Below, one piece after another: positions 1 through 64,000 of a stretch of DNA of 64,000 nucleotides. The notes under the pieces were generated by a model that did no database searches, was not told the origin of the DNA, and was given only the letters and a program-made list of their open reading frames with translations. Origin of the DNA: Coraliomargaritaceae bacterium (GTDB lineage: Bacteria; Verrucomicrobiota; Verrucomicrobiia; Opitutales; Coraliomargaritaceae); contig CBFHKU010000001.1 in the NCBI GenBank assembly GCA_965656495.1, positions 242,781-306,780 on the forward strand, written 5' to 3'. The translations under genes were made by a program, and so were the position numbers. Each line of letters opens with the position of its first letter. Positions within the stretch are counted from its first letter, which is position 1.

Positions 1-821
1 CGCTCGGGCTGCAACGTCTTGCAGAAGAAGATCCCACCTTCGTGGTCAGTACCGATGAGGAAACCGGGCAGACCTTGATTGCCGGAATGGGCGAGTTGCA
101 CCTCGAAATCATCAAGGATCGTCTCTTTCGGGAATTCAAGGTCGGCGCCGCTGCCGGTCGTCCCCAAATCGCCTACCGCGAAGCCTTCGGTACCGCTGCG
201 GAAGGCGAGGGCAAATTCATCCGTCAAAGCGGCGGCAAGGGACAATACGGACACGCCCGCATCAAAATCGAACCGCTCGAAAGAGGGCAGGGCATTGAAG
301 TGGAAGACAAGACCGTCGGTGGCGTCATTCCCAAAGAATTCATCAAGCCCACTCTGGACGGCATCCGCGAGGCTGCCTGCAACGGTGTGCTCGCCGGTTA
401 TCCGGTGGTCGATTTTAAAGCCACCCTTTACGACGGTTCCTTTCACGAAGTCGACTCCTCGGAGATGGCATTTAAAATGGCAGGCCTATTTGCCTTCCGT
501 CATGCCATGGAGCAAGCCAGCCCCGTTCTGCTGGAACCCGTCATGGCTGTTGAAATCGAAACGCCCGAAGAATATCAGGGCGATATCCTCGGCGACCTCA
601 ACCGCCGCCGGGGCCAAATCCAGAATATCGCCAACAAGGGCCAGTTTGCCACTTTCTCCGCCGCCGTCCCCCTCTCCGAGATGTTCGGCTATTCCACCAT
701 CGTCCGTTCCCTTAGCAAGGGTAGGGCGTCCTTCAGCATGGAACCCAAGTCCTTCGAGGAAGTTCCTCCCAATATTCTAAAGTCAATCCAGGAGAGCACC
801 CTGCACGGGTCTTTCCATTAA
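1..821 (+). CDS. fusA: Elongation factor G, C-terminal part (5' truncated by window)
   Basis: [40 protein letters not shown] motifs. Confidence 0.97.
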
Positions 822-842
822 TTCAACCAACCAATACCAACT

Positions 843-1151
843 ATGAGTGCACCTAAAATCCGTATCCGCCTTAAAGGCTTTGATTACCGCGTTGTTGACC
901 AGTCCGCCCAAGACATTGTCGAGACTGCCAAACGCTCCGGAGCCCGCGTTGCCGGTCCCGTTCCCATGCCCACCCGCATTGAGAAATTCACCGTCAATCG
1001 TTCCGTTCACGTCAATAAAAAGGCGATGGAGCAATTCGAAGTCCGCACCCACAAGCGACTCATTGACATCATTGAACCCACCGCCGCCACCGTCGACGAG
1101 TTGAAGAAGCTCAACCTCCCCGCCGGTGTCGATATTTCAATTAATGTCTAG
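843..1151 (+). CDS. rpsJ: 30S ribosomal protein S10
   Basis: [10 protein letters not shown]...GPVPMPT...RTHKRLIDI. Confidence 0.98.
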
Positions 1152-1303
1152 AACTTGGAAATTTCCAAAATCAGGTCTTGACGCGCGCGAAAAAACAACC
1201 TTTTCTCTCGCGCTCGCTCTCTTAACAGCGATCTTTTCACAATTTTAATCTCTAACGCAGGTCTAAACCAAACGGAGCCCCTGTTCCACCTGCCAATTAG
1301 TTT

Positions 1304-1948
1304 ATGAACGTAGCCCTACTAGGTAAAAAGATAGGTATGACACAGGTATTCGACGATGCAAATCGTATGATACCCGTTACCGTCATCGAAGCCGGTCCCT
1401 GCCCTGTAACTCAGGTTAAGTCAGACGAGACCGATGGATACAACGCCGTGCAAATTGGCTTCCGTGCCCAAAAATCCCAGCGCCTCTCCAAGGCCGCCCG
1501 CGGTCACTTTGAAAAAGCCGGAGTTGAAGCACAAGCCGAACTCAGCGAATTCCGCACCAATGGCGACCACGAGTTGAACGTCGGTGACGTCCTCACCGTC
1601 GAGCATTTCGAAGCCGGTCAAAAGATCGACGTCATCGGAACTTCCAAGGGTCGCGGTTTCCAGGGCGTCGTCAAACGCTACGGTTTTGCCGGTGGCCCCG
1701 CCTCGCACGGTTCCATGTTCCACCGTCGCGGTGGTTCCTACGGTATGTGCCAGTGGCCCGGTCACGTTATTAAAGGCAAGAAAATGCCCGGTCACATGGG
1801 TGACGTGCAGCGCACCGTTCAAAACCTCACGGTTGTGAAGGTCGTGCCCGAGAAGAACCTCATCCTTATTAAGGGAAGCGTCCCCGGCGCGCGCGGCAGT
1901 CTCCTCACTGTCCGTTCCGCTGTTAAAAACAAAGTCCGCAAGGGATAA
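1304..1948 (+). CDS. rplC: 50S ribosomal protein L3
   Basis: GKKIGMTQVF, DGYNAVQIG, KGKKMPGHMG. Confidence 0.98.
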   Translation: MNVALLGKKIGMTQVFDDANRMIPVTVIEAGPCPVTQVKSDETDGYNAVQIGFRAQKSQRLSKAARGHFEKAGVEAQAELSEFRTNGDHELNVGDVLTVEHFEAGQKIDVIGTSKGRGFQGVVKRYGFAGGPASHGSMFHRRGGSYGMCQWPGHVIKGKKMPGHMGDVQRTVQNLTVVKVVPEKNLILIKGSVPGARGSLLTVRSAVKNKVRKG

Positions 1949-1971
1949 GCCAACCGCCAGCCTAAACGAAC

Positions 1972-2607
1972 ATGAAACTTAAAGTTTATACCGCCGACGG
2001 AACCAGCAGCGAAGAAAAAGAATTCGCGGCATTCCCACAATTTGAAGACGACAAGGGCGTAGCCGCGCTCCGCCAGGTTGTCATCGCCCACCAGGCCAAC
2101 AAACGCCAGGGCAACGCCAGCACCAAGACTCGCGCCGAAGTCAGTGGTACCGGTAAGAAACTCTTCCGCCAAAAAGGCAGCGGTACCGCCCGCCAGGGTT
2201 CCCGCCGCGTCCCCCACCAACGCCACGGTGGTGTCGCTCACGGCCCCAAGCCCCGCGACTACTCGCAGAAAATCAATCGCAAGATGAAGCAACTCGCCTT
2301 CCAACGCGCCCTCTTTGAGCGTGCCAATGAAGGACGCATCTCGGTTATCGAAGCCATCCAAAGCGAGGCACCCAAAACCAAGATCTTCAATCAGGTCCTC
2401 ACCGCCGTCCTCCCGGAACGCGGCAAAGTCCTCATCATTGACGATTCCTTTGAAAACAACGCCGCCCTTGCTGCCCGCAATATCGAAGGCGTTGCCCTTA
2501 CCGAAGCCGGCAACCTCAGTACATTGGATGTAGTGCGCTATCCCAACATCCTTGTCAGTGCCAAAGGCATCGAAACCATTCTCGCACGCGCAAACGGAGC
2601 TGAATAA
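1972..2607 (+). CDS. rplD: 50S ribosomal protein L4
   Basis: RQGNASTKTRAEVSG, QKGSGTARQG, GPKPRDY. Confidence 0.98.
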   Translation: MKLKVYTADGTSSEEKEFAAFPQFEDDKGVAALRQVVIAHQANKRQGNASTKTRAEVSGTGKKLFRQKGSGTARQGSRRVPHQRHGGVAHGPKPRDYSQKINRKMKQLAFQRALFERANEGRISVIEAIQSEAPKTKIFNQVLTAVLPERGKVLIIDDSFENNAALAARNIEGVALTEAGNLSTLDVVRYPNILVSAKGIETILARANGAE

Positions 2608-2608
2608 A

Positions 2609-2899
2609 ATGATTATCGCTGACAAAATTCTGCGCGAGTATCGCGTGACCGAAAAGGCTGCCAATCTCGCCGCCAATCAAAACCAGTACACCTTTGAGGT
2701 GGCGCCCGATGCCAACCGCAAGGAGATCGCCCGCGCGGTCGAACAGGTTTTCAACGTCACCGTTACCAACGTGAACACCCTTATTCGCAAGCCCAAGGCC
2801 AAAACCGACCGCGCCCGCCGCGGACGTCCCGGTACCAAGGGCGGACACAAAAAAGCCATCGTTACCCTGAAAGAGGGCGATGCTATCGAACTCGTTTAA
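2609..2899 (+). CDS. rplW: 50S ribosomal protein L23
   Basis: VTEKA, YTFEV, KKAIVTL; start re-placed at ATG 2609. Confidence 0.96.
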   Translation: MIIADKILREYRVTEKAANLAANQNQYTFEVAPDANRKEIARAVEQVFNVTVTNVNTLIRKPKAKTDRARRGRPGTKGGHKKAIVTLKEGDAIELV

Positions 2900-2919
2900 A
2901 CCTTTAGAGAACGCCAGCC

Positions 2920-3765
2920 ATGCCACTCAACAGTTCCAGACCACTCACTCCCGGACAGCGCTTCCTGACCCGCAATAAGCAGGATGTCTCTAAAAAAGAG
3001 CCGGAACGTCGCCTCACCAAGCACAAGCACATCAAGAAGGGACGCAACTGCTACGGACGCATTACTTCCCGTCGCCGTGGTGGCGGCCACAAGCGCGCCT
3101 ATCGCATCATCGATTTCCGTCGCGACAAAATCGACATCCCCGCCAAGGTGCAGGCCATCGAGTACGATCCCAATCGTTCCGCCAACCTGGCCCTCCTCGC
3201 TTACGCAGATGGCGAAAAACGTTACATCCTCGCCCCTCGCGGCGTCCAGGCGGGTGACGTTCTCCTCAATGTTGACAAGCGCGTTGAGTTCAAGCCCGGC
3301 TATTCCATGCCGCTGAGCTTCATTCCGGCAGCCACCAAAATTCATGCCATTGAGCTCCACCCCGGTCGCGGCGCCCAAATCGCCCGTTCCGCCGGACAAA
3401 ACGCCCAACTCATTTCCGTGGAAGGCGACCGTGCCACTGTTAAATTACCGTCCGGTGAAATCCGTTACTTGAACTCCAAGTGCCGTGCCACCATCGGTGA
3501 GGTCGGCAACCACGAACACCAAAACCAGAGCCTTGGCAAAGCCGGCCGCAACCGTTGGTTGGGTCGTCGTCCCCGCGTCCGCGGTGTTGCCATGAATCCC
3601 GTCGATCACCCCATGGGTGGTGGTGAGGGTCGTACCTCCGGTGGCGGTCATCCCCAGTCGCCCTGGGGTCAGCTCTCCAAAGGATTCCCGACCCGCAAAA
3701 AGTCCAATCCTACCAATTCTCAAATTCTGGTGCGCCGCAACGGTCGCCCCATGAAGCGCAAATAA
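2920..3765 (+). CDS. rplB: 50S ribosomal protein L2
   Basis: [26 protein letters not shown]. Confidence 0.98.
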
Positions 3766-3783
3766 TCAAACGAGATTCTTCTT

Positions 3784-4050
3784 ATGTCACGCTCCGTTAA
3801 AAAAGGATTCTTCGTCGATCCCCACCTTGCCAAAAAAGTGGATGCCGCTCAGGCCAGCAATGACCGCAAGCCTATCCAGACTTGGTCACGACGCTCTACC
3901 ATCACCCCCGATTTCGTGGGACTCAACTTCAATGTCCATAACGGCCGCAGCTTCCTGCCCGTCTATGTCACTGAAAACATGGTGGGCCACAAGCTCGGCG
4001 AGTTTGCTCCCACCCGCACCTTCAAGTCGCACCAAGCCGGTAAGAAATAA
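3784..4050 (+). CDS. rpsS: 30S ribosomal protein S19
   Basis: [21 protein letters not shown]. Confidence 0.98.
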
Positions 4051-4082
4051 CCCTGCCGCGAACCGATAAACACTCACCTTTC

Positions 4083-4454
4083 ATGCACACCCGTCTCCCA
4101 ATGCACCAAGCCCTGATCGCCGGCCTCATCGCCGTCGCGACCGCTTTGCCCTGCATCGGGACCGCTGCGCAACCCGCCTTCATCGCCGAAGGCCTCTATA
4201 CTCCCAACGCCGCACCCGTCGCGGAAGTTCTGGCCGGTGAAGATACCGACCTCGTGGTCATCGAAGGGGGACTGCTCCAAGGCCTGCGCCGGGGTATGAT
4301 CTGCCGCATCGAACGCGGTGACCGCACCGTCGGAGAGGTTCTCATCATCGCCTCCCGCGAACAGCGCGCCGCCGCTCTCATCCTTCAAATCGCACGCGAG
4401 ACCACCATCCAATCCGGTGATATCGCACGCATTAAGACTTTTCAAAACTCATAA
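4083..4454 (+). CDS. Hypothetical secreted protein with a small beta-rich domain
   Basis: Fills the rpsS-rplV gap on the same strand; hydrophobic N-terminal signal-like segment; C-ending codons like its neighbours. Confidence 0.75.
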   Translation: MHTRLPMHQALIAGLIAVATALPCIGTAAQPAFIAEGLYTPNAAPVAEVLAGEDTDLVVIEGGLLQGLRRGMICRIERGDRTVGEVLIIASREQRAAALILQIARETTIQSGDIARIKTFQNS

Positions 4455-4466
4455 CCCTTCATCAAA

Positions 4467-4802
4467 ATGCAGGTTCAAGCTTATACCAAATACGCCCGGA
4501 TGTCGCCCGTTAAAGTGCGCGACATAACCCGCGCCATCCAAGGACGCAATGCCGCCGAGGCAGTCGAAATCCTCCGCTTCATTCCGCGCAAATCGGCACG
4601 ACTTGTCAGCAAGACCCTCAAGTCCGCCATCGCGAACGCTGAAAACAACAACAACCTTTCCTCCGACGCGCTCACCATTCAGTCCGCAACGGTCGAACAA
4701 GGCCCCGCCTTTAAACGTTTCCGCCCCGCAGCACGCGGTTCCGCGCACCCTTACAAAAAGGCCACCAGCCATATTCGCATCATCCTCACAGACGACGCCT
4801 AA
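4467..4802 (+). CDS. rplV: 50S ribosomal protein L22
   Basis: RMSPVKVR, SAIANAENN, TSHI. Confidence 0.98.
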   Translation: MQVQAYTKYARMSPVKVRDITRAIQGRNAAEAVEILRFIPRKSARLVSKTLKSAIANAENNNNLSSDALTIQSATVEQGPAFKRFRPAARGSAHPYKKATSHIRIILTDDA

Positions 4803-4825
4803 ACCAAATTGCTTAACTAAAACTC

Positions 4826-5458
4826 ATGGGACAAAAAACGCATCCAACCGGCTTCCGCCTAGCAGTCACCCGCGACTGGGATTCCCGCTGGTACGCCAGC
4901 AAAAAAGACTTCCCCGGCTACCTTAAGGAAGACCACACCATTCGTACCTTCCTCGAGAAGAAACTGCGCTACGCCTCGGTGCCCCGCATCTTCATCGAGC
5001 GCGCCTCGGGTCGTATCCGCGTTAAAATTCACACGGCCCGCCCGGGCGTCGTGATCGGTCGCAAGGGCCAGGAACTCGATAAGCTCAAGGCTCAACTCAA
5101 CAAGAAGGTCGGCAAGGACATCATGCTCGACATTCAGGAAGTCAAGCGCCCCGACCTCTCCGCCCAACTGGTTGCTGAAAACGTTGCCCTGCAACTGGAG
5201 CGACGCATCGCCTTCCGCCGCGCCATGAAACGCGCCGTGCAAACAACCATGGCGATGGGTGCCGAGGGTATTCGTATTCAATGCAGCGGTCGCCTCGGTG
5301 GCGCCGACATCGCCCGCACCGAGCAACAACGCGAGGGCAAGGTTCCCCTCCAAACCCTCCGCGCGAAAATCGACTACGGCTTCAGCGAAGCCAGCACCGT
5401 TTACGGCATCATTGGCATCAAATGCTGGATCTGCCTCCCCGAGGACGACTCCGAATAA
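4826..5458 (+). CDS. rpsC: 30S ribosomal protein S3
   Basis: [34 protein letters not shown]. Confidence 0.98.
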
Positions 5459-5503
5459 TCCAATCTTTTTTTAATTTAAAATAAACTTTCCACACCGCGA
5501 ATC

Positions 5504-5920
<417 letters not shown>

Positions 5921-5956
5921 ACGCAAGCACATCCAAGAAACGAACAAGCTCTTCTA

Positions 5957-6160
5957 ATGAACACTAAAGATATACGCGAAATGTCAGAAGCTGAAATCGA
6001 AAAAAAGCTGCGTGATACCCGTGACGCTCAAGTTAACCTCCGTCTGCGTAAACAGACCGGACAGGTTGAGCATCCCCATGAATTCACCAACCTGCGCCGC
6101 GAAATCGCACGCCTCGAAACCATTCTCCGTGAGAAAAAACTCGCGGCGACTGAGGCTTAA
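5957..6160 (+). CDS. rpmC: 50S ribosomal protein L29
   Basis: LRREIARLETILRE; conserved position. Confidence 0.96.
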   Translation: MNTKDIREMSEAEIEKKLRDTRDAQVNLRLRKQTGQVEHPHEFTNLRREIARLETILREKKLAATEA

Positions 6161-6180
6161 TCCACTAGCACCGCATTACC

Positions 6181-6474
6181 ATGGAAGCAACCGCTACACG
6201 CAACTCCCGCAAGTCCCTCATCGGAACCGTCACCAGTCGTTCCGGCGACAAGACCATCAAGGTCACCTATTTCTACAAGATCCCGCACCCGCTTTACCGC
6301 AAGGAGATCAAGCGCAAAACCGTGGTTCACGTCCACGATGAAGCCAATGACTGCGGAATCGGCGACCGTGTCGAAATCATGGAAACCCGTCCGATCAGCA
6401 AGCTCAAGCGTTGGCGCGTCACCCGTGTGCTCGAGCGCGCTCCCAAGCTCGATGGCGATAGCAAGGATGCATAA
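6181..6474 (+). CDS. rpsQ: 30S ribosomal protein S17
   Basis: DKTIKV, HPLY, ETRPISKLKRW. Confidence 0.97.
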   Translation: MEATATRNSRKSLIGTVTSRSGDKTIKVTYFYKIPHPLYRKEIKRKTVVHVHDEANDCGIGDRVEIMETRPISKLKRWRVTRVLERAPKLDGDSKDA

Positions 6475-6526
6475 GCCCGCATACGGCCCTCTATTTAACA
6501 TTTCAACAATTCAACAGCCTTAAGTC

Positions 6527-6889
6527 ATGATACAGATGAACAGCCGCGTTTTTATCGCGGATAACACCGGTGCTAAATCCGCCGAAATGATCCGCCGCCT
6601 TGGTCAAAACAAGACCACTGCTTCGGTGGGTGATGTCATTGTCTGCAATGTTAAGGAAGCGTCCACCGATGCCTCCGTTAAAAAAGGCGAGGTCGTCAAG
6701 GCGGTGGTAGTGCGAACCGTTGCACCGATTCGCCGTGGTGATGGCAGCTATCTGCGCTTCGACAACAACGCCGTGGTCATCATCAATGCCGACGGCAATC
6801 CTAAAGGCACCCGCATCTTTGGCCCCGTCGCCCGTGAGCTGCGCGCCAAGTATATGAAAATCATTTCCCTTGCACCGGAGGTACTCTAG
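6527..6889 (+). CDS. rplN: 50S ribosomal protein L14
   Basis: [27 protein letters not shown]. Confidence 0.98.
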
Positions 6890-6891
6890 TT

Positions 6892-7134
6892 ATGGCTAAA
6901 ACAATCAAACGCGAACAGGAAGTGGTCGTCATCGCAGGCGCCCACAAAGGCAAACGCGGCAAGGTCCTCGAGGTCAAAGCCCCTGAGAAAATCCTCGTTG
7001 AAGGCGTAAACCTCATCACCAAATACGAGCGCAAAACTCAAGAGAACCCCGAGGGGGGATCTGTGCAGCGCGAAGCACCCATTCATTATTCCAACGTCAT
7101 GCCCGCCGAGAAGTATGACGCCAAATCCAAATAA
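6892..7134 (+). CDS. rplX: 50S ribosomal protein L24
   Basis: KOW motif VIAGAHKGKRGKV, EAPIHYSNV. Confidence 0.96.
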   Translation: MAKTIKREQEVVVIAGAHKGKRGKVLEVKAPEKILVEGVNLITKYERKTQENPEGGSVQREAPIHYSNVMPAEKYDAKSK

Positions 7135-7188
7135 TTTCCGATCCTATTAATCCTCAAGCCGCCGGGTCAGAAATCCGGCCGTCGAACA

Positions 7189-7803
7189 ATGGAACAAGCA
7201 CTCCTTCAAAAACAATACACTGAGAAAGTCATTCCCGAATTGATGAAAAAGTTCGGGTTCGACAATCCCCATGTCGTCCCCGCGATCAGCAAGGTCGTCA
7301 TTAATTCCGGATTCAGCGCTACCTCCGATAAAAATCACGTCGCTTACGTGAATGATGAGATCACCAAGATCGCCGGACAGCGCCCCGTCATTACCAAGGC
7401 GAAACTCAGCATCTCAAACTTCAAACTCCGCGAGGGTCAGCCCATCGGTTGTAAGGTAACGTTGCGTGGCCGTGCCATGTATGACTTTCTCGCCCGCCTC
7501 ATTTTCATCGCCTTGCCCTGCATTCGTGACTTCCGCGGAGTGCCCGCCAAACTCGATGGTCAGGGCAACTACACCCTCGGCATCACCGATCATTCCATCT
7601 TCCCGGAAATCAGCGCCGACGGTACAACTGCCACCATTGGTATGGATATTTGCATCAATACCTCTGCCAGCAACGATGAAGCAGGTCGCGAACTCCTCCG
7701 CTGCCTGGGAATGCCTTTCCGTAAATCCACCTCTGAAATCGCTGCCGAGGAAGCCGCCGCTGAATCTGCTCCCGAAGCTCCCGCAGAGGCCACTGAAGCT
7801 TAA
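7189..7803 (+). CDS. rplE: 50S ribosomal protein L5
   Basis: FKLREGQPIGCKVTLRG, IRDFRG, DGQGNY. Confidence 0.98.
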   Translation: MEQALLQKQYTEKVIPELMKKFGFDNPHVVPAISKVVINSGFSATSDKNHVAYVNDEITKIAGQRPVITKAKLSISNFKLREGQPIGCKVTLRGRAMYDFLARLIFIALPCIRDFRGVPAKLDGQGNYTLGITDHSIFPEISADGTTATIGMDICINTSASNDEAGRELLRCLGMPFRKSTSEIAAEEAAAESAPEAPAEATEA

Positions 7804-7821
7804 TTTAATTTACCAAAAATC

Positions 7822-8127
7822 ATGGCTAAAATATCCGCAATCCACCGCAACAAGAAGCGCGAGCGCCTCATCGCCAAATACGCTGCCAAGCGCAAAGAGC
7901 TCAAGGCAATCCTCGCCAACCCCGAGACCACCGACGAGGAGTTCTACAAAGCGCAGGCAAAACTCTGCAAGCTCCCCAAAAACAGCTCACCCATCCGCGC
8001 GCGCAATCGTTGCTCCGTTACCGGACGCCCACGCGCCTTTATCCGCAAGTTCGGTCTTTCCCGTATCACTTTCCGCGAACTCGCCTCTCAGGGCAAAATT
8101 CCCGGCGTTACCAAATCCTCTTGGTAA
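7822..8127 (+). CDS. rpsN: 30S ribosomal protein S14 (long, Zn-independent type)
   Basis: [20 protein letters not shown]; 101 aa, no CxxC pairs. Confidence 0.97.
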
Positions 8128-8153
8128 GCATTTTTCTTAATCACAAACACTCA

Positions 8154-8578
<425 letters not shown>

Positions 8579-8595
8579 CTTGAAAGGCAGCCACT

Positions 8596-9132
8596 ATGAG
8601 CAGAATTGGAAAACTTCCCGTCCCCATCGTCGACAAGGCTAAAGTCTCCGTCGATGGGCAAACCGTTCGCGCCGAAGGCCCCAAGGGTAAACTTGAGCAA
8701 ACCTTCGACAGCGCCGTTAAAATTGAAATCGTCGACAACGAGGTCCGCCTTAGCCCTGCCGACGAGAGTCGTCATGCCAACGCCATGTATGGAACCGCCC
8801 GTTCCATTATTAATAACATGGTGACGGGCGTGGTCGAAGGCTTTCAAAAGAAAATTGAAATCAAAGGGGTCGGTTTCCGTGCCGCTATGAAAGGCAAGGT
8901 CCTCGACCTGGCTCTCGGTAAATCGCACCCCTGCGAAATTGAAATCCCGGAAGGCATCACCGTTACCATCAAGGAAAACACCAAGCTGACGATTGAAGGT
9001 GCCGATAAGCAAATGGTCGGTGAAATCACCGCCTCCATCTACGCCTTCTATCCCGCCGAGCCCTACAAGGGTAAGGGCGTCCACATTGTTGGACAGTTTG
9101 TTCGCCGCAAGGAAGGCAAGAAGTCCGCTTAA
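8596..9132 (+). CDS. rplF: 50S ribosomal protein L6
   Basis: MSRIGKLPV, EPYKGKGV. Confidence 0.98.
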   Translation: MSRIGKLPVPIVDKAKVSVDGQTVRAEGPKGKLEQTFDSAVKIEIVDNEVRLSPADESRHANAMYGTARSIINNMVTGVVEGFQKKIEIKGVGFRAAMKGKVLDLALGKSHPCEIEIPEGITVTIKENTKLTIEGADKQMVGEITASIYAFYPAEPYKGKGVHIVGQFVRRKEGKKSA

Positions 9133-9158
9133 GCATTTAATTCAGGAGACTCCCATTC

Positions 9159-9512
9159 ATGAAACTCGAAAAGAAAAAAAGCCTTCTGCAGCGTCGTCGC
9201 TGGCGCATCCGCAAGAAAATTACCGGCACCGCCGAGCGCCCGCGCCTCGCCGTGCATTTCTCCAACAAACACATCTATGCCCAGTGCATCGACGACGACA
9301 AGGGCCACACCATGGCTTACGTCTCCTCCGTTGCCAAGGAAGGTGGCCTCAAGGCGAATGCCGAGGGCGCAACCGCGCTCGGGAAGCAAATCGCTGAAAA
9401 AGCCAAAGCCGCCGGCATCGAGTCGGTGGTCTTCGACCGTTCCGGACGCCGCTATCATGGTTGTGTCAAATCCTTTGCCGAAGCAGCCCGCGAAGGCGGC
9501 CTCCAATTCTAA
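9159..9512 (+). CDS. rplR: 50S ribosomal protein L18
   Basis: [29 protein letters not shown]. Confidence 0.98.
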
Positions 9513-9522
9513 CGCCATTGCT

Positions 9523-10050
9523 ATGAGTCAATCGAACCGATCATTTTCTTCCCAAAATCAAACCGAGGAAGCACCCGAATTCACCGAGAAGGTGGTGCAC
9601 ATCAACCGTTGCGCCAAAGTCGTGAAGGGCGGGCGCCGTTTCAGTTTCTCCGCCCTTGTTGTGGTGGGGAACCAGAAGGGCGAAGTTGGCGTGGGCTACG
9701 GTAAAGCCAAGGAAGTACCTGAGTGCATCCGCAAAGGCACCGAGCAAGCCAAGAAAAACCTCGTTAAAATCAACCTCCGTGGTGAAACCATCCCGCACCC
9801 CGTGCGTGGTATTTCCGATGGAGGAGAGGTGCTCCTTCGCCCCGCGACCGATGGTACCGGCGTTATCGCCGGCGGTGGGGTTCGCGCCGTCTTGGAAGCC
9901 GTTGGTATCAACAACGTCCTTTCAAAGTCCCTCGGCTCCAACAATCACCTCGCCATGGTCAATGCCACCATGGATGCCCTCCTGCAACTCCGCTCAAAAG
10001 AGGACATTAATTCCCTCCGCTTCGCCAAGCCTGAGGCCGCTGAAGCCTAA
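9523..10050 (+). CDS. rpsE: 30S ribosomal protein S5
   Basis: [24 protein letters not shown]; start re-placed at ATG 9523. Confidence 0.97.
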
Positions 10051-10064
10051 GCCATAGACGCATC

Positions 10065-10619
10065 ATGAATCTCGATAAAATTCCAACGATCAAGGGCGCC
10101 ACCCATCCCACCAAACGCCTCGGGCGCGGGGAGGGCAGTGGCCACGGTAAAACCTCCGGCAAAGGCCACAAGGGACAAAAAGCTCGTTCCGGCGGCGGTA
10201 TTCGCATCGGTTTCGAGGGCGGTCAAATGCCCCTCTACCGCAAGCTCCCGCGCCGCGGTTTCAACAACTTCAATTTCCGCAAGCACTTCCAGACCGTCAA
10301 CGTCGCAGAGCTCGAGAAAATTGAGGGCGACACCGTCAACCGCGAAACCTTGCTTAAAGCGGGACTCATCCGCGATAACGACGACGCAATCAAATTGCTC
10401 GGCGATGGCGAAATTTCCAAAGCGCTCACCGTTCACGTTGACCGCGCCTCCGGTTCCGCCGTCAAAAAGATCGAAGCCGCTGGCGGTAAGCTCATCCTCA
10501 GCACACCGGTCGAAGCGAGCACCGAAGCCGAGCCCGTAGCTGAAGCCGAGGTCGAAGCCGAGCCTGCTCCCGAAGCCGAGGCCGACGCTGATGCCAAGGA
10601 CGCTTCTGAAGACGCCTAA
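10065..10619 (+). CDS. rplO: 50S ribosomal protein L15 with acidic tail
   Basis: RLGRGEGSGHGKTSG, GFEGGQMPL. Confidence 0.97.
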   Translation: MNLDKIPTIKGATHPTKRLGRGEGSGHGKTSGKGHKGQKARSGGGIRIGFEGGQMPLYRKLPRRGFNNFNFRKHFQTVNVAELEKIEGDTVNRETLLKAGLIRDNDDAIKLLGDGEISKALTVHVDRASGSAVKKIEAAGGKLILSTPVEASTEAEPVAEAEVEAEPAPEAEADADAKDASEDA

Positions 10620-10663
10620 TTGAACTGCCCGCTCCACGCGGGCCCAAGCCTTTCAAACAATTC

Positions 10664-12172
10664 ATGCTCTCCGCATTCACCAATTCTCTCAAGATTCCGG
10701 AACTGCGCCAAAAGATCTTCTTTACCTTGGCATTGCTTTTTATTGCCCGGGTAGGTGCAAACATCCCGCTTCCCGGTATGAACCCGGGGCCGATTCAGGA
10801 ATACTTGAGCAATGAAGCGGGAGCGGGCGGCGGACTGCTGGGGCTCTACAACATGTTTACCGGTGGCGCCTTGCTCAACGGTGCCTTGTTTGCCCTCGGC
10901 ATCATGCCCTACATCAGCGCCTCCATTATCATGCAGTTGATGGGTGCGGTCTTCCCCGGTCTCGCCCGCCTCCAGCAGGAAGGCGATGTCGGTCGCCAGA
11001 AGATCAATCAATATACCCGTTACCTCACCATCGCGATTTGCCTCGTGCAGGGTCTCATGTTGCTCGTAGCGCTTAGTACCAATCCGGGTAGCATCATTCC
11101 GGGCTTCAACCCCGCCGCCTACGGCGAGGTCGTCCTTATGGGCAAAACCCAGTTCCTCATTACCGGTACGATTTTCCTGACCGCCGGCTCCATGATTATG
11201 GTTTGGCTCGGTGAGCAAATCACCCAAAAGGGAATCGGTAACGGTATCTCCCTCCTGATTACCGTTAGTATCATTTCCGGTCTCCCCGGTGCGGTCATCG
11301 CCGCCTACCAACTCTTTACCGCCCCCGTTGGATCCGAATCCCAACTCGGTCTCCCGCAGGGCGTCCTCATGCTGGCACTGCTCTTTGTCGTAACCGCCGG
11401 ACTCGTCGCCATCACCCAAGCCCAGCGCAAAATCCCCGTGCAATACGCCAAGCGCGTGGTCGGGCGCAAGGTATATGGCGGACAAAGCTCCTTCCTGCCG
11501 CTCAAGGTCAATTATGCCGGCGTTATGCCCGTCATTTTTGCCAGCGCCATCCTGATGTTCCCGACTCAAATCCTCTACTTCCTCGGGAAGAATACCGGGA
11601 TGAATTTCTTCAATGAATTCGCCGACACCCTCGGGCGCGGCCAATTCGCCTATTATTTCGTCTTTGGTCTCCTGATCTTTGTTTTCAGTTATTTCTGGGT
11701 CTCCCTCATGTTCAAACCCGTTCAGATCGCGGACGACCTCAAGAAAAACGGTGGCTACGTGCCCGGTGTTCGCCCCGGTGAACCCACCGCCAAATTCCTC
11801 GACTTTATCATGACGCGCCTGACCCTTGCCGGTGCGCTCGCCCTCACCCTCATCGCACTCTTTCCCGATATCCTCCTGGTGGGTTACAAGATCCCCAACA
11901 ACGTCGCGATCTTCTTTGGCGGTACCGGGATGTTGATTACGGTCGGGGTCTTGCTCGATACCATGCGTCAAATCGAGACCTTTCTCCTGCAACGCCACTA
12001 CGATGGTTTCCTCAAAAAAGGAAAAATCCGCGGACGCTCCGCGACCCGCAGTCGCCAACTTGTCGATTCCACCGGTCTTCAGGATTTCTGGACCGCATGG
12101 CGTCCGCTTCTCATCCTGGCGCTCACGCTTTTCATTCTCGGTATCATCTCCTGGTTTATCAACCTCGGTTAA
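10664..12172 (+). CDS. secY: Preprotein translocase subunit SecY
   Basis: FALGIMPYISASII, GIGNGISL, PLKVNYAGVMPVIFA, PGVRPG. Confidence 0.98.
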   Translation: MLSAFTNSLKIPELRQKIFFTLALLFIARVGANIPLPGMNPGPIQEYLSNEAGAGGGLLGLYNMFTGGALLNGALFALGIMPYISASIIMQLMGAVFPGLARLQQEGDVGRQKINQYTRYLTIAICLVQGLMLLVALSTNPGSIIPGFNPAAYGEVVLMGKTQFLITGTIFLTAGSMIMVWLGEQITQKGIGNGISLLITVSIISGLPGAVIAAYQLFTAPVGSESQLGLPQGVLMLALLFVVTAGLVAITQAQRKIPVQYAKRVVGRKVYGGQSSFLPLKVNYAGVMPVIFASAILMFPTQILYFLGKNTGMNFFNEFADTLGRGQFAYYFVFGLLIFVFSYFWVSLMFKPVQIADDLKKNGGYVPGVRPGEPTAKFLDFIMTRLTLAGALALTLIALFPDILLVGYKIPNNVAIFFGGTGMLITVGVLLDTMRQIETFLLQRHYDGFLKKGKIRGRSATRSRQLVDSTGLQDFWTAWRPLLILALTLFILGIISWFINLG

Positions 12173-12243
12173 TACCCACCGGGTTTCTGACCCGTATCCA
12201 ATTTCCCTTGTTCTTTGAATTCGATTCATTCGCTTGAAAAACG

Positions 12244-13011
12244 GTGAAACCCGTTCGCACAGTTGAAGCTATCCAAGCCATCCGCGAAGCCTGTCAAGTC
12301 GCCGCTTCGGTACTTGCCGATATGGTCGATGCCGTTGAGGTCGGTGTAAATACCTATGACCTCGACCAACTCGGCCGCAAACTCATCGCGGAGCACGGTG
12401 CCGAAAGCGCCTGCTTCAACTACCGCCATCAAAGCAACGTCTTCCCCGCCTACACCTGCGTTTCAGTCAACGAGGAAATCGTGCATGGCATCGGTCGCCT
12501 GCAGCGCGTCATCGCCCCGGGCGATCTGGTCTCCCTCGATGTCGTGGTGCGCTACCGGGGTATGATCGGCGACAACGCCACCACCGTCGGCGTCGCTCCC
12601 GTTAGCAAAGCAAACCAAGCGCTCCTCGATACCACCCGCCAATCACTTGACCACGCCATCAGCCATGCGCGTGCCGGAAACCGCGTCGGAGATATCTCCA
12701 ATGCCGTCGAACGTTTCATCAAGCCCCACAAATACGGGATTGTTCGCGATTTTGTAGGCCACGGAGTCGGTTCCGGAATGCACGAACCGCCGCAAATCCC
12801 GAACTTCGGCCCCCGCGGGCGCGGCGCCCTCCTCAAGCCCGGAATGGCCCTCGCTATTGAGCCCATGATTAACCTTGGACGCCCCGAAATTGAGATGCTG
12901 GACGATGGCTGGACCGCCGTAACCCGTGATCGCTTACCCTCCGCCCATTTCGAGCACACCGTCCTCGTTACCGAATCGGATCCTGAAATTTTAACCTTAC
13001 TGAAAAATTAA
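12244..13011 (+). CDS. map: Methionine aminopeptidase type I
   Basis: CVSVNEEIVHG, GHGVG, HEPP, AIEPM, SAHFEHT. Confidence 0.97.
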   Translation: MKPVRTVEAIQAIREACQVAASVLADMVDAVEVGVNTYDLDQLGRKLIAEHGAESACFNYRHQSNVFPAYTCVSVNEEIVHGIGRLQRVIAPGDLVSLDVVVRYRGMIGDNATTVGVAPVSKANQALLDTTRQSLDHAISHARAGNRVGDISNAVERFIKPHKYGIVRDFVGHGVGSGMHEPPQIPNFGPRGRGALLKPGMALAIEPMINLGRPEIEMLDDGWTAVTRDRLPSAHFEHTVLVTESDPEILTLLKN

Positions 13012-13086
13012 CTTTCCAAAATCAAATTAACTGCTATTTTTACGCACTTTTCTCGCTTAATAGCGCTCATTTAACACATTAGTACC

Positions 13087-13449
13087 ATGCCTCGTATACT
13101 TGGAGTCGACATTCCAGCCAACAAGAAGCTCGTTTTCGCGCTTCGTTATATCTATGGCCTCGGGCCCACACGCGCCAAAACCATCGTTGATGAAGCCGGT
13201 TTTGATCCCGACCGTCGTGCCGGAGACCTCAATGAGGAAGAGCTCAACCAACTCGCCAATATCGTTGCCGAGAAGAATTACATCGTCGAGGGCGACCTGC
13301 GCCGCGAAGTAACCGCCAACCTCAAACGACTTTCCGCCATCCGTAGTTGGCGTGGAATGCGCCACATGCGCGGACTTCCCGTTCGTGGACAGCGCACCAA
13401 AACCAACGCCCGCACCCGCAAGGGCGCCGTTAAACCAATCCGCAAATAA
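13087..13449 (+). CDS. rpsM: 30S ribosomal protein S13
   Basis: RILGVDIP, GLPVRGQRTKTNARTRKG. Confidence 0.98.
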   Translation: MPRILGVDIPANKKLVFALRYIYGLGPTRAKTIVDEAGFDPDRRAGDLNEEELNQLANIVAEKNYIVEGDLRREVTANLKRLSAIRSWRGMRHMRGLPVRGQRTKTNARTRKGAVKPIRK

Positions 13450-13479
13450 GCGCCTGACCGATACACACCCTTTTTTAAA

Positions 13480-14070
13480 ATGAGCGAAGAGAACGAACAA
13501 ACCAACGAAGAAGAGGTAAAGGCTGCCGCACCTGCCGCCGAGGCCGCTACCGCCGAAGCACCTGCCGCCGAAGCACCTGCTAAAGAAGAGGCACCCGCTA
13601 AAGAAGCGCCCGTTGCCGAGGCCGCTGAAGAGGAAGCCCCTGTCAAAAAGGAGGAAACCGCCGAGGATCTTCTCAAGAGCGACCTCGAAGGCGTTAAAAT
13701 CCGCCGCGCCAAAGGCAGCAAAAACATCACCGTTGGCGTTGTGAACGTGCTCGCAACTTTCAATAACACCAAGGTCACCTTTGCCGACCCGCGTGGCAAC
13801 GTCATCTCCTGGTCCAGTGCCGGTAAATGCAACTTCCGCGGTTCCCGCAAATCCACCGCCTACGCCGCACAGGTCGTCACTCAAGATGCCGGTCGCGTCG
13901 CCATGTCGCACGGCATGAAGGAAGTGGTGGTCAAACTCAACGGCCCCGGTATGGGTCGCGACTCCGCCGTACGTGCGCTTCAATCTATGGGCATGATTGT
14001 CACCGAGATCATCGACGTGACCCCCGTTCCTCACAACGGATGCCGTGCCCCCAAACGTCGTCGTGTCTAA
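13480..14070 (+). CDS. rpsK: 30S ribosomal protein S11 with long acidic N-terminal extension
   Basis: [27 protein letters not shown]. Confidence 0.97.
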
Positions 14071-14129
14071 GGTGATTCTGCCACCCCGACACAACATTTA
14101 ATAGTTCGCAGAAAAACACATAACATATC

Positions 14130-14738
14130 ATGGCCCGCTACACAGGACCTACTACACGTATCAACCGCCGCTTCGGTCAGGCTATCTTTGCCCCGACCAA
14201 AGCTTTCGAGCGCAAACCGCACCCTCCCGGGCAGCACGGTCCGCGTCTCCGTCGCAAACTCAGCGACTACGCCATCGGCCTTAACGAGAAGCAAAAACTA
14301 CGCTTCATGTATGGCATGACCGAAAAACAATTTCGCTTGACCTTCGAAAAGGCCAAGAACCAACGCGGGGTTACCGGTGATATCTTCCTTCAATTGCTCG
14401 AGTGCCGCCTCGATAGCGTTATCTATCGCCTCGGCTTCGCAAAATCCCGTTCCGCCGCCCGCCAGTTCGTCGGGCACGGTCACATCGTGGTGAATGGTAA
14501 AAAAACCGACATCGCCAGCTTTATCGTTAAAGAAGGCGACGAGATCGAAGTCCGTGAACGCACTTCTTCCCGCCAGTTGGCGACCCGCTCCATGGACGAA
14601 AGCCAAGCCCGCACCGTTCCCGAGTGGCTCACTTTAAACGCGGATGCCCTCAAGGCTACCGTCAATCGTCTTCCAAGCAGCGAAGAAACCGAATCCGGCA
14701 TCAACGTTCAGCTCATTGTTGAATACTACAGCCGTTAA
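14130..14738 (+). CDS. rpsD: 30S ribosomal protein S4
   Basis: MARYTGP, PPGQHG, LECRLD, LIVEYYSR. Confidence 0.98.
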   Translation: MARYTGPTTRINRRFGQAIFAPTKAFERKPHPPGQHGPRLRRKLSDYAIGLNEKQKLRFMYGMTEKQFRLTFEKAKNQRGVTGDIFLQLLECRLDSVIYRLGFAKSRSAARQFVGHGHIVVNGKKTDIASFIVKEGDEIEVRERTSSRQLATRSMDESQARTVPEWLTLNADALKATVNRLPSSEETESGINVQLIVEYYSR

Positions 14739-14810
14739 TCTTCCTTTGAGTCTGCGCACAGCTCGCAGCTCTCACTCAGTTCCTCGTTCATTTTATCAAC
14801 CAAGAACATT

Positions 14811-15815
14811 ATGCCAAAGCGTTTAGGAAAATTCGAACTACCCAATCGTCTCGTTAAGGTCGAAGACACCGCAACCGACACCTACGCCACCTTCCAAGCC
14901 GAGCCCTTTGAGGCCGGTTACGGACACACTATCGGTAATTCCCTCCGACGCGTGCTTCTGAGCTCCATCGAAGGTGCCGCGATCTCAGCCGTTAACATTG
15001 ACGGTGTGCAACATGAATTCCAGAGCATCGACGGCGTGGTCGAGGATGTCACCGACATCGTCCTCAACCTCAAGAAAGTCCTCCTCGTCTCCGAAAGCCG
15101 CGACTCGGTCAACATGACCATCGACGTCACACGCGACGGCCCCGTGACCGCCGCTGATATTCAGGAAGTTTCCGGAGTGGAGGTTATCAACCCGGATCAA
15201 CTCATCTGTACCCTCGATCGCAAAAAACGTTTCCATGCCGAACTCGAAGTGCGCGTGGGACGCGGTTATTGCGCCGGCGAGGAGAATAAGAAAGAAGATC
15301 AGCCCATCGGTGTTATCGCAATCGATTCCCTCTTCGGCCCCGTTAAACTCGTCAAATATTCCGTCGAAAACACCCGCGTGGGTCAGTCCATGGACTACGA
15401 CAAGCTTATCCTCGAAGTGACCACAGACGGCCGCATCACACCGGATGACGCCCTCAAGCAAAGCGCCGCCATTCTCAAGCACCACCTCACCGTCTTTGAT
15501 GAAGTCTCACAAGAGGACATCAACTTCGACACCGATACCAGCGAAGTCAGCGAAGAACAAAACCGTCTCCGCAAGCTCCTCAACATGAGCGTCAACGAGA
15601 TCGAACTCTCCGTTCGCGCCGCTAATTGCCTCAACAACGCCAACATCACAACCGTCGGCGAACTCGCAATGAAGTCCGAACAGGAAATGTTGAAATACCG
15701 CAACTTCGGTAAGAAGTCACTCAACGAAATCAAGGACAAGCTTGAGCAACTCGGGCTTTCCCTCGGCAAGCAAATTGATGAGCGCCTCCTCGACAACGCT
15801 CCCGAACAATTCTAG
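14811..15815 (+). CDS. rpoA: RNA polymerase subunit alpha
   Basis: GHTIGNSLRRVLLSS, ELSVRAANCL, NFGKKSLNEI. Confidence 0.98.
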   Translation: MPKRLGKFELPNRLVKVEDTATDTYATFQAEPFEAGYGHTIGNSLRRVLLSSIEGAAISAVNIDGVQHEFQSIDGVVEDVTDIVLNLKKVLLVSESRDSVNMTIDVTRDGPVTAADIQEVSGVEVINPDQLICTLDRKKRFHAELEVRVGRGYCAGEENKKEDQPIGVIAIDSLFGPVKLVKYSVENTRVGQSMDYDKLILEVTTDGRITPDDALKQSAAILKHHLTVFDEVSQEDINFDTDTSEVSEEQNRLRKLLNMSVNEIELSVRAANCLNNANITTVGELAMKSEQEMLKYRNFGKKSLNEIKDKLEQLGLSLGKQIDERLLDNAPEQF

Positions 15816-15848
15816 CAAAACCAGCACACACCGAAACGTTTTACACCA

Positions 15849-16463
15849 ATGCGCCACAGTAAAAGACGACATGTCCTCGGGGTCTCCGGCCCACACCGCG
15901 CCGCTATGATGGGTAACCTCTCGGTTGCTCTTATCACTCACGGACGAATTGAAACCACGCTTGCCAAAGCTAAGGCGCTGCGCCCTTTCATTGAAAAGGT
16001 CATCACCCTTGCCAAAAAGGCCGAGCAGGCAAACGATGCGGCCCGCAAGCTGCACTTCCGCCGCCTCGCCATCGCCCGGGTCCGTGATAAAAAAGCAGTC
16101 GCCCAACTCTTCGATGAGCGTGCCTCCGAATTCGCCAATCGCGCCGGCGGTTACACCCGGATCTATAAAATCGGTCAACGCATCGGTGATGCCGCTGAAA
16201 TGGCACTCATTGAATTGATCGACGCGAGCGATGAAGGCTACGAAAAGCCCAAACGCAAAGCCGCTCCCAAAGCCAAGGCTAAAGCAAAAGCTGAACCCGA
16301 AGCCACCCCGGTAGAGGAAGCTCCCGCAGACGCCGAAGCAGCTCCCGCCGAAGATGAAGCTCCCGCCGCCGAGGAGGAAGCCGCACCCGCCGAAGCCGAA
16401 GCAGCTCCTGCCGAGGAAGCACCTGAGGAAGCAGCCGATTCCAAAAAAGAATCAGACAGCTAA
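15849..16463 (+). CDS. rplQ: 50S ribosomal protein L17 with Ala/Glu/Pro tail
   Basis: MRH, IETTLAKAKALR, GGYTRI, GDAAEMA. Confidence 0.97.
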   Translation: MRHSKRRHVLGVSGPHRAAMMGNLSVALITHGRIETTLAKAKALRPFIEKVITLAKKAEQANDAARKLHFRRLAIARVRDKKAVAQLFDERASEFANRAGGYTRIYKIGQRIGDAAEMALIELIDASDEGYEKPKRKAAPKAKAKAKAEPEATPVEEAPADAEAAPAEDEAPAAEEEAAPAEAEAAPAEEAPEEAADSKKESDS

Positions 16464-16489
16464 TTCAGCCCCCTTAAACGGATTCAATC

Positions 16490-16515
16490 AAAGCGCACTT
16501 CGATGCGCTTTTTTT
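16490..16515 (+). terminator. Rho-independent terminator of the ribosomal cluster
   Basis: AAAGCGCA-cttcga-TGCGCTTT followed by a T-run. Confidence 0.85.
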
Positions 16516-16637
16516 ATGCCCGTATCCAAAGCTGGCACACCGCCGATGCGATACCGTTTCCAATCAGCTTCGGTATCATAGCGATCTCAAATAGCCTTCA
16601 CTGAAGCACCTCCCAACCTTGGCAAACCAAATAGATG

Positions 16638-16872
16638 CCCCTCCGCTCCTCCGCGTTAAAATAAAAAACGCAGAGTTCCAGAACCCCTCCGCTCCTCCGC
16701 TTCTCCGCGTTAAAATAAAACACAGAGTTCCTCCGCTTCTCTGCGTTAAAATAAAAAACGCAGAGTTAAAGAGCCCCTCCGCGTTAAAAAATAAACGCGG
16801 AGCAAGAGAGGAGCAAAGGGTCGCAACCAACAACTTTCCCACCTTCCCACTTTTGCACTTTCCCACCTTGAT
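16638..16872. repeat. Palindromic CTCYGCGTT-AAAATAAA-AACGCRGAG repeats plus (TTCCCAC)-type repeats
   Basis: About four imperfect copies at 16640-16802, then 8-mer repeats at 16835-16872, between convergent genes. Confidence 0.85.
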
Positions 16873-16900
16873 AATGGCATCACCTGCGCGTGCGTTGCTT

Positions 16901-18406
16901 TTATTCCGCCACACCCAAGGCTTTCAGCGCATCCATTTGCAGCGTCGCGTGGCGCGCTTCCATCTCTGCTTGAATCAAATCCTCGTCGTAAGACGGAATG
17001 ATCTGTTTCATGCGTTCGTGACCCGCCTCGGTAGCGAGGGTTTCCGCAAAGCATTTTTGAACGACCTCAAGAATGATATTGGTTGAGACCGAGGCGCCGG
17101 GCGAGGCTCCCAGGAGTGCCGAAAGGCTCTTGTCCTTGTCGGTAATCACCTCTGTTCCGAAGTGAACAATACCGGCGTCCCCGTCTTCTTTCTTGATCGC
17201 CTGCACGCGAATACCGGCATCAATCAAATGCCAGTCCTCGGTTTTCGCATCGGGGTAGAAGTTGCGCAATTCCCCCATGCGGGTCTTCATGCTCTGCGTG
17301 CCCTGTTGGATTAGGTAACGCACCAATGGAATATTGGAGATGCCTACCTTGATGAGCGACGCCATGTTGTCCCAGCGAATCGAACCCGGTAAATCCATGA
17401 GGCTCCCGCGCTTGTGCAGGAACTTCGTCGTCCAAGCGGCATAGGGCCCAAAGAGGAGCGACCGCTTGCCATCAATGATGCGTGTGTCGAGATGGGGAAC
17501 CGCCATGGTTGGGGCCGCGCCGGGCGACATCCCGTAAACCTTCGCGTTGTGCTGCGCAATCAATTCGGGCTTCTCCGAGATCAACCATTGACCTCCAATC
17601 GGAAAACCGCCGATTCCCTTCGCCTCCGGGATGCCCGCTTTTTGCAGGAGCGGCAGCGATCCGCCGCCCGCTCCGATGAAGACGAATTTCGCGCTGTTCG
17701 AAAACTCACGCTTACTTCCCAAATCCTTAATCTTAAGCTCCCAGCGCCCGTCCTTTTTCTTGATGTCGGTGACGCGATGCGAGCTCGCAAAGCCGCAACC
17801 CTCCTGCTTCCCGAGCCAATGCGTGAGCTTGGCCGCCAATGCTCCAAAGTTCACATCCGTCCCATGAATCATGCGGGTCATCGCGACCGGTTCATCGGCG
17901 GCACGACCTTCCAGGATCAGCGGCGCCCATTCACGGATCGTCTCCCGGTCCTCCGTGTATTCCATATCCTTGAAGAAATGGTGCTTGCTCATTTGACGAT
18001 GACGGGAGCGGAGGAAGTCAACCTGCTCCTGTCCATAAACAAAGCTCAAATGTGGAACCGGTCGCACAAAATCCTCGGCGGCATCGATCATGCCGCTGCG
18101 CACCGCATGACCCCAGAATTGCAGCGAGTGCTGGAATTCATGACAGATCCGAATCGCCTGGCTGACTTCGACCTCGCCATCGGGGCCGTAATCCGGCGTG
18201 TAGCTCAGCTCGCAGAGTCCCGCGTGTCCGGTGCCGGCATTGTGCCAGCCGTTGGACGCCTCCAGCGCCAGCTCCTCGGTCAACTCGTAGAGTTGGATCC
18301 GTAAGCTCGGGTCCAGCTCCTTGAGCAGGGCACCAAGGGTCGCGGACATGATGCCGCTACCGATGAGAATTACATCCGGATTTTCAATATGTGCTTCGCT
18401 TTTCAT
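16901..18406 (-). CDS. mqo: Malate:quinone oxidoreductase
   Basis: LIGSGIMSATLG, WHNAGTGHAGLCELSYTP, VPHLDTR, LLGASPGAS. Confidence 0.96.
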   Translation of the reverse strand: MKSEAHIENPDVILIGSGIMSATLGALLKELDPSLRIQLYELTEELALEASNGWHNAGTGHAGLCELSYTPDYGPDGEVEVSQAIRICHEFQHSLQFWGHAVRSGMIDAAEDFVRPVPHLSFVYGQEQVDFLRSRHRQMSKHHFFKDMEYTEDRETIREWAPLILEGRAADEPVAMTRMIHGTDVNFGALAAKLTHWLGKQEGCGFASSHRVTDIKKKDGRWELKIKDLGSKREFSNSAKFVFIGAGGGSLPLLQKAGIPEAKGIGGFPIGGQWLISEKPELIAQHNAKVYGMSPGAAPTMAVPHLDTRIIDGKRSLLFGPYAAWTTKFLHKRGSLMDLPGSIRWDNMASLIKVGISNIPLVRYLIQQGTQSMKTRMGELRNFYPDAKTEDWHLIDAGIRVQAIKKEDGDAGIVHFGTEVITDKDKSLSALLGASPGASVSTNIILEVVQKCFAETLATEAGHERMKQIIPSYDEDLIQAEMEARHATLQMDALKALGVAE

Positions 18407-18461
18407 AAGATTTACTGGCTGGTGTTTTCCTGACCTCTAAAGATTTTGTTGTTCCTTATCC

Positions 18462-19943
18462 TCATCCTTCGGTGAGCGCCGCGAATTTCGCCTTGGCTTC
18501 GGTCCAGGGCACCTGATCCCCCGGTTCAAAGACTTCCACAATCGAGGAATTCACCACGATCTCGCGGCCTTCCTCGATGCTCGCGATGGCACCGTCCGCC
18601 AACATTTGCGCGAGAATGTTGCCAAGCCCCGTGGCTTCCACCGGACTCGCCTTGACCGTGATGCCAATCGCATTGGCGGCAAATTGATTGAGCAGTTTGT
18701 CCTGACAACCGCCGCCCACGATGTGGAGACTGCGGGGAGGCGTCTCGGTGTAGGTCATCAGTTTTTCCCAAACAACCGAATAGCGCAGGGCGAGGCTTTC
18801 ATAAATCGTGCGAATGATTTCGCCCTTTGTTTCGGGGATCGGTTGCCCGTGCTCGTGGCAGTAGGCCTGAATTTTTTCCGGCATGTCCCCCGCCTTCGCG
18901 AAGCGTGCATCGTCGGGGTTGATCAAGGAGCGGAAGGGCGTGGTTTCCGCCGCAAGGCTCGCCATGCGGTGATAGGGGAGGTCTTCGCCCTGCGCTTTCC
19001 AGTGGCGTTTACATTCCTGGATCAGCCATAGGCCGCAAATGTTTTTCAGGTAGCGGACCGTGCCATTGACCCCAATCTCGTTGGTGAAGTCATCGGCGAA
19101 GGAACGTTCATTGATGACCGGCGCGGGCAGTTCAAGTCCCATCAGTGACCAGGTTCCGCTGCTCAAATAGGCGGGCGTCTCTGCCTTGCTCGGTACCGCC
19201 GCCACCGCGCTTCCGGTGTCGTGACCCGCGACCGTTATGACGTCCACATTTTCAAGTCCGGTGAATTCCGCAACATGCGCGCTCAAGGCTCCCAGTTTCG
19301 AACCGGGGTCGCTGATTCCCTTGAATAATTTGCGCGGTAATCCCAGCGAATTGATTAAATCATAATCCCAATCGCCCGTGCTTGGATTGTAGAGCTGGCT
19401 CGTGCTCGCAACGCTGCGTTCCTGCGTCTTCTTGCCGGTCAACCAGTAGCCGATGAGATCCGGCATGAAGAGGAGATCCTCCGCCTGCTCAAGCGCCGGA
19501 TTCTTTTGCACCACCTCCGAGTAAAGCTGGAAGAGGGTATTGAAGAAAATAAACTGAATCCCGGTGGCCTTGTAGATCTCCTCCTTCGAGACTCGCTCAA
19601 AGGCTTGTTCCATCACGCCATCGGTGCGGCTGTCACGGTATTGGTAGGGGAGACCCAGCAAGCGGCCGTCCTTGTCAAAGAGCCCATAATCCACCCCCCA
19701 GGTGTCCACCCCGAGGCTCACAATCGAATCGGCGTAGCTCTCCGCCGCAAGTTTCAGCCCCTCCAGAATGTTCTGGTAGAGCGCCGTGATATTCCAATGC
19801 CACCCGCTCGGTAACTGTACCGGTACGTTCTCGAAGCGGTTGACCTCATGCAGTTCAATGCGACGGCCATCGAATTCTCCCGCGAGCACCCGTCCGCTGC
19901 CCGCTCCCAAATCAACTGCAAGATAAACTTTTTTTTGGCTCAT
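18462..19943 (-). CDS. rhaB: Rhamnulokinase/fuculokinase (FGGY family)
   Basis: LAVDLGAGSGR, DTWGVDY, YRDSRT, GHDTGSAV, SSGTWSL, LKNICGLW. Confidence 0.92.
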   Translation of the reverse strand: MSQKKVYLAVDLGAGSGRVLAGEFDGRRIELHEVNRFENVPVQLPSGWHWNITALYQNILEGLKLAAESYADSIVSLGVDTWGVDYGLFDKDGRLLGLPYQYRDSRTDGVMEQAFERVSKEEIYKATGIQFIFFNTLFQLYSEVVQKNPALEQAEDLLFMPDLIGYWLTGKKTQERSVASTSQLYNPSTGDWDYDLINSLGLPRKLFKGISDPGSKLGALSAHVAEFTGLENVDVITVAGHDTGSAVAAVPSKAETPAYLSSGTWSLMGLELPAPVINERSFADDFTNEIGVNGTVRYLKNICGLWLIQECKRHWKAQGEDLPYHRMASLAAETTPFRSLINPDDARFAKAGDMPEKIQAYCHEHGQPIPETKGEIIRTIYESLALRYSVVWEKLMTYTETPPRSLHIVGGGCQDKLLNQFAANAIGITVKASPVEATGLGNILAQMLADGAIASIEEGREIVVNSSIVEVFEPGDQVPWTEAKAKFAALTEG

Positions 19944-19982
19944 GTTGTTTCGTTACTTTTTAAACTTGGTTATGTCGATGCG

Positions 19983-20747
19983 CTATTGTTCCGCAATCGT
20001 TAGTTTCAGGCCACGCTTGCGAATCGCCTCCGCGACCCCGCTCTCAATCCCTGCGTCCGTGATGATGCGGTGGACGCGTTCGACCGGTGCAAAGAAATAT
20101 TCAGACTGTTGGTTGATCTTGCTGGAGTCCATCAAGAGAACAACCTCCTCCGCGAACTGCACAAGGCTCTCCTTGTAGCTCGCCTGTTCCTCGAAACCTT
20201 CGCTGGCGCCCCGTTCAATATCAAACCCAATGCAGGAAATGAAGGCGGTGTGTACCTGATGGCGGCGCAAGGTATTGATGCTGTCCCCGCCGATAAAGGT
20301 GTGCGTCTTGGGATGGTAGCGACCCCCGGTTGAAATCAAATCGACCGCTTCCTTCAGGATCAGTTGCTCCAGAATCGCAAAAGCGTTCGTCACGACCCGA
20401 AAGGGGAGGTCGGGCAAAATCGCCACGAGGGCGCAGGCGGTGGTGCTGCTGTCAAAGGCGTAGGTGCGCTGAGGCTGAATGAGTTTTAACGCCTCCCGCG
20501 CAATCGCCTCCTTCGCCTCTATGTTCAAATGACTGCGTTCGCTGAAGGAGCGCAGTTTCGATTTTCCGTTTAAACTGCTCGCCCCGCCGTGGATGCGTTT
20601 TAACTGCTCCTCGTCCGACAAAACTTGCAAATCACGGCGGATCGTCTCGTCCGTTACCTGAAATTCTTCCGCTAAATCCACCGTCCTAACAATCCCACGC
20701 TGGTCCAGCAGGGTGAGAATTTGTTGTTGGCGTTCCGGTGCAAGCAT
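19983..20747 (-). CDS. DeoR/GlpR transcriptional regulator of the BMC locus
   Basis: ERQQQI...VTDETIRRDL...RIHGGA; DSSTT. Confidence 0.95.
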   Translation of the reverse strand: MLAPERQQQILTLLDQRGIVRTVDLAEEFQVTDETIRRDLQVLSDEEQLKRIHGGASSLNGKSKLRSFSERSHLNIEAKEAIAREALKLIQPQRTYAFDSSTTACALVAILPDLPFRVVTNAFAILEQLILKEAVDLISTGGRYHPKTHTFIGGDSINTLRRHQVHTAFISCIGFDIERGASEGFEEQASYKESLVQFAEEVVLLMDSSKINQQSEYFFAPVERVHRIITDAGIESGVAEAIRKRGLKLTIAEQ

Positions 20748-20754
20748 CGTTTCG

Positions 20755-20860
20755 ATTTGGAAAAATTTAGGAATATTGTTGGATTATTTGGAAAATAGGC
20801 AAGTAAAAGGTTGACTTTTCCCCAAAAAATTCAAATTTTCCCACAAAAACAAGCATTTTC
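20755..20860. promoter_or_regulatory. Divergent promoter with phased TTGGAAAA/TTTTCCCA repeats (putative DeoR operators)
   Basis: GGA-core repeats on the left and TCC-core repeats on the right of a TTGACT hexamer at 20811. Confidence 0.55.
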
Positions 20861-20862
20861 AC

Positions 20863-21549
20863 ATGTCAAACCCAAGTAATACAACACTTGACCGCTCCGC
20901 AATAGAGGCGATGGTACGCGCCAGTTTGAGCCGCAACGCCGCTCCGCAAAGCCTTCCTGCCCAACAAGGAAGCGGCCCCAATCCCCTCATTGTTAATTCC
21001 AGCGCCCGGCATTGTCACCTCTCCCAAGAGGCAGTTGAGACGCTTTTCGGCAAAGGTCACGAATTGACCCCCATGAAATGGCTCTACCAGAAAGGGCAAT
21101 ATGCCGCCGAGGAATCCGTCACCCTCATCGGGCCCCGCAGTCGCGTCATTTCCAATCTCCGCATCCTCGGCCCCTGTCGCGATTTCAATCAAGTCGAGTT
21201 GGCGTACACCGATGCGATTTCCCTCGGTTTCAAAGTGCCGGTTCGCAATTCCGGCAACATCGCCGGCACCCCCGGTTGTATGCTCATGGGCCCCGCCGGG
21301 TTCCTTGAAATGGAGGAGGGCGTCATTCGTGCCGCCCCGCACGTGCACATGGCGCCGGAAGATGCCCAGCATTACGGGGTCGAAAACAAATCTTTCATGA
21401 AGCTCGTGGTCGGCGGCGACCTCGGCATGACCTTCGATAATATCTTTGTTCGCGTCGACCCCTCCTTTAAACTCGAGGTGCATATCGACACCGACGAGGC
21501 AAACGCCTGTGGACTCGGCCCGGACGTCCCCTGCAAACTCGTCAAATAA
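20863..21549 (+). CDS. pduL: PduL phosphotransacylase
   Basis: SARHCHLS, RILGPCR, QVELAYTDA, HVHM, VHIDTDEANA. Confidence 0.95.
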   Translation: MSNPSNTTLDRSAIEAMVRASLSRNAAPQSLPAQQGSGPNPLIVNSSARHCHLSQEAVETLFGKGHELTPMKWLYQKGQYAAEESVTLIGPRSRVISNLRILGPCRDFNQVELAYTDAISLGFKVPVRNSGNIAGTPGCMLMGPAGFLEMEEGVIRAAPHVHMAPEDAQHYGVENKSFMKLVVGGDLGMTFDNIFVRVDPSFKLEVHIDTDEANACGLGPDVPCKLVK

Positions 21550-21602
21550 TCAACCTTTCCGTATCAAAATCTCAAACAACCCAAACCAAACCATAACATA
21601 TC

Positions 21603-21866
21603 ATGAGTGAATCCATTGGATTGATCGAAACGAAGGGCCTCACCGGTTCTATCGAAGCGAGTGACGCCATGGCCAAAGCGGCCTCCGTTGCTCTTGTCAA
21701 GCAAGTCGCCATCGGCGGCGGCTTTCTCACCGTTCTCGTCAAAGGCGACGTCGGCAGCGTAAAAGCTGCGGTTGAAGCCGGTGCCGAGGCCGCCAACCGC
21801 GTCGGAGAGCTCGTGGCCTCCAACGTCATCGCACGTCCCCACCAGGATCTGCTCAAATACTTTTAA
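21603..21866 (+). CDS. BMC-H shell hexamer
   Basis: IGLIETKG, DAMAKAA, GDVGSVKAAV, VIARPH. Confidence 0.96.
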   Translation: MSESIGLIETKGLTGSIEASDAMAKAASVALVKQVAIGGGFLTVLVKGDVGSVKAAVEAGAEAANRVGELVASNVIARPHQDLLKYF

Positions 21867-21901
21867 AGAGCATTATACACTTAACTAAGGAGAAAAATAT
21901 T

Positions 21902-22180
21902 ATGGCTAAACAAGCAATAGGAATGATCGAATGCAAAGGCCTCATCTGTCTGATGGAAGCTGCAGACGCTGCCCTCAAGGCCGCAGACGTATCCATGACC
22001 GGCTGGGAAAAAATCGGCTCGGGACTGGTAACCGGTTTCTTTACCGGTGATGTCGCCGCCGTCAAAGCCGCCATCGAGGCAGGTGCTGAATCCGCCGGAC
22101 AAATCGGTGAAGTCGTTGCAGTGCAGGTAATCCCGCGCCCCCACGACGACCTCGGTAAACTCGGTTCCTGGATCGGGTAA
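21902..22180 (+). CDS. BMC-H shell hexamer
   Basis: AIGMIECKG, ADAALKAA, GDVAAVKAA, VIPRPH. Confidence 0.96.
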   Translation: MAKQAIGMIECKGLICLMEAADAALKAADVSMTGWEKIGSGLVTGFFTGDVAAVKAAIEAGAESAGQIGEVVAVQVIPRPHDDLGKLGSWIG

Positions 22181-22217
22181 ATCCCCGTTCCCGCCCGCCC
22201 GGACGCAACTCCCCCGT

Positions 22218-23399
22218 ATGAAAATCCTCGTCGCCAACCTCGGTTCGACCTCCTTCAAATACCGTCTCTTTGAAATGGGAGCATCCTCTGCGGAACTCCT
22301 CGCGAAGGGCGGTTATGAACGCGTCACCGAATACGCGCCCTGCATTGAGAAAATGCTGGATTCCCTCATCGGGCACGGACACCTCGCCTCCGGCGAGGAT
22401 CTCGACGCGGTCGGTTTCAAGACCGTGCTCGGGAAAGATCTGAGTGGTTGCGTGGAAGCCGATGACGCTGTACTCGAGGCGCTCGCAGGCTTCAAGGAAG
22501 TCGCTCCGGCGCACAACCCCGCCTATGCGGAGGGGATCCGTTGTTTCGAGCAACGACTCCCCGGAGTCAAACGGGTGGCGCTCTTTGAGACCGCCTTTTA
22601 TCAATGGCTGGAACCCGCCAATTACAACTATGCCATTCCCGCCGCCTGGCGTGAACTCGGCATCCGGCGTTACGGTTTTCACGGTGCCAGCCATAAATTC
22701 ATCGCGGAGCGCAGTGCCGAATTGCTCGAGCGCGAAGACGTCGCCCAGCGGGTGCGCGGCCTTTACCAAAACGGCCCCGGCGATTTTAACGCCAAAGCCC
22801 ACCGCGTTATCTCATGCCATTTGGGCGGCAGCAGTTCCGTTACCGGCATCCGCGACGGCGTTGCCATCGGCACCAGTATGGGCTTCAGCCCGCAAAGCGG
22901 ACTGCCCCAAAACAACCGCGTCGGGGATCTCGATTCCATGGCAATTCCCTACGCTACAAAAATGCTCGGCATTTCCGTGGAAGAAGCGGAACGCCAACTC
23001 AACAAAGAGAGCGGGCTCCTCGGACTCTCCGGGGTCAGCAACGATTCCCGCGACATTGAGGCCGCTGCCGCCGAGGGCAATTCCGATGCCATCCTCGCGC
23101 AGGATGTCCTCATCGAAAGCATCCGTCACTGGGCCGGTGCCTTCTTCTTTAAAATGGGTGGCGCAGACGCCATCAGCTTTACCGCCGGGATTGGCGAAAA
23201 CAGCCCCGAGCTGCGCACCGCGATTTGCGCCGGCCTCGAAAGTTTCGGGGTGCGCCTCGACGCCCGCGCCAATGGAGCCGCCGTTCACGGCACCGAGGCC
23301 ATCATCTCTGCCCCCGATTCCAAAATCAAAATCCTCGTGATCCCCGCCAACGAAGAACTCGTCATCGCGCGCGAAGTCTACCGCTTTCTCGATCAATAG
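22218..23399 (+). CDS. ackA: Acetate/lactate kinase family protein
   Basis: ILVANLGSTSFKY, APAHNP, RRYGFHGASH, TAGIGEN, NEELVIA. Confidence 0.93.
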   Translation: MKILVANLGSTSFKYRLFEMGASSAELLAKGGYERVTEYAPCIEKMLDSLIGHGHLASGEDLDAVGFKTVLGKDLSGCVEADDAVLEALAGFKEVAPAHNPAYAEGIRCFEQRLPGVKRVALFETAFYQWLEPANYNYAIPAAWRELGIRRYGFHGASHKFIAERSAELLEREDVAQRVRGLYQNGPGDFNAKAHRVISCHLGGSSSVTGIRDGVAIGTSMGFSPQSGLPQNNRVGDLDSMAIPYATKMLGISVEEAERQLNKESGLLGLSGVSNDSRDIEAAAAEGNSDAILAQDVLIESIRHWAGAFFFKMGGADAISFTAGIGENSPELRTAICAGLESFGVRLDARANGAAVHGTEAIISAPDSKIKILVIPANEELVIAREVYRFLDQ

Positions 23400-23458
23400 T
23401 ATCCAATTTCCAAATACATAATCCACTAACCGAATTAATATCCAACCCAACAAATAAC

Positions 23459-23764
23459 ATGGCAAAACAAGCAATCGGAATCCTCGAAACCAAAGGTCTC
23501 GTTGCCCTCGTGCAAGGCACGGATGCAATGCTCAAGGCCGCTAATGTCGAACTCGCTGGCCCCATGAAGGGCGTCGGCAGCGCTCTCGTAAGCGCCACCA
23601 TCACCGGCGACGTCGCCGCGGTTAACGCCGCGATCGAAGCCGGCTCCGACACCGCCGGACAATACGGTGAAGTCGTCAGCGCGCACGTTATCGCACGTCC
23701 CCACGACGATATCACCGCGATTACACCTGCCAAGGCTGCTCCCGCAAAACGGGCCGCCAAGTAA
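23459..23764 (+). CDS. BMC-H shell hexamer
   Basis: AIGILETKG, DAMLKAANV, HVIARPH; start re-placed at 23459. Confidence 0.95.
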   Translation: MAKQAIGILETKGLVALVQGTDAMLKAANVELAGPMKGVGSALVSATITGDVAAVNAAIEAGSDTAGQYGEVVSAHVIARPHDDITAITPAKAAPAKRAAK

Positions 23765-23768
23765 TCCG

Positions 23769-24083
23769 ATGTATCTCGGAAAAGTCATCGGCTCGGTGGT
23801 CGCCACCAAAAAGGACGCGAGCATGAAGGGGCGCAAGCTCCTCATGTTGCGCCCCATGCTGGTCGATCCCGACAAACCCGGGCAATTCAAGCCGGGCAAC
23901 AACACCATTGTGGCGGTCGATACCCTCGGTGCAGGGGAGGGCGAGCTCGTGATGTTCGCCCAAGGCAGTTCCGCGCGGCAGGCCGATGGCCTCAAGGCCC
24001 TCCCGGTCGATGCTGCCATTGTGGGACTGGTCGATTCCGTCGATATCCTCGGTAAAAACACCTATCAGGCAAAAAACAGTTAA
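23769..24083 (+). CDS. BMC-P vertex protein (EutN/CcmL)
   Basis: MYLGKVIGSVVATKK, VAVDTLGAGEGE, GSSAR, DAAIVGLVD. Confidence 0.95.
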   Translation: MYLGKVIGSVVATKKDASMKGRKLLMLRPMLVDPDKPGQFKPGNNTIVAVDTLGAGEGELVMFAQGSSARQADGLKALPVDAAIVGLVDSVDILGKNTYQAKNS

Positions 24084-24098
24084 TCCCCACCTCTCTCC

Positions 24099-25565
24099 AT
24101 GAGCCAAATCAACGAAGCCGCGATTCGCAACGTCGTCACTGAAGTCCTCGCCCAACTCCAGACCGGGCAAGCCACTGTCGCGACCGCTCCGCCTCCCGCC
24201 AAGGGTCCATCCATCAAGGCGCGCCCCGGGCGCCATGGCGTCTTTGAGGACGCCGCTTCCGCCGCTGCTGCCGCCCGTTCCGGTTACGAACAGCTCAGCA
24301 AAAAAGGCTGGGCAGCTCGCGCCAAAGTCGTCGATATCGTGAAGCAAATGTGCGCCGATAATGCCGACCGTTGGGGTAAAATCGAATTCGAGGAAACCCA
24401 AATCGGGCGCCTCGATCATAAAATCGCCAAGCTTCACGGCATCAAAAACGTCCTCGGAGTCGAATACCTCACGCCCTACGGCATGAGCGGTGACGCCGGT
24501 ATCACGATGGACGATTCCGCTCCCTGGGGCGTCGTCGGGAGCATCACGCCCGTCACCCATTCCGTCCCTACTTTGGCGGGCAACATCGTCAACATTGTCG
24601 CCGCCGGTAACGCCGTCGTCTTCAACCCCCATCCGGGTGGCGCGGCTTGTGCCGCAGTTGCGACCCACGAATTTAACGAAGCCATCAAGGCGGCCCTCGG
24701 CATCGAAAACCTCGTCACCACCGTCGAGAAGCCTTCCCTCGATTCCTTTAACGAGCTCTGCGCCTCGGAGGATGTCGACCTCCTCGTCATCACCGGTGGT
24801 CCCGGCGTGGTCGATGCCGCTATGAAGACCGGTAAACGCGCGATCTGCGCCGGCCCGGGTAACCCTCCGGTGGTGGTCGACGATTGCCACGCCCTCGATT
24901 TCAATAAAGTCGCAAAAGACATCATCCTCGGTGGCGGCTTTGACAACAACCTCCTCTGCATCGGTGAAAAGCAAATCATCGCAGTCGGTGATTCCTACAA
25001 AAAGACCCTCGACGCCCTCAAGCGCGAAGGCGCGGTTCTCCTCACCAAGCAACAGGCTCAGGCGATTCAAAAGGAAGTCTTTGATACCAAGGAAGGCGCG
25101 GGCGGTTGCTCGCACGCCGTCCTCAACCGCAAATACGTCGGTGCCGACGCCGCCACCCTCGCCGCAATCGCCGGCCTCAAAATCGATCCCAAGACCGAAA
25201 TGCTCATCGCAGAAACCGGCGCGGACGACCTCTTCGTCGAAGAGGAGCAAATGATGCCGCTCCTGCCCATCATTCACGCCGGGTGCTTCCCCGAGGCAGT
25301 CCGCATCGCGAAGGCTTCCGAGCACGGCTACAAACACTCCGCCATGGTGCATACCATGAACGTCTCCAATATGACCTACATGGCGCAGGCGATGGACACG
25401 ACCCTCTTTGTGAAGAACGGTCCCTGTGTCGCCGGTCTCGGAATGGGCGGCGAAGGCTATATCAGCTTCTCCATCGCCACCACCACCGGCGAGGGCATCA
25501 CCACTCCCCGCACCTTCACCCGTTACCGCCGCTGCACCCTCGTTGATCAGCTCAACCTTTTCTAA
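24099..25565 (+). CDS. Acylating aldehyde dehydrogenase (EutE/PduP)
   Basis: N-terminal encapsulation peptide; TGGPGVV, AGPGNPP, FDNNLLC, TTGEG. Confidence 0.95.
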   Translation: MSQINEAAIRNVVTEVLAQLQTGQATVATAPPPAKGPSIKARPGRHGVFEDAASAAAAARSGYEQLSKKGWAARAKVVDIVKQMCADNADRWGKIEFEETQIGRLDHKIAKLHGIKNVLGVEYLTPYGMSGDAGITMDDSAPWGVVGSITPVTHSVPTLAGNIVNIVAAGNAVVFNPHPGGAACAAVATHEFNEAIKAALGIENLVTTVEKPSLDSFNELCASEDVDLLVITGGPGVVDAAMKTGKRAICAGPGNPPVVVDDCHALDFNKVAKDIILGGGFDNNLLCIGEKQIIAVGDSYKKTLDALKREGAVLLTKQQAQAIQKEVFDTKEGAGGCSHAVLNRKYVGADAATLAAIAGLKIDPKTEMLIAETGADDLFVEEEQMMPLLPIIHAGCFPEAVRIAKASEHGYKHSAMVHTMNVSNMTYMAQAMDTTLFVKNGPCVAGLGMGGEGYISFSIATTTGEGITTPRTFTRYRRCTLVDQLNLF

Positions 25566-25571
25566 TAATCC

Positions 25572-25832
25572 ATGATTCTCGCCCGCATCGACGGACACGC
25601 TACCGCCAGCGTTGCCCACCCAAGCCTCAAAGGACAAAAAATCGTCCTTTGTACGCCCATTGATGCAGACGGCAAAGCCACCGGTAACCCCATCGCGGCG
25701 CTCGACCCGCTCAGCAGCGGCAAACACAGCCGCGTCTTTATCACCACCGACGGTTCATGGAGCCAAAACACTCTCCACGACGAGACCTCGCCCATCCGCA
25801 ATCAGGTCATCGGCATCATCGACTCACAATGA
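25572..25832 (+). CDS. BMC-P vertex protein
   Basis: MILARIDG, HPSLKGQK, DGS, VIGIID. Confidence 0.9.
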   Translation: MILARIDGHATASVAHPSLKGQKIVLCTPIDADGKATGNPIAALDPLSSGKHSRVFITTDGSWSQNTLHDETSPIRNQVIGIIDSQ

Positions 25833-26122
25833 AACCCGGACGCGTCATCGGAAACGTAACTCTCAGCCAGGCCGCTTCCCAATTCAAGGGCGCGCGCTGG
25901 CTCCTTGTTGCGCCCATGGGCCCCGCCGAGTTGACCGACCAACGCCTCTACGGCAACGAATCCAGCCCGGTGGTCTACGACAAACTCGGCGCGGGGGTGG
26001 GGGACCCGATCCTCTATGTGGAGGGCGCCGAAGCCACTCAACCCTTCGAGGACAATATCCCCCTCGATGCTATCACCGTCGCGCTGGTCGACACCTACGA
26101 TTTTTCTCAACCGGAACTTTAA
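25829..26122 (+). CDS. BMC-P vertex protein
   Basis: GRVIGNVTLS, VVYDKLGAGVG, EGAEA, PLDA; ATGA overlap with the previous gene. Confidence 0.9.
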   Translation: MKPGRVIGNVTLSQAASQFKGARWLLVAPMGPAELTDQRLYGNESSPVVYDKLGAGVGDPILYVEGAEATQPFEDNIPLDAITVALVDTYDFSQPEL

Positions 26123-26146
26123 AACAAACAACTTATATTTAATATT

Positions 26147-27235
26147 ATGAGCAAACTCTACACCGCCAAAGAATTGGAGCGCATGTTGAAAAATGGTGAG
26201 TCCCTCGCCAGCGTTCCTGCCAACGCAAAACTGACGCCGATGGCGCGCGACATCCTGCGCCAGCACCGCAAAAACGGGAAGAGCGCCGCCGCGCCCGCCG
26301 CTGCTGCCCCGCAGGGCCAGAGCCCCCGCATCCACGAACCCGTCCTCCCCGACGCGGAATACAACTGGACCCCCGGCGGCGACCCCAAAAACGCCCGCGA
26401 TCTCGAGAAATTTTTCTATTCCCCTGAAATCCAGGCCATCAAGGAACGCATCTGCCATATCGGTAAACGCATCTGGAACAAAGGCTATGTCGACGGCAAC
26501 GGCGGCAACATCACGGTGCGCGTCGGCGACAACCTCGTCCTTTGTACACCCACCCTTATCTCCAAAGGCTTCATGACCCCCGACGATATCTGCATGGTCG
26601 ATCTCGACGGCAACCAAGTCGCCGGCACCCGTCCGCGCACCTCCGAGGTCAACACCCACCTCGGCATCATGAAAAACGAGCCCAAGGCGAAATCCTGCGT
26701 GCACGCGCACCCCGTTTACGCCACCGCCTTCGCGGTCGCGGGCGTCACCCCGCCGTCCTGCCTCATCCCCGAGCCCGAAGTCTTCCTCGGTGAGATCGGT
26801 TTCGCTTCCTACCAGACCCCCGGCACCCCCGAGAACGCCAAGGAAGTCGGCCAACTCGCCAAAAAACACCAGTCCATCCTCATGCAAAACCACGGCGTCA
26901 TCTGCTGGGGTAAAGATGTCGAAGATGCCTACTGGAAAATGGAAAACACCGACGCCTTCTGCCAAACCGTTTCCATCACCATGCAAATCGGCGGCCCCAA
27001 ACAATACGGCCCCGACAAACTCAAGGAACTCATCGTCCTGCGCAAAAAACTCGGCATGCCCGACCACCGCCTCGACGAGCTCAAAGAATGCGAACTCTGC
27101 GATGCCGCCGATTACACCGTCACCACCGCGCCGCAACCCGCCGCCTGTTCCTGTGAAATGCCCGCCGCAAATGCCCCCGTCGATGAAGCTTTAGTTCAGA
27201 AAATTACTGACATCATCATGGAAAAGTTGAAATAA
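26147..27235 (+). CDS. Class II aldolase (fuculose/rhamnulose-1-phosphate type)
   Basis: GNGGNI, TPT, SKG, TSE, HAHP, NHG; C-terminal encapsulation peptide. Confidence 0.93.
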
Positions 27236-27263
27236 TAAGGATTCCTTCAACGAAAAACGCTTT

Positions 27264-28259
27264 ATGAAAAAAGATCCAATTCGAGTCGCAGTCACAGGCG
27301 CCGCCGGTAACATCGGTTACGCCCTCCTTTTCCGCATCGCGTCCGGCGCGATGTTCGGCCCCGACCAACCGGTCGCCCTCAATCTCATCGAGATTGAGCC
27401 GGGTCTCGCACCCCTCAAGGGCGTCGCCATGGAACTCGACGACTGCGCCTTCCCCCTCCTCACCGAAATCGTCCAGACCGCCGACCTCAACGAAGGCTTC
27501 AAGGACGTCGACTGGGCACTCCTCGTTGGATCCGTTCCCCGCAAACAGGGCATGGAACGCGCCGACCTCCTCGGCATCAACGGCAAAGTCTTCGTCGGGC
27601 AGGGCAAGGCCATCAATGACAACGCCAAACCCTCCGTCCGCGTCGTGGTCGTCGGCAACCCCTGCAATACCAATTGCCTCATCGCCATGACCAGCGCCCC
27701 CGATATCCCCAACGAGCAATTCTTCGCGATGACCCGCCTCGACGAAAACCGCGCCAAGACCCAGCTCGCCCAACAAGCCGGCGTCCCCGTCTCCGAGGTC
27801 ACCGAACTCTGCGTCTGGGGCAACCACAGCCCCAGCATGTTCCCCGATTTCTACAACGCCAAAATCGGACGCCAACCCGCCGATAAAGTCATCGGCGACG
27901 AAGCCTGGCTCAAGGAAACCTTTGTCCCCACCGTCGGACAACGCGGCAAGGCCATCATCGACGCCCGAGGCGCTTCCTCTGCCGCCTCCGCCGCCAACGC
28001 GGTGGTCGATACCGTCCGCGACCTCGTCACCCCCACCCGGGGCGGCTTCCATTCCGTCTGCGTCGTCTCCGGCGGTGAATACGACACCCCCGCCGGGATC
28101 ATCACCTCCCTTCCCATCAAAGTCGACGGCGTCGGCAAATGGCGCGTTGTCGAAGGGCTCCAGCTCAACGACTACGCCAAGGCCCAGATCAAAGCCTCCA
28201 ACGACGAACTCCTCGAAGAGCGCAAACTCGCCTTCGGCCAGCTCGGACTTCAGGTTTAA
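27264..28259 (+). CDS. mdh: Malate dehydrogenase (type 2)
   Basis: [50 protein letters not shown]. Confidence 0.95.
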
Positions 28260-28267
28260 AGGGTTCA

Positions 28268-29112
28268 AAAGTGGGAAAGTATGAAAGTGGGAAAGTAGTT
28301 TCCCCTTCGTGCGATCCGTGCCATTCGTAGTTTTTTCACCACTGAGGCTGCGGAGTTGAACGTTGTTAGTTGGAAGTTGAACCACCCGCCGTGAAAGCGA
28401 CAATCCTGTCGCTTTTCAACCCAAGCCGCACCAGCCGTGGAAGCGACAATCCTGTCGCTTTTCAACCCAAGCCGTACAACCAAAGCGACAAGAGTGTCGC
28501 TTCCACGAGATACAAGCCATTCGTGCCTATTCGTGTCCATTCGTGGTTCCAACCAACAACCCCCTCAACGTTCAATGTTCGATGTTCAACGTTCGGAGTT
28601 CTTCAACCTTCCCACCTTCATACCTTCCCACCATTTAATATTCGTGCGATCCGTGCCATTCGTAGTTTTTTCACCACTGAGGCTATGGAGTTGAACGTTG
28701 TTAGTTGAACCAACCGCCGTGGAAGCGACAATCCTGTCGCTTTTCAACCCAAGCCGCACCAGTCGTGGAAGCGACAATCCTGTCGCTTTTCAACCCAAGC
28801 CGCACCAGTCGTGGAAGCGACACTCCTGTCGCTTTTCAGCAACAAGCCGTACCAGTCGTGGAAGCGACACTCCTGTCGCTTTTCAACCCAAGCCGTACAA
28901 CCAAAGCGACAAGAGTGTCGCTTCCACGAGAGACAACCCTTTGCTCATTAAGAGTAAGAATAAGATTAGGATTAAGAGTGTGGAGTTGAATATTGTTAGT
29001 TGAATGTTGGAAGCCCCCGCCCTCAAAGTTCAATGTTCAAAGTTCGATGTTCGATGTTTCCACACCTTCATACCTTTCCACCTTCATACCTTCCCACCTA
29101 TACGCTTTCCCG
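28268..29112. repeat. Composite repeat array: REP/REPIN palindromes plus 6-10 bp tandem motifs
   Basis: Multiple GTGGAAGCGACAATCCTGTCGCTTTT copies, inverted partners AAAGCGACAAGAGTGTCGCTTCCAC, and TTCCCACC/TTCATACC, ATTCGTG, TGTTCAA, TAAGAT units. Confidence 0.92.
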
Positions 29113-29161
29113 CCTCTAAATCCCAGCTACCGCCTCCTGAAAAGAGCCAGCGCGAAAAGGA

Positions 29162-29347
29162 TTAAAGAAGCTCCGGCTTTTTCGCCCGCTTCTTAGGTCT
29201 GCGCCGCTGTGATGGAGAGTGAAATTCTTCCCTGATCTTTTTAAAAACTGGGTCGTCGGGGTCTGCAAGCCGCATAGATTTGAACCCGTGACGAGGTGCG
29301 GCCTCCATCAAAGCTTCATTAATTCTAGCTCTTTCTCTTTTGGTCAT
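29162..29347 (-). CDS. Putative antitoxin partner of the BrnT-like toxin
   Basis: 61 aa; overlaps the toxin 3' end; paralog at 51519-51704. Confidence 0.7.
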   Translation of the reverse strand: MTKRERARINEALMEAAPRHGFKSMRLADPDDPVFKKIREEFHSPSQRRRPKKRAKKPELL

Positions 29348-29627
29348 ACTGCTCTTTAAGTTTGCTGTCTTCTCTAACGCTTATCAATCGAATTCTTTTT
29401 TCATGGTAAGCAAAAATAACTAGTAGAAACATACCCCGATTACTCTTTCCATACAAGCCATAACGCCTCGGCCCTTTACCATCCTTCGCTATAACATTCA
29501 TCGCGTTTTTATCACAAAAAACCGACATTGCCGCACTGAAGGGCGGCCTTCCCATTGAAACATTCCGATCGGACTTCCACTTGCTCCAAATAAACCGTCC
29601 GGAAATAACATCCTTGCGTTTGTCCAT
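29325..29627 (-). CDS. BrnT (DUF497)-like toxin
   Basis: FIWSKWKSDRN...F..A..VF.D...RIRLISVR pattern; paralog at 51682-51984. Confidence 0.75.
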   Translation of the reverse strand: MDKRKDVISGRFIWSKWKSDRNVSMGRPPFSAAMSVFCDKNAMNVIAKDGKGPRRYGLYGKSNRGMFLLVIFAYHEKRIRLISVREDSKLKEQYDQKRKS

Positions 29628-29636
29628 CGTTTAAAA

Positions 29637-30127
29637 AGCCCTGAGGTCTGGCACCGCTAGGACACAAAGGGATGGGGCCAGCCTAGCTGGCGACCGCTGA
29701 TTTGCGCTGACTCACGCTGATACATTTTTATAAGCGTCTATCAGCGCCCATTAGCGGTTTCCGGCTCTGCCGGACTCAGGGCAGCACGCAAGCCATCCCT
29801 ATCCGTGTAATCTGTGTTATTCGTAGTTGCCTTCATCCGTGCGTATTCGTGCCCATTCGTGGTTCCCTCGAATCCCACAGCAAAGAGCCCAGCCCCACCT
29901 ATCCGCTGTGCTTCTCCCGGGACCTTAGCGTCTATCAGCCCCCATCATCGGTTTCCGGCACTGCCGGACTCAGGGCAGCACGCAAGCCATCCCTATTCAT
30001 GCCATTCGCTTCATTCGGAGTTCTTCAACCTTCCCACCTTCCCACCTTCATACCTTCCCACCTTCCCACCTTCCCACCTTGATACCTTCCCACCTTCCCA
30101 CTTTCCCACCTTGATACCTTCCCACCT
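29637..30127. repeat. 70-bp direct repeat with an inverted partial copy, then a TTCCCACC array
   Basis: 29733-29802 nearly equals 29927-29996; 8-mer tandem array at about 30028-30127. Confidence 0.85.
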
Positions 30128-30149
30128 CTAAATCCCCCTTCCCGGAATA

Positions 30150-30166
30150 TTGGCACGCTTTAGGCT
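30150..30166 (+). promoter_or_regulatory. Sigma54 (-24/-12) promoter
   Basis: TTGGCACGCTTTAGGCT, GG-N10-GC spacing. Confidence 0.65.
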
Positions 30167-30176
30167 ACTTCATGCC

Positions 30177-30255
30177 ACGTAACTTCACTTACCATAGTAG
30201 AGTTGCAGTTTTGCTTACGGGCTTGCGGGACTGGTTCCTGCAAGCCCGTTTTTTT
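30177..30255 (+). ncRNA. Candidate sigma54-dependent small RNA (about 80 nt)
   Basis: Bounded by the sigma54 promoter and a 14-bp hairpin + T7; no ATG downstream of the predicted start site. Confidence 0.5.
30217..30255 (+). terminator. Rho-independent terminator
   Basis: ACGGGCTTGCGGGA-ctggt-TCCTGCAAGCCCGT followed by a T-run. Confidence 0.85.
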
Positions 30256-30336
30256 ACCGGTATCGCCGTTAAAAATACACAAAATATACGCTTTGGGTTG
30301 ACCGCTCCCTTTTTGTAGTGAAATTATGTTCACCTA

Positions 30337-30651
30337 ATGGAGTATTATCAACACCAAGCCCGCGAACACGATTTGCCCTTTCGCAGCGACGGCGACGCCC
30401 TCAACCTCCTCGAGGAACAACGCGCCGCCCTCGCATGCCTGCACGACGCCGTCCAACGCTGCCAATACGAAGACATGCGCACCCGCCCCGTCCTCGCCGC
30501 CCTCGATTTCCTCGCCACCAGCCTCCCCAGCGGACGCGGCGCCGACGCCGCCCTCCAGCATTTCCGCCAGGCCCTCGCCCTCGCACACCCCCAACAACGC
30601 GCCCAGACCCTCCAACACGCCTACCGCTCCATCGAACTCGCCGCGGAGTGA
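30337..30651 (+). CDS. Hypothetical helical protein
   Basis: 104 aa ORF with strongly C-ending codons; TTGACC upstream. Confidence 0.7.
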   Translation: MEYYQHQAREHDLPFRSDGDALNLLEEQRAALACLHDAVQRCQYEDMRTRPVLAALDFLATSLPSGRGADAALQHFRQALALAHPQQRAQTLQHAYRSIELAAE

Positions 30652-30740
30652 AGGGGGGATCGGTATTCTGGGCCCGCAGCTCTAGCGGTATGAATGTTCC
30701 TATGTGGAATCTTGGTTCCTGATTGTATGATGATAATTAA

Positions 30741-30768
30741 TTGGGTAATAAATTCCATTATGTTAAAT
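30741..30768. other. dif-like XerC/XerD recombination site
   Basis: TTGGGTAATAA-ATTCCA-TTATGTTAAAT; right arm equals the E. coli XerD arm; 11-6-11 layout; lies at the skew switch. Confidence 0.65.
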
Positions 30769-31149
30769 ATAATTTTGATCTTAATTTGTCTCCTCGTCGG
30801 CTGTGTCGGTACGCCGGAACCATTAGGCGAAACCAATAATACTGCAGCTCCGGGAATTGTGCAGATAAATATCCGGACTGGAGTAACAAACAAGATTCGG
30901 GTCCTTCAAAATTTAGGCAGTCCCAATTTTGTGGAATTCGACCCTTTCAGGGAGTGGTCAGTTTGGGTTTATCTGATCGAAGCACAGATCAGCGAGAGTC
31001 CTACCAAACCGGGCTATTGGACGATTTTAATGCCCAAGAAAACAGCACCCCCGTCCGCCACGGAAACTATATTCAAAACAAAGAAGTTATATATCAGCAT
31101 CAGTGATCATAATGTCGTTAAAGAAATCAGTTATCTCGAGTTCGATTAA
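30760..31149 (+). CDS. Putative lipoprotein (SmpA/BamE-like), AT-rich
   Basis: Lipobox LVGC; G.T..RVLQNLGSP...W.Y pattern; start uncertain because it overlaps the dif-like site. Confidence 0.55.
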   Translation: MLNIILILICLLVGCVGTPEPLGETNNTAAPGIVQINIRTGVTNKIRVLQNLGSPNFVEFDPFREWSVWVYLIEAQISESPTKPGYWTILMPKKTAPPSATETIFKTKKLYISISDHNVVKEISYLEFD

Positions 31150-31208
31150 GCATTGCTTCCAACACGCCAACCGCTCCATCGAACTCGCGGGGGGAGTGAA
31201 GTAGGTTG

Positions 31209-31784
31209 TTACCCTTTAACAATGCCGCGGTCGAGGAGTTCGAAGTAGCAGCGGGCGCAGGCTTGGACGTCGTTCATGGCGTCGTGGGCGCCGTCGAAGT
31301 CGGTATCAAATAGTTTTTGGTGGAGCTCGGAAAGTTTGGGCCATTTGTATCCGTAGTTGCCGGGGATGGCGCAGTAATCGGTGGCGATTTCTTTGGTGCA
31401 ACAGTGGGCGGGTTTGTTGCGGGATTTGAGTCCGGCGCGGAGGCATTCGGCGCCGAGGACGGGGTAGTCGTAGCTGAGGTTGTGGGCGATGAGTTGGGTG
31501 CTGCGCTCGATTTGTTCGAGGAATCCTTGGAGGGCGTCTTGGATGGGGATGCCTTCGGCGATGGATTTTTCCTGGGAGAAGCCGTGTTCGATCCAGAAGG
31601 GTTCGGTGGGAATTTCCCAGCCGTCGGGTTGGATGAGGTCGACTTGTTGGGCGAGGCAGTTGCGGTCTGCGTCGTAGTAGGCCCAGGCGAGTTGAATGAC
31701 GCGGGGCCAGTTGTCGAGGTCGGCGAGGGGGGCTTCGTAGCGTTTGGGGAGTCCGGTGGTCTCGGTGTCGAAGATGAGATACAT
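31209..31784 (-). CDS. DEDDh 3'-5' exonuclease (DnaQ-like)
   Basis: FDTETTGLP, IAHN..YD, KWPKLSELH, AHDAMNDV; alternative start 31814. Confidence 0.92.
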   Translation of the reverse strand: MYLIFDTETTGLPKRYEAPLADLDNWPRVIQLAWAYYDADRNCLAQQVDLIQPDGWEIPTEPFWIEHGFSQEKSIAEGIPIQDALQGFLEQIERSTQLIAHNLSYDYPVLGAECLRAGLKSRNKPAHCCTKEIATDYCAIPGNYGYKWPKLSELHQKLFDTDFDGAHDAMNDVQACARCYFELLDRGIVKG

Positions 31785-31857
31785 ACTTTTATGGGGAATT
31801 GGGTTCCGCGCCATAAAAGTTAATAATGATTCATAAATAAAGTTAATTTGAGAGAGG

Positions 31858-32415
31858 AATAATGGTGGGAAGGTTGAAGAACTTCGAACGTTGAACATCG
31901 AACTTTGAACGTTGAGGGGTTGTTGGTTGGAACCACGAATGGACACGAATAGACACGAATGGGGTTTTAGGGTCACTGACTTGTTGCCATGTGCCCGGCA
32001 TAGCCGGGAACCACTAATCTTCACTAATTTACACTAATGGGGAAGGCGTAGAGGTGGGAAAGTATGAAGGTGGGAAAGTATGAAGGTGGGAAAGTGGGAA
32101 GGTATGAAGGTGGTAAGGTTGGGGAACTTTGAACGTTGAGGAGGTTGTTGGTTGGAACCACGAAATACACGAAAAGCACGAATGGGAGTGGGAGAACTAA
32201 CAACCTGCAACTAACAACATTCAACTCCACACTCTTACTCTTAGGAAGAAAAGGGTTGTATTACGTGGAAGCGGCAATCCTGCCGCTTTGCTTGTTGCTG
32301 AAAAGCGACAGGAGTGTCGCTTCCACGGCTGGTTGCTCGAAAGCGACAGGATTGTCGCTTCCACGGCGGGTGCGGCTTGGGGAGGAACCACGAAATACAC
32401 GAAAGGCACGAATGG
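31858..32415. repeat. Composite repeat array, reverse orientation relative to 28.3-29.1 kb
   Basis: GGTGGGAA/GTATGAA, CACGAAT, TTGAAC, AAAGCGACAGGAGTGTCGCTTCCAC. Confidence 0.9.
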
Positions 32416-32429
32416 GAGGGGGGATTGTT

Positions 32430-35400
32430 TTACTGGGTGGTTTTGCTGGGGTGGAACCAGGGGAAGAGGGCGGGTAGGACGAGGAGGGTGAGGAGGGTGG
32501 AGCTGAGGAGTCCGCCGGTCACGACGAGGGCGAGGGGGCGTTGGACTTCGCTGCCGGCGCCGTGGGCGAGGAGGAGGGGGAGGAGGCCGAGTCCGGTGGT
32601 GAGGGCGGTCATGAGGACGGGGCGGAGTCGTCGGGTGGCGGCTTCGATGGCGGCTTGGGCGGGTGGATCGCCGTCTTGTATGCGTTGGCGGGTGGTGGTG
32701 ATGAGGACGAGTCCGTTGCCGAGGGCGATGCCGAAGAGTGCGATGAATCCGACGGTGGCGGGGACGGAGAGGTTTTCTCCGGAGAGGTAGAGGGCGGCGA
32801 TGCCGCCGACGAGGGCGAGTGGGATGTTGAGTAGGATGAGGAGGCTGTGGCGGAGGGAGCCGAGGGCGGTATATATCATGATGAGGATGAGGAGGAGGGT
32901 AAGGGGGATGACGAGGGCGAAGCGTTGGTTGGCTTCTTGTTGGAGTTTATAGGTGCCGCCCCAGGTGGTGAGGGTTCCGGGGGGGAGTTGGACTTGTTGT
33001 TCGATGGCGTTTTCGGCTTCGGCGACGAAGCTGCCGATGTCGCGTCCGGAAACGTTGGCTTGAATGGCGATGAAGCGTTGGCTGTGTTCGCGGGTGATTT
33101 GGCGTGGGCCGACGAGGGTTTTGAGGGTGGCGATTTCGTTGAGTGGGACGAGGGCGCCTTGGGGGCTACGGATGAGGGTTTGGCTGATGGCTTCTGGGTT
33201 GTTGCGGTATTGTGGGGGGTAGCGGACGAGGATGTCGAAGCGTCGGATGCCTTCAAAGATGAGTCCGGCGCGGGTACCGCCGATGCCGGTTTGAATGACG
33301 TTTTGGATGTCGGCGACGTTGAGGTTGTAACGTGCGGCGGCGGCGCGGTCGATTTGGATGAGGAGTTGTGGGGCGCCGGTGACTTGGTCGACCTGGACAT
33401 CGCGGGCGCCTTCGATTTTGGCGAGGACGGTGGCGATTTGGTTGGCGTTATGGAGGAGGGTGTCGAGGTCTTCGCCGAAGACTTTGAGGGCGAGTTCTGC
33501 TTGGACGCCTTCGAGGAGTTCGTCGACGGACATTTCGATGGGCTGGGTGTAGTTTACGATGACGCCGGGGGGGTGGCCGATGGCTTTGCGGAGGGATTCA
33601 ATCATGGCTTCGGCATCGTAGGGGACGCGCCATTGGGCGGGGGGTGTCATGAGGAGGTAGAGTTCGGCGGCGTTGATGGGGTCGGCGTGGGCACCGATTT
33701 CGCCGCGTCCGATGCGGGTGACGACTTCGTTGACTTCGGGGACTTCGAGGAGGCGTCGCTCGATGGCCTGGGTCATGTGTCGGGAGGTGTCGATGGCGAT
33801 GGAGGGTGCCATCTTGAGTTTGACGACGAGGGTGCCTTCGTTGAGGCGTGGGGTGAATTCGGTGCCGAGGCGTGGGATGAGGGTGAGTCCGAGGGCGAGG
33901 ATGAGGAGGGCGGCGAGGCTGGTGAGGCGGGGGCGTGCGACGAAGGTTGCGAGGATTCGGCGGTAGGCGTTTTGGAGGCGGGGCGGGCGCGGGTTGGGGT
34001 GGTTTTTGTTTTTTGGGGGCCGCATGCAGGCATGGGCGATGACGGGGCTGATGAGGAGGGCGTAGAGGAGGGCGCCGGTCATGGCGAGGGCGATGGCGTA
34101 AGCGAGGGGGCGGAAGGTTTTGCCTTCGACTCCGGTGAGGGTGAAGAGGGGGAGGAAGACGAGGATGATGATGGCGACTGCGAAGCCGACGGGTCGGGCG
34201 ACTTGGACGCAGGCTTGGATGACGGAATCGGTGCGGGGGTTGTTGGGCTTGGCGCGGAGGTGCTGGTCGATGTTTTCGGTCATGACGATGGCACCATCGA
34301 CGAGCATGCCGATTGCGATGGCGATTCCACCGAGTGACATGAGGTTGGCGGAGATGCCGAGGTAATGCATTCCGAGGGCGGCAAAGAGGACGGAGAAGGG
34401 GAGGGCGAGGGCGACGACGACGGTGGGTCGCCAACCGCCCATAAAGAGGGTGAGGGTAAATGCCACGAGGGCGATGCCTTGAATGAGGGCATGGGTGACG
34501 GTGCGAATAGCGGCTTCTACGAGGGTTTTTTGCTGGTAGTAGGGGACGATTTGAATGCCTTCGGGGAGGCTTTCGTTAATTTTTTGGATTTTGTCTTCGA
34601 CTGCCTGAATGACGGTGGAGGCGTTGGTGCCGAAGAGTTTGATGACTTGCCCGGCGACGACTTCGCGGATTCCGTTGTGGGATTGTAGGCCGCGGCGGAT
34701 GGCTTGGCCTTCGCGGACGTGTGCGACTTCCCGGATGGTGATGGGGGTGCCGTCGAAGCTGCCGAGGAGGATGGCGCGGAGGTCCTCGATTCCGGTGGCG
34801 AGGCCGATGGAACGGACGACGTATTCTTCGTTGTTTTGTTCGATGTATTGAGCGCCGATGTTGAGGTTGTTGGCTTCGAGGGCGTCGATGACATCGTTGA
34901 CGGTGAGGGCATAGCGTTCGAGGGCGAGGGGGTCGACCTCGATGTGGAATTGTTTTTCGTAGCCGCCGATGCCGAGGACTTCGGTGACGCCGGGGACGTT
35001 TTGGAGGTTGAATTTAATAATCCAATCCTGAATGGAGCGCAGCTCGGTGAGGGAATAGGTGCCGGTGGAGTCCTCGAGGTAATAGAAGAGGACTTGCCCC
35101 ATGCCAGTGGAGATAGGGCCCATTTCGGGTTGTCCGAATCCGGAGGGGATGTTGTCGCGGGCTTCGTTGAGGCGTTCTCCGACGAGTTGGCGACAGAAGT
35201 AGATATCCATGCCGTCTTTGAAGTAGACGTTTACGACCGAGAGCCCGAAGTTTGAAATAGAACGGACGTTCTGGATTCCGGGGAGTCCGTTCATGGCGGT
35301 TTCTACGGGGAAGGTGACGTATTTTTCAATTTCCTCGGGGGCGAGTCCTTCGGTGACGGTGAAGACTTGGACGAGGTTGGGAGAGACGTCGGGGAAGGCG

Positions 35401-35507
35401 TCGACCGGAAGTTTCTTAAAGCTCTGGAACCCGCCGGCGATGATGAGGGCGAGGAGCGTGAAGACGAGGAGGCGTGCCTGAATGCAATATTCGAAGAGTC
35501 GTTTCAT
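32430..35507 (-). CDS. czcA: Heavy-metal RND efflux permease (CzcA/CusA)
   Basis: VDAFPDVS, ANLMSLGG, GMLVDGAIV, GVEGKTFRPLA, RLRPVLMTA, EVQRPLA. Confidence 0.95.
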   Translation of the reverse strand: MKRLFEYCIQARLLVFTLLALIIAGGFQSFKKLPVDAFPDVSPNLVQVFTVTEGLAPEEIEKYVTFPVETAMNGLPGIQNVRSISNFGLSVVNVYFKDGMDIYFCRQLVGERLNEARDNIPSGFGQPEMGPISTGMGQVLFYYLEDSTGTYSLTELRSIQDWIIKFNLQNVPGVTEVLGIGGYEKQFHIEVDPLALERYALTVNDVIDALEANNLNIGAQYIEQNNEEYVVRSIGLATGIEDLRAILLGSFDGTPITIREVAHVREGQAIRRGLQSHNGIREVVAGQVIKLFGTNASTVIQAVEDKIQKINESLPEGIQIVPYYQQKTLVEAAIRTVTHALIQGIALVAFTLTLFMGGWRPTVVVALALPFSVLFAALGMHYLGISANLMSLGGIAIAIGMLVDGAIVMTENIDQHLRAKPNNPRTDSVIQACVQVARPVGFAVAIIILVFLPLFTLTGVEGKTFRPLAYAIALAMTGALLYALLISPVIAHACMRPPKNKNHPNPRPPRLQNAYRRILATFVARPRLTSLAALLILALGLTLIPRLGTEFTPRLNEGTLVVKLKMAPSIAIDTSRHMTQAIERRLLEVPEVNEVVTRIGRGEIGAHADPINAAELYLLMTPPAQWRVPYDAEAMIESLRKAIGHPPGVIVNYTQPIEMSVDELLEGVQAELALKVFGEDLDTLLHNANQIATVLAKIEGARDVQVDQVTGAPQLLIQIDRAAAARYNLNVADIQNVIQTGIGGTRAGLIFEGIRRFDILVRYPPQYRNNPEAISQTLIRSPQGALVPLNEIATLKTLVGPRQITREHSQRFIAIQANVSGRDIGSFVAEAENAIEQQVQLPPGTLTTWGGTYKLQQEANQRFALVIPLTLLLILIMIYTALGSLRHSLLILLNIPLALVGGIAALYLSGENLSVPATVGFIALFGIALGNGLVLITTTRQRIQDGDPPAQAAIEAATRRLRPVLMTALTTGLGLLPLLLAHGAGSEVQRPLALVVTGGLLSSTLLTLLVLPALFPWFHPSKTTQ

Positions 35508-35527
35508 GGATGCTTGGGCGGTTGTTA

Positions 35528-36601
35528 CTAGTGGGCGTGTCCGTCGCCGAAGTTTTCTTTTTGGGCATCGGCTTTAAGAAAGAAACCGCCTTTGGATACG
35601 TAGGATTCGCCGGGTTGAAGGCCGTCGATAATGGCGATGTGATCGGCGTCCTCGGAGCCAATGGTAACGGTGCGGGGTTTGAAGCCTTCGGGGGTTGGGA
35701 CAAAGACAACCTCGTGGTCTTCCATTGTAATGACGCTGACGCGGGAGACCACTACGGGGAAGGTTTCGCGGTCGAGCTTAAGGTTGCCGATAACGAAGAG
35801 GCCGGGGCGGAGGAGTCCTTTTTTATTGGAAACAACGGCGCGGATGAGGCTGGTGCGACTGGTTTCGTCGACGACCGGGCCGAGATAGGAGATTTGCGCC
35901 TCGATCGCGGGGAAGTTGTCTCCGAAGTCGAGGGTAACGGATTGCCCGATACGGACGCGGGGGAGGTCTCGTTGGTAGAGGCGTAAGTCGACCCATACCG
36001 AGGTGGTATCGGCGATGGTGTACATGAGTTCGCCGGCCTCGAAGCTTTCGCCCGGGGTGATGTGGAAATCGGTAATGGTGCCGTCGAGGGTGGCGGTGAG
36101 TTGGAAGGGGCGGAGGCTTTCGTTGCTTTCCATTTCTGCGAGGACTTCGCCGGCTTTGACGGTGTCGCCGAGGCGTTTATGGATGCGTTTGACTATCCCG
36201 GCGAAACGGGGGCTGACGTGAGTGACGGTATTCTCGTTGACGCGGACTTCGCCGGTAAGGAGCAGGTTTTTTTGGATGGAACCGGATTGAGCTACGGCAA
36301 GTTCGATACCAAATTCTTCCTGATCTCGTGGGTCAATCGCATGTGCTTTTGGGTCTTCGTGATCCTGGTCTTCCGGAGCGATGTGATCCAAATCTTCATC
36401 GTGATCGTGATTATGATCGTCATGATCATCGTGCTCATGTTGTTCCGACATTTGTATCGCGGTTGTTTCAGTATTGTTTGCCGGATCGTGGTTGTCCTCT
36501 TGGTTGTGCCTTGCTGGTTTGCAGGCACTCAGAATGAACGGGAATAAGCTAAGAATGATTATGCGAATCGCAAGGGATTGGCTTGGAGCTTTGTTTTTCA
36601 T
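35528..36601 (-). CDS. czcB: RND periplasmic adaptor (CzcB) with His-rich linker
   Basis: Lipobox-like LSAC, HEHDDHDDHNHDH, LRPGLFV, C-terminal GHAH. Confidence 0.9.
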   Translation of the reverse strand: MKNKAPSQSLAIRIIILSLFPFILSACKPARHNQEDNHDPANNTETTAIQMSEQHEHDDHDDHNHDHDEDLDHIAPEDQDHEDPKAHAIDPRDQEEFGIELAVAQSGSIQKNLLLTGEVRVNENTVTHVSPRFAGIVKRIHKRLGDTVKAGEVLAEMESNESLRPFQLTATLDGTITDFHITPGESFEAGELMYTIADTTSVWVDLRLYQRDLPRVRIGQSVTLDFGDNFPAIEAQISYLGPVVDETSRTSLIRAVVSNKKGLLRPGLFVIGNLKLDRETFPVVVSRVSVITMEDHEVVFVPTPEGFKPRTVTIGSEDADHIAIIDGLQPGESYVSKGGFFLKADAQKENFGDGHAH

Positions 36602-36621
36602 GATTTTGACTATGGAAAAGT

Positions 36622-37920
36622 TTATGGGGTATTCGGAAGAGAAGCGGTGAGTTTTAGGATTTCCGTTTGGGCCAGATTGTAATCGCGGAGGGCATTGAGG
36701 TGGCTCTCGCGGAGGTCGAAGAGGGTTTGACGCGCCTCAAGAACGGCGAGTTGGGTGAATTTCCCTTGCTGGTAACCTGCTTCGGTACGGCTGAGGGTTT
36801 CCTTGGCAGCGGGGAGGAGTTCACGGGCGATGGAATGGACCTCGGCGTGAGCGGTGGTGAGGGCTTGATAGGCACGGTTGAGTTGAATGCGCAAGCTGCG
36901 TTGGAGGCGTATCTTTGCTTGTTGGTTGGCATGGCGGAGGGCGGTGGCGCTATGGATATTGCCTTTGTTTTTATCAAAGAGGGGCCAGGGGATTTGAAGG
37001 CCCAGGATGAAGGCGCCGTCACCATCGGCTTCGTTGAAGTAGCGCCCGCCGGCGAAGACTTCGAGGTCGGGAACGGCGCGGGCTTTTTCTAACTGGATGG
37101 CGGCCTCATAGCGGCGATTTTGGGCCTTGAATGCGGCGAGGGAGGGATTTGCGTGGAGCTGGGCGGAGAGGGTTTCATAAGCGGGCAGGTCGGGGCTCAG
37201 AGCAAGCGAACCCACCGGCTCGAAGTTTTCGGATTCGGGTGCCTCGCTCCAGAGGCTGGCGAGTTCGGCTTTGGCGCTCGCATAGGCTCGCTGCGCGGAT
37301 TGCAGGGCAAAGTTTTGTTGTCGCACCGCAAGTTGGGCGCGGGCGGCTTCTACTTGAGGGGAAAGGGCTGCTTTGACGAGGCGTTCGGTTTCGGCGGCGC
37401 TTGCTTTGGCAAGTTGGACTTGTTCCTGACGCAGGGAAAGATCTTTCGCGGCAAGGAGGGCATTGACGAATGCGGCTCGCAGGCGGGCCTCTATTTCAAG
37501 GCGAAGGATTTTGGCCTCCCAGAGGGTTTCGGCGTATTGAGCCTTAGCGAGCTCGACTCGGCGGGGCCGCTTCTTTGCGGTCTCGAGGGTCTGACTCAGA
37601 CTAAGGGTGAATTCCAGAGATTGCACCCCACGCATCGGGCCGCTGCCGAGGAAGTTGCCCAGTTCAGCGGAAATAACGGGGTTGGGCAGACGACCGGCCT
37701 GTTGGATTTGCCCGGCAGCGACCTCGGTTTGGGCGATATTTTCTGCGAGGGCGGGATGCTGGCGCAGGGTGCGCTCCAAAGCGTCGTTGAAGCTGAGTTT
37801 TACCTCAGGAAGGCTTTCTCCGTTAAGGGATAGCGCTAAATAGAATGGGATATATTTGATTAAATAAAAAAAATTCATGTTGAGGCGATTACGAATGAGA
37901 CGAAGCGAGCTTTTATGCAA
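36622..37920 (-). CDS. czcC: TolC-family outer membrane factor (CzcC)
   Basis: RLPNP, PLFDKNKGNI, GYQQGK..L.VLEA; start may be 37878. Confidence 0.9.
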   Translation of the reverse strand: MHKSSLRLIRNRLNMNFFYLIKYIPFYLALSLNGESLPEVKLSFNDALERTLRQHPALAENIAQTEVAAGQIQQAGRLPNPVISAELGNFLGSGPMRGVQSLEFTLSLSQTLETAKKRPRRVELAKAQYAETLWEAKILRLEIEARLRAAFVNALLAAKDLSLRQEQVQLAKASAAETERLVKAALSPQVEAARAQLAVRQQNFALQSAQRAYASAKAELASLWSEAPESENFEPVGSLALSPDLPAYETLSAQLHANPSLAAFKAQNRRYEAAIQLEKARAVPDLEVFAGGRYFNEADGDGAFILGLQIPWPLFDKNKGNIHSATALRHANQQAKIRLQRSLRIQLNRAYQALTTAHAEVHSIARELLPAAKETLSRTEAGYQQGKFTQLAVLEARQTLFDLRESHLNALRDYNLAQTEILKLTASLPNTP

Positions 37921-37968
37921 AGAGCCAGCAGGGCATTTGAGAGTCCGGCGGAAGGCAGTTTTTCAGGC

Positions 37969-38340
37969 TTAACAAAGTCTGACTACAGAGGCTTTGACGA
38001 GGGGCGCAGTGGGCTTTGATTCGGGTGGTCCCCGCGACGGGGGTAGTGCCGCGCATTTGAAAAGAGGCTGCGGCGATCCTGTGCCGGAATGCCATTGCTG
38101 TAGGTTTTTTGGGGTCGCCGCTGGCTTTGGCTGGCTCTCAAAGGTAGCAGCGAAATCACAGGTAAGCAGTTGGGCATCAAGGCACAAGTGCGCTTCGCAC
38201 AAAGGATGCCCCTCGCTTTCGAGCGGGGAGGGGTCTGCGTGGAAGCAAGTGCGCGGCGCACCGGTCGCGGCCAAGGCGGCGTTCCAAAGAATCAGGCCGG
38301 CGATCAATAGCCTTAATATTTTGTGAAAACGCATTCTCAC
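37969..38340 (-). CDS. Leader protein with signal peptide, Cys/His cluster and RGPP motif (DUF2946/CzcI-like)
   Basis: Hydrophobic N-terminus, CFH/HPLCEAHLC, PPSRGPP near the C-terminus; first gene of the czc operon. Confidence 0.65.
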   Translation of the reverse strand: MRMRFHKILRLLIAGLILWNAALAATGAPRTCFHADPSPLESEGHPLCEAHLCLDAQLLTCDFAATFESQPKPAATPKNLQQWHSGTGSPQPLFKCAALPPSRGPPESKPTAPLVKASVVRLC

Positions 38341-38410
38341 TTAGAAACGACCGTGCAAAGGCGAAAAGAGTTCCCGGATATAATTAAAAAATACTTACAA
38401 AGGCCAGGAA

Positions 38411-38427
38411 TTGGCACGCCTTAAGCT
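38411..38427 (+). promoter_or_regulatory. Sigma54 promoter of the porin gene
   Basis: TTGGCACGCCTTAAGCT, GG-N10-GC. Confidence 0.7.
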
Positions 38428-38483
38428 TACGTTATTACGGGTTTATAAACGTAAATCCAATGTATTAACCAAACTAACTAGTT

Positions 38484-39398
38484 ATGAAAATTAAAAATAC
38501 AATCACGGGAAGCCTTGCTGCATTTGCGGTATTCGCGTCCCAAGCAAGTGCTGAGATCGTCCTAACGGATGATTTGAGCCTTTCCGGTTACATCGATATC
38601 TGGCTCGACAGCCTTGATAGCGAGGGTGATGCCGACTACGGCGTGCAGGAAATTGAGTTGGCTTTTGCCTTCACACCTGCTGACAGTCCTTGGTCCGCAG
38701 TAGCGGAGCTATCCTTGGATGGTGCAGATGACTTCTCCGGTGGAGAAGAAATCACACTCAATACCGAAACCGTCACCGTAACTTACGCAGCATCGGATGC
38801 GCTCTCCTTTACTATTGGTAACATTCTTAGTTATCAAGGTTTCGAGACCTTTGATGCCACTGGACTCTATCAGTATTCCTATTCTGGAACCAGAGGTTCT
38901 GTATTATACTCTGCCGAGTATGCTTTTGGTGCATCCGCTGATTATGCAACCGATGATTACTCCCTCGGTTTCTGGATTGGCGACAATGGAGGTGAAGCTA
39001 GCACGGAGTATCTCTTTGCTTACACTGGTATTGAGAACACAACCTTGAAGGTTATCTTCGCGGATGATCCCGGTTATGAGTCGCTCAATGTTTGGGGTTC
39101 GTATGATTATGGTGACTTCACCTTCGCATTCGAGTTCTATGACAATGATCCCACTACTGGAAGCACTTCCACTGAGGTTGAATCCATTATGGGTCTGGTT
39201 TACTACTCCTTCGGCGATGCCGGTATCACTGTTCGCTACGTAGATGGCGAAATGGGTGGTACAGAGTATGAGCGCCTGACTTTCTCACCAAGCTACGCAT
39301 TCTCTGATAATGTATTTGGCCTTTGTGAGTTTACCTTTGAAGAAACCAGTGCGGGTACTTCCGAGGAATTCGCAGCGGAGCTGATTTACAGCTTCTAA
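38484..39398 (+). CDS. Outer-membrane beta-barrel porin
   Basis: Signal peptide, LSGYID, alternating aromatic strands, C-terminal YSF. Confidence 0.85.
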   Translation: MKIKNTITGSLAAFAVFASQASAEIVLTDDLSLSGYIDIWLDSLDSEGDADYGVQEIELAFAFTPADSPWSAVAELSLDGADDFSGGEEITLNTETVTVTYAASDALSFTIGNILSYQGFETFDATGLYQYSYSGTRGSVLYSAEYAFGASADYATDDYSLGFWIGDNGGEASTEYLFAYTGIENTTLKVIFADDPGYESLNVWGSYDYGDFTFAFEFYDNDPTTGSTSTEVESIMGLVYYSFGDAGITVRYVDGEMGGTEYERLTFSPSYAFSDNVFGLCEFTFEETSAGTSEEFAAELIYSF

Positions 39399-39426
39399 TT
39401 GCTCAATCAAAATTCATTTGAACAAC

Positions 39427-39461
39427 AGAGGTTCTATCTATCTAGATAGAACCTCTTTTTT
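39427..39461 (+). terminator. Rho-independent terminator
   Basis: AGAGGTTCTATCTA / TAGATAGAACCTCT followed by a T-run. Confidence 0.8.
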
Positions 39462-39464
39462 ACT

Positions 39465-39974
39465 ATGAAAACACGGATCAAAACTATTTACAAAATTACA
39501 CTGGCAGGTGGGCTTTTGATGCTATTCAGCTCCGGCCTGTGGGGCGATACCGTCACGCGTGCGGAATATGACGCCTTGGTATCGCGTCTTGCCGCGGTGG
39601 AAGCGGCCCTTGGGGTGACTCGCAGCGCCCAGGTGGAATCCATCGCAACCGAGGCTTTGGCGACGGTGGAGATGAGTCCCACGCAAAAGACGAGCCTCAT
39701 CGAGAGCGTCGTAAAAACGATCCAGAGCCGCGAGGAGAAAGCGGTCTATCCTTGGATGCAGGCGGCGAAATGGGAGCGCGTAAAAAAGGGGATGACTCCG
39801 GAGGCGGTGGTGGAAATTCTTGGGGCACCGACCTTGAATGAGCCATCGCTGCACAAGCGGGTCGATACAGTTTACACCTACGAGGGCCGCCGCGTCGCGA
39901 CCAATGAAAAGGTCACGGGGATCATCCGCTTTTATAAGGGAGTGGTCATCGAGATTGAAACGCCGAAGCTTTGA
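39465..39974 (+). CDS. Secreted protein with C-terminal SmpA/BamE-like domain
   Basis: Signal peptide; WERVKKGMTPEAVVEILGAP. Confidence 0.7.
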   Translation: MKTRIKTIYKITLAGGLLMLFSSGLWGDTVTRAEYDALVSRLAAVEAALGVTRSAQVESIATEALATVEMSPTQKTSLIESVVKTIQSREEKAVYPWMQAAKWERVKKGMTPEAVVEILGAPTLNEPSLHKRVDTVYTYEGRRVATNEKVTGIIRFYKGVVIEIETPKL

Positions 39975-39984
39975 AGAGTGGGGT

Positions 39985-40770
39985 TTAGTGGTGGGAAAAT
40001 ATGAAGGCGTATAGGTGGGAAAGTATGAAGGTGGGAAAGTGGGAAGGCTGGGGAACTTCGAACATCCAAACTTGAGGGATTGTTAGTTGATGTTTGTTGG
40101 TTGGAACCACGAATAGGCACGAATGAGGAGGGGGGGGACTTCCAACATTCAACTCCACACTCTTAATCTTATTCTTAATCTTAATCTTAATCTTAATAAG
40201 AAAAGGGATGTATCACGTGGAAGCGGCAATCCTGCCGCTTTGCTTGTTGCTGAAAAGCGACAGGAGTGTCGCTTCCACGGCTGGTGCGGCTTGGGTTGAA
40301 AAGCGACAGGAGTGTCGCTTCCACGGCTTGGGTTGATTATTGAACGTTGAGGGGGTTGTTCGTTGTTAGTCGATGGTTGTTGGTTGGAACAACGAATAGG
40401 CACGAATATTAACTGGTGGGAAGGCGTATAGGTGGGAAAGTGGGAAGGTATGAAGGTGGGAAAGTTGGGGTTAATCCTAATCTTAATCTTAATAAGAAAA
40501 GGGATGTGTCTCGTGGAAGCGACACTCTTGTCGCTTTGGTTGTTGCTGAAAAGCGACAGGAGTGTCGCTTCCACGGCTGGTGCGGCTTGGGTTGAAAAGC
40601 GACAGGAGTGTCGCTTCCACGGCTGGGGTTATAAAGCGACAGGATTGTCGCTTCCACGGCTGGTGGTTCAATATCGTGCTTTGAAGGGGAGTGAGAGTAA
40701 GATTAGGATTAAGAATAAGATTAAGAGTAAGAGGGAACTGCCAAAGAACTTCCAACTAACAACTTCCACC
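39985..40770. repeat. Composite repeat array (REP/REPIN plus short tandem motifs)
   Basis: Same motif families as 31.9-32.4 kb, plus (TAATCT)n; between convergent genes. Confidence 0.92.
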
Positions 40771-40771
40771 C

Positions 40772-41389
40772 TCAACCCCGGAATTGGTCCCGGTGGACGA
40801 CTTCTTCGTAGGGGAGTTGGCCGGGGCGGGGGTTGGCGGGTTTGAGGGCTTTGCCGATGGTGATCATGAGGCCGATGAGGTGGCGTTCGGGGAGTTGAAT
40901 GATTTCGGCGACTTTGTTGGGGTCGAATCCGATCATGGGGCAGGTGTCGTAGCCCATGGCTTTGGCGGCGAGCATGATGGTTTGTGCGGCAATGCCAACG
41001 GAGCGCATGGCTTCGTCGCGCTGGAGTTGGGGGTTGTTGCCATAGAAGGGTTGGATCATGGGGACGATGACTTCGCGGACGGGGTCGGGGGCGTTGGTCC
41101 AGTAGCGTTCGGGGTCGTTGTGGGCGTCGAGGTCGGCGCAAAGGATAAGGGTGAGGGCGGCGTCGGTGACTTGTGCCTGATTGAAGGCGGCGGCGCGGAG
41201 GGCTTCTTTTTTGGCGGGGTCGGTGACCGCGATGAAGCGCCAGTTTTGCATATTAAAGGAGGTGGGTGAACAAAGGGCGGCTTCGAGGAGTTGGCGAATC
41301 TCGGCCTCGCTGAGGGCGTGGTCGGGGTCGTAATACTTAACAGAGCGGCGTTCGCGAATTGCAGTGAGGGTTTCCATGGTGCCTAGCAT
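40772..41389 (-). CDS. Nitroreductase family protein
   Basis: RRSVKYY, SPTSFNMQNWRF, GYDTCPMIGFD. Confidence 0.93.
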   Translation of the reverse strand: MLGTMETLTAIRERRSVKYYDPDHALSEAEIRQLLEAALCSPTSFNMQNWRFIAVTDPAKKEALRAAAFNQAQVTDAALTLILCADLDAHNDPERYWTNAPDPVREVIVPMIQPFYGNNPQLQRDEAMRSVGIAAQTIMLAAKAMGYDTCPMIGFDPNKVAEIIQLPERHLIGLMITIGKALKPANPRPGQLPYEEVVHRDQFRG

Positions 41390-41470
41390 GGGGCGGAGTC
41401 CGGCGCTGGCAAGTTGTAAGAAAACGTGTATATTGAAGTAAGTTTCTCGGGCTTAAAACGGTCTATTTTG

Positions 41471-42913
41471 ATGTCAGGAGCTCCAAACATCGTATGGTTA
41501 CGCAATGATTTGCGCATTCAGGACAATGCTGCGTTGGCGGCGGCAATCGAGCGGGGCGGGCCCTTGGTGATGTTGTATATCTGGGACGCGGGGTCGTATG
41601 GGGCGTGGGTGCCGGGGGCGGCGTCGAAGGTATGGCTGCATCATGCCTTGGAAAGTCTGTCTGTGGAGCTGTCGAAGTACGGGGGCCGTTTATTGATTCG
41701 GCAGGGAGCGACGTCCGAGGTTTTGCAGGAAGTGGTCACGTCGAGCGGGGCGGGGGCGATCTTTTGGAATCGGCGTTATGAACCGAAGTTGCGGGCTTTG
41801 GATGCGGAATTGAAGGTGGAGTTGCGGGCGGAGGGTCTGAAGGTGGAGACCTTTAACAGTGCTTTGTTGAATGAACCGCACACCGTCGCGAACAAATCGG
41901 GTGGGGCGTTCAAGGTTTACTCGCCGTATTTCAAAACGGTGCAGGATCGACCCGTGGCGGCGCCGGTAGCGGTGGATCTTGGGGCGGCGGAATGGTTGGA
42001 GGCGGATTTGGAAAGCGCGGGCTTGGAATCGCTGGGCTTGTTGCCAGAGCGGGATTGGTGGCGCGGAATGGTCTCGGGCTGGGAGATCAGCGAAGCGGGA
42101 GCGCAGGCGCGGCTGGATCGATTTTTGGACGGGGCGGTGGCGCATTACAACGAGGACCGCAATATCCCCGGGATGGAGGGGAGCTCGAAGTTGTCGCCGT
42201 ATTTGCAATGCGGGTTGATTGGTCCGCGGCAGGTGGTGGCGGCATTGAAGGCGCGGACGGATTTAAAAGCGAAGGGACCGTTTGTGTATTTAAAGGAAAT
42301 CTACTGGCGGGAGTTTGCGTATAATGTGCTGTTTCATTTTCCGCACACTCCGGACTCACCCTTGCAGGCGCAATACGCGGATTTTCCGTGGGAGGCGGAT
42401 GATGCTTTGCTGGAGCGTTGGCAGAAGGGTCAGACCGGATATCCGATTGTGGATGCGGGGATGCGGGAATTATACGCGACGGGTTGGATGCACAATCGGG
42501 TGCGGATGATCGTGGCGTCTTTGTTGGTGAAGCAGTTGTTGCAGGACTGGAAGGCGGGGGCGTGCTGGTTTTGGGACACCCTGGTGGATGCGGATTTGGC
42601 GAGCAATACCTTGGGATGGCAATGGAGCGGGGGATGCGGGGCGGATGCCGCGCCGTATTTCCGGGTCTTTAATCCCATGATTCAGGGTGGGAAATTTGAC
42701 GCGATCGGGACTTACGTGAAGCGTTATGTGCCGGAGTTGGCGAAGCTGCCGGCGAAGTATATTCATACGCCATGGGAGGCGCCCGAGTCGGTGCTGGAAG
42801 CGGCGGGGGTGGAACTGGGGGTGAGCTACCCGCGGCCCGTGATCGAGCATCAGGCCGGTCGGGATCGAGCGCTGGCGGCGTTTGATGCCTTTAAAAACGG
42901 GGAGGTGGCGTAA
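41471..42913 (+). CDS. phrB: Deoxyribodipyrimidine photolyase
   Basis: WLRNDLRIQDN, SKLSPYL, WREF, GQTGYPIVDAGMR, GWMHNRVRM, DAAPYFR. Confidence 0.95.
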   Translation: MSGAPNIVWLRNDLRIQDNAALAAAIERGGPLVMLYIWDAGSYGAWVPGAASKVWLHHALESLSVELSKYGGRLLIRQGATSEVLQEVVTSSGAGAIFWNRRYEPKLRALDAELKVELRAEGLKVETFNSALLNEPHTVANKSGGAFKVYSPYFKTVQDRPVAAPVAVDLGAAEWLEADLESAGLESLGLLPERDWWRGMVSGWEISEAGAQARLDRFLDGAVAHYNEDRNIPGMEGSSKLSPYLQCGLIGPRQVVAALKARTDLKAKGPFVYLKEIYWREFAYNVLFHFPHTPDSPLQAQYADFPWEADDALLERWQKGQTGYPIVDAGMRELYATGWMHNRVRMIVASLLVKQLLQDWKAGACWFWDTLVDADLASNTLGWQWSGGCGADAAPYFRVFNPMIQGGKFDAIGTYVKRYVPELAKLPAKYIHTPWEAPESVLEAAGVELGVSYPRPVIEHQAGRDRALAAFDAFKNGEVA

Positions 42914-43800
42914 TGCCTGAAGGAGGAAAAACGGTCTTGGTGACCGGAGCGAGCGGCTTGGTGGGCGCGGCGCTGTGTCCGGTGCTGGAATCGCGGGGTC
43001 ACCAAGTACGGCGCTTGTCGCGCGGCACTGGTGCGAAGGAGTGGGACCCGGCGCGCGGACATTTGGGTGTAGAGGTTTTGGATGGGATCGATGCGGTGAT
43101 TCATCTCGCGGGTGAGAATGTGGCGCAACGCTGGACGACGAAAGTGCGGCGGGCGATTCGTGAGAGCCGGGTCGCTGGTACGGAATTATTGGTGGGGGCC
43201 TTGCTCGCGCGGGAGGCGCGGCCGGATTTCATCATGGCATCGGGGATCAATTATTACGGTTATGCGGAAACAGGGGCGAAGGATGAAGGGAGCGCGTCGG
43301 GAGATGGTTTTCTCGCTTCGGTCTGCCGTGAATGGGAAGGTGCGGCGGCGCTCTGGTCGGCGGCGGGCGGTCGGGTGGTGCAGGTTCGCACCGGAATCGT
43401 TTTGAGTGGGAAGGGTGGTGCTTTGGCGAAGATGCTGCCGCCGTTCAGGCTGGGCTTGGGAGGACCGATCGGGAACGGTCGGCAAAAGATGAGCTGGATT
43501 TCGATTGGGGATTTGGTGTCGGTTTATGTGCGGGCATTGGAGGATGCCGCGTTGGAGGGTCCGATTAACGCAGTGGCACCGAAGCCGGTGAGCGGGGCGG
43601 ACTTTGCGCGGGAACTCGGGGCGGCTTTGGGGCGTCCGGCGGTGCTGCCCACGCCCGTCTTGGCGCTGCGGCTCGCCTTTGGTGAGATGGCGAAGGAGGT
43701 AGTTCTTTCGGATCTGGATATTCGACCGCGGGCGCTGGAGGAGCATGGTTTTAAATGGGCGCAGCCTGAGATTGGGGCGGCCTTTCGGGCGGTATTGTAA
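42913..43800 (+). CDS. TIGR01777-family NAD-dependent epimerase
   Basis: TGASGLVG, HLAGENV, GFLASVCREWE, RTGIVL, GLGGPIG. Confidence 0.92.
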   Translation: MPEGGKTVLVTGASGLVGAALCPVLESRGHQVRRLSRGTGAKEWDPARGHLGVEVLDGIDAVIHLAGENVAQRWTTKVRRAIRESRVAGTELLVGALLAREARPDFIMASGINYYGYAETGAKDEGSASGDGFLASVCREWEGAAALWSAAGGRVVQVRTGIVLSGKGGALAKMLPPFRLGLGGPIGNGRQKMSWISIGDLVSVYVRALEDAALEGPINAVAPKPVSGADFARELGAALGRPAVLPTPVLALRLAFGEMAKEVVLSDLDIRPRALEEHGFKWAQPEIGAAFRAVL

Positions 43801-43813
43801 CTGTAGTTAAAAA

Positions 43814-44791
43814 ATGGATACACAGGATATTTTGGTAATCGGGGCGGGGATCTCGGGACTTTTATGCGCGGCGGAATTGCAGGCGGCGGGTCAGGGGGTG
43901 CTGGTTTTGGATAAGGGTCGCGGCCCGGGCGGACGGATGTCGACGCGTCGCGGGATGGGCGCCACCCGCATTGACCACGGGGCGCAGTTTTTTACGGTGC
44001 GCGAGGCACGCTGGGAAAAATGGGTGGAACGGATGCGTGCGGCGGGAGTGGTGAAAGAATGGTTCCGGCAGGCGCCCTGGGACCACAACCCGGCGGGTTA
44101 TCCCCGTTATTGCGGGGTGGATGGGATGAATGCGATCCCGAAATATTTGGCGGGTGATTTGAAGTTGGTGCGGTCCTGCCGGATAGAATCCTTGCAACGG
44201 GCTGAGGGTTTATGGATTGCGGAAAGCGCGGAGGGCGATCGCTACGCGGGGCGGGAGTTGGTGCTGAGTACGCCATTGCCGCAGACCTGGGCTTTGTTGG
44301 ACACGAGTGGGCTGCGATGGGCGGATGATGCCACGCGGGCGGCGCTGGAGCAGGTGCGGTATGAGAAGGGATTGGCGACGCTGGTGCAGTTAAAGGGGCC
44401 TAGCGCGGTGCCGGCACCCGGGTGTTTGAAATTGGAAACGGAGGCGCTGGTCTGGATCGCGGATAATCAGCAGAAGGGGATTTCGCTGGAGCCCGCTTTG
44501 ACCTTGCACGCGAGCGCGGCGTTTGCGGAGGAACACTGGGACAGCCCGGATACGGTACGTGGGGAATTGATGCTTGCGGCGGCGGAGCAGTGGCTGGGTT
44601 CGGAGGTCGCGGCTTATCAATGTCACCGCTGGGGCTTTACTTTGCCCCTGCATCCGTTTGAGGCGGACTATTACCGGAATACGGCTTTGAATTTGACGCT
44701 GGTGGGCGATGCTTTCGGGGGGCCGCGGATTGAAGGAGCGGCATGTTCGGGTTTGGCAGGTGCAGAGGCCGTGCTCGCGGGAACGAAGTAA
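43814..44791 (+). CDS. Renalase-like NAD/FAD-dependent oxidoreductase
   Basis: IGAGISGL, DKGRGPGGRMSTRR, DHGAQFFT, HRW, GDAF. Confidence 0.9.
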   Translation: MDTQDILVIGAGISGLLCAAELQAAGQGVLVLDKGRGPGGRMSTRRGMGATRIDHGAQFFTVREARWEKWVERMRAAGVVKEWFRQAPWDHNPAGYPRYCGVDGMNAIPKYLAGDLKLVRSCRIESLQRAEGLWIAESAEGDRYAGRELVLSTPLPQTWALLDTSGLRWADDATRAALEQVRYEKGLATLVQLKGPSAVPAPGCLKLETEALVWIADNQQKGISLEPALTLHASAAFAEEHWDSPDTVRGELMLAAAEQWLGSEVAAYQCHRWGFTLPLHPFEADYYRNTALNLTLVGDAFGGPRIEGAACSGLAGAEAVLAGTK

Positions 44792-44829
44792 AGCAGCAGG
44801 ATTGCGGCTTTGTGTGCGTGGCGTAATTA

Positions 44830-45087
44830 GTGGAAGCGACAATCGTGTCGCTTTGGGTGTAAGGCGTGGCAAAGCGGCAGGATTGCCGCTTCCACGGGCG
44901 GTGTTTTTGTGGGCGGTGTAATTTGTGGAAGCGACAATCGTGTCGCTTTTGGTGTGAGGCGTGGCAAAGCGGCAGGATTGCCGCTTCCACGGGCGGTGTT
45001 TTTGTGGGCGGTGTAATTAGTGGAAGCGACAATCGTGTCGCTTTGGGTGTGAGGCGTGGAAAAGCGGCAGGATTGCCGCTTCCACGG
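44830..45087. repeat. Three tandem REPIN-like units of about 95 bp
   Basis: GTGGAAGCGACAATCGTGTCGCTTT...AAAGCGGCAGGATTGCCGCTTCCAC x3. Confidence 0.92.
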
Positions 45088-45152
45088 GTGGTGTTTCTAC
45101 GAACGGTGCATTTCGTTCGTGCAATTCCCGCGTTTCGCCATTCACTGAAGGG

Positions 45153-45596
45153 ATGGAAGCAATTCTCCGCAGTATACCCCATCGCCCGCCTTTTCTTTTT
45201 ATCGATAGGATCGAGGAAATTCGCGAGGACGGTGCCACATGCACGCGCACGATCCGTGCGGAAGAGCCGCAATTTGAGGGGCATTATCCCGGCAATCCGA
45301 TCATGCCGGGGGTTCTGCTGTGTGAGGCCTGTTTTCAAACGGGTGCGATTTACCTCGCGAAGCAGATCGAGAAGGAGGGGCGTTCTTTGAATGACGTGAC
45401 GCCGGTGCTGTCGCGGATTCGGGATGCCCGCTTCAAGCAAATGGTGAAACCGGGCGATACGGTCACGATCGAGGTAACGATGCTCGAAACCCTCAGTAAG
45501 TTCTTTTTCCTCAAGGGAAAGGTTATGAAAGAAGGCAAGCCCGCGTTGACGATTGAATTTGCGCTGGCGATGTTGGAACCGGAGGGGGCGTCATGA
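45153..45596 (+). CDS. fabZ: 3-hydroxyacyl-ACP dehydratase (FabZ family)
   Basis: [31 protein letters not shown]. Confidence 0.88.
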
Positions 45597-46396
45597 GTTT
45601 TCTAAATTTAGAAGGGAAACGCTTCCTGGTGATGGGAGTGGCGAATCGCAAGAGCGTGGCGTGGGCGGTGACGCAGACCCTCGAGGCGGCGGGCGCGGAG
45701 GTGATTCACAGCGTGCGCTCGGAGGCGCGACTGGAGAGCCTTCAAAAACTACTGGGCGACCGCAAAGCCTATATTTGCGATGTGGAATTTCCTGATCAGA
45801 TCGAGGCGCTTGCGTCAACAGTGAGCGCGGCGCATGGATCGCTGGACGGAATTTTGCACTCCATTGCATTTGCGAATTATTCGGAGGGTTTCAAACCGTT
45901 TCATGAGACGCCCCGCAAGGATTTCCTGCAGGCGACTGCGATTTCGGCATTTTCTCTGGTGGAGGTCGCGAAGGCCTTTAAGCCGCATCTCAACAACGAA
46001 GCGTCGGTGGTTTCGATCGGGATTTCCTCGACGGATGTCACTGCGGAAAATTACGGCTATATGGCACCGATCAAAGCGGCGCTGGAAACCGCGAGCCACA
46101 ATCTCGCAAAATCCTTCAGTGCCGATACGGCAGTGCGATTCAACACCGTGAATGCGGGGCCCTTGAAGACGAGTGCCTCTGCGGGGATTCCGGGTTATCT
46201 GGAAAGTTATCTCTACGCCGAAAAATTGACGTATCGAAAAGCGAACCTCACCACGCAGGAGGTTGCCAACACCGCGGCTTTTCTACTCAGTCCCGCCTCC
46301 AGTGGCATCAACGGGCAGGGTCTCGTAGTGAACGCCGGGATGGATCGCAACTACTTTGACAAAGAAGTGGTGCGTCTCGCTATGCGTCCGGAGTAG
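45593..46396 (+). CDS. fabI: Enoyl-ACP reductase (FabI family)
   Basis: [34 protein letters not shown]. Confidence 0.88.
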
Positions 46397-47627
46397 TATT
46401 GGAGCAAGGGTTCTGAATGGCCTCTTCATACAGCTCGATCATTTTCTGTACCTGCTGTTTCCAAGTGAAATTTTCGAAGGCGTAGCGGTTGGCAAAGGGG
46501 CCTTTGGTTTCTTTGCTATTGTTTTTGATCTCGCGTACCACGGTTTCTGCCAAGACTTGGTGGTCATCGACGGGCACGAGTGCACCGACGGAATCGTTGA
46601 TAAAGTCGGGTAGTCCGCCGGCCTTGGTGGCGATCACGGGAGTCCCGCAAGCCAGGGCTTCGATCGCCACAAGGCCAAAGGGTTCAACGCGCGAGGGAAC
46701 AATAGAGCAATCCGCAGCGTTATAAATGCGTGCCACCTTGTCTTGATTCTGATGCCCAAGGCAATGCACCCCTTGGAGGTTTAATTCTTTTATGAGGGTC
46801 TGCATTTCGTCCCAAAGCCCACCATGTCCCACCAAGAGCGTCTGAACACCAGGTAGTTCTTTTTCATAGATTGCGGCGGCTCGCAGGAGGGTATCGATTC
46901 CCTTGAAATCAGTAAATTTACCAACAAAACTTAAAAGTGGTTTATCATAAGCACCAATTTTAAACTCTTTGAGAACCGTTTCTTTAGTGGCTTCGGGTAT
47001 AATTTTAAAATGATCAGCACCAAACCCGTTCCAAATGAGTGGAAGCTTTGCTTTGGGTAAGTTGTAGAGTTGCATTGCTTCAGCCTGTACTTGCTTTGAG
47101 ATCGCAATCACGGAGGAGGCGTTTTTGGCGCCTTTTAGGGCGAGCTCTCTAAAACGGGAGCTTTTTTTGAACCCCATCAAGTCGGTGCCGTGGCAACTCA
47201 CCACATAAGGGAGACCTGTTGCCTTTGCGAGTGCTGCGGTAACCCAAACGTGATGCGCATGGATTATATCGGGTTTAAAGTTTTTGATGGCGGCTTCGAG
47301 GTGTTGCCGCCAAGCCGCAAGGTAATCAGCGAGTTGTTTATCGCTCAGTTCATAAAAGGTGGTGTTGCTCTTTGGGTGGGTTGTGAAGCAGGGGAAATTA
47401 TAATCAAGTTCACTGGCGATCGTGTGAGAATCGGAGTCATCCGGCTTGAAGGTGATGGTATCAAGTTCAAAGGGAAGAGTATGGGATGCTTCCTCCTTGG
47501 TGGGGTGGTCTGGCGTGATGACTTGGACGCTATGTCCGGCACGGCATAACTCGAGTGCAACGTTTAAGGTGTAAATACCACTGCCGGAACCCTGCAGTGG
47601 AAAGTGGTTTGGCATCAATATTCTCAT
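46380..47627 (-). CDS. Glycosyltransferase family 4, AT-rich
   Basis: [33 protein letters not shown]. Confidence 0.92.
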
Positions 47628-47825
47628 TTTCTATCGCGGATTTTTGGAAACCCTCAGTTGAGGGGCGCGATAGCATAGAATAATTTTAATAGGTTCTTTT
47701 TTTAAAATGTAAGAATAACAAACAGGCAAGTGCATAAAACTTTATTAATCCCTGCTTACTACAAAATCGGATAGTTTGATAAAAACCTCGTCTCCCTCGG
47801 TTAAGTTAGCGTATCTAGTGGGGCT

Positions 47826-48863
47826 ATGCAATTTACACGGGTCGCAATAGAATCGATGGCGTATGCCCTGCCGGAGGCGGTTTGGACCTCAGCGGAGGTG
47901 GAGGCGCGTCTGGGGCCTTTGTATGAACGCCTGGGTTTACCGGAGGGGCGCTTGGAATTGATGACGGGGATTCGGGAGCGGCGATTTTGGCCGGTGGAAT
48001 TCCGGGCTTCGGAGGCCTCTGCGTTGGCGGGGGAGGCGGTGCTGGCAAAGACCGGATTTGCGCGGGATGAAATGGAATTGCTGGTGCATGCGGCGGTGTG
48101 CCGTGATCGGTTGGAACCCGCGACGGCCTCGTATGTGCATGCGGCGCTGGGGCTCGATTCCGGAACCCAGATCTTTGACCTCTCGAATGCCTGCTTGGGT
48201 TTTTTAAATGCGATGGTTCTGGCGGGCGGAATGATCGAGAGCGGGCAGATCGAACGCGCTTTGATCTGTTCCGGAGAGAATGGACGTCCTTTGATGGAGC
48301 ACACCCTCGCGGAATTATTACAGCCCGAACAAACGCGCAAGAGCATCAAGCCGTATTTCGCGAATTTAACGATCGGGGCAGGCGCGGTGGCGGCGGTCCT
48401 GTGTCGGGCAGACCTCGCGCCGGGGCGTCCGCAGTTACGCGCGGCGGCGGTGGCGACCGACACGAGTCACAGCGGCTTGTGTGAAGGGGACAGCGCGGGT
48501 GAAGGTTTGGCGATGTTGACGGACTCGGAGGAATTATTGGTAGCGGGCATCGGCGTGGCGAAAGTGGCGTGGGCTCGTTTTTGCGCGATGACCGGTTGGG
48601 ATGCGAGTACACCGGATCGCGTGATCACGCACCAAGTCGGTTCGGCGCATACGCGGGCTTTGTTTGAAGCGTTGGGTCTGGCGGCGGAGCAGGATTTTTC
48701 GACTTTTGAAACCCTGGGGAATATCGGCTCGGTTTCGTGTCCGCTGACGCTGGCGCGGGCGATGGAGGCGGGCGCCTACGGACCGGGACAAAAGGCGGCG
48801 CTCTTGGGGATCGGGAGCGGTTTGAGTAGTTTGATGTTGGCCTTGGAGTGGCCGGAGGGATGA
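47826..48863 (+). CDS. oleA: OleA-like condensing enzyme (KAS III family)
   Basis: TGIRERRFW, EPATA, SNACLG, THQVG, GNIGS, GIGSGL. Confidence 0.82.
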   Translation: MQFTRVAIESMAYALPEAVWTSAEVEARLGPLYERLGLPEGRLELMTGIRERRFWPVEFRASEASALAGEAVLAKTGFARDEMELLVHAAVCRDRLEPATASYVHAALGLDSGTQIFDLSNACLGFLNAMVLAGGMIESGQIERALICSGENGRPLMEHTLAELLQPEQTRKSIKPYFANLTIGAGAVAAVLCRADLAPGRPQLRAAAVATDTSHSGLCEGDSAGEGLAMLTDSEELLVAGIGVAKVAWARFCAMTGWDASTPDRVITHQVGSAHTRALFEALGLAAEQDFSTFETLGNIGSVSCPLTLARAMEAGAYGPGQKAALLGIGSGLSSLMLALEWPEG

Positions 48864-49762
48864 GTATATCACGGGCTTCGCAGTTGCCGCCGGAGGTGCG
48901 GTTTGAATATCCCTTTTCCGGGAATTTGTTTGAACTGCCGGGCGGGGTTCAAATGCATTATTTGGATGAGGGTCAGGGGCCGGTGGTGGTGCTCTTGCAC
49001 GGAAATCCAACCTGGTCGTTTTTCTATCGAGATCTAGTGGTGCGTTTAAAGAGTGCGGGGTACCGTTGTATCGTGCCGGATCACGTCGGTTGCGGTCTGT
49101 CGGACAAACCGCAGGATTATGATTATACTTTGGAGCAGCGGATTTCGGATGTGGAGGCCTTGCTGGAGCATTTAGGGGTGGAGCGTTTCAGTCTGGTGGT
49201 GCACGACTGGGGTGGTGCGATTGGTTGCGGTTTGGCGGGTCGCACGCCGGAACGGCTGGAAAAGTTGGTGCTTTTGAATACGGCGGCGTTTTGTTCGAAA
49301 CGGATCCCGTGGCGGATTGCGGCGGTGAAGCTACCGGTATTGGGGGAATTTTTGATACGGGGCATGAATGCCTTTGCGGGACCGGCGGCCAATATGTCGG
49401 TGCGTTCGCCGCTCTCGCCGAAGGTGCGGCGGGGATTTTTATGGCCCTACCGGAATTGGCGGGATCGGATCGCGGTTTGGAATTTTGTAAAGGACATCCC
49501 CTTGGGGGCGGGGCATCCGAGCTATGCGAGCCTCGCGGCGGTGGAGTCCGGGCTGGAATATTTGAAGGATAAACCGGTGCGGATCTTGTGGGGCGCGCGG
49601 GATTTTTGCTTTAACCGGCACTTTTTGGAGCGATGGAAGGTCTTGCTTCCCGCGGCGGAGGCGACCGTTTATGCGGATTGCGGGCATTATCTACTGGAGG
49701 ACGGGGGTCGCGCGGTGCGGGATGCGGTGGCAGAATTTCTCTCGGAAGGGGCGGTGGAATAA
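48860..49762 (+). CDS. oleB: OleB-like alpha/beta hydrolase
   Basis: MHYLDEG, HGNPTWSF, HDWGG, FVKDIP, GHY; ATGA-coupled to oleA. Confidence 0.78.
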   Translation: MSISRASQLPPEVRFEYPFSGNLFELPGGVQMHYLDEGQGPVVVLLHGNPTWSFFYRDLVVRLKSAGYRCIVPDHVGCGLSDKPQDYDYTLEQRISDVEALLEHLGVERFSLVVHDWGGAIGCGLAGRTPERLEKLVLLNTAAFCSKRIPWRIAAVKLPVLGEFLIRGMNAFAGPAANMSVRSPLSPKVRRGFLWPYRNWRDRIAVWNFVKDIPLGAGHPSYASLAAVESGLEYLKDKPVRILWGARDFCFNRHFLERWKVLLPAAEATVYADCGHYLLEDGGRAVRDAVAEFLSEGAVE

Positions 49763-49813
49763 GCTGATTTTGGCTTTTGCAATTTTCCGGAAGAACGCTC
49801 TTATTAAGGCCTT

Positions 49814-50296
49814 ATGACAACGGTCCTGCAATTATTACTGGAAGGCGAACGCCTTGACACTGCCCAACTGGCTTCAATCCTTGACCAGTCGGAGGCGGAG
49901 GTCGCGGCGGAGCTCAAGCGTTTGGAAGCGGAGCAGGTGCTGCTCGGCTGGCGACCGGTGTTTAATCCCGAACGGGCGCAGGGCGAATTGGTGCGCGCCG
50001 TGATCGAGGTACGCATCAGCCCGGAACGGGACGGGGGCTTTGATCGGCTCGCAGCCCGCATCAGTCAATTTGAAGCGGTGGAATCCTGTTACCTGATGTC
50101 GGGAGCGTATGATTTGTTGCTCTTTGCGAAGGGTAAGGATTTGCGCGAAGTGGCAACTTTTGTATCGGAACGCCTCGCGAGCGTGGAGGGGGTACTCTCG
50201 ACCGCGACTCATTTCATGCTGCGCGCCTACAAGGAGCAGGGGCATCTTTTGTTATCACCCACTGAGAGCGGCGATAAACCCGCCGTTAGTCCGTAA
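49814..50296 (+). CDS. Lrp/AsnC family regulator
   Basis: GFDRLA, YLMSGAYDL, STATHF. Confidence 0.9.
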   Translation: MTTVLQLLLEGERLDTAQLASILDQSEAEVAAELKRLEAEQVLLGWRPVFNPERAQGELVRAVIEVRISPERDGGFDRLAARISQFEAVESCYLMSGAYDLLLFAKGKDLREVATFVSERLASVEGVLSTATHFMLRAYKEQGHLLLSPTESGDKPAVSP

Positions 50297-51471
50297 TGTC
50301 TGAGTCATCGCAACAGTTTGTGGCAGACCATGTGAAAGGTCTGCCCCGTTCGGGGATTCGTGATTTCTTTGCAATCGTGGCGGCGATGCCGCAGGCGATC
50401 TCGCTGGGAATCGGGGAGCCGGATTTTGTGACGCCCTGGCATATCCGGGAGTCCGCTATTTTTGCTCTGGAGAAAGGGGTGACGAGTTATACGGACAACC
50501 TGGGCTTGCTGCGCCTGCGCCGCGAGATCAGCAGCTACGTGGAGCAACACTTCGAGATCAGTTATCACCCGGAGCGGGAGGTGCTGGTTACGGTGGGGGT
50601 ATCGGAAGCCTTGGATATCGCCTTGCGGGCGGTGTTGAATCCGGGCGACAAGGTGCTGTACCACGAACCGTGTTATGTCTCGTATAGCCCCAGCATCGTG
50701 CTGGCGCACGCGCAACCGATTGCGGTGGCGACCTCCGCGAAGGATGCCTTTGGGATTGATCCTGAGGCGGTGGCGCAGGCCTGGGAACCGGGCTGCAAGG
50801 TTTTGATGTTGAACTTTCCGACGAACCCGACGGGGGGCGTGACGGAGCGCGCCAAATTGGAACAGCTCGCGCGTTTTGCGGTGGAGAAGGATTTGCTCGT
50901 GATCAGTGATGAGATTTATTCGGAACTGACCTTCGAGGGGGAGCACACCAGTATCGCGTCCTTGCCCGGGATGCGGGAACGCACGATCTTTTTGCACGGG
51001 TTTTCAAAGGCCTTTGCGATGACGGGTTTCCGAATTGGTTATGCCTGTGGACCGCAGGACTTGATTGAGGCGATGATGAAGGTGCACCAATACAGTATGT
51101 TGTGCGCCCCGATCCTTTCGCAAGAGGCCGCGGTTGAGGCTTTGAAAAACGGAACCCCGGCGGTCGAAAAAATGAAAGAGGCGTATCACCGCCGCCGCGA
51201 TCTCATTGTGCGCCGTTTCAACGAGATCGGTTTGAAATGTCATTTGCCGAAGGGTTCTTTCTACGCCTTCCCGAATATCGAAGCGACCGGTCAGAATTCG
51301 ATGGATTTCTGCAAGGGCTTGCTGGAGCAGGAAGAAGTGGCGGTGGTTCCCGGTACGGCGTTCGGGGAGAGCGGCGCCGGTTTTGTGCGGGCGAGTTTCT
51401 CGACGAGTTACGAACGGATTCTGGAAGCGACCAACCGTATCGAGCGCTATGTGGACGCCGTGAAGGCGTAG
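50296..51471 (+). CDS. Class I/II PLP aminotransferase
   Basis: GEPDF, FPTNPTG, SDEIY, GFSKAFAMTGFRIGY. Confidence 0.95.
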   Translation: MSESSQQFVADHVKGLPRSGIRDFFAIVAAMPQAISLGIGEPDFVTPWHIRESAIFALEKGVTSYTDNLGLLRLRREISSYVEQHFEISYHPEREVLVTVGVSEALDIALRAVLNPGDKVLYHEPCYVSYSPSIVLAHAQPIAVATSAKDAFGIDPEAVAQAWEPGCKVLMLNFPTNPTGGVTERAKLEQLARFAVEKDLLVISDEIYSELTFEGEHTSIASLPGMRERTIFLHGFSKAFAMTGFRIGYACGPQDLIEAMMKVHQYSMLCAPILSQEAAVEALKNGTPAVEKMKEAYHRRRDLIVRRFNEIGLKCHLPKGSFYAFPNIEATGQNSMDFCKGLLEQEEVAVVPGTAFGESGAGFVRASFSTSYERILEATNRIERYVDAVKA

Positions 51472-51518
51472 GCGAGCGGGTTTCTTGTTTTTAGCTCATT
51501 AGCCTGTGTGGCAATTGA

Positions 51519-51704
51519 CTAAAGGAGGCTCTTCTTTTTGAAGCGTTTTTTAGGGGTGCGCCGCGGCGATGGAGTGCTTAGAATTATATCAAGTTTTTGC
51601 CATTCAGGGTCATTTGGGTCTGCAAGCTGCATAGACTCAAACCCATGACTGGGAGCGGCCTCCTTCAGGGCTTTATTGATTCTATCTCTGTGCTTCTCGT
51701 TCAT
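51519..51704 (-). CDS. Putative antitoxin partner (paralog of 29162-29347)
   Basis: RIN.AL.EAAP.HGF.SM.LADP.DP conserved with the first copy. Confidence 0.7.
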   Translation of the reverse strand: MNEKHRDRINKALKEAAPSHGFESMQLADPNDPEWQKLDIILSTPSPRRTPKKRFKKKSLL

Positions 51705-51984
51705 ATATTTTTCTTATTTTGCTGTCTTTCCTAACGCTAATCAATCGAATTTTTTTGCCTTGGAATGCGAAAACCACCATCAGATTAAGCCCTTGGTTAT
51801 TTTTGCCATATATAGCAAAGCGCCTAGACCCGCTTCCTTGTTTTGCGTCTATTCTTAACCTATATTTGTCTTTGAAAACCGACTTTGCCGCGCTGAATGG
51901 AGGCCGTCCTAGTTTGATGTTTTGGTCAGATTTCAACTTACTCCAAATAAATTTTCCGGATATTACGTCTTTTTGCTTATCCAT
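51682..51984 (-). CDS. BrnT-like toxin (paralog of 29325-29627)
   Basis: MDKQKDVISGKFIWSK...GRPPFSAA...IRLISVR. Confidence 0.75.
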   Translation of the reverse strand: MDKQKDVISGKFIWSKLKSDQNIKLGRPPFSAAKSVFKDKYRLRIDAKQGSGSRRFAIYGKNNQGLNLMVVFAFQGKKIRLISVRKDSKIRKIYEREAQR

Positions 51985-52246
51985 ATTTAAAACGGGCATG
52001 CCCCGCGGCCGCTGCTTCCCGGCTTAACTCGGTGTTGCCAAAATCTTTCACTCCTTGAAGCGTTACAGGGCTTGTGCTTTTTAAGTCGTTACGATCTGCA
52101 AGGGAGATCATATAAATAATGATAAAATTCATAATTTGGGTCAATAAGCTTAATAAAGTAAATTAAAGTTGAGATAAATTCTAATCCGAAGCGTTTAATT
52201 ATTAATTTAATTGTATGCGGTGGAGTTTGGCTCTTGTTATAACCTG

Positions 52247-53791
52247 ATGATCGATCCATCACGCACCGTGGCCCTCGTAGGTCGTCCCAATGTGGGCAAG
52301 AGCCGACTCTTCAATCGGCTTTGCGGGCGGCGCATGTCGATCGTGCATGATATGCCGGGTGTGACGCGGGATTTGATCTCGACCGAGGTGGATGACAATT
52401 ACGTCCTGCTCGACACCGGGGGCATCGGGATGGAATTGGAGATGACTCCGAAGCAGATAGCGAATGCGGCAGAGGAGCAGGTGGAGTTTGCAATTCTGGC
52501 GGCGAAGGTGGTGCTCTTTATTGTGGATATTCGGAGTGGACTGACTGCGCTGGATGAAATGGTGGCGGAGAAGTTGCGCCGTTACGGGAAGCAAGTGGTG
52601 CTGGTCTGTAATAAGGTGGACAGTGAAGCGGAGGAGGGCGATGGAGCGGCCTTTGCAAGTCTGGGCTTGGGTTCACCGGTGATGGTATCGGCAGAGCACG
52701 GGCGGGGCATCGGATTTTTGAACACTGAGATCGAGCGGGGCCTGGGGCCCAAGCCTGCGGCAGGTGCGGGCGCGCCGGATCCCCGGATTCGCATCTCGCT
52801 GGTGGGTCGCCCGAATGTCGGGAAGTCCTCCTTGGGGAACGCCCTGCTGCATTCGACGCGCCTGATCGTCTCGGATGTGCCCGGCACGACCCGCGACTCG
52901 GTGGAGTTGGATTTGGATTACGAGCATCCTGATGGTGAGACTTTGAAATTTCGTTTGAGCGATACCGCCGGTCTGCGTTCGAAGCGGAAGGTCGGCAACC
53001 CGGTGGAGTATTTCTCAAATGTGCGGACACAGCACAGCATCGAGCGTTCGGATGTGGTCTTTCTGGTGATTGATGCGGCGGATGGTGTGACAAAACAGGA
53101 TCAGGCCTTGGCGGGCGACATCATGGACGCGGGTAAGGCGATCGTGGTGGTGGTGAATAAATACGATAAAATAAAAGCGCGCTGGGATGAGGAACCGGTT
53201 TCGGGGTTCAAGAATTTAAAACATTTCCTGACGGAGTATGAAAATTCCCTGCGGAAGCAGATGTTTTTCCTGCCGGATCCACCGGTGTTATTTGTTTCGG
53301 CGACGGAGGGCTTCAAGGTAGAAAGTATTTTGGAGACCGCCACGAGTGTGCAGGCGGGTCTGGACTTGAAATTGCCGACGGGTCGATTGAATCGCCTGAT
53401 ACAGGACATGTTTGAGGCGCGGGCACCGAAGCTGGTGGGGATCAAACGCTTCAAGGTTTTCTACGCAGTGCAGACCGGGAATCGACCGATCCGAGTGCGG
53501 TTTTATTGCAACCGCGTGGAACGGCTGGATCCGACTTATCGGCGTTATCTTGAGAAGGGTTTGGTCCACGAGTTCCAGCTCAAGGGTTGTCCGGTGCGTT
53601 TTGACATGGTGGGCAAGGACAAACGCTACGAGGTGGGCGAGGGCGAGAATGCCCCGCGCCAAAGTCGCGAAGTGCAGGATCAACACCGCGAGCGGAAACA
53701 GGGCGAGAAGGCCCGCGAGAAAAAACACCCAGAGCGCCGGGCGAAGGTCACGCAGCGCAAGGCCGCGCACAATCGCAAGCCGCGCCGCTAG
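52247..53791 (+). CDS. der: Ribosome biogenesis GTPase Der
   Basis: Two GRPNVGKS P-loops, PGVTRD/PGTTRD, KH-like C-terminal domain. Confidence 0.96.
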   Translation: MIDPSRTVALVGRPNVGKSRLFNRLCGRRMSIVHDMPGVTRDLISTEVDDNYVLLDTGGIGMELEMTPKQIANAAEEQVEFAILAAKVVLFIVDIRSGLTALDEMVAEKLRRYGKQVVLVCNKVDSEAEEGDGAAFASLGLGSPVMVSAEHGRGIGFLNTEIERGLGPKPAAGAGAPDPRIRISLVGRPNVGKSSLGNALLHSTRLIVSDVPGTTRDSVELDLDYEHPDGETLKFRLSDTAGLRSKRKVGNPVEYFSNVRTQHSIERSDVVFLVIDAADGVTKQDQALAGDIMDAGKAIVVVVNKYDKIKARWDEEPVSGFKNLKHFLTEYENSLRKQMFFLPDPPVLFVSATEGFKVESILETATSVQAGLDLKLPTGRLNRLIQDMFEARAPKLVGIKRFKVFYAVQTGNRPIRVRFYCNRVERLDPTYRRYLEKGLVHEFQLKGCPVRFDMVGKDKRYEVGEGENAPRQSREVQDQHRERKQGEKAREKKHPERRAKVTQRKAAHNRKPRR

Positions 53792-53795
53792 TTGT

Positions 53796-54224
53796 TTAAA
53801 GCCTGATTTTTAGAGGGTTGATCACCGTTACTCTACCGTAGGTTTGAGCATCGGATAAATCTTCGCTGAGAAGATAGTTGCATTCCAATACCTGTGCGGC
53901 CGCTACAATTATGGCATCCCACCAGGAAAGGGCATGTTTGTCCTGCAGGGCATACGCCAGATCCATGAGGGGAGCTTCCAGTGAGAGGGGGTTCCATGCG
54001 CTCAGTGCTTTGATATCCTGCCATGCTTCCGCACGGGAGAGTCCCGGGCTGAGCTTCTGGGTGACGTTTACGAAATACTCGTTCAGGACTTGGATGGAAA
54101 TGCGTCCGTTTCGGTTTTCCCAGAGTTTACGCAAGGCGGTTTCCGCGAGGGCTTGCTTACGCGGTTCTGAGCTGTCACGCGCGTAGATTAGGATGTTGGT
54201 GTCAACAAAGGTCCTAGCGTCCAT
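53796..54224 (-). CDS. PIN-domain (VapC-like) toxin
   Basis: FVDTNILIYA, QVLNE, SWWDA, LLSEDL, VINP. Confidence 0.92.
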   Translation of the reverse strand: MDARTFVDTNILIYARDSSEPRKQALAETALRKLWENRNGRISIQVLNEYFVNVTQKLSPGLSRAEAWQDIKALSAWNPLSLEAPLMDLAYALQDKHALSWWDAIIVAAAQVLECNYLLSEDLSDAQTYGRVTVINPLKIRL

Positions 54225-54444
54225 ACGTTTTCTCGCGGCGGGGATATCGTGCGCGGGAGGATTTAAGGGGTTTGGCTTCCCGGGCAAAGTAGTCCTTTTG
54301 TGCCTGTGCGTAAGTCGCTTCCTGGCGCATCTTCTCCTTCAGGGTATCGCCGAGGATTCGGGACATACTGGTGTTGTTCTTGGCGGCCCAAACTTTAGCC
54401 CAGCGAACCACTTCTTCATCGAGAGTAATGGTCACATTTTTCAT
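54214..54444 (-). CDS. Ribbon-helix-helix antitoxin
   Basis: KNVTITLDEEV...NTSMSR; overlaps the PIN gene start. Confidence 0.85.
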   Translation of the reverse strand: MKNVTITLDEEVVRWAKVWAAKNNTSMSRILGDTLKEKMRQEATYAQAQKDYFAREAKPLKSSRARYPRREKTYGR

Positions 54445-54509
54445 ACCATATTAGATTAGTGTGATCAGGCCGAGGGTCAAGGATAGAGCTTTTGGGCGTG
54501 AGCTTCTGC

Positions 54510-54546
54510 AAAAAAAAACCGCCCGCGGCGAGGGGCCGGGGCGGTT
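54510..54546 (-). terminator. Terminator of sod
   Basis: GC hairpin followed by T9 on the minus strand. Confidence 0.75.
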
Positions 54547-54571
54547 GGTTTAAAAGCAGGCTGCGGGAGGT

Positions 54572-55198
54572 TTAGCTCTTCGCGGCGGTGTAGTTTGCCT
54601 CGGCGGCGTTCCAATCGACGACATTCCAGAATGCCTCAATGTACGCTGGGCGCAGATTTTGATACTTGAGGTAGTAAGCGTGTTCCCAGACGTCGAGACC
54701 GATGACGGGGGTTCCTTCCACTTCAACGAGTCCCTTCATTTGAGGGTTGTCCTGATTGGGGGTCGAGGTGACGGCGAGTTTGCCTTCAGCGGTCACAACG
54801 AGCCAGGCCCATCCGGAACCGAAACGATTGGCACCGGCGGCGGCAAAGGCGGTCTTGAGGGCGTCGAATCCACCAAGGTCGGCCTCGATGGCCTCCGCGA
54901 GGGTACCGGTTGGGGCGCCGCCTCCGTTGGGGCTGAGGATTTTCCAGAAGAAGGCGTGGTTTACATGACCGCCGCCATTGTTGCGGAAGGCGCCGCGCAC
55001 GTTTTCTGGAACGCGGGACATATCGGCAAAGAGTTCACAGGGGCAGACTGTTTCGAGGCCGGTGCCTTCGAGGGCGGCGCTTACTTTGGTAATATAAGCC
55101 TGGTGATGCTTGGAGTGGTGGATCTCCATGGTGCGGGCATCGAAGTGTGGTTCGAGTGCGTCGTAACTGTATGCGAGTTCGGGTAGTTCGTAAGCCAT
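54572..55198 (-). CDS. sodA: Mn/Fe superoxide dismutase
   Basis: [31 protein letters not shown]. Confidence 0.94.
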
Positions 55199-55267
55199 AT
55201 TGTTGTATTCGGTTTTGAGTGAAGTTTGAGAGTGAGTATTTATGGGGATGGGGCGCAGGCTGTCAAA

Positions 55268-55834
55268 TCAAGGGGATTCAAAATCTTCAGGAAAAGGTGC
55301 CGGGTCATTCGACGCGGTTTTTTTAGCGGCGTTGAGGGCGCGTTTTTTTTCAAAGAAGGCGCGGAGGATTTCGTGGTTGAGGTCTTCCAGAATGCCGCCG
55401 GTGGATTCGAAGTGGTGATTGCTGCGGGGAAGGGCGCCGAGGTCGGTGGCGCCACCGAGGCAGCCCATCTTTTCGTCGGGGAGGCCGAAAAAGACTTTTC
55501 CGATGCGGGCAATGACGAGGGCGCCGGAACACATGGGGCAGGGTTCTTTGGTGACGTAAAGGGTACACTCGTTGAGTCGCCAATCGCCCAAGGCGTGGGC
55601 GGCCTGCGAGATCGCGAGGATTTCAGCGTGGGCGGTGGGATCATTGGTGGAGCGGGATTGGTTGTGCGCCGCCGCAATGATACGGCCTTGGTGCTCGATG
55701 ACTGCGCCAATCGGGACCTCGTCTTTTTTCCATGCTTCAATCGCTTCGTTGTAGGCATGCGTCATGAAGTAGTCCGCATCCCGGTGGAGTTCCGAGGGGT
55801 GGATTTTTTCAAAGGGACAGGGTTGTGGTTCCAT
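55268..55834 (-). CDS. tadA: tRNA adenosine deaminase
   Basis: EVPIGAV, DPTAHAE, EPCPMC. Confidence 0.9.
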   Translation of the reverse strand: MEPQPCPFEKIHPSELHRDADYFMTHAYNEAIEAWKKDEVPIGAVIEHQGRIIAAAHNQSRSTNDPTAHAEILAISQAAHALGDWRLNECTLYVTKEPCPMCSGALVIARIGKVFFGLPDEKMGCLGGATDLGALPRSNHHFESTGGILEDLNHEILRAFFEKKRALNAAKKTASNDPAPFPEDFESP

Positions 55835-55983
55835 GCTGGTGTCGAAGGAATGCTTGTTTGCTTGGAACGATGCCTGAAGGGATTAAAATTTCGAGACTTT
55901 AGTGCGAGGCGGGGAATCAGAGCACACTTGACTTTCAGGTGTGCAACGATTTGCTCCACAGTTTAGTTTTTTCAAATTGATAT

Positions 55984-56265
55984 ATGGCGAAAGCATCCAG
56001 TGAAGATTACGTAGAAGTTGAAGGTAAGATCGTTTCGGTTTTGCCGGGGACTATGTTTCGGGTTGAGTTGGAAAATGGCCACCGTGTCTTGGCGCACATT
56101 TCGGGCAAGCTTCGCAAGCACTTCATCAAGATCACGACCGGTGATACCGTCAAAATGGAGATGAGTCCGCACGATTTGGACAAGGCGCGGATCGTGTATC
56201 GCCTGCGCAATGCCGCGGTACAACGGAATGCCCCCCGGCGGAGCTTCGGCCCGCGTCGCCGGTAA
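55984..56265 (+). CDS. infA: Translation initiation factor IF-1
   Basis: [21 protein letters not shown]. Confidence 0.96.
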
Positions 56266-56363
56266 TCAAGTTTTGCGGCTAGGGTATTCTGGCATGCTTT
56301 ACGGGCTTGCAGACCGCGCGCGAGGCACCAATAGTAGAGGTTTCATCTTTAACTAAAATTACC

Positions 56364-57323
56364 ATGAGCCAAGCATTCCAGTCCATTGACCAAACCGTCG
56401 GCAATACACCCCTCGTCAAAATCAATCACCTCACCGAGGGACTCGAGGCGGATATTTATCTCAAATGTGAATTTTTCAACCCGCTTGCGAGCGTGAAGGA
56501 CCGCATCGGAAAAGCGATGATCGAAGCGGCGGAAGCTGCGGGAAAGATCGATTCCGAAAGTATCATTATTGAGCCGACTTCCGGCAACACCGGGATCGCG
56601 CTGGCTTTCGTATGTGCCGCCAAGGGCTACAAGCTCATCCTCACCATGCCGGAAACCATGTCGCTGGAGCGCCGTGTTTTGTTGCGTATGTTGGGTGCGG
56701 AAATCGTTTTGACCCCGGGGCCCAAAGGGATGCCCGGAGCGATTGCCCGCGCCAAGGAATTGGTGGAGGAATACGGGGAGAAGGCATTCATGCCCCAGCA
56801 GTTTGAAAATCCTGCCAATCCCGAGATTCACCGCAAAACCACCGCCGAGGAAATCTGGGCCGCCACGGACGGCAAGATCGATGCGTTTGTGTCGGGCGTC
56901 GGAACCGGTGGTACGATTACAGGGGTTTCAGAAGTCATCAAATCCCGCAAGGAACTGTTCACGGTGGCGGTGGAGCCGGAAGCCAGTCCCGTTATTTCCG
57001 GCGGTCAACCCGGCCCCCATAAGATCCAAGGCATTGGTGCCGGTTTCATTCCCAAAAATTGCAACACTGAGATCATCGACGACATCATCAAGGTTTCCAA
57101 CGAGAACGCCTTTGCCACCGCGCAGGCACTCTCCGAGAAAGACGGCATCCTCGGTGGAATTTCCACCGGTGCAAATGTCTGGGCCGCGATGGAGTTGGCG
57201 AAACGCCCGGAAATGAAGGGTAAGACCATCGTGACGATCGGTTGCAGTTTCGGCGAACGCTATCTCTCCACACCTTTGGCAGAAAAAGCGCACAATGAAA
57301 TGAGCGCCGCCACGGTTGGGTAG
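56364..57323 (+). CDS. cysK: Cysteine synthase A
   Basis: [36 protein letters not shown]. Confidence 0.96.
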
Positions 57324-57403
57324 GAGCTTTTCCGAAGCGATTGCCCGGGTGCGGCAAGTCTTGACTTGAGTCGCATTACGGCTTTCATGCACAACTTCAA
57401 TTT

Positions 57404-57478
<75 letters not shown>

Positions 57479-57487
57479 TTTATTAAA

Positions 57488-57521
57488 GGAAGCTCTCGGG
57501 GAACCGGGGGCTTCTTTTTTT
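57488..57521 (+). terminator. Terminator after the tRNA
   Basis: GAAGCTCTCGG / CCGGGGGCTTC followed by a T-run. Confidence 0.8.
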
Positions 57522-57613
57522 GCCTGAAGGAAAGGGTGGCGGATTTTCACTGCGGCAGTGGTCCGGTTTGCGGCGCGCCCGGTCATGTCGGCGCGGCGTT
57601 GCGCGCCTCGGAA

Positions 57614-57679
57614 CAAATCTGCCCATTGGCACCATTTATTAAAGGAAGCTCTCGGGGAACCGGGGGCTTCTTTTTTGCC
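57614..57679 (+). repeat. Duplicate of the tRNA 3' end plus terminator (att-like scar)
   Basis: Matches 57458-57524 except for one T. Confidence 0.9.
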
Positions 57680-58171
57680 GGGGCGAAGGGGGTCTTTGTG
57701 TCTTACAATAATTGCTTTACAAATTGGTTATAAAAAAATAATTTAGTAGTTTAATAAGTTTAAATATAAATTTAATGCAGCTTTTACGCTATTCTTTTTC
57801 AATTGGAAGGTTCGTCTTTGCCTTTAGTGTCATGAGGGCGGAGAAGCAGGGTGTTAAGCGAAAGCCTGATACGCATTTGAATTTAAGCCGGAAATTAAAA
57901 TTCCTTCGTGGGCATGCTTTGAAGCGACATCCTAACTATGGCGGTGCCCGCGAGATCAGTAAAAGATATAAATATTATAAAGAACGGCAATATAGAATGC
58001 CTGCTGGGTCATCACGTCCTCAAAATAAATCGCCCCGGAGGTCTGTCTCTGCTGGATCCCAGCGGAGGTATAAAAATCACGCCCCGCCTCAATTTCCTCG
58101 GAAACAAAGTTTGAGTGTTCGTTAGTCCTGAATCATAATCGAACAACGTAAACCTGTCGCGGGCTTGATTT

Positions 58172-58840
58172 TTATAGTACGTTAAAAGGGATGGGGACGC
58201 GGGTGCGGGTGTTTACTTTTTTACCGTCTTTTTCGCCGGGGCTGAAGGTCCACTTACGTACGGCGTCGATGGCATAGGTCTCGAAGATGGGGTCGCTGGA
58301 TTGGACGACCTGAACGTTGATGACGCGGCCTTCCGTGGTAATGATGAATTCGAGGAGGACGCGACCATTGAGGCCCATGCGCAGGGCGTTGGGTGGAAAG
58401 ACCGGGGGCATTTGACGGCGGGGTCGTGGTTTTTGATCGAGGTCTGAAATTTCGAAGATTTGAAGGGAGCCAAGATCCTGTTGATTGACTTGCCGGAGAT
58501 GGGGGAGGGCGAAGTCTCCTGCCATGAGACCGGTGGATCCGGTGCCGGGATTGAGGATTACGTCAAGCTGTTCGAGCGTGATGGGTGGCGGTTCGCTTTC
58601 CAATTCAGGCGGCGGTTCTTCTTCCTCGGGAGGTGGCGGCGGTTCTTCCTCTTCGGGGGGCGGGGGCGGAGGCGGTGTGGCAACAACCCACTCCTCGATG
58701 GATTCGGGCGGTTGTTCGTAGTCCGTCATGAGGTGGGTCATGGGAATCGCTACGAAAATGAGGAAGGTTGCAAGAAGACCAAGGATGCCACTGCTAATGA
58801 GCAGACTCCGGATTCGAGGGGATTGATAGATGCCAGCCAC
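58172..58840 (-). CDS. tonB: Energy transducer TonB
   Basis: N-terminal TM helix, Pro/Glu linker, FP..A...G..G.V.LEF, W.F.PG. Confidence 0.88.
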   Translation of the reverse strand: MAGIYQSPRIRSLLISSGILGLLATFLIFVAIPMTHLMTDYEQPPESIEEWVVATPPPPPPPEEEEPPPPPEEEEPPPELESEPPPITLEQLDVILNPGTGSTGLMAGDFALPHLRQVNQQDLGSLQIFEISDLDQKPRPRRQMPPVFPPNALRMGLNGRVLLEFIITTEGRVINVQVVQSSDPIFETYAIDAVRKWTFSPGEKDGKKVNTRTRVPIPFNVL

Positions 58841-58970
58841 AATTATTCCTTTTTATATACAATTAATTAAAATGGAGCGTATATGCGAAACAAAATTCCT
58901 AAAAATTAAAAATTTAACAAAAAGTGGTTATTGAGGCGACAAAGATGGTCTTTGTGCTTATCAATAAGTT

Positions 58971-59570
58971 ATGTTTACAGGAATCGTAGAGGAGCTAGGC
59001 AAGGTGCTTGCCTTTGATGAGGGCGAAAAGAGCTGGCGGCTGGTGGTCGAGGCGGAAGCGGTGACGCAGGGCTTGCAGATGGGTGACAGCGTGGCGGTGA
59101 ATGGTTGCTGCCTCACGGCGGTGGATATCGCGGCGGGTCGGGTTGAATTTGATTTATTGGCGGAGAGTGTGCGCCTGACCTCGATTGGGGACCTAGGGCC
59201 GGGAGGGGTGGTCAATTTAGAGCGGGCCCTGCAACCGTCGAGCCGGATGGGGGGGCATTTTGTGACGGGCCACGTGGATCGAACCGGGGTGATTGAAGCG
59301 CTGGAGTCGCGCGCAAAGGATTATTTCCTGCGGATTCGGCCCGAGGCGGAGGATTTAAAATACGTGGTGCACAAGGGTTGCATCGCGGTGGATGGTATTT
59401 CGCTGACGGTCGCGGAGGTCGATGCAACGGGTTTTGCGATATGGCTGATTCCGCACACGATGGAGGTGACGAATCTCCATGCGAAAAAAGCGGGTGACCG
59501 CGTGAATCTGGAATACGACCTGATTGCGAAATATGTCGAAAAGCTGGGTGCTTCGAGCGTCCGGGCTTAG
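58971..59570 (+). CDS. ribE: Riboflavin synthase
   Basis: [31 protein letters not shown]. Confidence 0.96.
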
Positions 59571-60217
59571 GATGCCCGCTCGGCGGGGTTGGTAATATTC
59601 ATGGAGCGAAAGAGGAACCCGGCAGCGGTGGCGGCGAGGATTTGCGCGAGGGAGTAGATTGGGAAGCAGTCCCAGGCGAGGAACCCGTTAGTGCAAAGGG
59701 CAAGGGTAATGGCGGGGTTGAAGGCTGCGAATGAAACCGGGCCTACGGCATAGGCACCTGCGCCAACGATGGCACCAATCGCGATTCCATAAAAACCATT
59801 CCCCACCGTTCCCTGTGCGATGGCGACATTCAAGATGACCCACATGAGGGCAAAGGTGAAGAGGAACTCCACGATTACGGCGCGGGGTTGGTCGGGTTGG
59901 AGGGCGGAGATTTGGGCCAGTTCGGCGGGGAAGAGACCTTGGAGGGTTGCGGCGGCGGCGAGCGCGGCTGGGAAAATTGCGAGGAGATAGGGGAGGCACT
60001 CGCGGGGAGGATGGGTGCCGGCGCTGAGGTAGGTGACGGTGGTGGCGGGGTTGAAGTGCGCTTTTGAAATATGCCCGCAACTATAGACAAGGGCTGCGAG
60101 GCCAAGGGTGACCGCCAGGGGTGTGAAATCTGCGGCATTGGGTAGGACGACGCAGATGCCGATAATGAGGTATAGGAAATAAGTGCCGATAGCCTCGGCA
60201 ATCAGTTTATTTTTCAT
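59567..60217 (-). CDS. Aquaporin/MIP channel
   Basis: Two NPA motifs (AHFNPA, AFNPA). Confidence 0.92.
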
Positions 60218-60241
60218 AAGGCGGTTTTGGGTGGCGGGTCG

Positions 60242-60679
60242 TTAGTCTGTTTGTGCTTCACGAAAGCCAGCGGCGTAGGCCTCAAAGACGAGTTTGATTT
60301 GGTCGCGGATGCGGCGGAAGGCGTCGAGTTCGCTTTCGCCCTCGCGGACGGCATGGGGTGGGTCCTCGAATCCCCAATGGTAGCGGTTGAGCATTCCGGG
60401 GAAGGTGGGGCAGGCTTGGTCGGCATTGCCGCAGACCGTAATGACGGTGGTGATTCCGGCATTGAGGTATTGGTCGAGGTGGTCGGAGGTATGATGGGAG
60501 GCGTCGATGCCGATTTCGGCAAGGGCTTCGAGGGCGAGGGGATGAACGGCGCCCTTGGGTTTGGAGCCGGCACTGAAGACTTCAAAAAGGTCGCCGCCGG
60601 CGGCGCGCAAAATGCCTTCCGCCATATGGCTGCGGCAGGAGTTTCCGGTGCAGAGGATGAGTACTTTTGGTTTTTTCAT
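60242..60679 (-). CDS. arsC: Arsenate reductase (LMW-PTP fold)
   Basis: [13 protein letters not shown]...CP, FEDP. Confidence 0.93.
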
Positions 60680-60699
60680 AGGTTAGGATTGAGCGTTAA

Positions 60700-61656
60700 T
60701 TATAGAAATGGAGCGAGGGCGTTCAAAAGATAGCCGGTAAAGATGATGGCAAGGGTCGTGATCCCGAAATAGAGCGCGATGAGTTGGAGGCGCATGGTGC
60801 GCCGCAGCATGATGGCCTCCGGAAGGCTGAGGGCGGCCATTGCCATCATGAAGGCGAGAGCGGTGCCGAGGGGGATGCCCTTCTGGAAGAGAACCACTGC
60901 GACCGGCACGATTGCGGCGCAACTGCCATACATCGGCACGCCCAGAGTGGTGGCGAGTGGAACGGAGAAAATTCCGGTGGTTTCAATGAGGGCATGAATG
61001 GTCTCCTGCGGGACGTAATTATGAATGAAGGCGCCGATGCCAACGCCCACGATGACCCACAGCCAGATTTGACGGATGACGCTGATGGATTCGTCGATTC
61101 CGTAGCGGAGACGCAAGAGGAAGTTGAATTGTGTTGGTTGGGATTCGTTTTGGTTAGACTGGATAAAATCGCGCTCGAGGAGGTGGCGGAGTTTCATTTT
61201 CCCAAGGATCGCGCCCGCGGCGGTACCAATGAAAAGCCCGCTGGCGACGTAGGCGAGGGTCACGGGAATTCCGAATTCACCCGCCATGAGGATAACGAGG
61301 TATTCGTTGATGATGGGGGAGGTGATGAGGAAGGAGAAGGTCACACCAAGGGGGACACCGGCCTTTAGGAGGCTGATGAATATGGGGACGGAGGAGCAGG
61401 AACAAAAGGGGGTGATCGCACCGAAAAGAGCGGCGACGAGGTTGCCCCAGATGCCGCCCCGGTTCATCCATTCGCGGAGACGTTGCTCGGGCAACCAGGT
61501 GCGGAGCACCCCGATTGCGAAGATCATGACCGCCAGAAGCAGGAAGATCTTGAGGGTGTCGTAGACAAAGAAATGGAGGGCCGCGCCGAATTTTGTATCG
61601 GGATCGAGGCCTGCCAGATCATAGACCAGACGGTTGGCAGTTGCTTCTAACAACAC
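60700..61656 (-). CDS. ArsP/DUF318 permease
   Basis: [27 protein letters not shown]. Confidence 0.9.
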
Positions 61657-61838
61657 TTGCCTCCCTTGCCATCGCCTTGATCGCCGGAGCAGCAGGCGTT
61701 GTCGGACTGCGCCTCGGCCTTGGCTTTCATGGCATCATCCATCTTTGTGAAGATGCGCTTGAAGAAGCCTTCAGGTTTTGGGTTTTGGGAAGCATCGCTT
61801 GGTTTTGCTTCGTGGGTAGGTTCTTTGTTTTCGCTCAT
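61647..61838 (-). CDS. Small protein with two CC pairs
   Basis: 63 aa, inside the ars operon; ACCS and C-terminal KCC. Confidence 0.7.
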
Positions 61839-61855
61839 GGTAAATCGGTTATTTA

Positions 61856-62236
61856 TTAGCTACAGAGGGCTGCAATGAGGTTCTCAGGGCAGGCGGATTT
61901 GGGAGTAGCGAGCTGTTTGAGGAGCTGGGCGCGGGCGCGTTGGTCGGTCTTTAGTTGGCGTCCAGAGGGGTCTTTGGCACTGCGGAGGTGCTCTAAATTC
62001 GTCAGGAGCAATTCGGAGCTTGGTTGGGCAAGGCGGTAGATCATCCAGGTGCCGCGCCGTTCTGCTTCAACCAGCCCTGCGGTTTTGAGGTAGGCCAGTT
62101 GCTTGGAAATTTTTACCTGCGGGGCATCCAGGAGGGTTTGCAGGTGGCAGACGCAAAGGGGGCTTTCTTCCAGAAGATTGAGCAGGCGCACCCGTTGTGG
62201 GTCCGCGAGACATTTGTAGATTTCAGACGTTTGCAC
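61856..62236 (-). CDS. arsR: ArsR/SmtB regulator
   Basis: LADPQRVR, LCVCHL, ISKQL.YLK.AGLV. Confidence 0.92.
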   Translation of the reverse strand: MQTSEIYKCLADPQRVRLLNLLEESPLCVCHLQTLLDAPQVKISKQLAYLKTAGLVEAERRGTWMIYRLAQPSSELLLTNLEHLRSAKDPSGRQLKTDQRARAQLLKQLATPKSACPENLIAALCS

Positions 62237-62244
62237 GGAGACAA

Positions 62245-62266
62245 TATATTCCGATTTTGGAATATA
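62245..62266. promoter_or_regulatory. Putative ArsR operator
   Basis: Inverted repeat TATATTCC-N6-GGAATATA between TTGACT and the arsR start. Confidence 0.7.
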
Positions 62267-62285
62267 CAGTCAAGGGTATATAGTG

Positions 62286-63542
62286 CTAAGAGGAAATCCG
62301 GAGGTAGATATAGCCGAGTGCCATGAGGGTAAAGAAGAGGAGACCGCTGGCACTGAGGATATTGAGGATGGGGCCGGGTCGGTGCTCAGGTGGGACGTTT
62401 TTACCGCGCATGACGCTCCAATTAATCGCGGCGAGGATGGGGGAGGTGAGGAAGGAGACAATCGCGGCAAAACTGAGGAGGGTGAGAAGGTTTTTGACGC
62501 AAAAGAGAACGATGAGGGCCGCGCCGGCGCAGCAGAGGAGGAGCCAGAGGGTTTGGAGGGATCGAAGGCGATTTTTTTGGGTGGGGGCGACAAGGGTACA
62601 GGCGGCGGCGAGGGAGCGGGGGTAACCGTCAATGCAGGTCAGGCTGGTACTGAACATGGTGGCAAAGGCGGCACCGAGGATGAGCCAACGGGACCATTCG
62701 CCGATGGTCTCGGTATAGAGGGTGACCAGTTGCTGGGAGAATGCCACGCCGCCGGTGGCAAGGGGTTGAGTGCTGCCAAAAAGGACAAGGGCACCCAGCG
62801 CTAGAAAACAAACTGCGAGCACGGTGGTCATGCCGTAGCCTAGGAAAAAATCGAATTGGGCTTCGCGAACGGTGGCGGGATGCCCGGTTTGTTTTTCACG
62901 ACTGAACATCCAAAGGGAGGACCAGACGGAGAGGTCGACCGGGGCGGGCATCCATCCGAGGAGGCTGATGAGAAATGCGAAGCTGGCCCAAGTGTAGGGA
63001 TTGGGCGCGGTTTGGATAGCGGCGGTTTCGGGTTGGTTCAGAAATGCGAGGAATACGGCGGCAAAGGTACCGAGGGCGAGCAGGAAGATGAGGGTTTTAG
63101 CGAGGCCGTCGAGGAGGCGGTAGTGACCCAGAAGGATAAGGGCGAGGCAAAGGGCGATGACGCCGAGGGTAAGGGTGGAGACGCTCAGCGCAATGCCGCA
63201 CCCGGCGAGGAGGGCCCCCGCGAGCATACTGACGGCGGCGATGTTGATGGTGCCGGTAAGGATGTTGATGCCGAGAAAGACCCACACACAGGCGGGGCTT
63301 TTACGGTAGTAGCCGTCGAGAAGGCTTTCACCGGTCGCGGCGGCGTAGCGTTGCCCATAGAGGAAGAAGGGCATTTTGAGGAGATTGGCAGCGAGGATGA
63401 GCCAGAGGAGCGTCCAGCCGAACTCGGCACCGGCACGGGTGGACCAGACGAGGTGCGAACCGCCAATCGCGGCACAGGCGACAAGGAGGCCCGGGCCGAG
63501 GGCTTTGCGCAGATTAGAGGTAACAGGGGTCTTTTTTTCCAC
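62286..63542 (-). CDS. NRAMP-like divalent metal transporter
   Basis: LGPGLL..AAIGGSHLV.STRAGA, GESLL.GY, GWMPAP, DGYPR. Confidence 0.82.
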   Translation of the reverse strand: MEKKTPVTSNLRKALGPGLLVACAAIGGSHLVWSTRAGAEFGWTLLWLILAANLLKMPFFLYGQRYAAATGESLLDGYYRKSPACVWVFLGINILTGTINIAAVSMLAGALLAGCGIALSVSTLTLGVIALCLALILLGHYRLLDGLAKTLIFLLALGTFAAVFLAFLNQPETAAIQTAPNPYTWASFAFLISLLGWMPAPVDLSVWSSLWMFSREKQTGHPATVREAQFDFFLGYGMTTVLAVCFLALGALVLFGSTQPLATGGVAFSQQLVTLYTETIGEWSRWLILGAAFATMFSTSLTCIDGYPRSLAAACTLVAPTQKNRLRSLQTLWLLLCCAGAALIVLFCVKNLLTLLSFAAIVSFLTSPILAAINWSVMRGKNVPPEHRPGPILNILSASGLLFFTLMALGYIYLRISS

Positions 63543-63562
63543 TGGGGATTACGTTTTGAGTT

Positions 63563-64000
63563 TTAGACAAGTTCGGCAATGGAGCCAAAATCGGCATGGA
63601 AGAGTCGTTTGTAAGTGCGGACTGCTTGCCCGTCGGTCAGGCCGGCTAGGTAATCGCAGAGGCGGCGTTTACGTGCCTTGGGATTGGTTTCGGCATCGAG
63701 GAGGGCCTGAACCGGAGCGGGTAATATATTGAGGCCGGACTTCCCGTTTTGTAGGCATTGCGCCTCCAGGGCACGGTAGGTTTTTTCGAGGATGTGACCG
63801 CCCTTGAATTCGATTTGCTGAAGTTGGGTGGAGCGAAAGATGAGGTCGAGGGCAAGGGATTTGTAGAGTTTGCTCTCAGTGACGACTTCCGGGTCGATTT
63901 CCAATTGGAGGGCGTGGCGATTGGTTTGCTCGCTAAGGGTGCCGCTGCGCGGGGTGAGGGAACAGGCATGAACGAAATGACCGATGCGGGCTCCGAAGTA
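63563..64000 (-). CDS. dGTP triphosphohydrolase-like protein, C-terminal part (truncated by window)
   Basis: Open frame to the window edge; [25 protein letters not shown]. Confidence 0.75.

Follow-up and report, generated by a model that had tools for sequence, protein, structure and literature searches.

The classic small RNA (sRNA) genes with sigma-54 promoters are Qrr1-4 and GlmY, whose activators bind defined upstream sites, and GcvB of enterobacteria is the familiar case of an sRNA whose single-stranded G/U-rich seed pairs, in an Hfq-dependent manner, with transporter mRNAs at their C/A-rich leaders. Repeated stem-loops and processing from a longer RNA characterise NrsZ of Pseudomonas aeruginosa. 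This sRNA is reported to be regulated by nitrogen and induced via NtrB/C (PMC4253122), and GlnZ is reported as an enterobacterial sRNA released from the glnA 3'UTR under NtrC control (PMC9731577; bioRxiv 10.1101/2022.04.01.486790). NtrC-controlled sRNAs, and sRNAs cut from the tails of nitrogen genes, are thus described in Proteobacteria; the sRNA NcS25 is reported to repress a porin induced by nitrogen depletion. In titles and the opening lines of abstracts we found no sigma-54-linked small RNA for Verrucomicrobiota, and no sRNA or UTR element tied to urtA.

The locus described here lies in a window of 64,000 nt, the whole stretch of DNA analysed, which corresponds to G000:C1:242781-306780, G000 being a Coraliomargaritaceae genome of 2.06 Mb (54% G+C, 31 contigs, 99.36% complete); the names borne by homologous proteins likewise point to Opitutales-type Verrucomicrobiota. 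An initial annotation of this stretch had proposed a free-standing, sigma-54-dependent small RNA near position 30150. Our analysis leads us to regard the locus as probably a gene of that kind: a free-standing, sigma-54-dependent and probably nitrogen-regulated sRNA that shares ancestry with an element at the 3' end of urtA. Three things are added to the first reading: the paralogue in the urtA tail, a probable small sigma-54 nitrogen regulon, with the same promoter type at urtA and amtB, and the presence of mdh upstream of the RNA in two relatives.

The letters and the spacing of the promoter proved to be as first annotated: TTGGCACGCTTTAGGCT occupies 30150-30166, with N10 between its GG and GC doublets (Table 1). 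The extended sigma-54 consensus is TGGCAC-N5-TTGCW; the -24 half of the RNA promoter is a perfect TGGCAC, against which the -12 half reads AGGCT rather than TTGCW. The deviant -12 half is found also at urtA (AGGCT) and at a porin-like gene (AAGCT), whose promoter, described initially as almost the same as that of the RNA, agrees with it at 13 of 15 positions. By the usual sigma-54 geometry transcription would start at about 30177, 12 nt past the GC. The segment 30177-30256 is predicted to fold at -36.2 kcal/mol (z = -6.49), a value equalled by none of 200 shuffled sequences. Its terminator hairpin has 14 pairs (nine G-C, one G.U) closed by a 5-nt loop and is followed by six T, or by the seven originally counted if the last stem base is included; this combination of a G+C-rich stem and a U-run, the mark of an intrinsic terminator, is kept in four genomes with compatible changes. 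TGGCAC-N7-GC occurs four times in the 64-kb window where 2.49 are expected, and 22 of 100 shuffles reach four; terminator-like sites between 27 and 33 kb number eight, the shuffle mean being 8.0, and the stem at 30217-30249 is by far the longest of those listed. With the motif count at chance level, the case for an RNA gene rests on comparison across relatives.

Table 1. Features of the RNA locus and of elements related to it. Coordinates are those of the window unless a locus or contig is named.
Feature	Coordinates	Strand	Remarks
Sigma-54-type promoter TGGCACGCTTTAGGCT	30151..30166	+	-24 GG at 30152-30153, -12 GC at 30164-30165; kept in 4 genomes
Variable stretch from -12 element to conserved body	30167..30177	+	11 nt in the window; ATG 30172 lies inside
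sRNA body, ~78 nt (putative)	30178..30255	+	73/78 columns invariant in 4 species-level genomes
5' stem-loop, 10 pairs, loop UACCAU	30179..30206	+	predicted fold; also in the urtA-3' paralogue
Single-stranded G/U-rich linker AGUUUUGCUU, candidate seed	30207..30216	+	unpaired in the predicted fold
Intrinsic terminator	30217..30255	+	hairpin 30217-30249, then T-run to 30255
Conserved block AAAAATACACAAAATATACGCTT and sigma-70-like promoter TTGACC-18-AATTAT (30298-30327)	30266..30327	+	neighbour of the RNA; serves orf104
orf104, orphan 104-aa protein	30337..30651	+	always adjoins the RNA
Sister sigma-54-type promoter TGGCACGCCTTAAGC	38412..38426	+	before porin-like gene 38484-39398; conserved in G001, G005
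Tandem small hydrophobic proteins, 77 + 75 aa	L047:285-793 = G000 C1:132884-133392		no family match
urtA-3' element, G000	L042:1501-1578 = C16:5570-5647		match of covariance model R1 after the urtA stop

The comparison set consisted of seven genomes of the genus, G000 (that of the window) to G006. A 571-nt query around the site has a match in three of the other six, at 79-84% identity; the free-standing RNA is thus present in four of the seven (G000, G001, G002 and G005), and in G003, G004 and G006 neither it nor orf104 was found. When the four are aligned, the promoter is kept as TTGGCAC[G/A]CT[T/C]TAGGCTA, the DNA 5' of this motif is unalignable, and the stretch behind the -12 element keeps almost no column and differs in length, being 11 nt long in G000 and G002 but 10 nt in the other two. 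At 30178 there begins a run of 47 bases without a single difference among the four, followed by the hairpin with its compatible changes and by T6-7. The conserved body starts 11-12 nt past the -12 GC, and its onset would therefore coincide with the start site expected from sigma-54 promoter geometry. Judged from these alignments, conservation at the locus follows promoter, start site and terminator, a pattern that lifts the case above chance. Together with the rpoN gene and the two activators described below, this anatomy-like conservation in four genomes supports the original proposal of a free-standing non-coding RNA gene with a sigma-54-type promoter, and the check on conservation that had been suggested for it came out in its favour, promoter, linker and terminator all being kept in the three other genomes of the genus.

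The same alignment bears on whether the product might instead be a small protein. Two reading frames are indeed available in the window genome, one of 48 aa at 30172..30318 (+) and one of 32 codons that opens with a TTG at 30203. The ATG at 30172, already discounted as a start in the initial annotation, is absent from G001, G002 and G005 and lies within the non-conserved stretch, and a 1-nt indel in the terminator loop shifts any longer frame from one genome to another; since the ATG is not kept and the indel breaks the frames, the RNA is best read as non-coding. The conserved 47 nt, moreover, lack any ATG and hold stop codons, one TAA and two TAG, spread over different frames. We consider a small protein from either frame to be extremely improbable.

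Three metatranscriptomes contain 5-9% of the sampled words of the stretch, and the metatranscriptome contigs that fall on 26001-36000 cover mdh, orf104 (30476-30627, with no differences) and other genes; among the pieces listed, none spans 30178-30255.

The gene upstream of the RNA differs in each of the four genomes that carry it, which matters for a second explanation, that the RNA is just the conserved end of mdh transcripts, tail and terminator, and that the TGGCAC motif is no working promoter. In G002 and G005 mdh does end upstream on the same strand (about 80 and about 355 nt away, respectively), with no obvious terminator between its end and the RNA, so that the hairpin there may also terminate mdh transcripts; the sister element behind urtA, moreover, is itself an mRNA tail. 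The original statement that no co-directional gene ends upstream accordingly stands for G000 and G001 and falls for G002 and G005. In G000, however, a BrnT-like gene on the minus strand and 1.9 kb of repeats lie between mdh and the RNA, and in G001 the neighbour is a 306-aa gene on the opposite strand. Against a mere tail there is also the fact that the motif is kept where its flanks are not and that body conservation begins at the distance from the GC proper to a start site, as well as the recurrence of the same motif before urtA, the porin-like gene and amtB. That the RNA is no more than an mdh tail strikes us as quite improbable.

The DNA on this side of the RNA has a character of its own. 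The BrnT-type toxin ORF (29325-29627, minus strand; Pfam BrnT_toxin, 38 bits) is flanked by repeats and, relative to G002 and G005, represents an insertion between mdh and the RNA. Repeat-packed intergenic DNA occupies 29628-30140 and recurs at 28370-29000, 32136-32300 and 40149-40845; it includes two copies of an element of about 70 nt, at 29700-29800 and 29930-30000, and tandem CCTTCCCA arrays at 30025-30130. Arrays of TTCCCACYTTCCCAC are found at about 30 loci of the genome, and in G002 similar repeats lie upstream of the RNA in reversed orientation. Further upstream, at 21900-27235, the translations point to a microcompartment-like locus of the Planctomycetes/Verrucomicrobia type, with shell proteins, acetate kinase, aldehyde dehydrogenase and a class II aldolase.

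On the downstream side the RNA is always adjoined by orf104, and a third explanation takes the two together: sigma-54 transcripts from 30177 would form a cis-acting leader, whose hairpin would serve as an attenuator of read-through into orf104. The two are always adjacent and co-directional, they occur together in four genomes of the genus and were found in none of the other three, and orf104 is an orphan of equally narrow range, with six relatives (72-98% identity) among 5.8 billion proteins; where its sequence differs from genome to genome, the third codon position is mostly the one affected. Neither orf104 nor the small membrane proteins considered below has a Pfam or NCBIfam match, and the protein atlas holds only 'hypothetical protein' clusters for them. 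Between terminator and start codon, however, orf104 has a conserved sigma-70-like promoter of its own, of the form TTGAC-17/18-TGAATTAT across genomes; the 14-bp G+C-rich stem with U6-7 makes a strong terminator, upstream of which no anti-terminator partner segment is apparent on inspection; and the homologous urtA element is not the leader of anything similar. We hold the leader explanation to be improbable. A functional link between the RNA and orf104 may nevertheless exist, since the two co-occur in the same four genomes and orf104 is as narrowly distributed as the RNA. Just 5' of the orf104 -35 element, at 30266-30297, lies an A-rich block of about 30 nt (AAAAATACACAAAATATACGCTT), almost invariant in the four genomes, which may be an UP element or an operator.

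A covariance model built from the four RNAs, R1, was run over 101 genomes of the family, of which 27 matched at E <= 0.01. The free-standing copies score 104-109 bits with this model, these being the same four sequences from which it was built. When the flanks of 30 matches were inspected, there were, among those listed, four free-standing copies, 21 behind a urtA stop codon, one partial copy at the start of a contig and four unrelated terminators. Within the genus, G000, G001, G003 and G005 each have a second copy, at 56-60 bits. The 21 full urtA copies begin right after the stop codon (...PDVYGEPWLKGTFK*), between urtA and urtB, a position just behind the host gene such as is looked for in sRNAs derived from a 3'UTR. 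The urtA element consists of a 5' hairpin, the linker UAGUUUUGYUUG and a second hairpin with an invariant GGGCUUG/CAAGCCC lower stem. In the genus, the urtA copies share with the window RNA 59 of 97 aligned positions, including the linker AGUUUUGCUU, which is invariant in both paralogues and has UAGUUUUGYUUG as its family-wide form, and the lower stem; they are without the U-run.

The two helices can be followed from one paralogue to the other. Over nine sequences of both, 96.7% of cells pair, against 40-50% when the 3' partners are slid by 1-3 columns. Both sides have changed at four pairs, one in the 5' hairpin (2-29, a G-C pair in the free-standing RNAs but A-U behind urtA) and three in the terminator (40-74, 41-73 and 50-65); helix 1 is 94.3% paired over the nine sequences, and the terminator hairpin 98.3% over 24 distinct family sequences. 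These alignments indicate that both helices are maintained between the paralogues by compensatory changes, and that the free-standing RNA shares ancestry with the urtA mRNA tail. As to direction, we infer that the free-standing copy derived from the urtA tail. The urtA element itself could be a processed 3'UTR sRNA, or else a stabiliser or attenuator within the operon.

In the material covered, the free-standing copy is confined to four closely related genomes. None of 144 genomes of the order from outside the family matches R1 at E <= 0.001. A 21-mer specific to the free-standing copy has no match in the metagenome collection, in which a degenerate core pattern occurs at 31 loci: ten urtA-tail copies, no free-standing copy and otherwise unrelated sequences, as judged by eye from the flanks. 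The initial annotation had not recognised the RNA, and Rfam 15 agrees, with nothing at the gathering threshold for the RNA locus and, at E <= 10, only chance hairpin matches to a microRNA model (19-21 bits against a threshold of 91); the urtA copy likewise belongs to no Rfam family, permissive thresholds yielding only chance hairpin matches.

In G001 and G005 the two paralogues are neighbours. The gene order there is RNA, orf104, an exonuclease gene on the opposite strand, the porin-like gene, a BamE-domain gene, urtA, urtB and urtC, with mdh directly upstream of the RNA in G005 and not in G001; the RNA, the porin-like gene and urtA fall within 4 kb, each with a sigma-54-type motif, and some 3 kb separate the RNA from urtA downstream. 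G000 has its urt operon on another contig than the RNA, and between the exonuclease and porin-like genes there is a cluster of three genes (32430-37920, minus strand) that by the look of its translations is of the heavy-metal RND efflux type; at that site in G001 only a 145-aa C-terminal fragment of a pump remains.

Proximity and homology to urtA raise the possibility that the locus is a decaying, functionless relic of a duplicated urea-transport locus, of which promoter and tail are left. The promoter resembles that of urtA, the RNA and urtA motifs being identical over 18 nt in G005, the body is homologous to the urtA tail, and in G001 and G005 the locus lies some 3 kb from urtA. A relic would drift, however, whereas only five of the 78 columns vary among the four species, against 79-84% identity for the neighbouring DNA, and compensatory changes keep both helices. 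In G002, furthermore, UrtA was not found (the genome is 99% complete), yet the RNA is kept there at full conservation. A relic is on these grounds very improbable.

The machinery that such a promoter would need is encoded in G000, in the form of one rpoN (Sigma54_DBD, 197 bits) and two activators of REC-AAA+-HTH_8 architecture, one of which has TIGR01818 ntrC as its closest model, with a score of 492 bits that falls short of the 558.6 cut-off. The G000 genome contains 208 sites of the form TGGCA[CT]-N7-GC, 20 of them outside every ORF of at least 100 aa. Intergenic sites of this type precede the RNA, the porin-like gene, urtA, amtB-glnK-amtB, mcsA-mcsB-clpC and dnaK. The urtA motif, TTGGCATGGTTTAGGCT, lies 46 nt before the ATG of urtA, whose product scores 482 bits on TIGR03407, just below the cut-off of 492.75; the motif of the amtB-glnK-amtB cluster is TTGGCACGCGGAATGCT, and the genes of the cluster match the Ammonium_transp and P-II families. 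G000, G001 and G005 all have this type of motif in two places, before urtA and before the porin-like gene. The porin-like gene, some of whose homologues carry Porin_4 while one is named 'Porin domain-containing', repeats the arrangement seen at the RNA, with a kept motif, a variable stretch and a conserved leader.

Support for the urtA site extends beyond the genus. Across genera of the family, YTGGCAY-N7-GC stands at a fixed position, 1325-1362 nt ahead of the urtA stop, in 12 of the 18 urtA loci with a full 1500 nt of upstream DNA, where by our own arithmetic about 0.02 per locus would be expected by chance; the -12 half takes the forms AGGCT, CTGCT, ATGCT, GTGCT, CGGCT and CCGC at these sites, with CTGCT, ATGCT and GTGCT among the forms seen in genera other than that of the window. 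The comparative evidence is good for a putative sigma-54 nitrogen regulon that includes the RNA.

Each of the two activators has a DNA-binding domain, though no shared upstream site was found for them to bind. In the 300 nt upstream of 11 promoters no inverted repeat or 8-mer is shared, by a crude enumeration that could miss a degenerate site, and alignments of 260 nt upstream of each promoter class likewise disclose nothing shared; no conserved activator site was found before the promoters of the RNA, the porin-like gene, urtA or amtB. The CCTTCCCA arrays were considered as an enhancer and rejected, as the repeat family to which they belong recurs at about 30 loci, with no preference for these promoters. 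The motifs of the two remaining genes lie at C7:38378-38393 in G000 for mcsA-mcsB-clpC (TTGGCACAGTTGATGCA) and at C2:6985-7000 for dnaK (TTGGCATGGGCATTGCA), the latter oddly placed, only 12 nt from the ATG; they hint that the second activator may serve a protein-quality-control regulon.

The mechanism we envisage is the following. Sigma-54 RNA polymerase would bind the -24/-12 element at 30151-30166, and an NtrC-type activator would open the promoter under nitrogen limitation; transcription would begin near 30177 and end at the 14-bp hairpin and U-run. The RNA, for which comparison shows a fold into the 5' stem-loop, the 10-nt single-stranded G/U-rich linker and the terminator, would act in trans by base pairing, with the linker and the 5' hairpin loop as its contacts and no aid from Hfq, ProQ or CsrA, for none of which is there a match in the G000 genome (99.36% complete).

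A seed-first scan of G000 for complementarity to the RNA yielded one notable site, in the leader of a gene for a 75-aa membrane protein (C1:133165); the long gapped duplexes of the scan are unspecific. In the predicted duplex, RNA bases 11-39 are matched by three leader segments, AAGCAAAACU at 36 nt ahead of the ATG, CAACU, and CUACUAUGG, which spans the start codon, the linker AGUUUUGCUU facing AAGCAAAACU and CCAUAGUAG of the RNA facing CUACUAUGG. The duplex has a predicted energy of -29.8 kcal/mol, which none of 300 shuffled RNAs equals on this target. The target was, however, picked post hoc, and a double 9-mer site somewhere in the genome turns up for 20 of 100 shuffled RNAs as well. For six further leaders, those of the porin-like gene, the BamE-like gene, orf104, mdh, urtA and amtB, pairing with the RNA does not surpass that of shuffles (p 0.15-0.85).

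The gene of the 75-aa protein is the second of a tandem pair whose products are 91-100% identical within the genus and whose leader is A/C-rich, with no Shine-Dalgarno-like sequence. The site is conserved in six genomes of the genus. Elsewhere in the family a leader with CAAACAAAAC goes with an RNA that has GUUUUGUUUG, and this amounts to one co-change of seed and site between this genus and two others. The pair is present in 30 of 101 family genomes. Of 19 further genomes with the pair, 16 do not match the RNA model at E <= 0.1, and the matches of the other three look like chance terminators; the A/C-rich leader therefore does not depend on the RNA, and only the one co-change remains. The mRNA of the 75-aa membrane protein may be a target, a weak lead from predicted pairing that we hold to be unlikely rather than likely.

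A bolder account would join these elements into a pair of sibling RNAs: the urtA-tail element was duplicated to give a free-standing gene with the same sigma-54 nitrogen promoter, acquired or kept; the G/U-rich seed common to both would silence mRNAs with A/C-rich leaders, that of the small membrane-protein pair first of all, without Hfq, ProQ or CsrA; and the free-standing copy would add the pairing at the start codon. Taken whole, this account is doubtful. If true, it would document how an sRNA gene was born out of a 3'UTR, and it would give the phylum Verrucomicrobiota its first nitrogen sRNA regulon.

The reading we prefer, that of a free-standing sRNA under sigma-54 and probably nitrogen control, would have consequences of its own. 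It would provide a compact and testable sigma-54 regulon (amtB-glnK, urtA, the porin-like gene and the sRNA) in abundant marine bacteria with small genomes; the clear paralogy between a free-standing sRNA and an mRNA tail would bear on the origin of sRNA genes; and a base-pairing RNA would be at work where a search for known RNA chaperones found none. The RNA family is probably one without earlier description, and probably of an already known type, with no new kind of mechanism.

Each of the described systems shares something with this locus. With Qrr1-4 and GlmY it has in common a -24/-12 promoter, an intrinsic terminator and response-regulator-type activators encoded in the genome; it differs from them in that it has no Rfam match to those families and no conserved upstream site was found. 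As in GcvB, a conserved single-stranded G/U-rich stretch, UAGUUUUGYUUG, is present, and the sole target lead has an A/C-rich leader; the two are not homologous, however, the pairing here is predicted, and no Hfq, ProQ or CsrA was found. NrsZ is closer in its setting: both are free-standing sRNAs within a nitrogen two-component/sigma-54 circuit and beside nitrogen assimilation genes, induction of the window RNA being presumed from its promoter. The window RNA, on the other hand, belongs to another phylum, consists of a single short unit of about 78 nt and matches no Rfam sRNA family.

GlnZ offers a parallel that involves both paralogues. The window copy differs from it in having its own promoter and in not lying within a 3'UTR in G000. 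The urtA copy differs in its host, urtA rather than glnA, in being followed by the urtB cistron and in its want of a U-run; yet, like GlnZ, it is a conserved element directly behind the stop codon of a nitrogen gene, one that here has a sigma-54-type promoter.

Follow-up and report, generated by a model that had tools for sequence, protein, structure and literature searches.

The window (the whole 64,000-nucleotide stretch of contig C1 that was analysed) comes from a 2.06-Mb Coraliomargaritaceae genome, G000. From left to right it carries ribosomal-protein (r-protein) operons, three minus-strand genes, a microcompartment-type operon with a malate/lactate dehydrogenase (MDH) gene, the short gene orf104, a small insert, an exonuclease gene, and an RND efflux operon (Table 1). 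Pfam checks covered 48 window open reading frames (ORFs); genes beyond the window were taken from a codon-usage caller. Orthologues of the r-protein genes sit in the r-protein clusters of three related genomes (G002, G012, and G014). A Pfam search with orf104 returned no family, and its homologues in G001, G002, G004, and G005 were 58 to 80% identical.

Repeat-rich noncoding DNA lies left of orf104 and right of the exonuclease gene. The left stretch contains 8-nt arrays of ACCTTCCC, hairpin tandem repeats of ~60 nt, and a 96-nt repeat pair, and the right stretch holds the same families in inverted orientation. Metagenome contigs break within the left stretch. The exonuclease ORF as listed reaches position 32024, with its first ~60 codons derived from repeats; congener exonucleases align from residues ~31 to 80 onward, to residue 271.

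Between orf104 and the exonuclease gene lies a strain- or species-specific insert, present as a single copy in the genome and bounded by a duplication of the orf104 3' end (located by repeat search at 30611-30646 and 31158-31193), the right copy of which stops 5 bp from the exonuclease gene's stop codon. Empty insert sites were found in G002 and G005, where the orf104-exonuclease gap is 31 to 87 bp and the empty sites align; the gap is likewise short in G001. The single gene of the insert encodes a lipoprotein (signal peptide MLNIILILICLLVGC, with lipobox), for which just two homologues, 129-amino-acid proteins 98 to 99% identical, were found among 19 candidates. The sequence-only reading of this DNA had named a misassembly breakpoint as one thing that could undo it; misassembly is unlikely, since the junction recurs in congeners and the insert is spanned by contigs of four independent metagenome runs. 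No joint skipping the insert occurred among the 15 metagenome joints listed (of 75).

Table 1. Features of the locus, with positions in the window
Feature	Position	Strand	Remarks
fusA 3' end; S10, spc, and alpha operons (secY, adk, map, rpoA, rplQ)	1..16463	+	Names by synteny and length
Mqo, FGGY sugar kinase, DeoR regulator	16901..20747	-	Pfam; leading-strand-type composition
Microcompartment-type operon (PduL, small shell-like ORFs, acetate kinase, aldehyde dehydrogenase, class II aldolase) and malate/lactate dehydrogenase	20863..28259	+	Pfam
Repeat-rich noncoding stretch	28260..30336		+ strand C-rich, skew -0.21
BrnT-like toxin ORF	29325-29627	-	Within the repeat-rich stretch
orf104, conserved hypothetical of the genus	30337-30651	+	Last gene of the C-rich side
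44-bp direct repeat, left copy	30610..30653	+	True orf104 3' end, including stop codon
Strain-/species-specific insert	30654..31157	+	~0.5 kb, GC 0.42, one ORFan lipoprotein gene
dif-like 11-6-11 motif TTGGGTAATAAATTCCATTATGTTAAAT	30741-30768	+	Right arm 30758-30768
ORFan lipoprotein gene	ATG 30760, stop 31149	+	Inside the insert
Direct repeat, right copy	31158..31203	+	Duplicated orf104 3' end
RNase_T/DnaQ-like exonuclease gene	31209..31840	-	Pfam PF00929; first gene of the G-rich side
Repeat-rich noncoding stretch	31841..32429		GGGAAGGT arrays; skew +0.33
RND efflux operon (AcrB-like pump, membrane-fusion protein, outer-membrane factor)	32430..37920	-	Pfam

The dif-like motif and the lineage's own dif site

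The motif lies where the sequence-only reading had placed it. It shares the 11-6-11 layout of the 28-bp E. coli chromosomal dif (XerC/XerD) and the inner symmetry of dif type (ATAA/TTAT), and its right arm exactly matches the E. coli XerD arm given in that reading. The exact 11-mer of this arm is found a single time in the window and nowhere else in the genome; as ~0.5 copies per genome are expected (a composition-based estimate), a single exact copy is unremarkable by itself. With ≤1 mismatch, the window held three matches versus 0.61 expected, a number reached in 2 of 100 shuffles.

A better dif was sought elsewhere and found on contig C7 at a G-to-C switch. This candidate, a 28-mer at G000:C7:74947-74974, belongs to a type with one copy in each of 16 of the 31 related genomes (G000 included) and 0 control matches, with the consensus nnTnCGCACAA-TATATA-TTATGTCTAAT and a right arm that is invariant across sites. 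The skew of C7 turns from positive to negative at 70 to 80 kb, coinciding with the site; an xerD equivalog (342.6 bits; cutoff, 329.6) lies 1.1 kb away, and an XerC-like gene is encoded on C1. In the complete genome G012, dif (position 1,083,281) likewise falls at a G-to-C switch, between skew samples of +0.054 and -0.019/-0.110. Combining a 28-bp 11-6-11 structure, single copy, conservation, a G-to-C switch, and the presence of Xer genes, the C7 site is predicted to be the chromosome's real dimer resolution site.

A conserved dif at a G-to-C switch, next to xerD, shows that in this lineage the leading strand is the G-rich one. The rule of a G-rich leading strand, which an inverted-polarity terminus would have challenged, stands, the dif predicted here lying at a normal G-to-C switch. 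Orientation of tRNA genes was uninformative as a leading-strand marker (G-rich strand, 17; C-rich strand, 13). Full-text searching gave no paper on the dif of this lineage; in the available part of Kono et al. 2011 (PMC3025954), dif sites are predicted in 3 of 3 Verrucomicrobia. A dif consensus and location are now at hand for marine Coraliomargaritaceae/Opitutales genomes.

Compared with the consensus of the 16 sites, the window motif agreed at 14 of 24 conserved positions by eye count (right arm, 9/11; conserved left arm, 3/7; spacer, 2/6), which left two, four, and four mismatches, respectively. Unlike a dif, it has a misfitting left arm and spacer, sits at a C-to-G rather than a G-to-C switch, and is not conserved, the whole insert being absent from the orf104-exonuclease interval of G002 and G005; it also lies inside an insertion, and its right ("XerD") arm includes the start codon of the ORFan lipoprotein gene. 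As judged from these comparisons, the motif appears to resemble the E. coli dif by chance. It seemed special through its position alone, and the motif and the skew switch are two unrelated things. The case shows that an E. coli-type motif can mislead outside Proteobacteria.

The sequence-only reading had proposed that a terminus lies here, with a working dif and a leading strand rich in C. We regard this as extremely improbable, together with the variant in which a Xer site mobilised the insert as in an IMEX: the exact E. coli-type XerD arm in its 11-6-11 layout and the XerC-like and XerD proteins encoded in the genome would suit either version, but a conserved lineage dif lies elsewhere with the G-rich strand leading, and the motif is missing from congeners, matches the consensus incompletely, and overlaps a start codon. 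An IMEX is flanked by two dif-like sites and located at the chromosomal dif; here, there is one motif only, the flanks are the 44-bp duplicated gene end, and the chromosomal dif is placed on C7. The sequence-only reading had itself named a better dif elsewhere at a G-to-C switch as grounds for refutation; by this criterion, the terminus proposal is refuted by the C7 site, which is shared with relatives and stands beside xerD.

The GC-skew switch and the block to its left

The compositional observations of the sequence-only reading held. Its hand counts were exact (33 C and 13 G at 30481-30540; 34 G and 8 C at 32461-32520; 32 G and 12 C at 41581-41640), and the C-to-G switch was sharp, with skew in 2-kb windows passing from -0.219 (29001-31000) to +0.358 (31001-33000) and +0.421 (32001-34000). 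Right of the switch, the + strand was G-rich for genes of both strands (AcrB operon, minus; photolyase, plus; both verified with Pfam); on the left, the minus-strand genes were milder, as had been said (-0.05), and the end of rplQ lies 14.2 kb before the switch (14 kb in the earlier reading). GC3 skew of the + strand jumped from -0.73 in orf104 to +0.72 in the exonuclease gene and was +0.85, +0.68, and +0.50 in the RND operon (4-fold sites: C, 0.75; G, 0.06); the strongest skews of the genome flank the switch on both sides (-0.73 and +0.72 to +0.85).

An opposite (G-to-C) switch lies 46 kb to the left, and the + strand is G-rich in both flanks, over 227 kb on the left and 143 kb on the right. 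Along C1, skew was G-rich over 0 to 227 kb and 274 to 416 kb and negative over 230 to 270 kb only, and a running skew estimate was positive except at 240 to 276 kb. A replication term and a coding-strand term were separated with a simple additive model (coding-strand term, about -0.18). GC3 skew of the + strand was similar in the two flanks (left, +0.10 for plus-strand and +0.45 for minus-strand genes; right, +0.09 and +0.43) and was -0.42 and +0.03 in the block between the switches, as in whole C-rich contigs. Because the switch is paired with an opposite one and both flanks are G-rich, it is neither an origin nor a terminus; it marks the right-hand end of a local skew-discordant stretch set within a long G-rich leading-strand region. 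"Locally inverted skew" and "rearrangement junction," two wordings offered in the sequence-only reading, agree with these data.

An origin was another possibility raised there. C-to-G is the usual polarity of oriC, and r-protein clusters are typically origin-proximal; the junction resembles an origin in this polarity, in the sharpness of the switch with very strong skew on either side, and in the closeness of the r-protein cluster. In addition, dnaA cannot be relied on to mark the origin in this family; its distance in G012 is 217 kb to dif and ~0.93 Mb to the C-to-G switch. The junction is nevertheless highly improbable as the chromosomal replication origin. It lacks a long opposite replichore, the opposite polarity spanning only 14 to 46 kb leftward before 227 kb of G-rich sequence in G000; in G002, the corresponding polarity extends over 145 kb. 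Genes for r-proteins, rpoBC, and tuf would all be head-on to the fork, and the sole AT-rich stretch is the species-specific insert, not a conserved element. In 10 kb around the junction, one one-mismatch DnaA box was found in place of a cluster (consensus TTATCCACA, which may differ from the lineage's own box); a genome-wide scan gave 360 boxes (≤1 mismatch) with no cluster at the junction, the only one being a tandem-repeat cluster at C6:50.9 kb. When the G000 origin was sought by homology to the C-to-G switch of G012 (~1.80 Mb), the flanking genes led to contig C11, which carries no switch; the two genera therefore differ there by rearrangement.

The apparent negative-skew block of 46 kb begins at tuf, 15.6 kb before the window. 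About 32 kb of it (tuf, rplKAJL, rpoBC, str, S10, spc, and alpha) requires no inversion, because these highly expressed genes, all on the + strand, strongly prefer C-ending codons. Such translational-selection codon bias enriches third positions in C and depletes them of G in r-protein, rpoBC, tuf, groEL, and atp genes whatever the replication context. Coding GC3 skew of the r-protein genes in the window ranged from -0.27 to -0.65, and their 4-fold sites (GC4, -0.66; AT4, -0.44) were close to those of highly expressed leading-strand genes elsewhere (rpsB, tsf, rplT, groEL, and atp genes; GC4, -0.52 to -0.62; AT4, -0.35 to -0.40). In G012 and G014, whose r-protein clusters occupy the G-rich strand, skew across the clusters nonetheless falls to -0.15 and -0.26. 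In this genome, highly expressed genes alone can thus flip the apparent GC skew across 32 kb. Within the block, GC4 skew was -0.48 from tuf to rpoC and -0.66 from rpsL to rplQ, both resembling these leading-strand genes. Skew of the block's r-protein genes was nevertheless about -0.5, lower by ~0.2 than the value of about -0.3 in rpsB, tsf, and rplT, and the left limit of the discordance is therefore uncertain.

The final 14 kb, from Mqo to orf104, is truly discordant, with leading- and lagging-type compositions swapped between like flanks; the swap is secure for 16.9 to 30.65 kb. Coding GC3 skew was +0.03, -0.05, and -0.02 in Mqo, FGGY, and DeoR, which form the core of this discordance, and their GC4 skew was +0.02 versus -0.50 in average lagging-strand genes. 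Elsewhere, just 14 of 440 lagging-strand genes attained -0.05 or higher, placing the three in the top 3%. Genes of the microcompartment-type operon and MDH, on the + strand, had lagging-type composition (-0.43 to -0.70), and orf104 (-0.73) and MDH (-0.68) fell below the 2% tail (-0.51) of 539 leading-strand genes. MDH skew was -0.50 to -0.68 in congeners; G012 had a value of -0.12, and 15 of the 19 more distant loci ranged from -0.24 to +0.13. Twelve consecutive discordant genes at 255 to 271 kb of C1 form the longest such run in the genome.

The sequence-only reading had named skew explained by gene strand alone as a result that would count against it. It is very unlikely that convergent transcription and codon bias account for everything, with no replication-type change in skew. 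Third positions are C-rich on coding strands on average, with a much larger excess in highly expressed genes; two convergent genes meet at the junction, and the stretch from tuf to rplQ is accounted for in this way. However, Mqo, FGGY, and DeoR should then read -0.4 to -0.5 and are actually about 0, orf104 and MDH lie beyond the tail of leading-strand genes, MDH stands at only -0.12 in G012, and the noncoding DNA at 28.3 to 30.3 kb is C-rich too; the minus-strand genes, orf104, and the noncoding stretch are thus beyond codon bias. "Neighborhood transcription" was considered as a cause for the discordant minus-strand genes and rejected: lagging genes lying amid opposite-strand genes elsewhere were not shifted in skew (rho = -0.07, n = 428).

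Possible causes of the 14-kb discordance

The most likely cause of the 14-kb discordance is an old inversion or transposition. In an ancestral genome of the genus, an inversion, or a transposition in inverted orientation, would have reversed the segment from Mqo to orf104, and the convergent boundary between orf104 and the exonuclease gene would be a breakpoint of the reversed segment. We consider it probable that the locus as a whole combines a chance look-alike motif in an insertion, with the real dif on C7, and a separate C-to-G switch that is the edge of a local discordant domain, 14 kb of which arose in this way.

An inversion or inverted insertion within a replichore leaves a short, sharply bounded stretch whose skew is opposite, flanks of like polarity, and swapped compositions in genes of both strands, all of which are seen here. 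The arrangement is common to the genus: contig C13 of G002 is collinear with C1 over both edges, its polarity extending 145 kb further; four congeners share the exonuclease-orf104 adjacency, three of which (G002, G004, and G005) have MDH beside the pair; and segment orientation was the same in all four congeners with data. Unlike a simple local inversion, the discordance is genus-wide and undecayed, no outgroup shows the segment in the opposite orientation (its neighbors differ outside the genus), and a search for inverted repeats linking both ends of the 46-kb block, or lying around Mqo to DeoR, gave none. Identity at 4-fold sites between G000 and G002 was 0.35 to 0.39 in Mqo, FGGY, and DeoR against ~0.34 expected from composition (a rough estimate). 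As these sites are near saturation, the relic of an inversion predating the genus should have largely decayed, which makes the retention of this 14-kb segment across the genus a small puzzle; full-text searching gave no paper on skew-discordant segments adjacent to r-protein genes.

Alternatively, the discordance could be maintained by an ongoing local process rather than being a relic. Under such a process, the mutational strand asymmetry of the 14- to 46-kb domain would be cancelled or reversed; for example, the junction, with its heavily transcribed r-protein neighbors, may be a frequent start or restart point of leftward forks, or replisome behavior may change within the r-protein array and just past it. 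We think an ongoing process unlikely: it is proposed without a known mechanism, the saturation estimate is rough, the strongest signal is carried by just three minus-strand genes, no neighborhood effect on skew was seen elsewhere in the genome, and the junction has its one one-mismatch DnaA box in 10 kb and no cluster. It is quite unlikely that the skew from Mqo to orf104, and perhaps that of some of the r-protein array, represents a mutational equilibrium and not a relic. If it were true, the genus would have conserved, 14 kb downstream of its r-protein superoperon, a boundary where the effective replication strand asymmetry truly changes, for example, a secondary initiation or restart site sending forks leftward, counter to the replichore, into the most heavily transcribed genes.

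Several observations would fit an ongoing process. Discordance was present in all four species examined, full in G000 and partial in G002, G004, and G005, despite near saturation, and the switch is very sharp between the extreme skews on its two sides. Discordance also appears graded, from none at tuf to fusA through about a third in the S10 to alpha operons to full from Mqo to orf104. In G004, an orf104 homologue lies across the boundary, beyond the exonuclease gene, with a mirror-image composition (coding GC3 skew, +0.73); genes thus adopt the composition of their side.

Skew across the switch

Genes of the draft genome (G000; 2.06 Mb, 31 contigs) were called with a codon-usage caller, and 48 window ORFs were checked against Pfam. 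Third-position skew on the + strand was modelled as the sum of two terms, one of replication type and one for the coding strand. Relatives used for comparison carry the public-record labels Coraliomargaritaceae or Opitutales, phylum Verrucomicrobiota. Long shadow ORFs (up to 668 amino acids) lie opposite real genes, for example at window 23721-25727 (-), among others; strong strand composition has removed stop codons, so choosing the longest ORF would mis-annotate G000.

The C-to-G switch reported by a sequence-only reading of the window is real (over 30-33 kb, 2-kb windows change in skew from -0.22 to +0.36 and +0.42), and the three hand counts of base composition behind it were exact on recount. 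Read on the + strand, GC3 skew is -0.73 in orf104 versus +0.72 in the neighboring exonuclease gene, and third-position skew reaches +0.85 in the AcrB-type pump gene beyond it (fourfold sites: C, 0.75; G, 0.06). Farther right, plus-strand genes (among them photolyase) share this G-richness, with values near +0.5, so gene strand alone is an insufficient explanation on the right side. The exonuclease ORF as listed (271 amino acids) is over-extended: its first ~60 codons (window 31841-32024) cover repeat sequence with matching copies elsewhere in G000, and the congener alignment begins only at residues ~31-80.

Origin and terminus readings of the switch are both unsupported. On the window's contig, C1 (the window is C1:242781-306780), G exceeds C on the + strand at 0-227 kb and 274-416 kb, C exceeds G solely between, and the running replication-type estimate is positive everywhere but 240-276 kb. 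In the left flank, GC3 skew is +0.10 for + genes and +0.45 for - genes, and in the right flank +0.09 and +0.43; in the 46-kb block left of the switch (tuf to orf104), it is -0.42 and +0.03, values also found for entire C-rich contigs (C2 and C4, for example). The left edge of the block is equally sharp (gene before tuf, +0.31; tuf, -0.33). dnaA is on another contig, and a search for a DnaA-box cluster near the junction found none. Just outside the block, at window 31209-45000 and at C1:219-227 kb, skew is of unusual strength, with an additive-model replication-type term of ~0.55-0.65 versus ~0.25 genome-wide.

Features of the window and of the dif locus on contig C7
Feature	Position	Strand	Remarks
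Mqo, FGGY kinase, DeoR	16901-20747	-	coding GC3 skew ~0
Microcompartment operon	20863-27235		PduL, two small shell-like ORFs, acetate kinase, aldehyde dehydrogenase, small ORF, class II aldolase (Pfam)
Repeats	28260-30140; 31850-32430		8-nt unit arrays ACCTTCCC / GGGAAGGT; ~60-nt tandem units with GAAGCGACA...TGTCGCTTT hairpin; CACGAAT-type short repeats
BrnT-like ribonuclease toxin ORF	29325-29627	-	Pfam; type II toxin-antitoxin family; in repeat-rich spacer; an antitoxin gene may follow downstream, also on -, at ~29.1-29.3 kb
orf104	30337-30651	+	
dif-like 28-mer	30741-30768		
RNase_T-type exonuclease gene	31209-~31840	-	Pfam
rplM-rpsI	C7:73.9-74.8 kb	-	
Predicted dif	C7:74947-74974		between rplM-rpsI and tRNA-Leu; L178:4948-4975
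tRNA-Leu	C7:75047-75131		

The window motif and the predicted dif

The 28-mer that had been proposed as a functional dif at a terminus with a C-rich leading strand is present. It sits in a 0.5-kb stretch (GC, 0.42) between two copies of a 44-bp sequence (window 30610-31203), which is the 3' end of orf104 including its stop codon; the insert is flanked by this duplicated gene end and has neither inverted repeats nor a short target duplication at its edges. The insert is single copy in G000, and the empty sites of the congeners G002 and G005, with orf104-to-exonuclease gaps of 87 bp and 31 bp, align with both of its junctions. Contigs of four marine metagenome runs from four studies cover insert and junctions, which argues against an assembly artefact. 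The putative XerD arm (30758-30768) includes the ATG (30760) of an ORF starting MLNIILILICLLVGC, a lipoprotein signal peptide. A search of 5.8 billion clusters returned only two homologues of this protein, each 98-99% identical and 129 amino acids long, a length that places the start at that ATG. The exact 11-mer of the arm occurs once in the whole genome, against ~0.5 expected from base composition. Counted by eye, 14 of the 24 positions conserved in the lineage dif consensus are matched by the motif. We reject it as a dif.

A genome scan for palindromic dif-like sites pointed instead to C7, and this site is the predicted dif of the lineage. With at most three mismatches, its 28-mer has exactly one copy in each of 16 of the 31 related genomes (G000 counted), and a reversed control pattern has no matches. 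The consensus is nnTnCGCACAA-TATATA-TTATGTCTAAT, with an invariant right arm. The site lies where skew falls from + through 0 to -, 1.1 kb from a gene scoring above the XerD equivalog cut-off (342.6 versus 329.6 bits); a XerC-like gene is present on C1. In the one-contig relative G012, where the site is at 1,083,281, skew is +0.054 before it (1.05 Mb) and -0.019 and -0.110 after it (1.10 and 1.25 Mb). A dif conserved at a G-to-C switch makes the G-rich strand the leading one in this lineage. It also refutes the dif reading of the window motif on the terms that the sequence-only reading had set itself. Prediction of dif in Verrucomicrobia has already been published (Kono et al. 2011, PMC3025954).

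dnaA lies near dif and away from the C-to-G switch in two relatives, G012 (3.06 Mb; dnaA, 866.5 kb; dif, 1,083 kb; switch, ~1.80 Mb; replichores by skew would be ~0.72 and 2.35 Mb) and the congener G004 (dnaA, C1:12.9 kb; dif, C1:124 kb; 111 kb apart).

Codon bias and the discordant segment

First in the block come tRNA-Thr, tuf, rplKAJL, rpoBC and the operons str, S10, spc and alpha; they are followed by the minus-strand genes Mqo-FGGY-DeoR, a microcompartment-type operon, MDH and orf104. Its greater part (32 kb) is codon bias. Fourfold GC skew averages 0.00 in leading-strand and -0.50 in lagging-strand genes, and highly expressed genes that are leading-strand by context elsewhere (rpsB, tsf, rplT, groEL, atp) have GC skew of -0.52 to -0.62 and AT skew of -0.35 to -0.40. 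Values for tuf-rpoC (-0.48 and -0.58) and rpsL-rplQ (-0.66 and -0.44) fit this class, although the ribosomal protein genes of the block fall ~0.2 below rpsB, tsf and rplT. In the more distant relatives G012 and G014, the ribosomal protein cluster is on the G-rich strand, yet skew dips to -0.15 and -0.26; with the C-rich fourfold sites of highly expressed genes, this accounts for the negative skew of the 32 kb without inversion.

The last 14 kb is truly skew-discordant. Only 14 of 440 lagging-strand genes elsewhere (at least 600 bp) reach the -0.05 or above seen in Mqo-FGGY-DeoR, and among 539 leading-strand genes the 2% tail is at -0.51, a value exceeded by both MDH (-0.68) and orf104 (-0.73). 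Nowhere else in the genome is there a run of discordant genes as long as the 12 at C1:255-271 kb, and non-coding DNA at 28.3-30.3 kb is C-rich as well. MDH skew is -0.12 in G012 and between -0.24 and +0.13 at 15 of 19 more distant loci. Elsewhere in the genome, no general effect of opposite-strand neighbors on skew is seen. The switch therefore marks one edge of a local stretch of discordant skew, a known kind of feature, which seems larger than it is because highly expressed plus-strand genes make up the adjacent 32 kb. The sequence-only reading's proposals of locally inverted skew and of a rearrangement junction fit to that extent, without the Xer site placed there.

Age and cause of the arrangement

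The arrangement of segment and junction is old. Collinearity of G002:C13 with C1 extends from 274.8 down to 54 kb, both block edges included, and the C13 polarity runs 145 kb more. The exonuclease-orf104 junction is common to G001, G002, G004 and G005, adjoined by MDH in the last three; no MDH match was found at the G001 locus. The G004 orf104 homologue is on the opposite side of the exonuclease gene, and its coding GC3 skew, +0.73, mirrors the G000 value. Congeners have a replication-type term of ~0 in the segment, not a reversed one.

Most likely, we infer, an old inversion or inverted transposition would have reversed the Mqo-orf104 segment. No inverted repeats were found at the segment or block ends, and no outgroup with the opposite orientation among the relatives compared. 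The chief evidence against such an event is that fourfold sites are nearly saturated (G000-G002 identity, 0.43-0.48 overall; 0.35-0.39 in Mqo, FGGY and DeoR, near composition-only expectation), so that the relic of a single ancestral inversion should have mostly decayed, yet the discordance persists. A maintained local process that keeps the discordance in place is the main rival.

The microcompartment operon, with the DeoR regulator and FGGY kinase upstream, is presumably of the Planctomycetes/Verrucomicrobia type, and the order aldehyde dehydrogenase-aldolase-MDH is kept in 28 of 38 loci examined (Opitutales and other Verrucomicrobiota). Dense intergenic repeats flank the junction, those on one side inverted relative to the other; metagenome contigs end within them, with many joints to other repeat copies.
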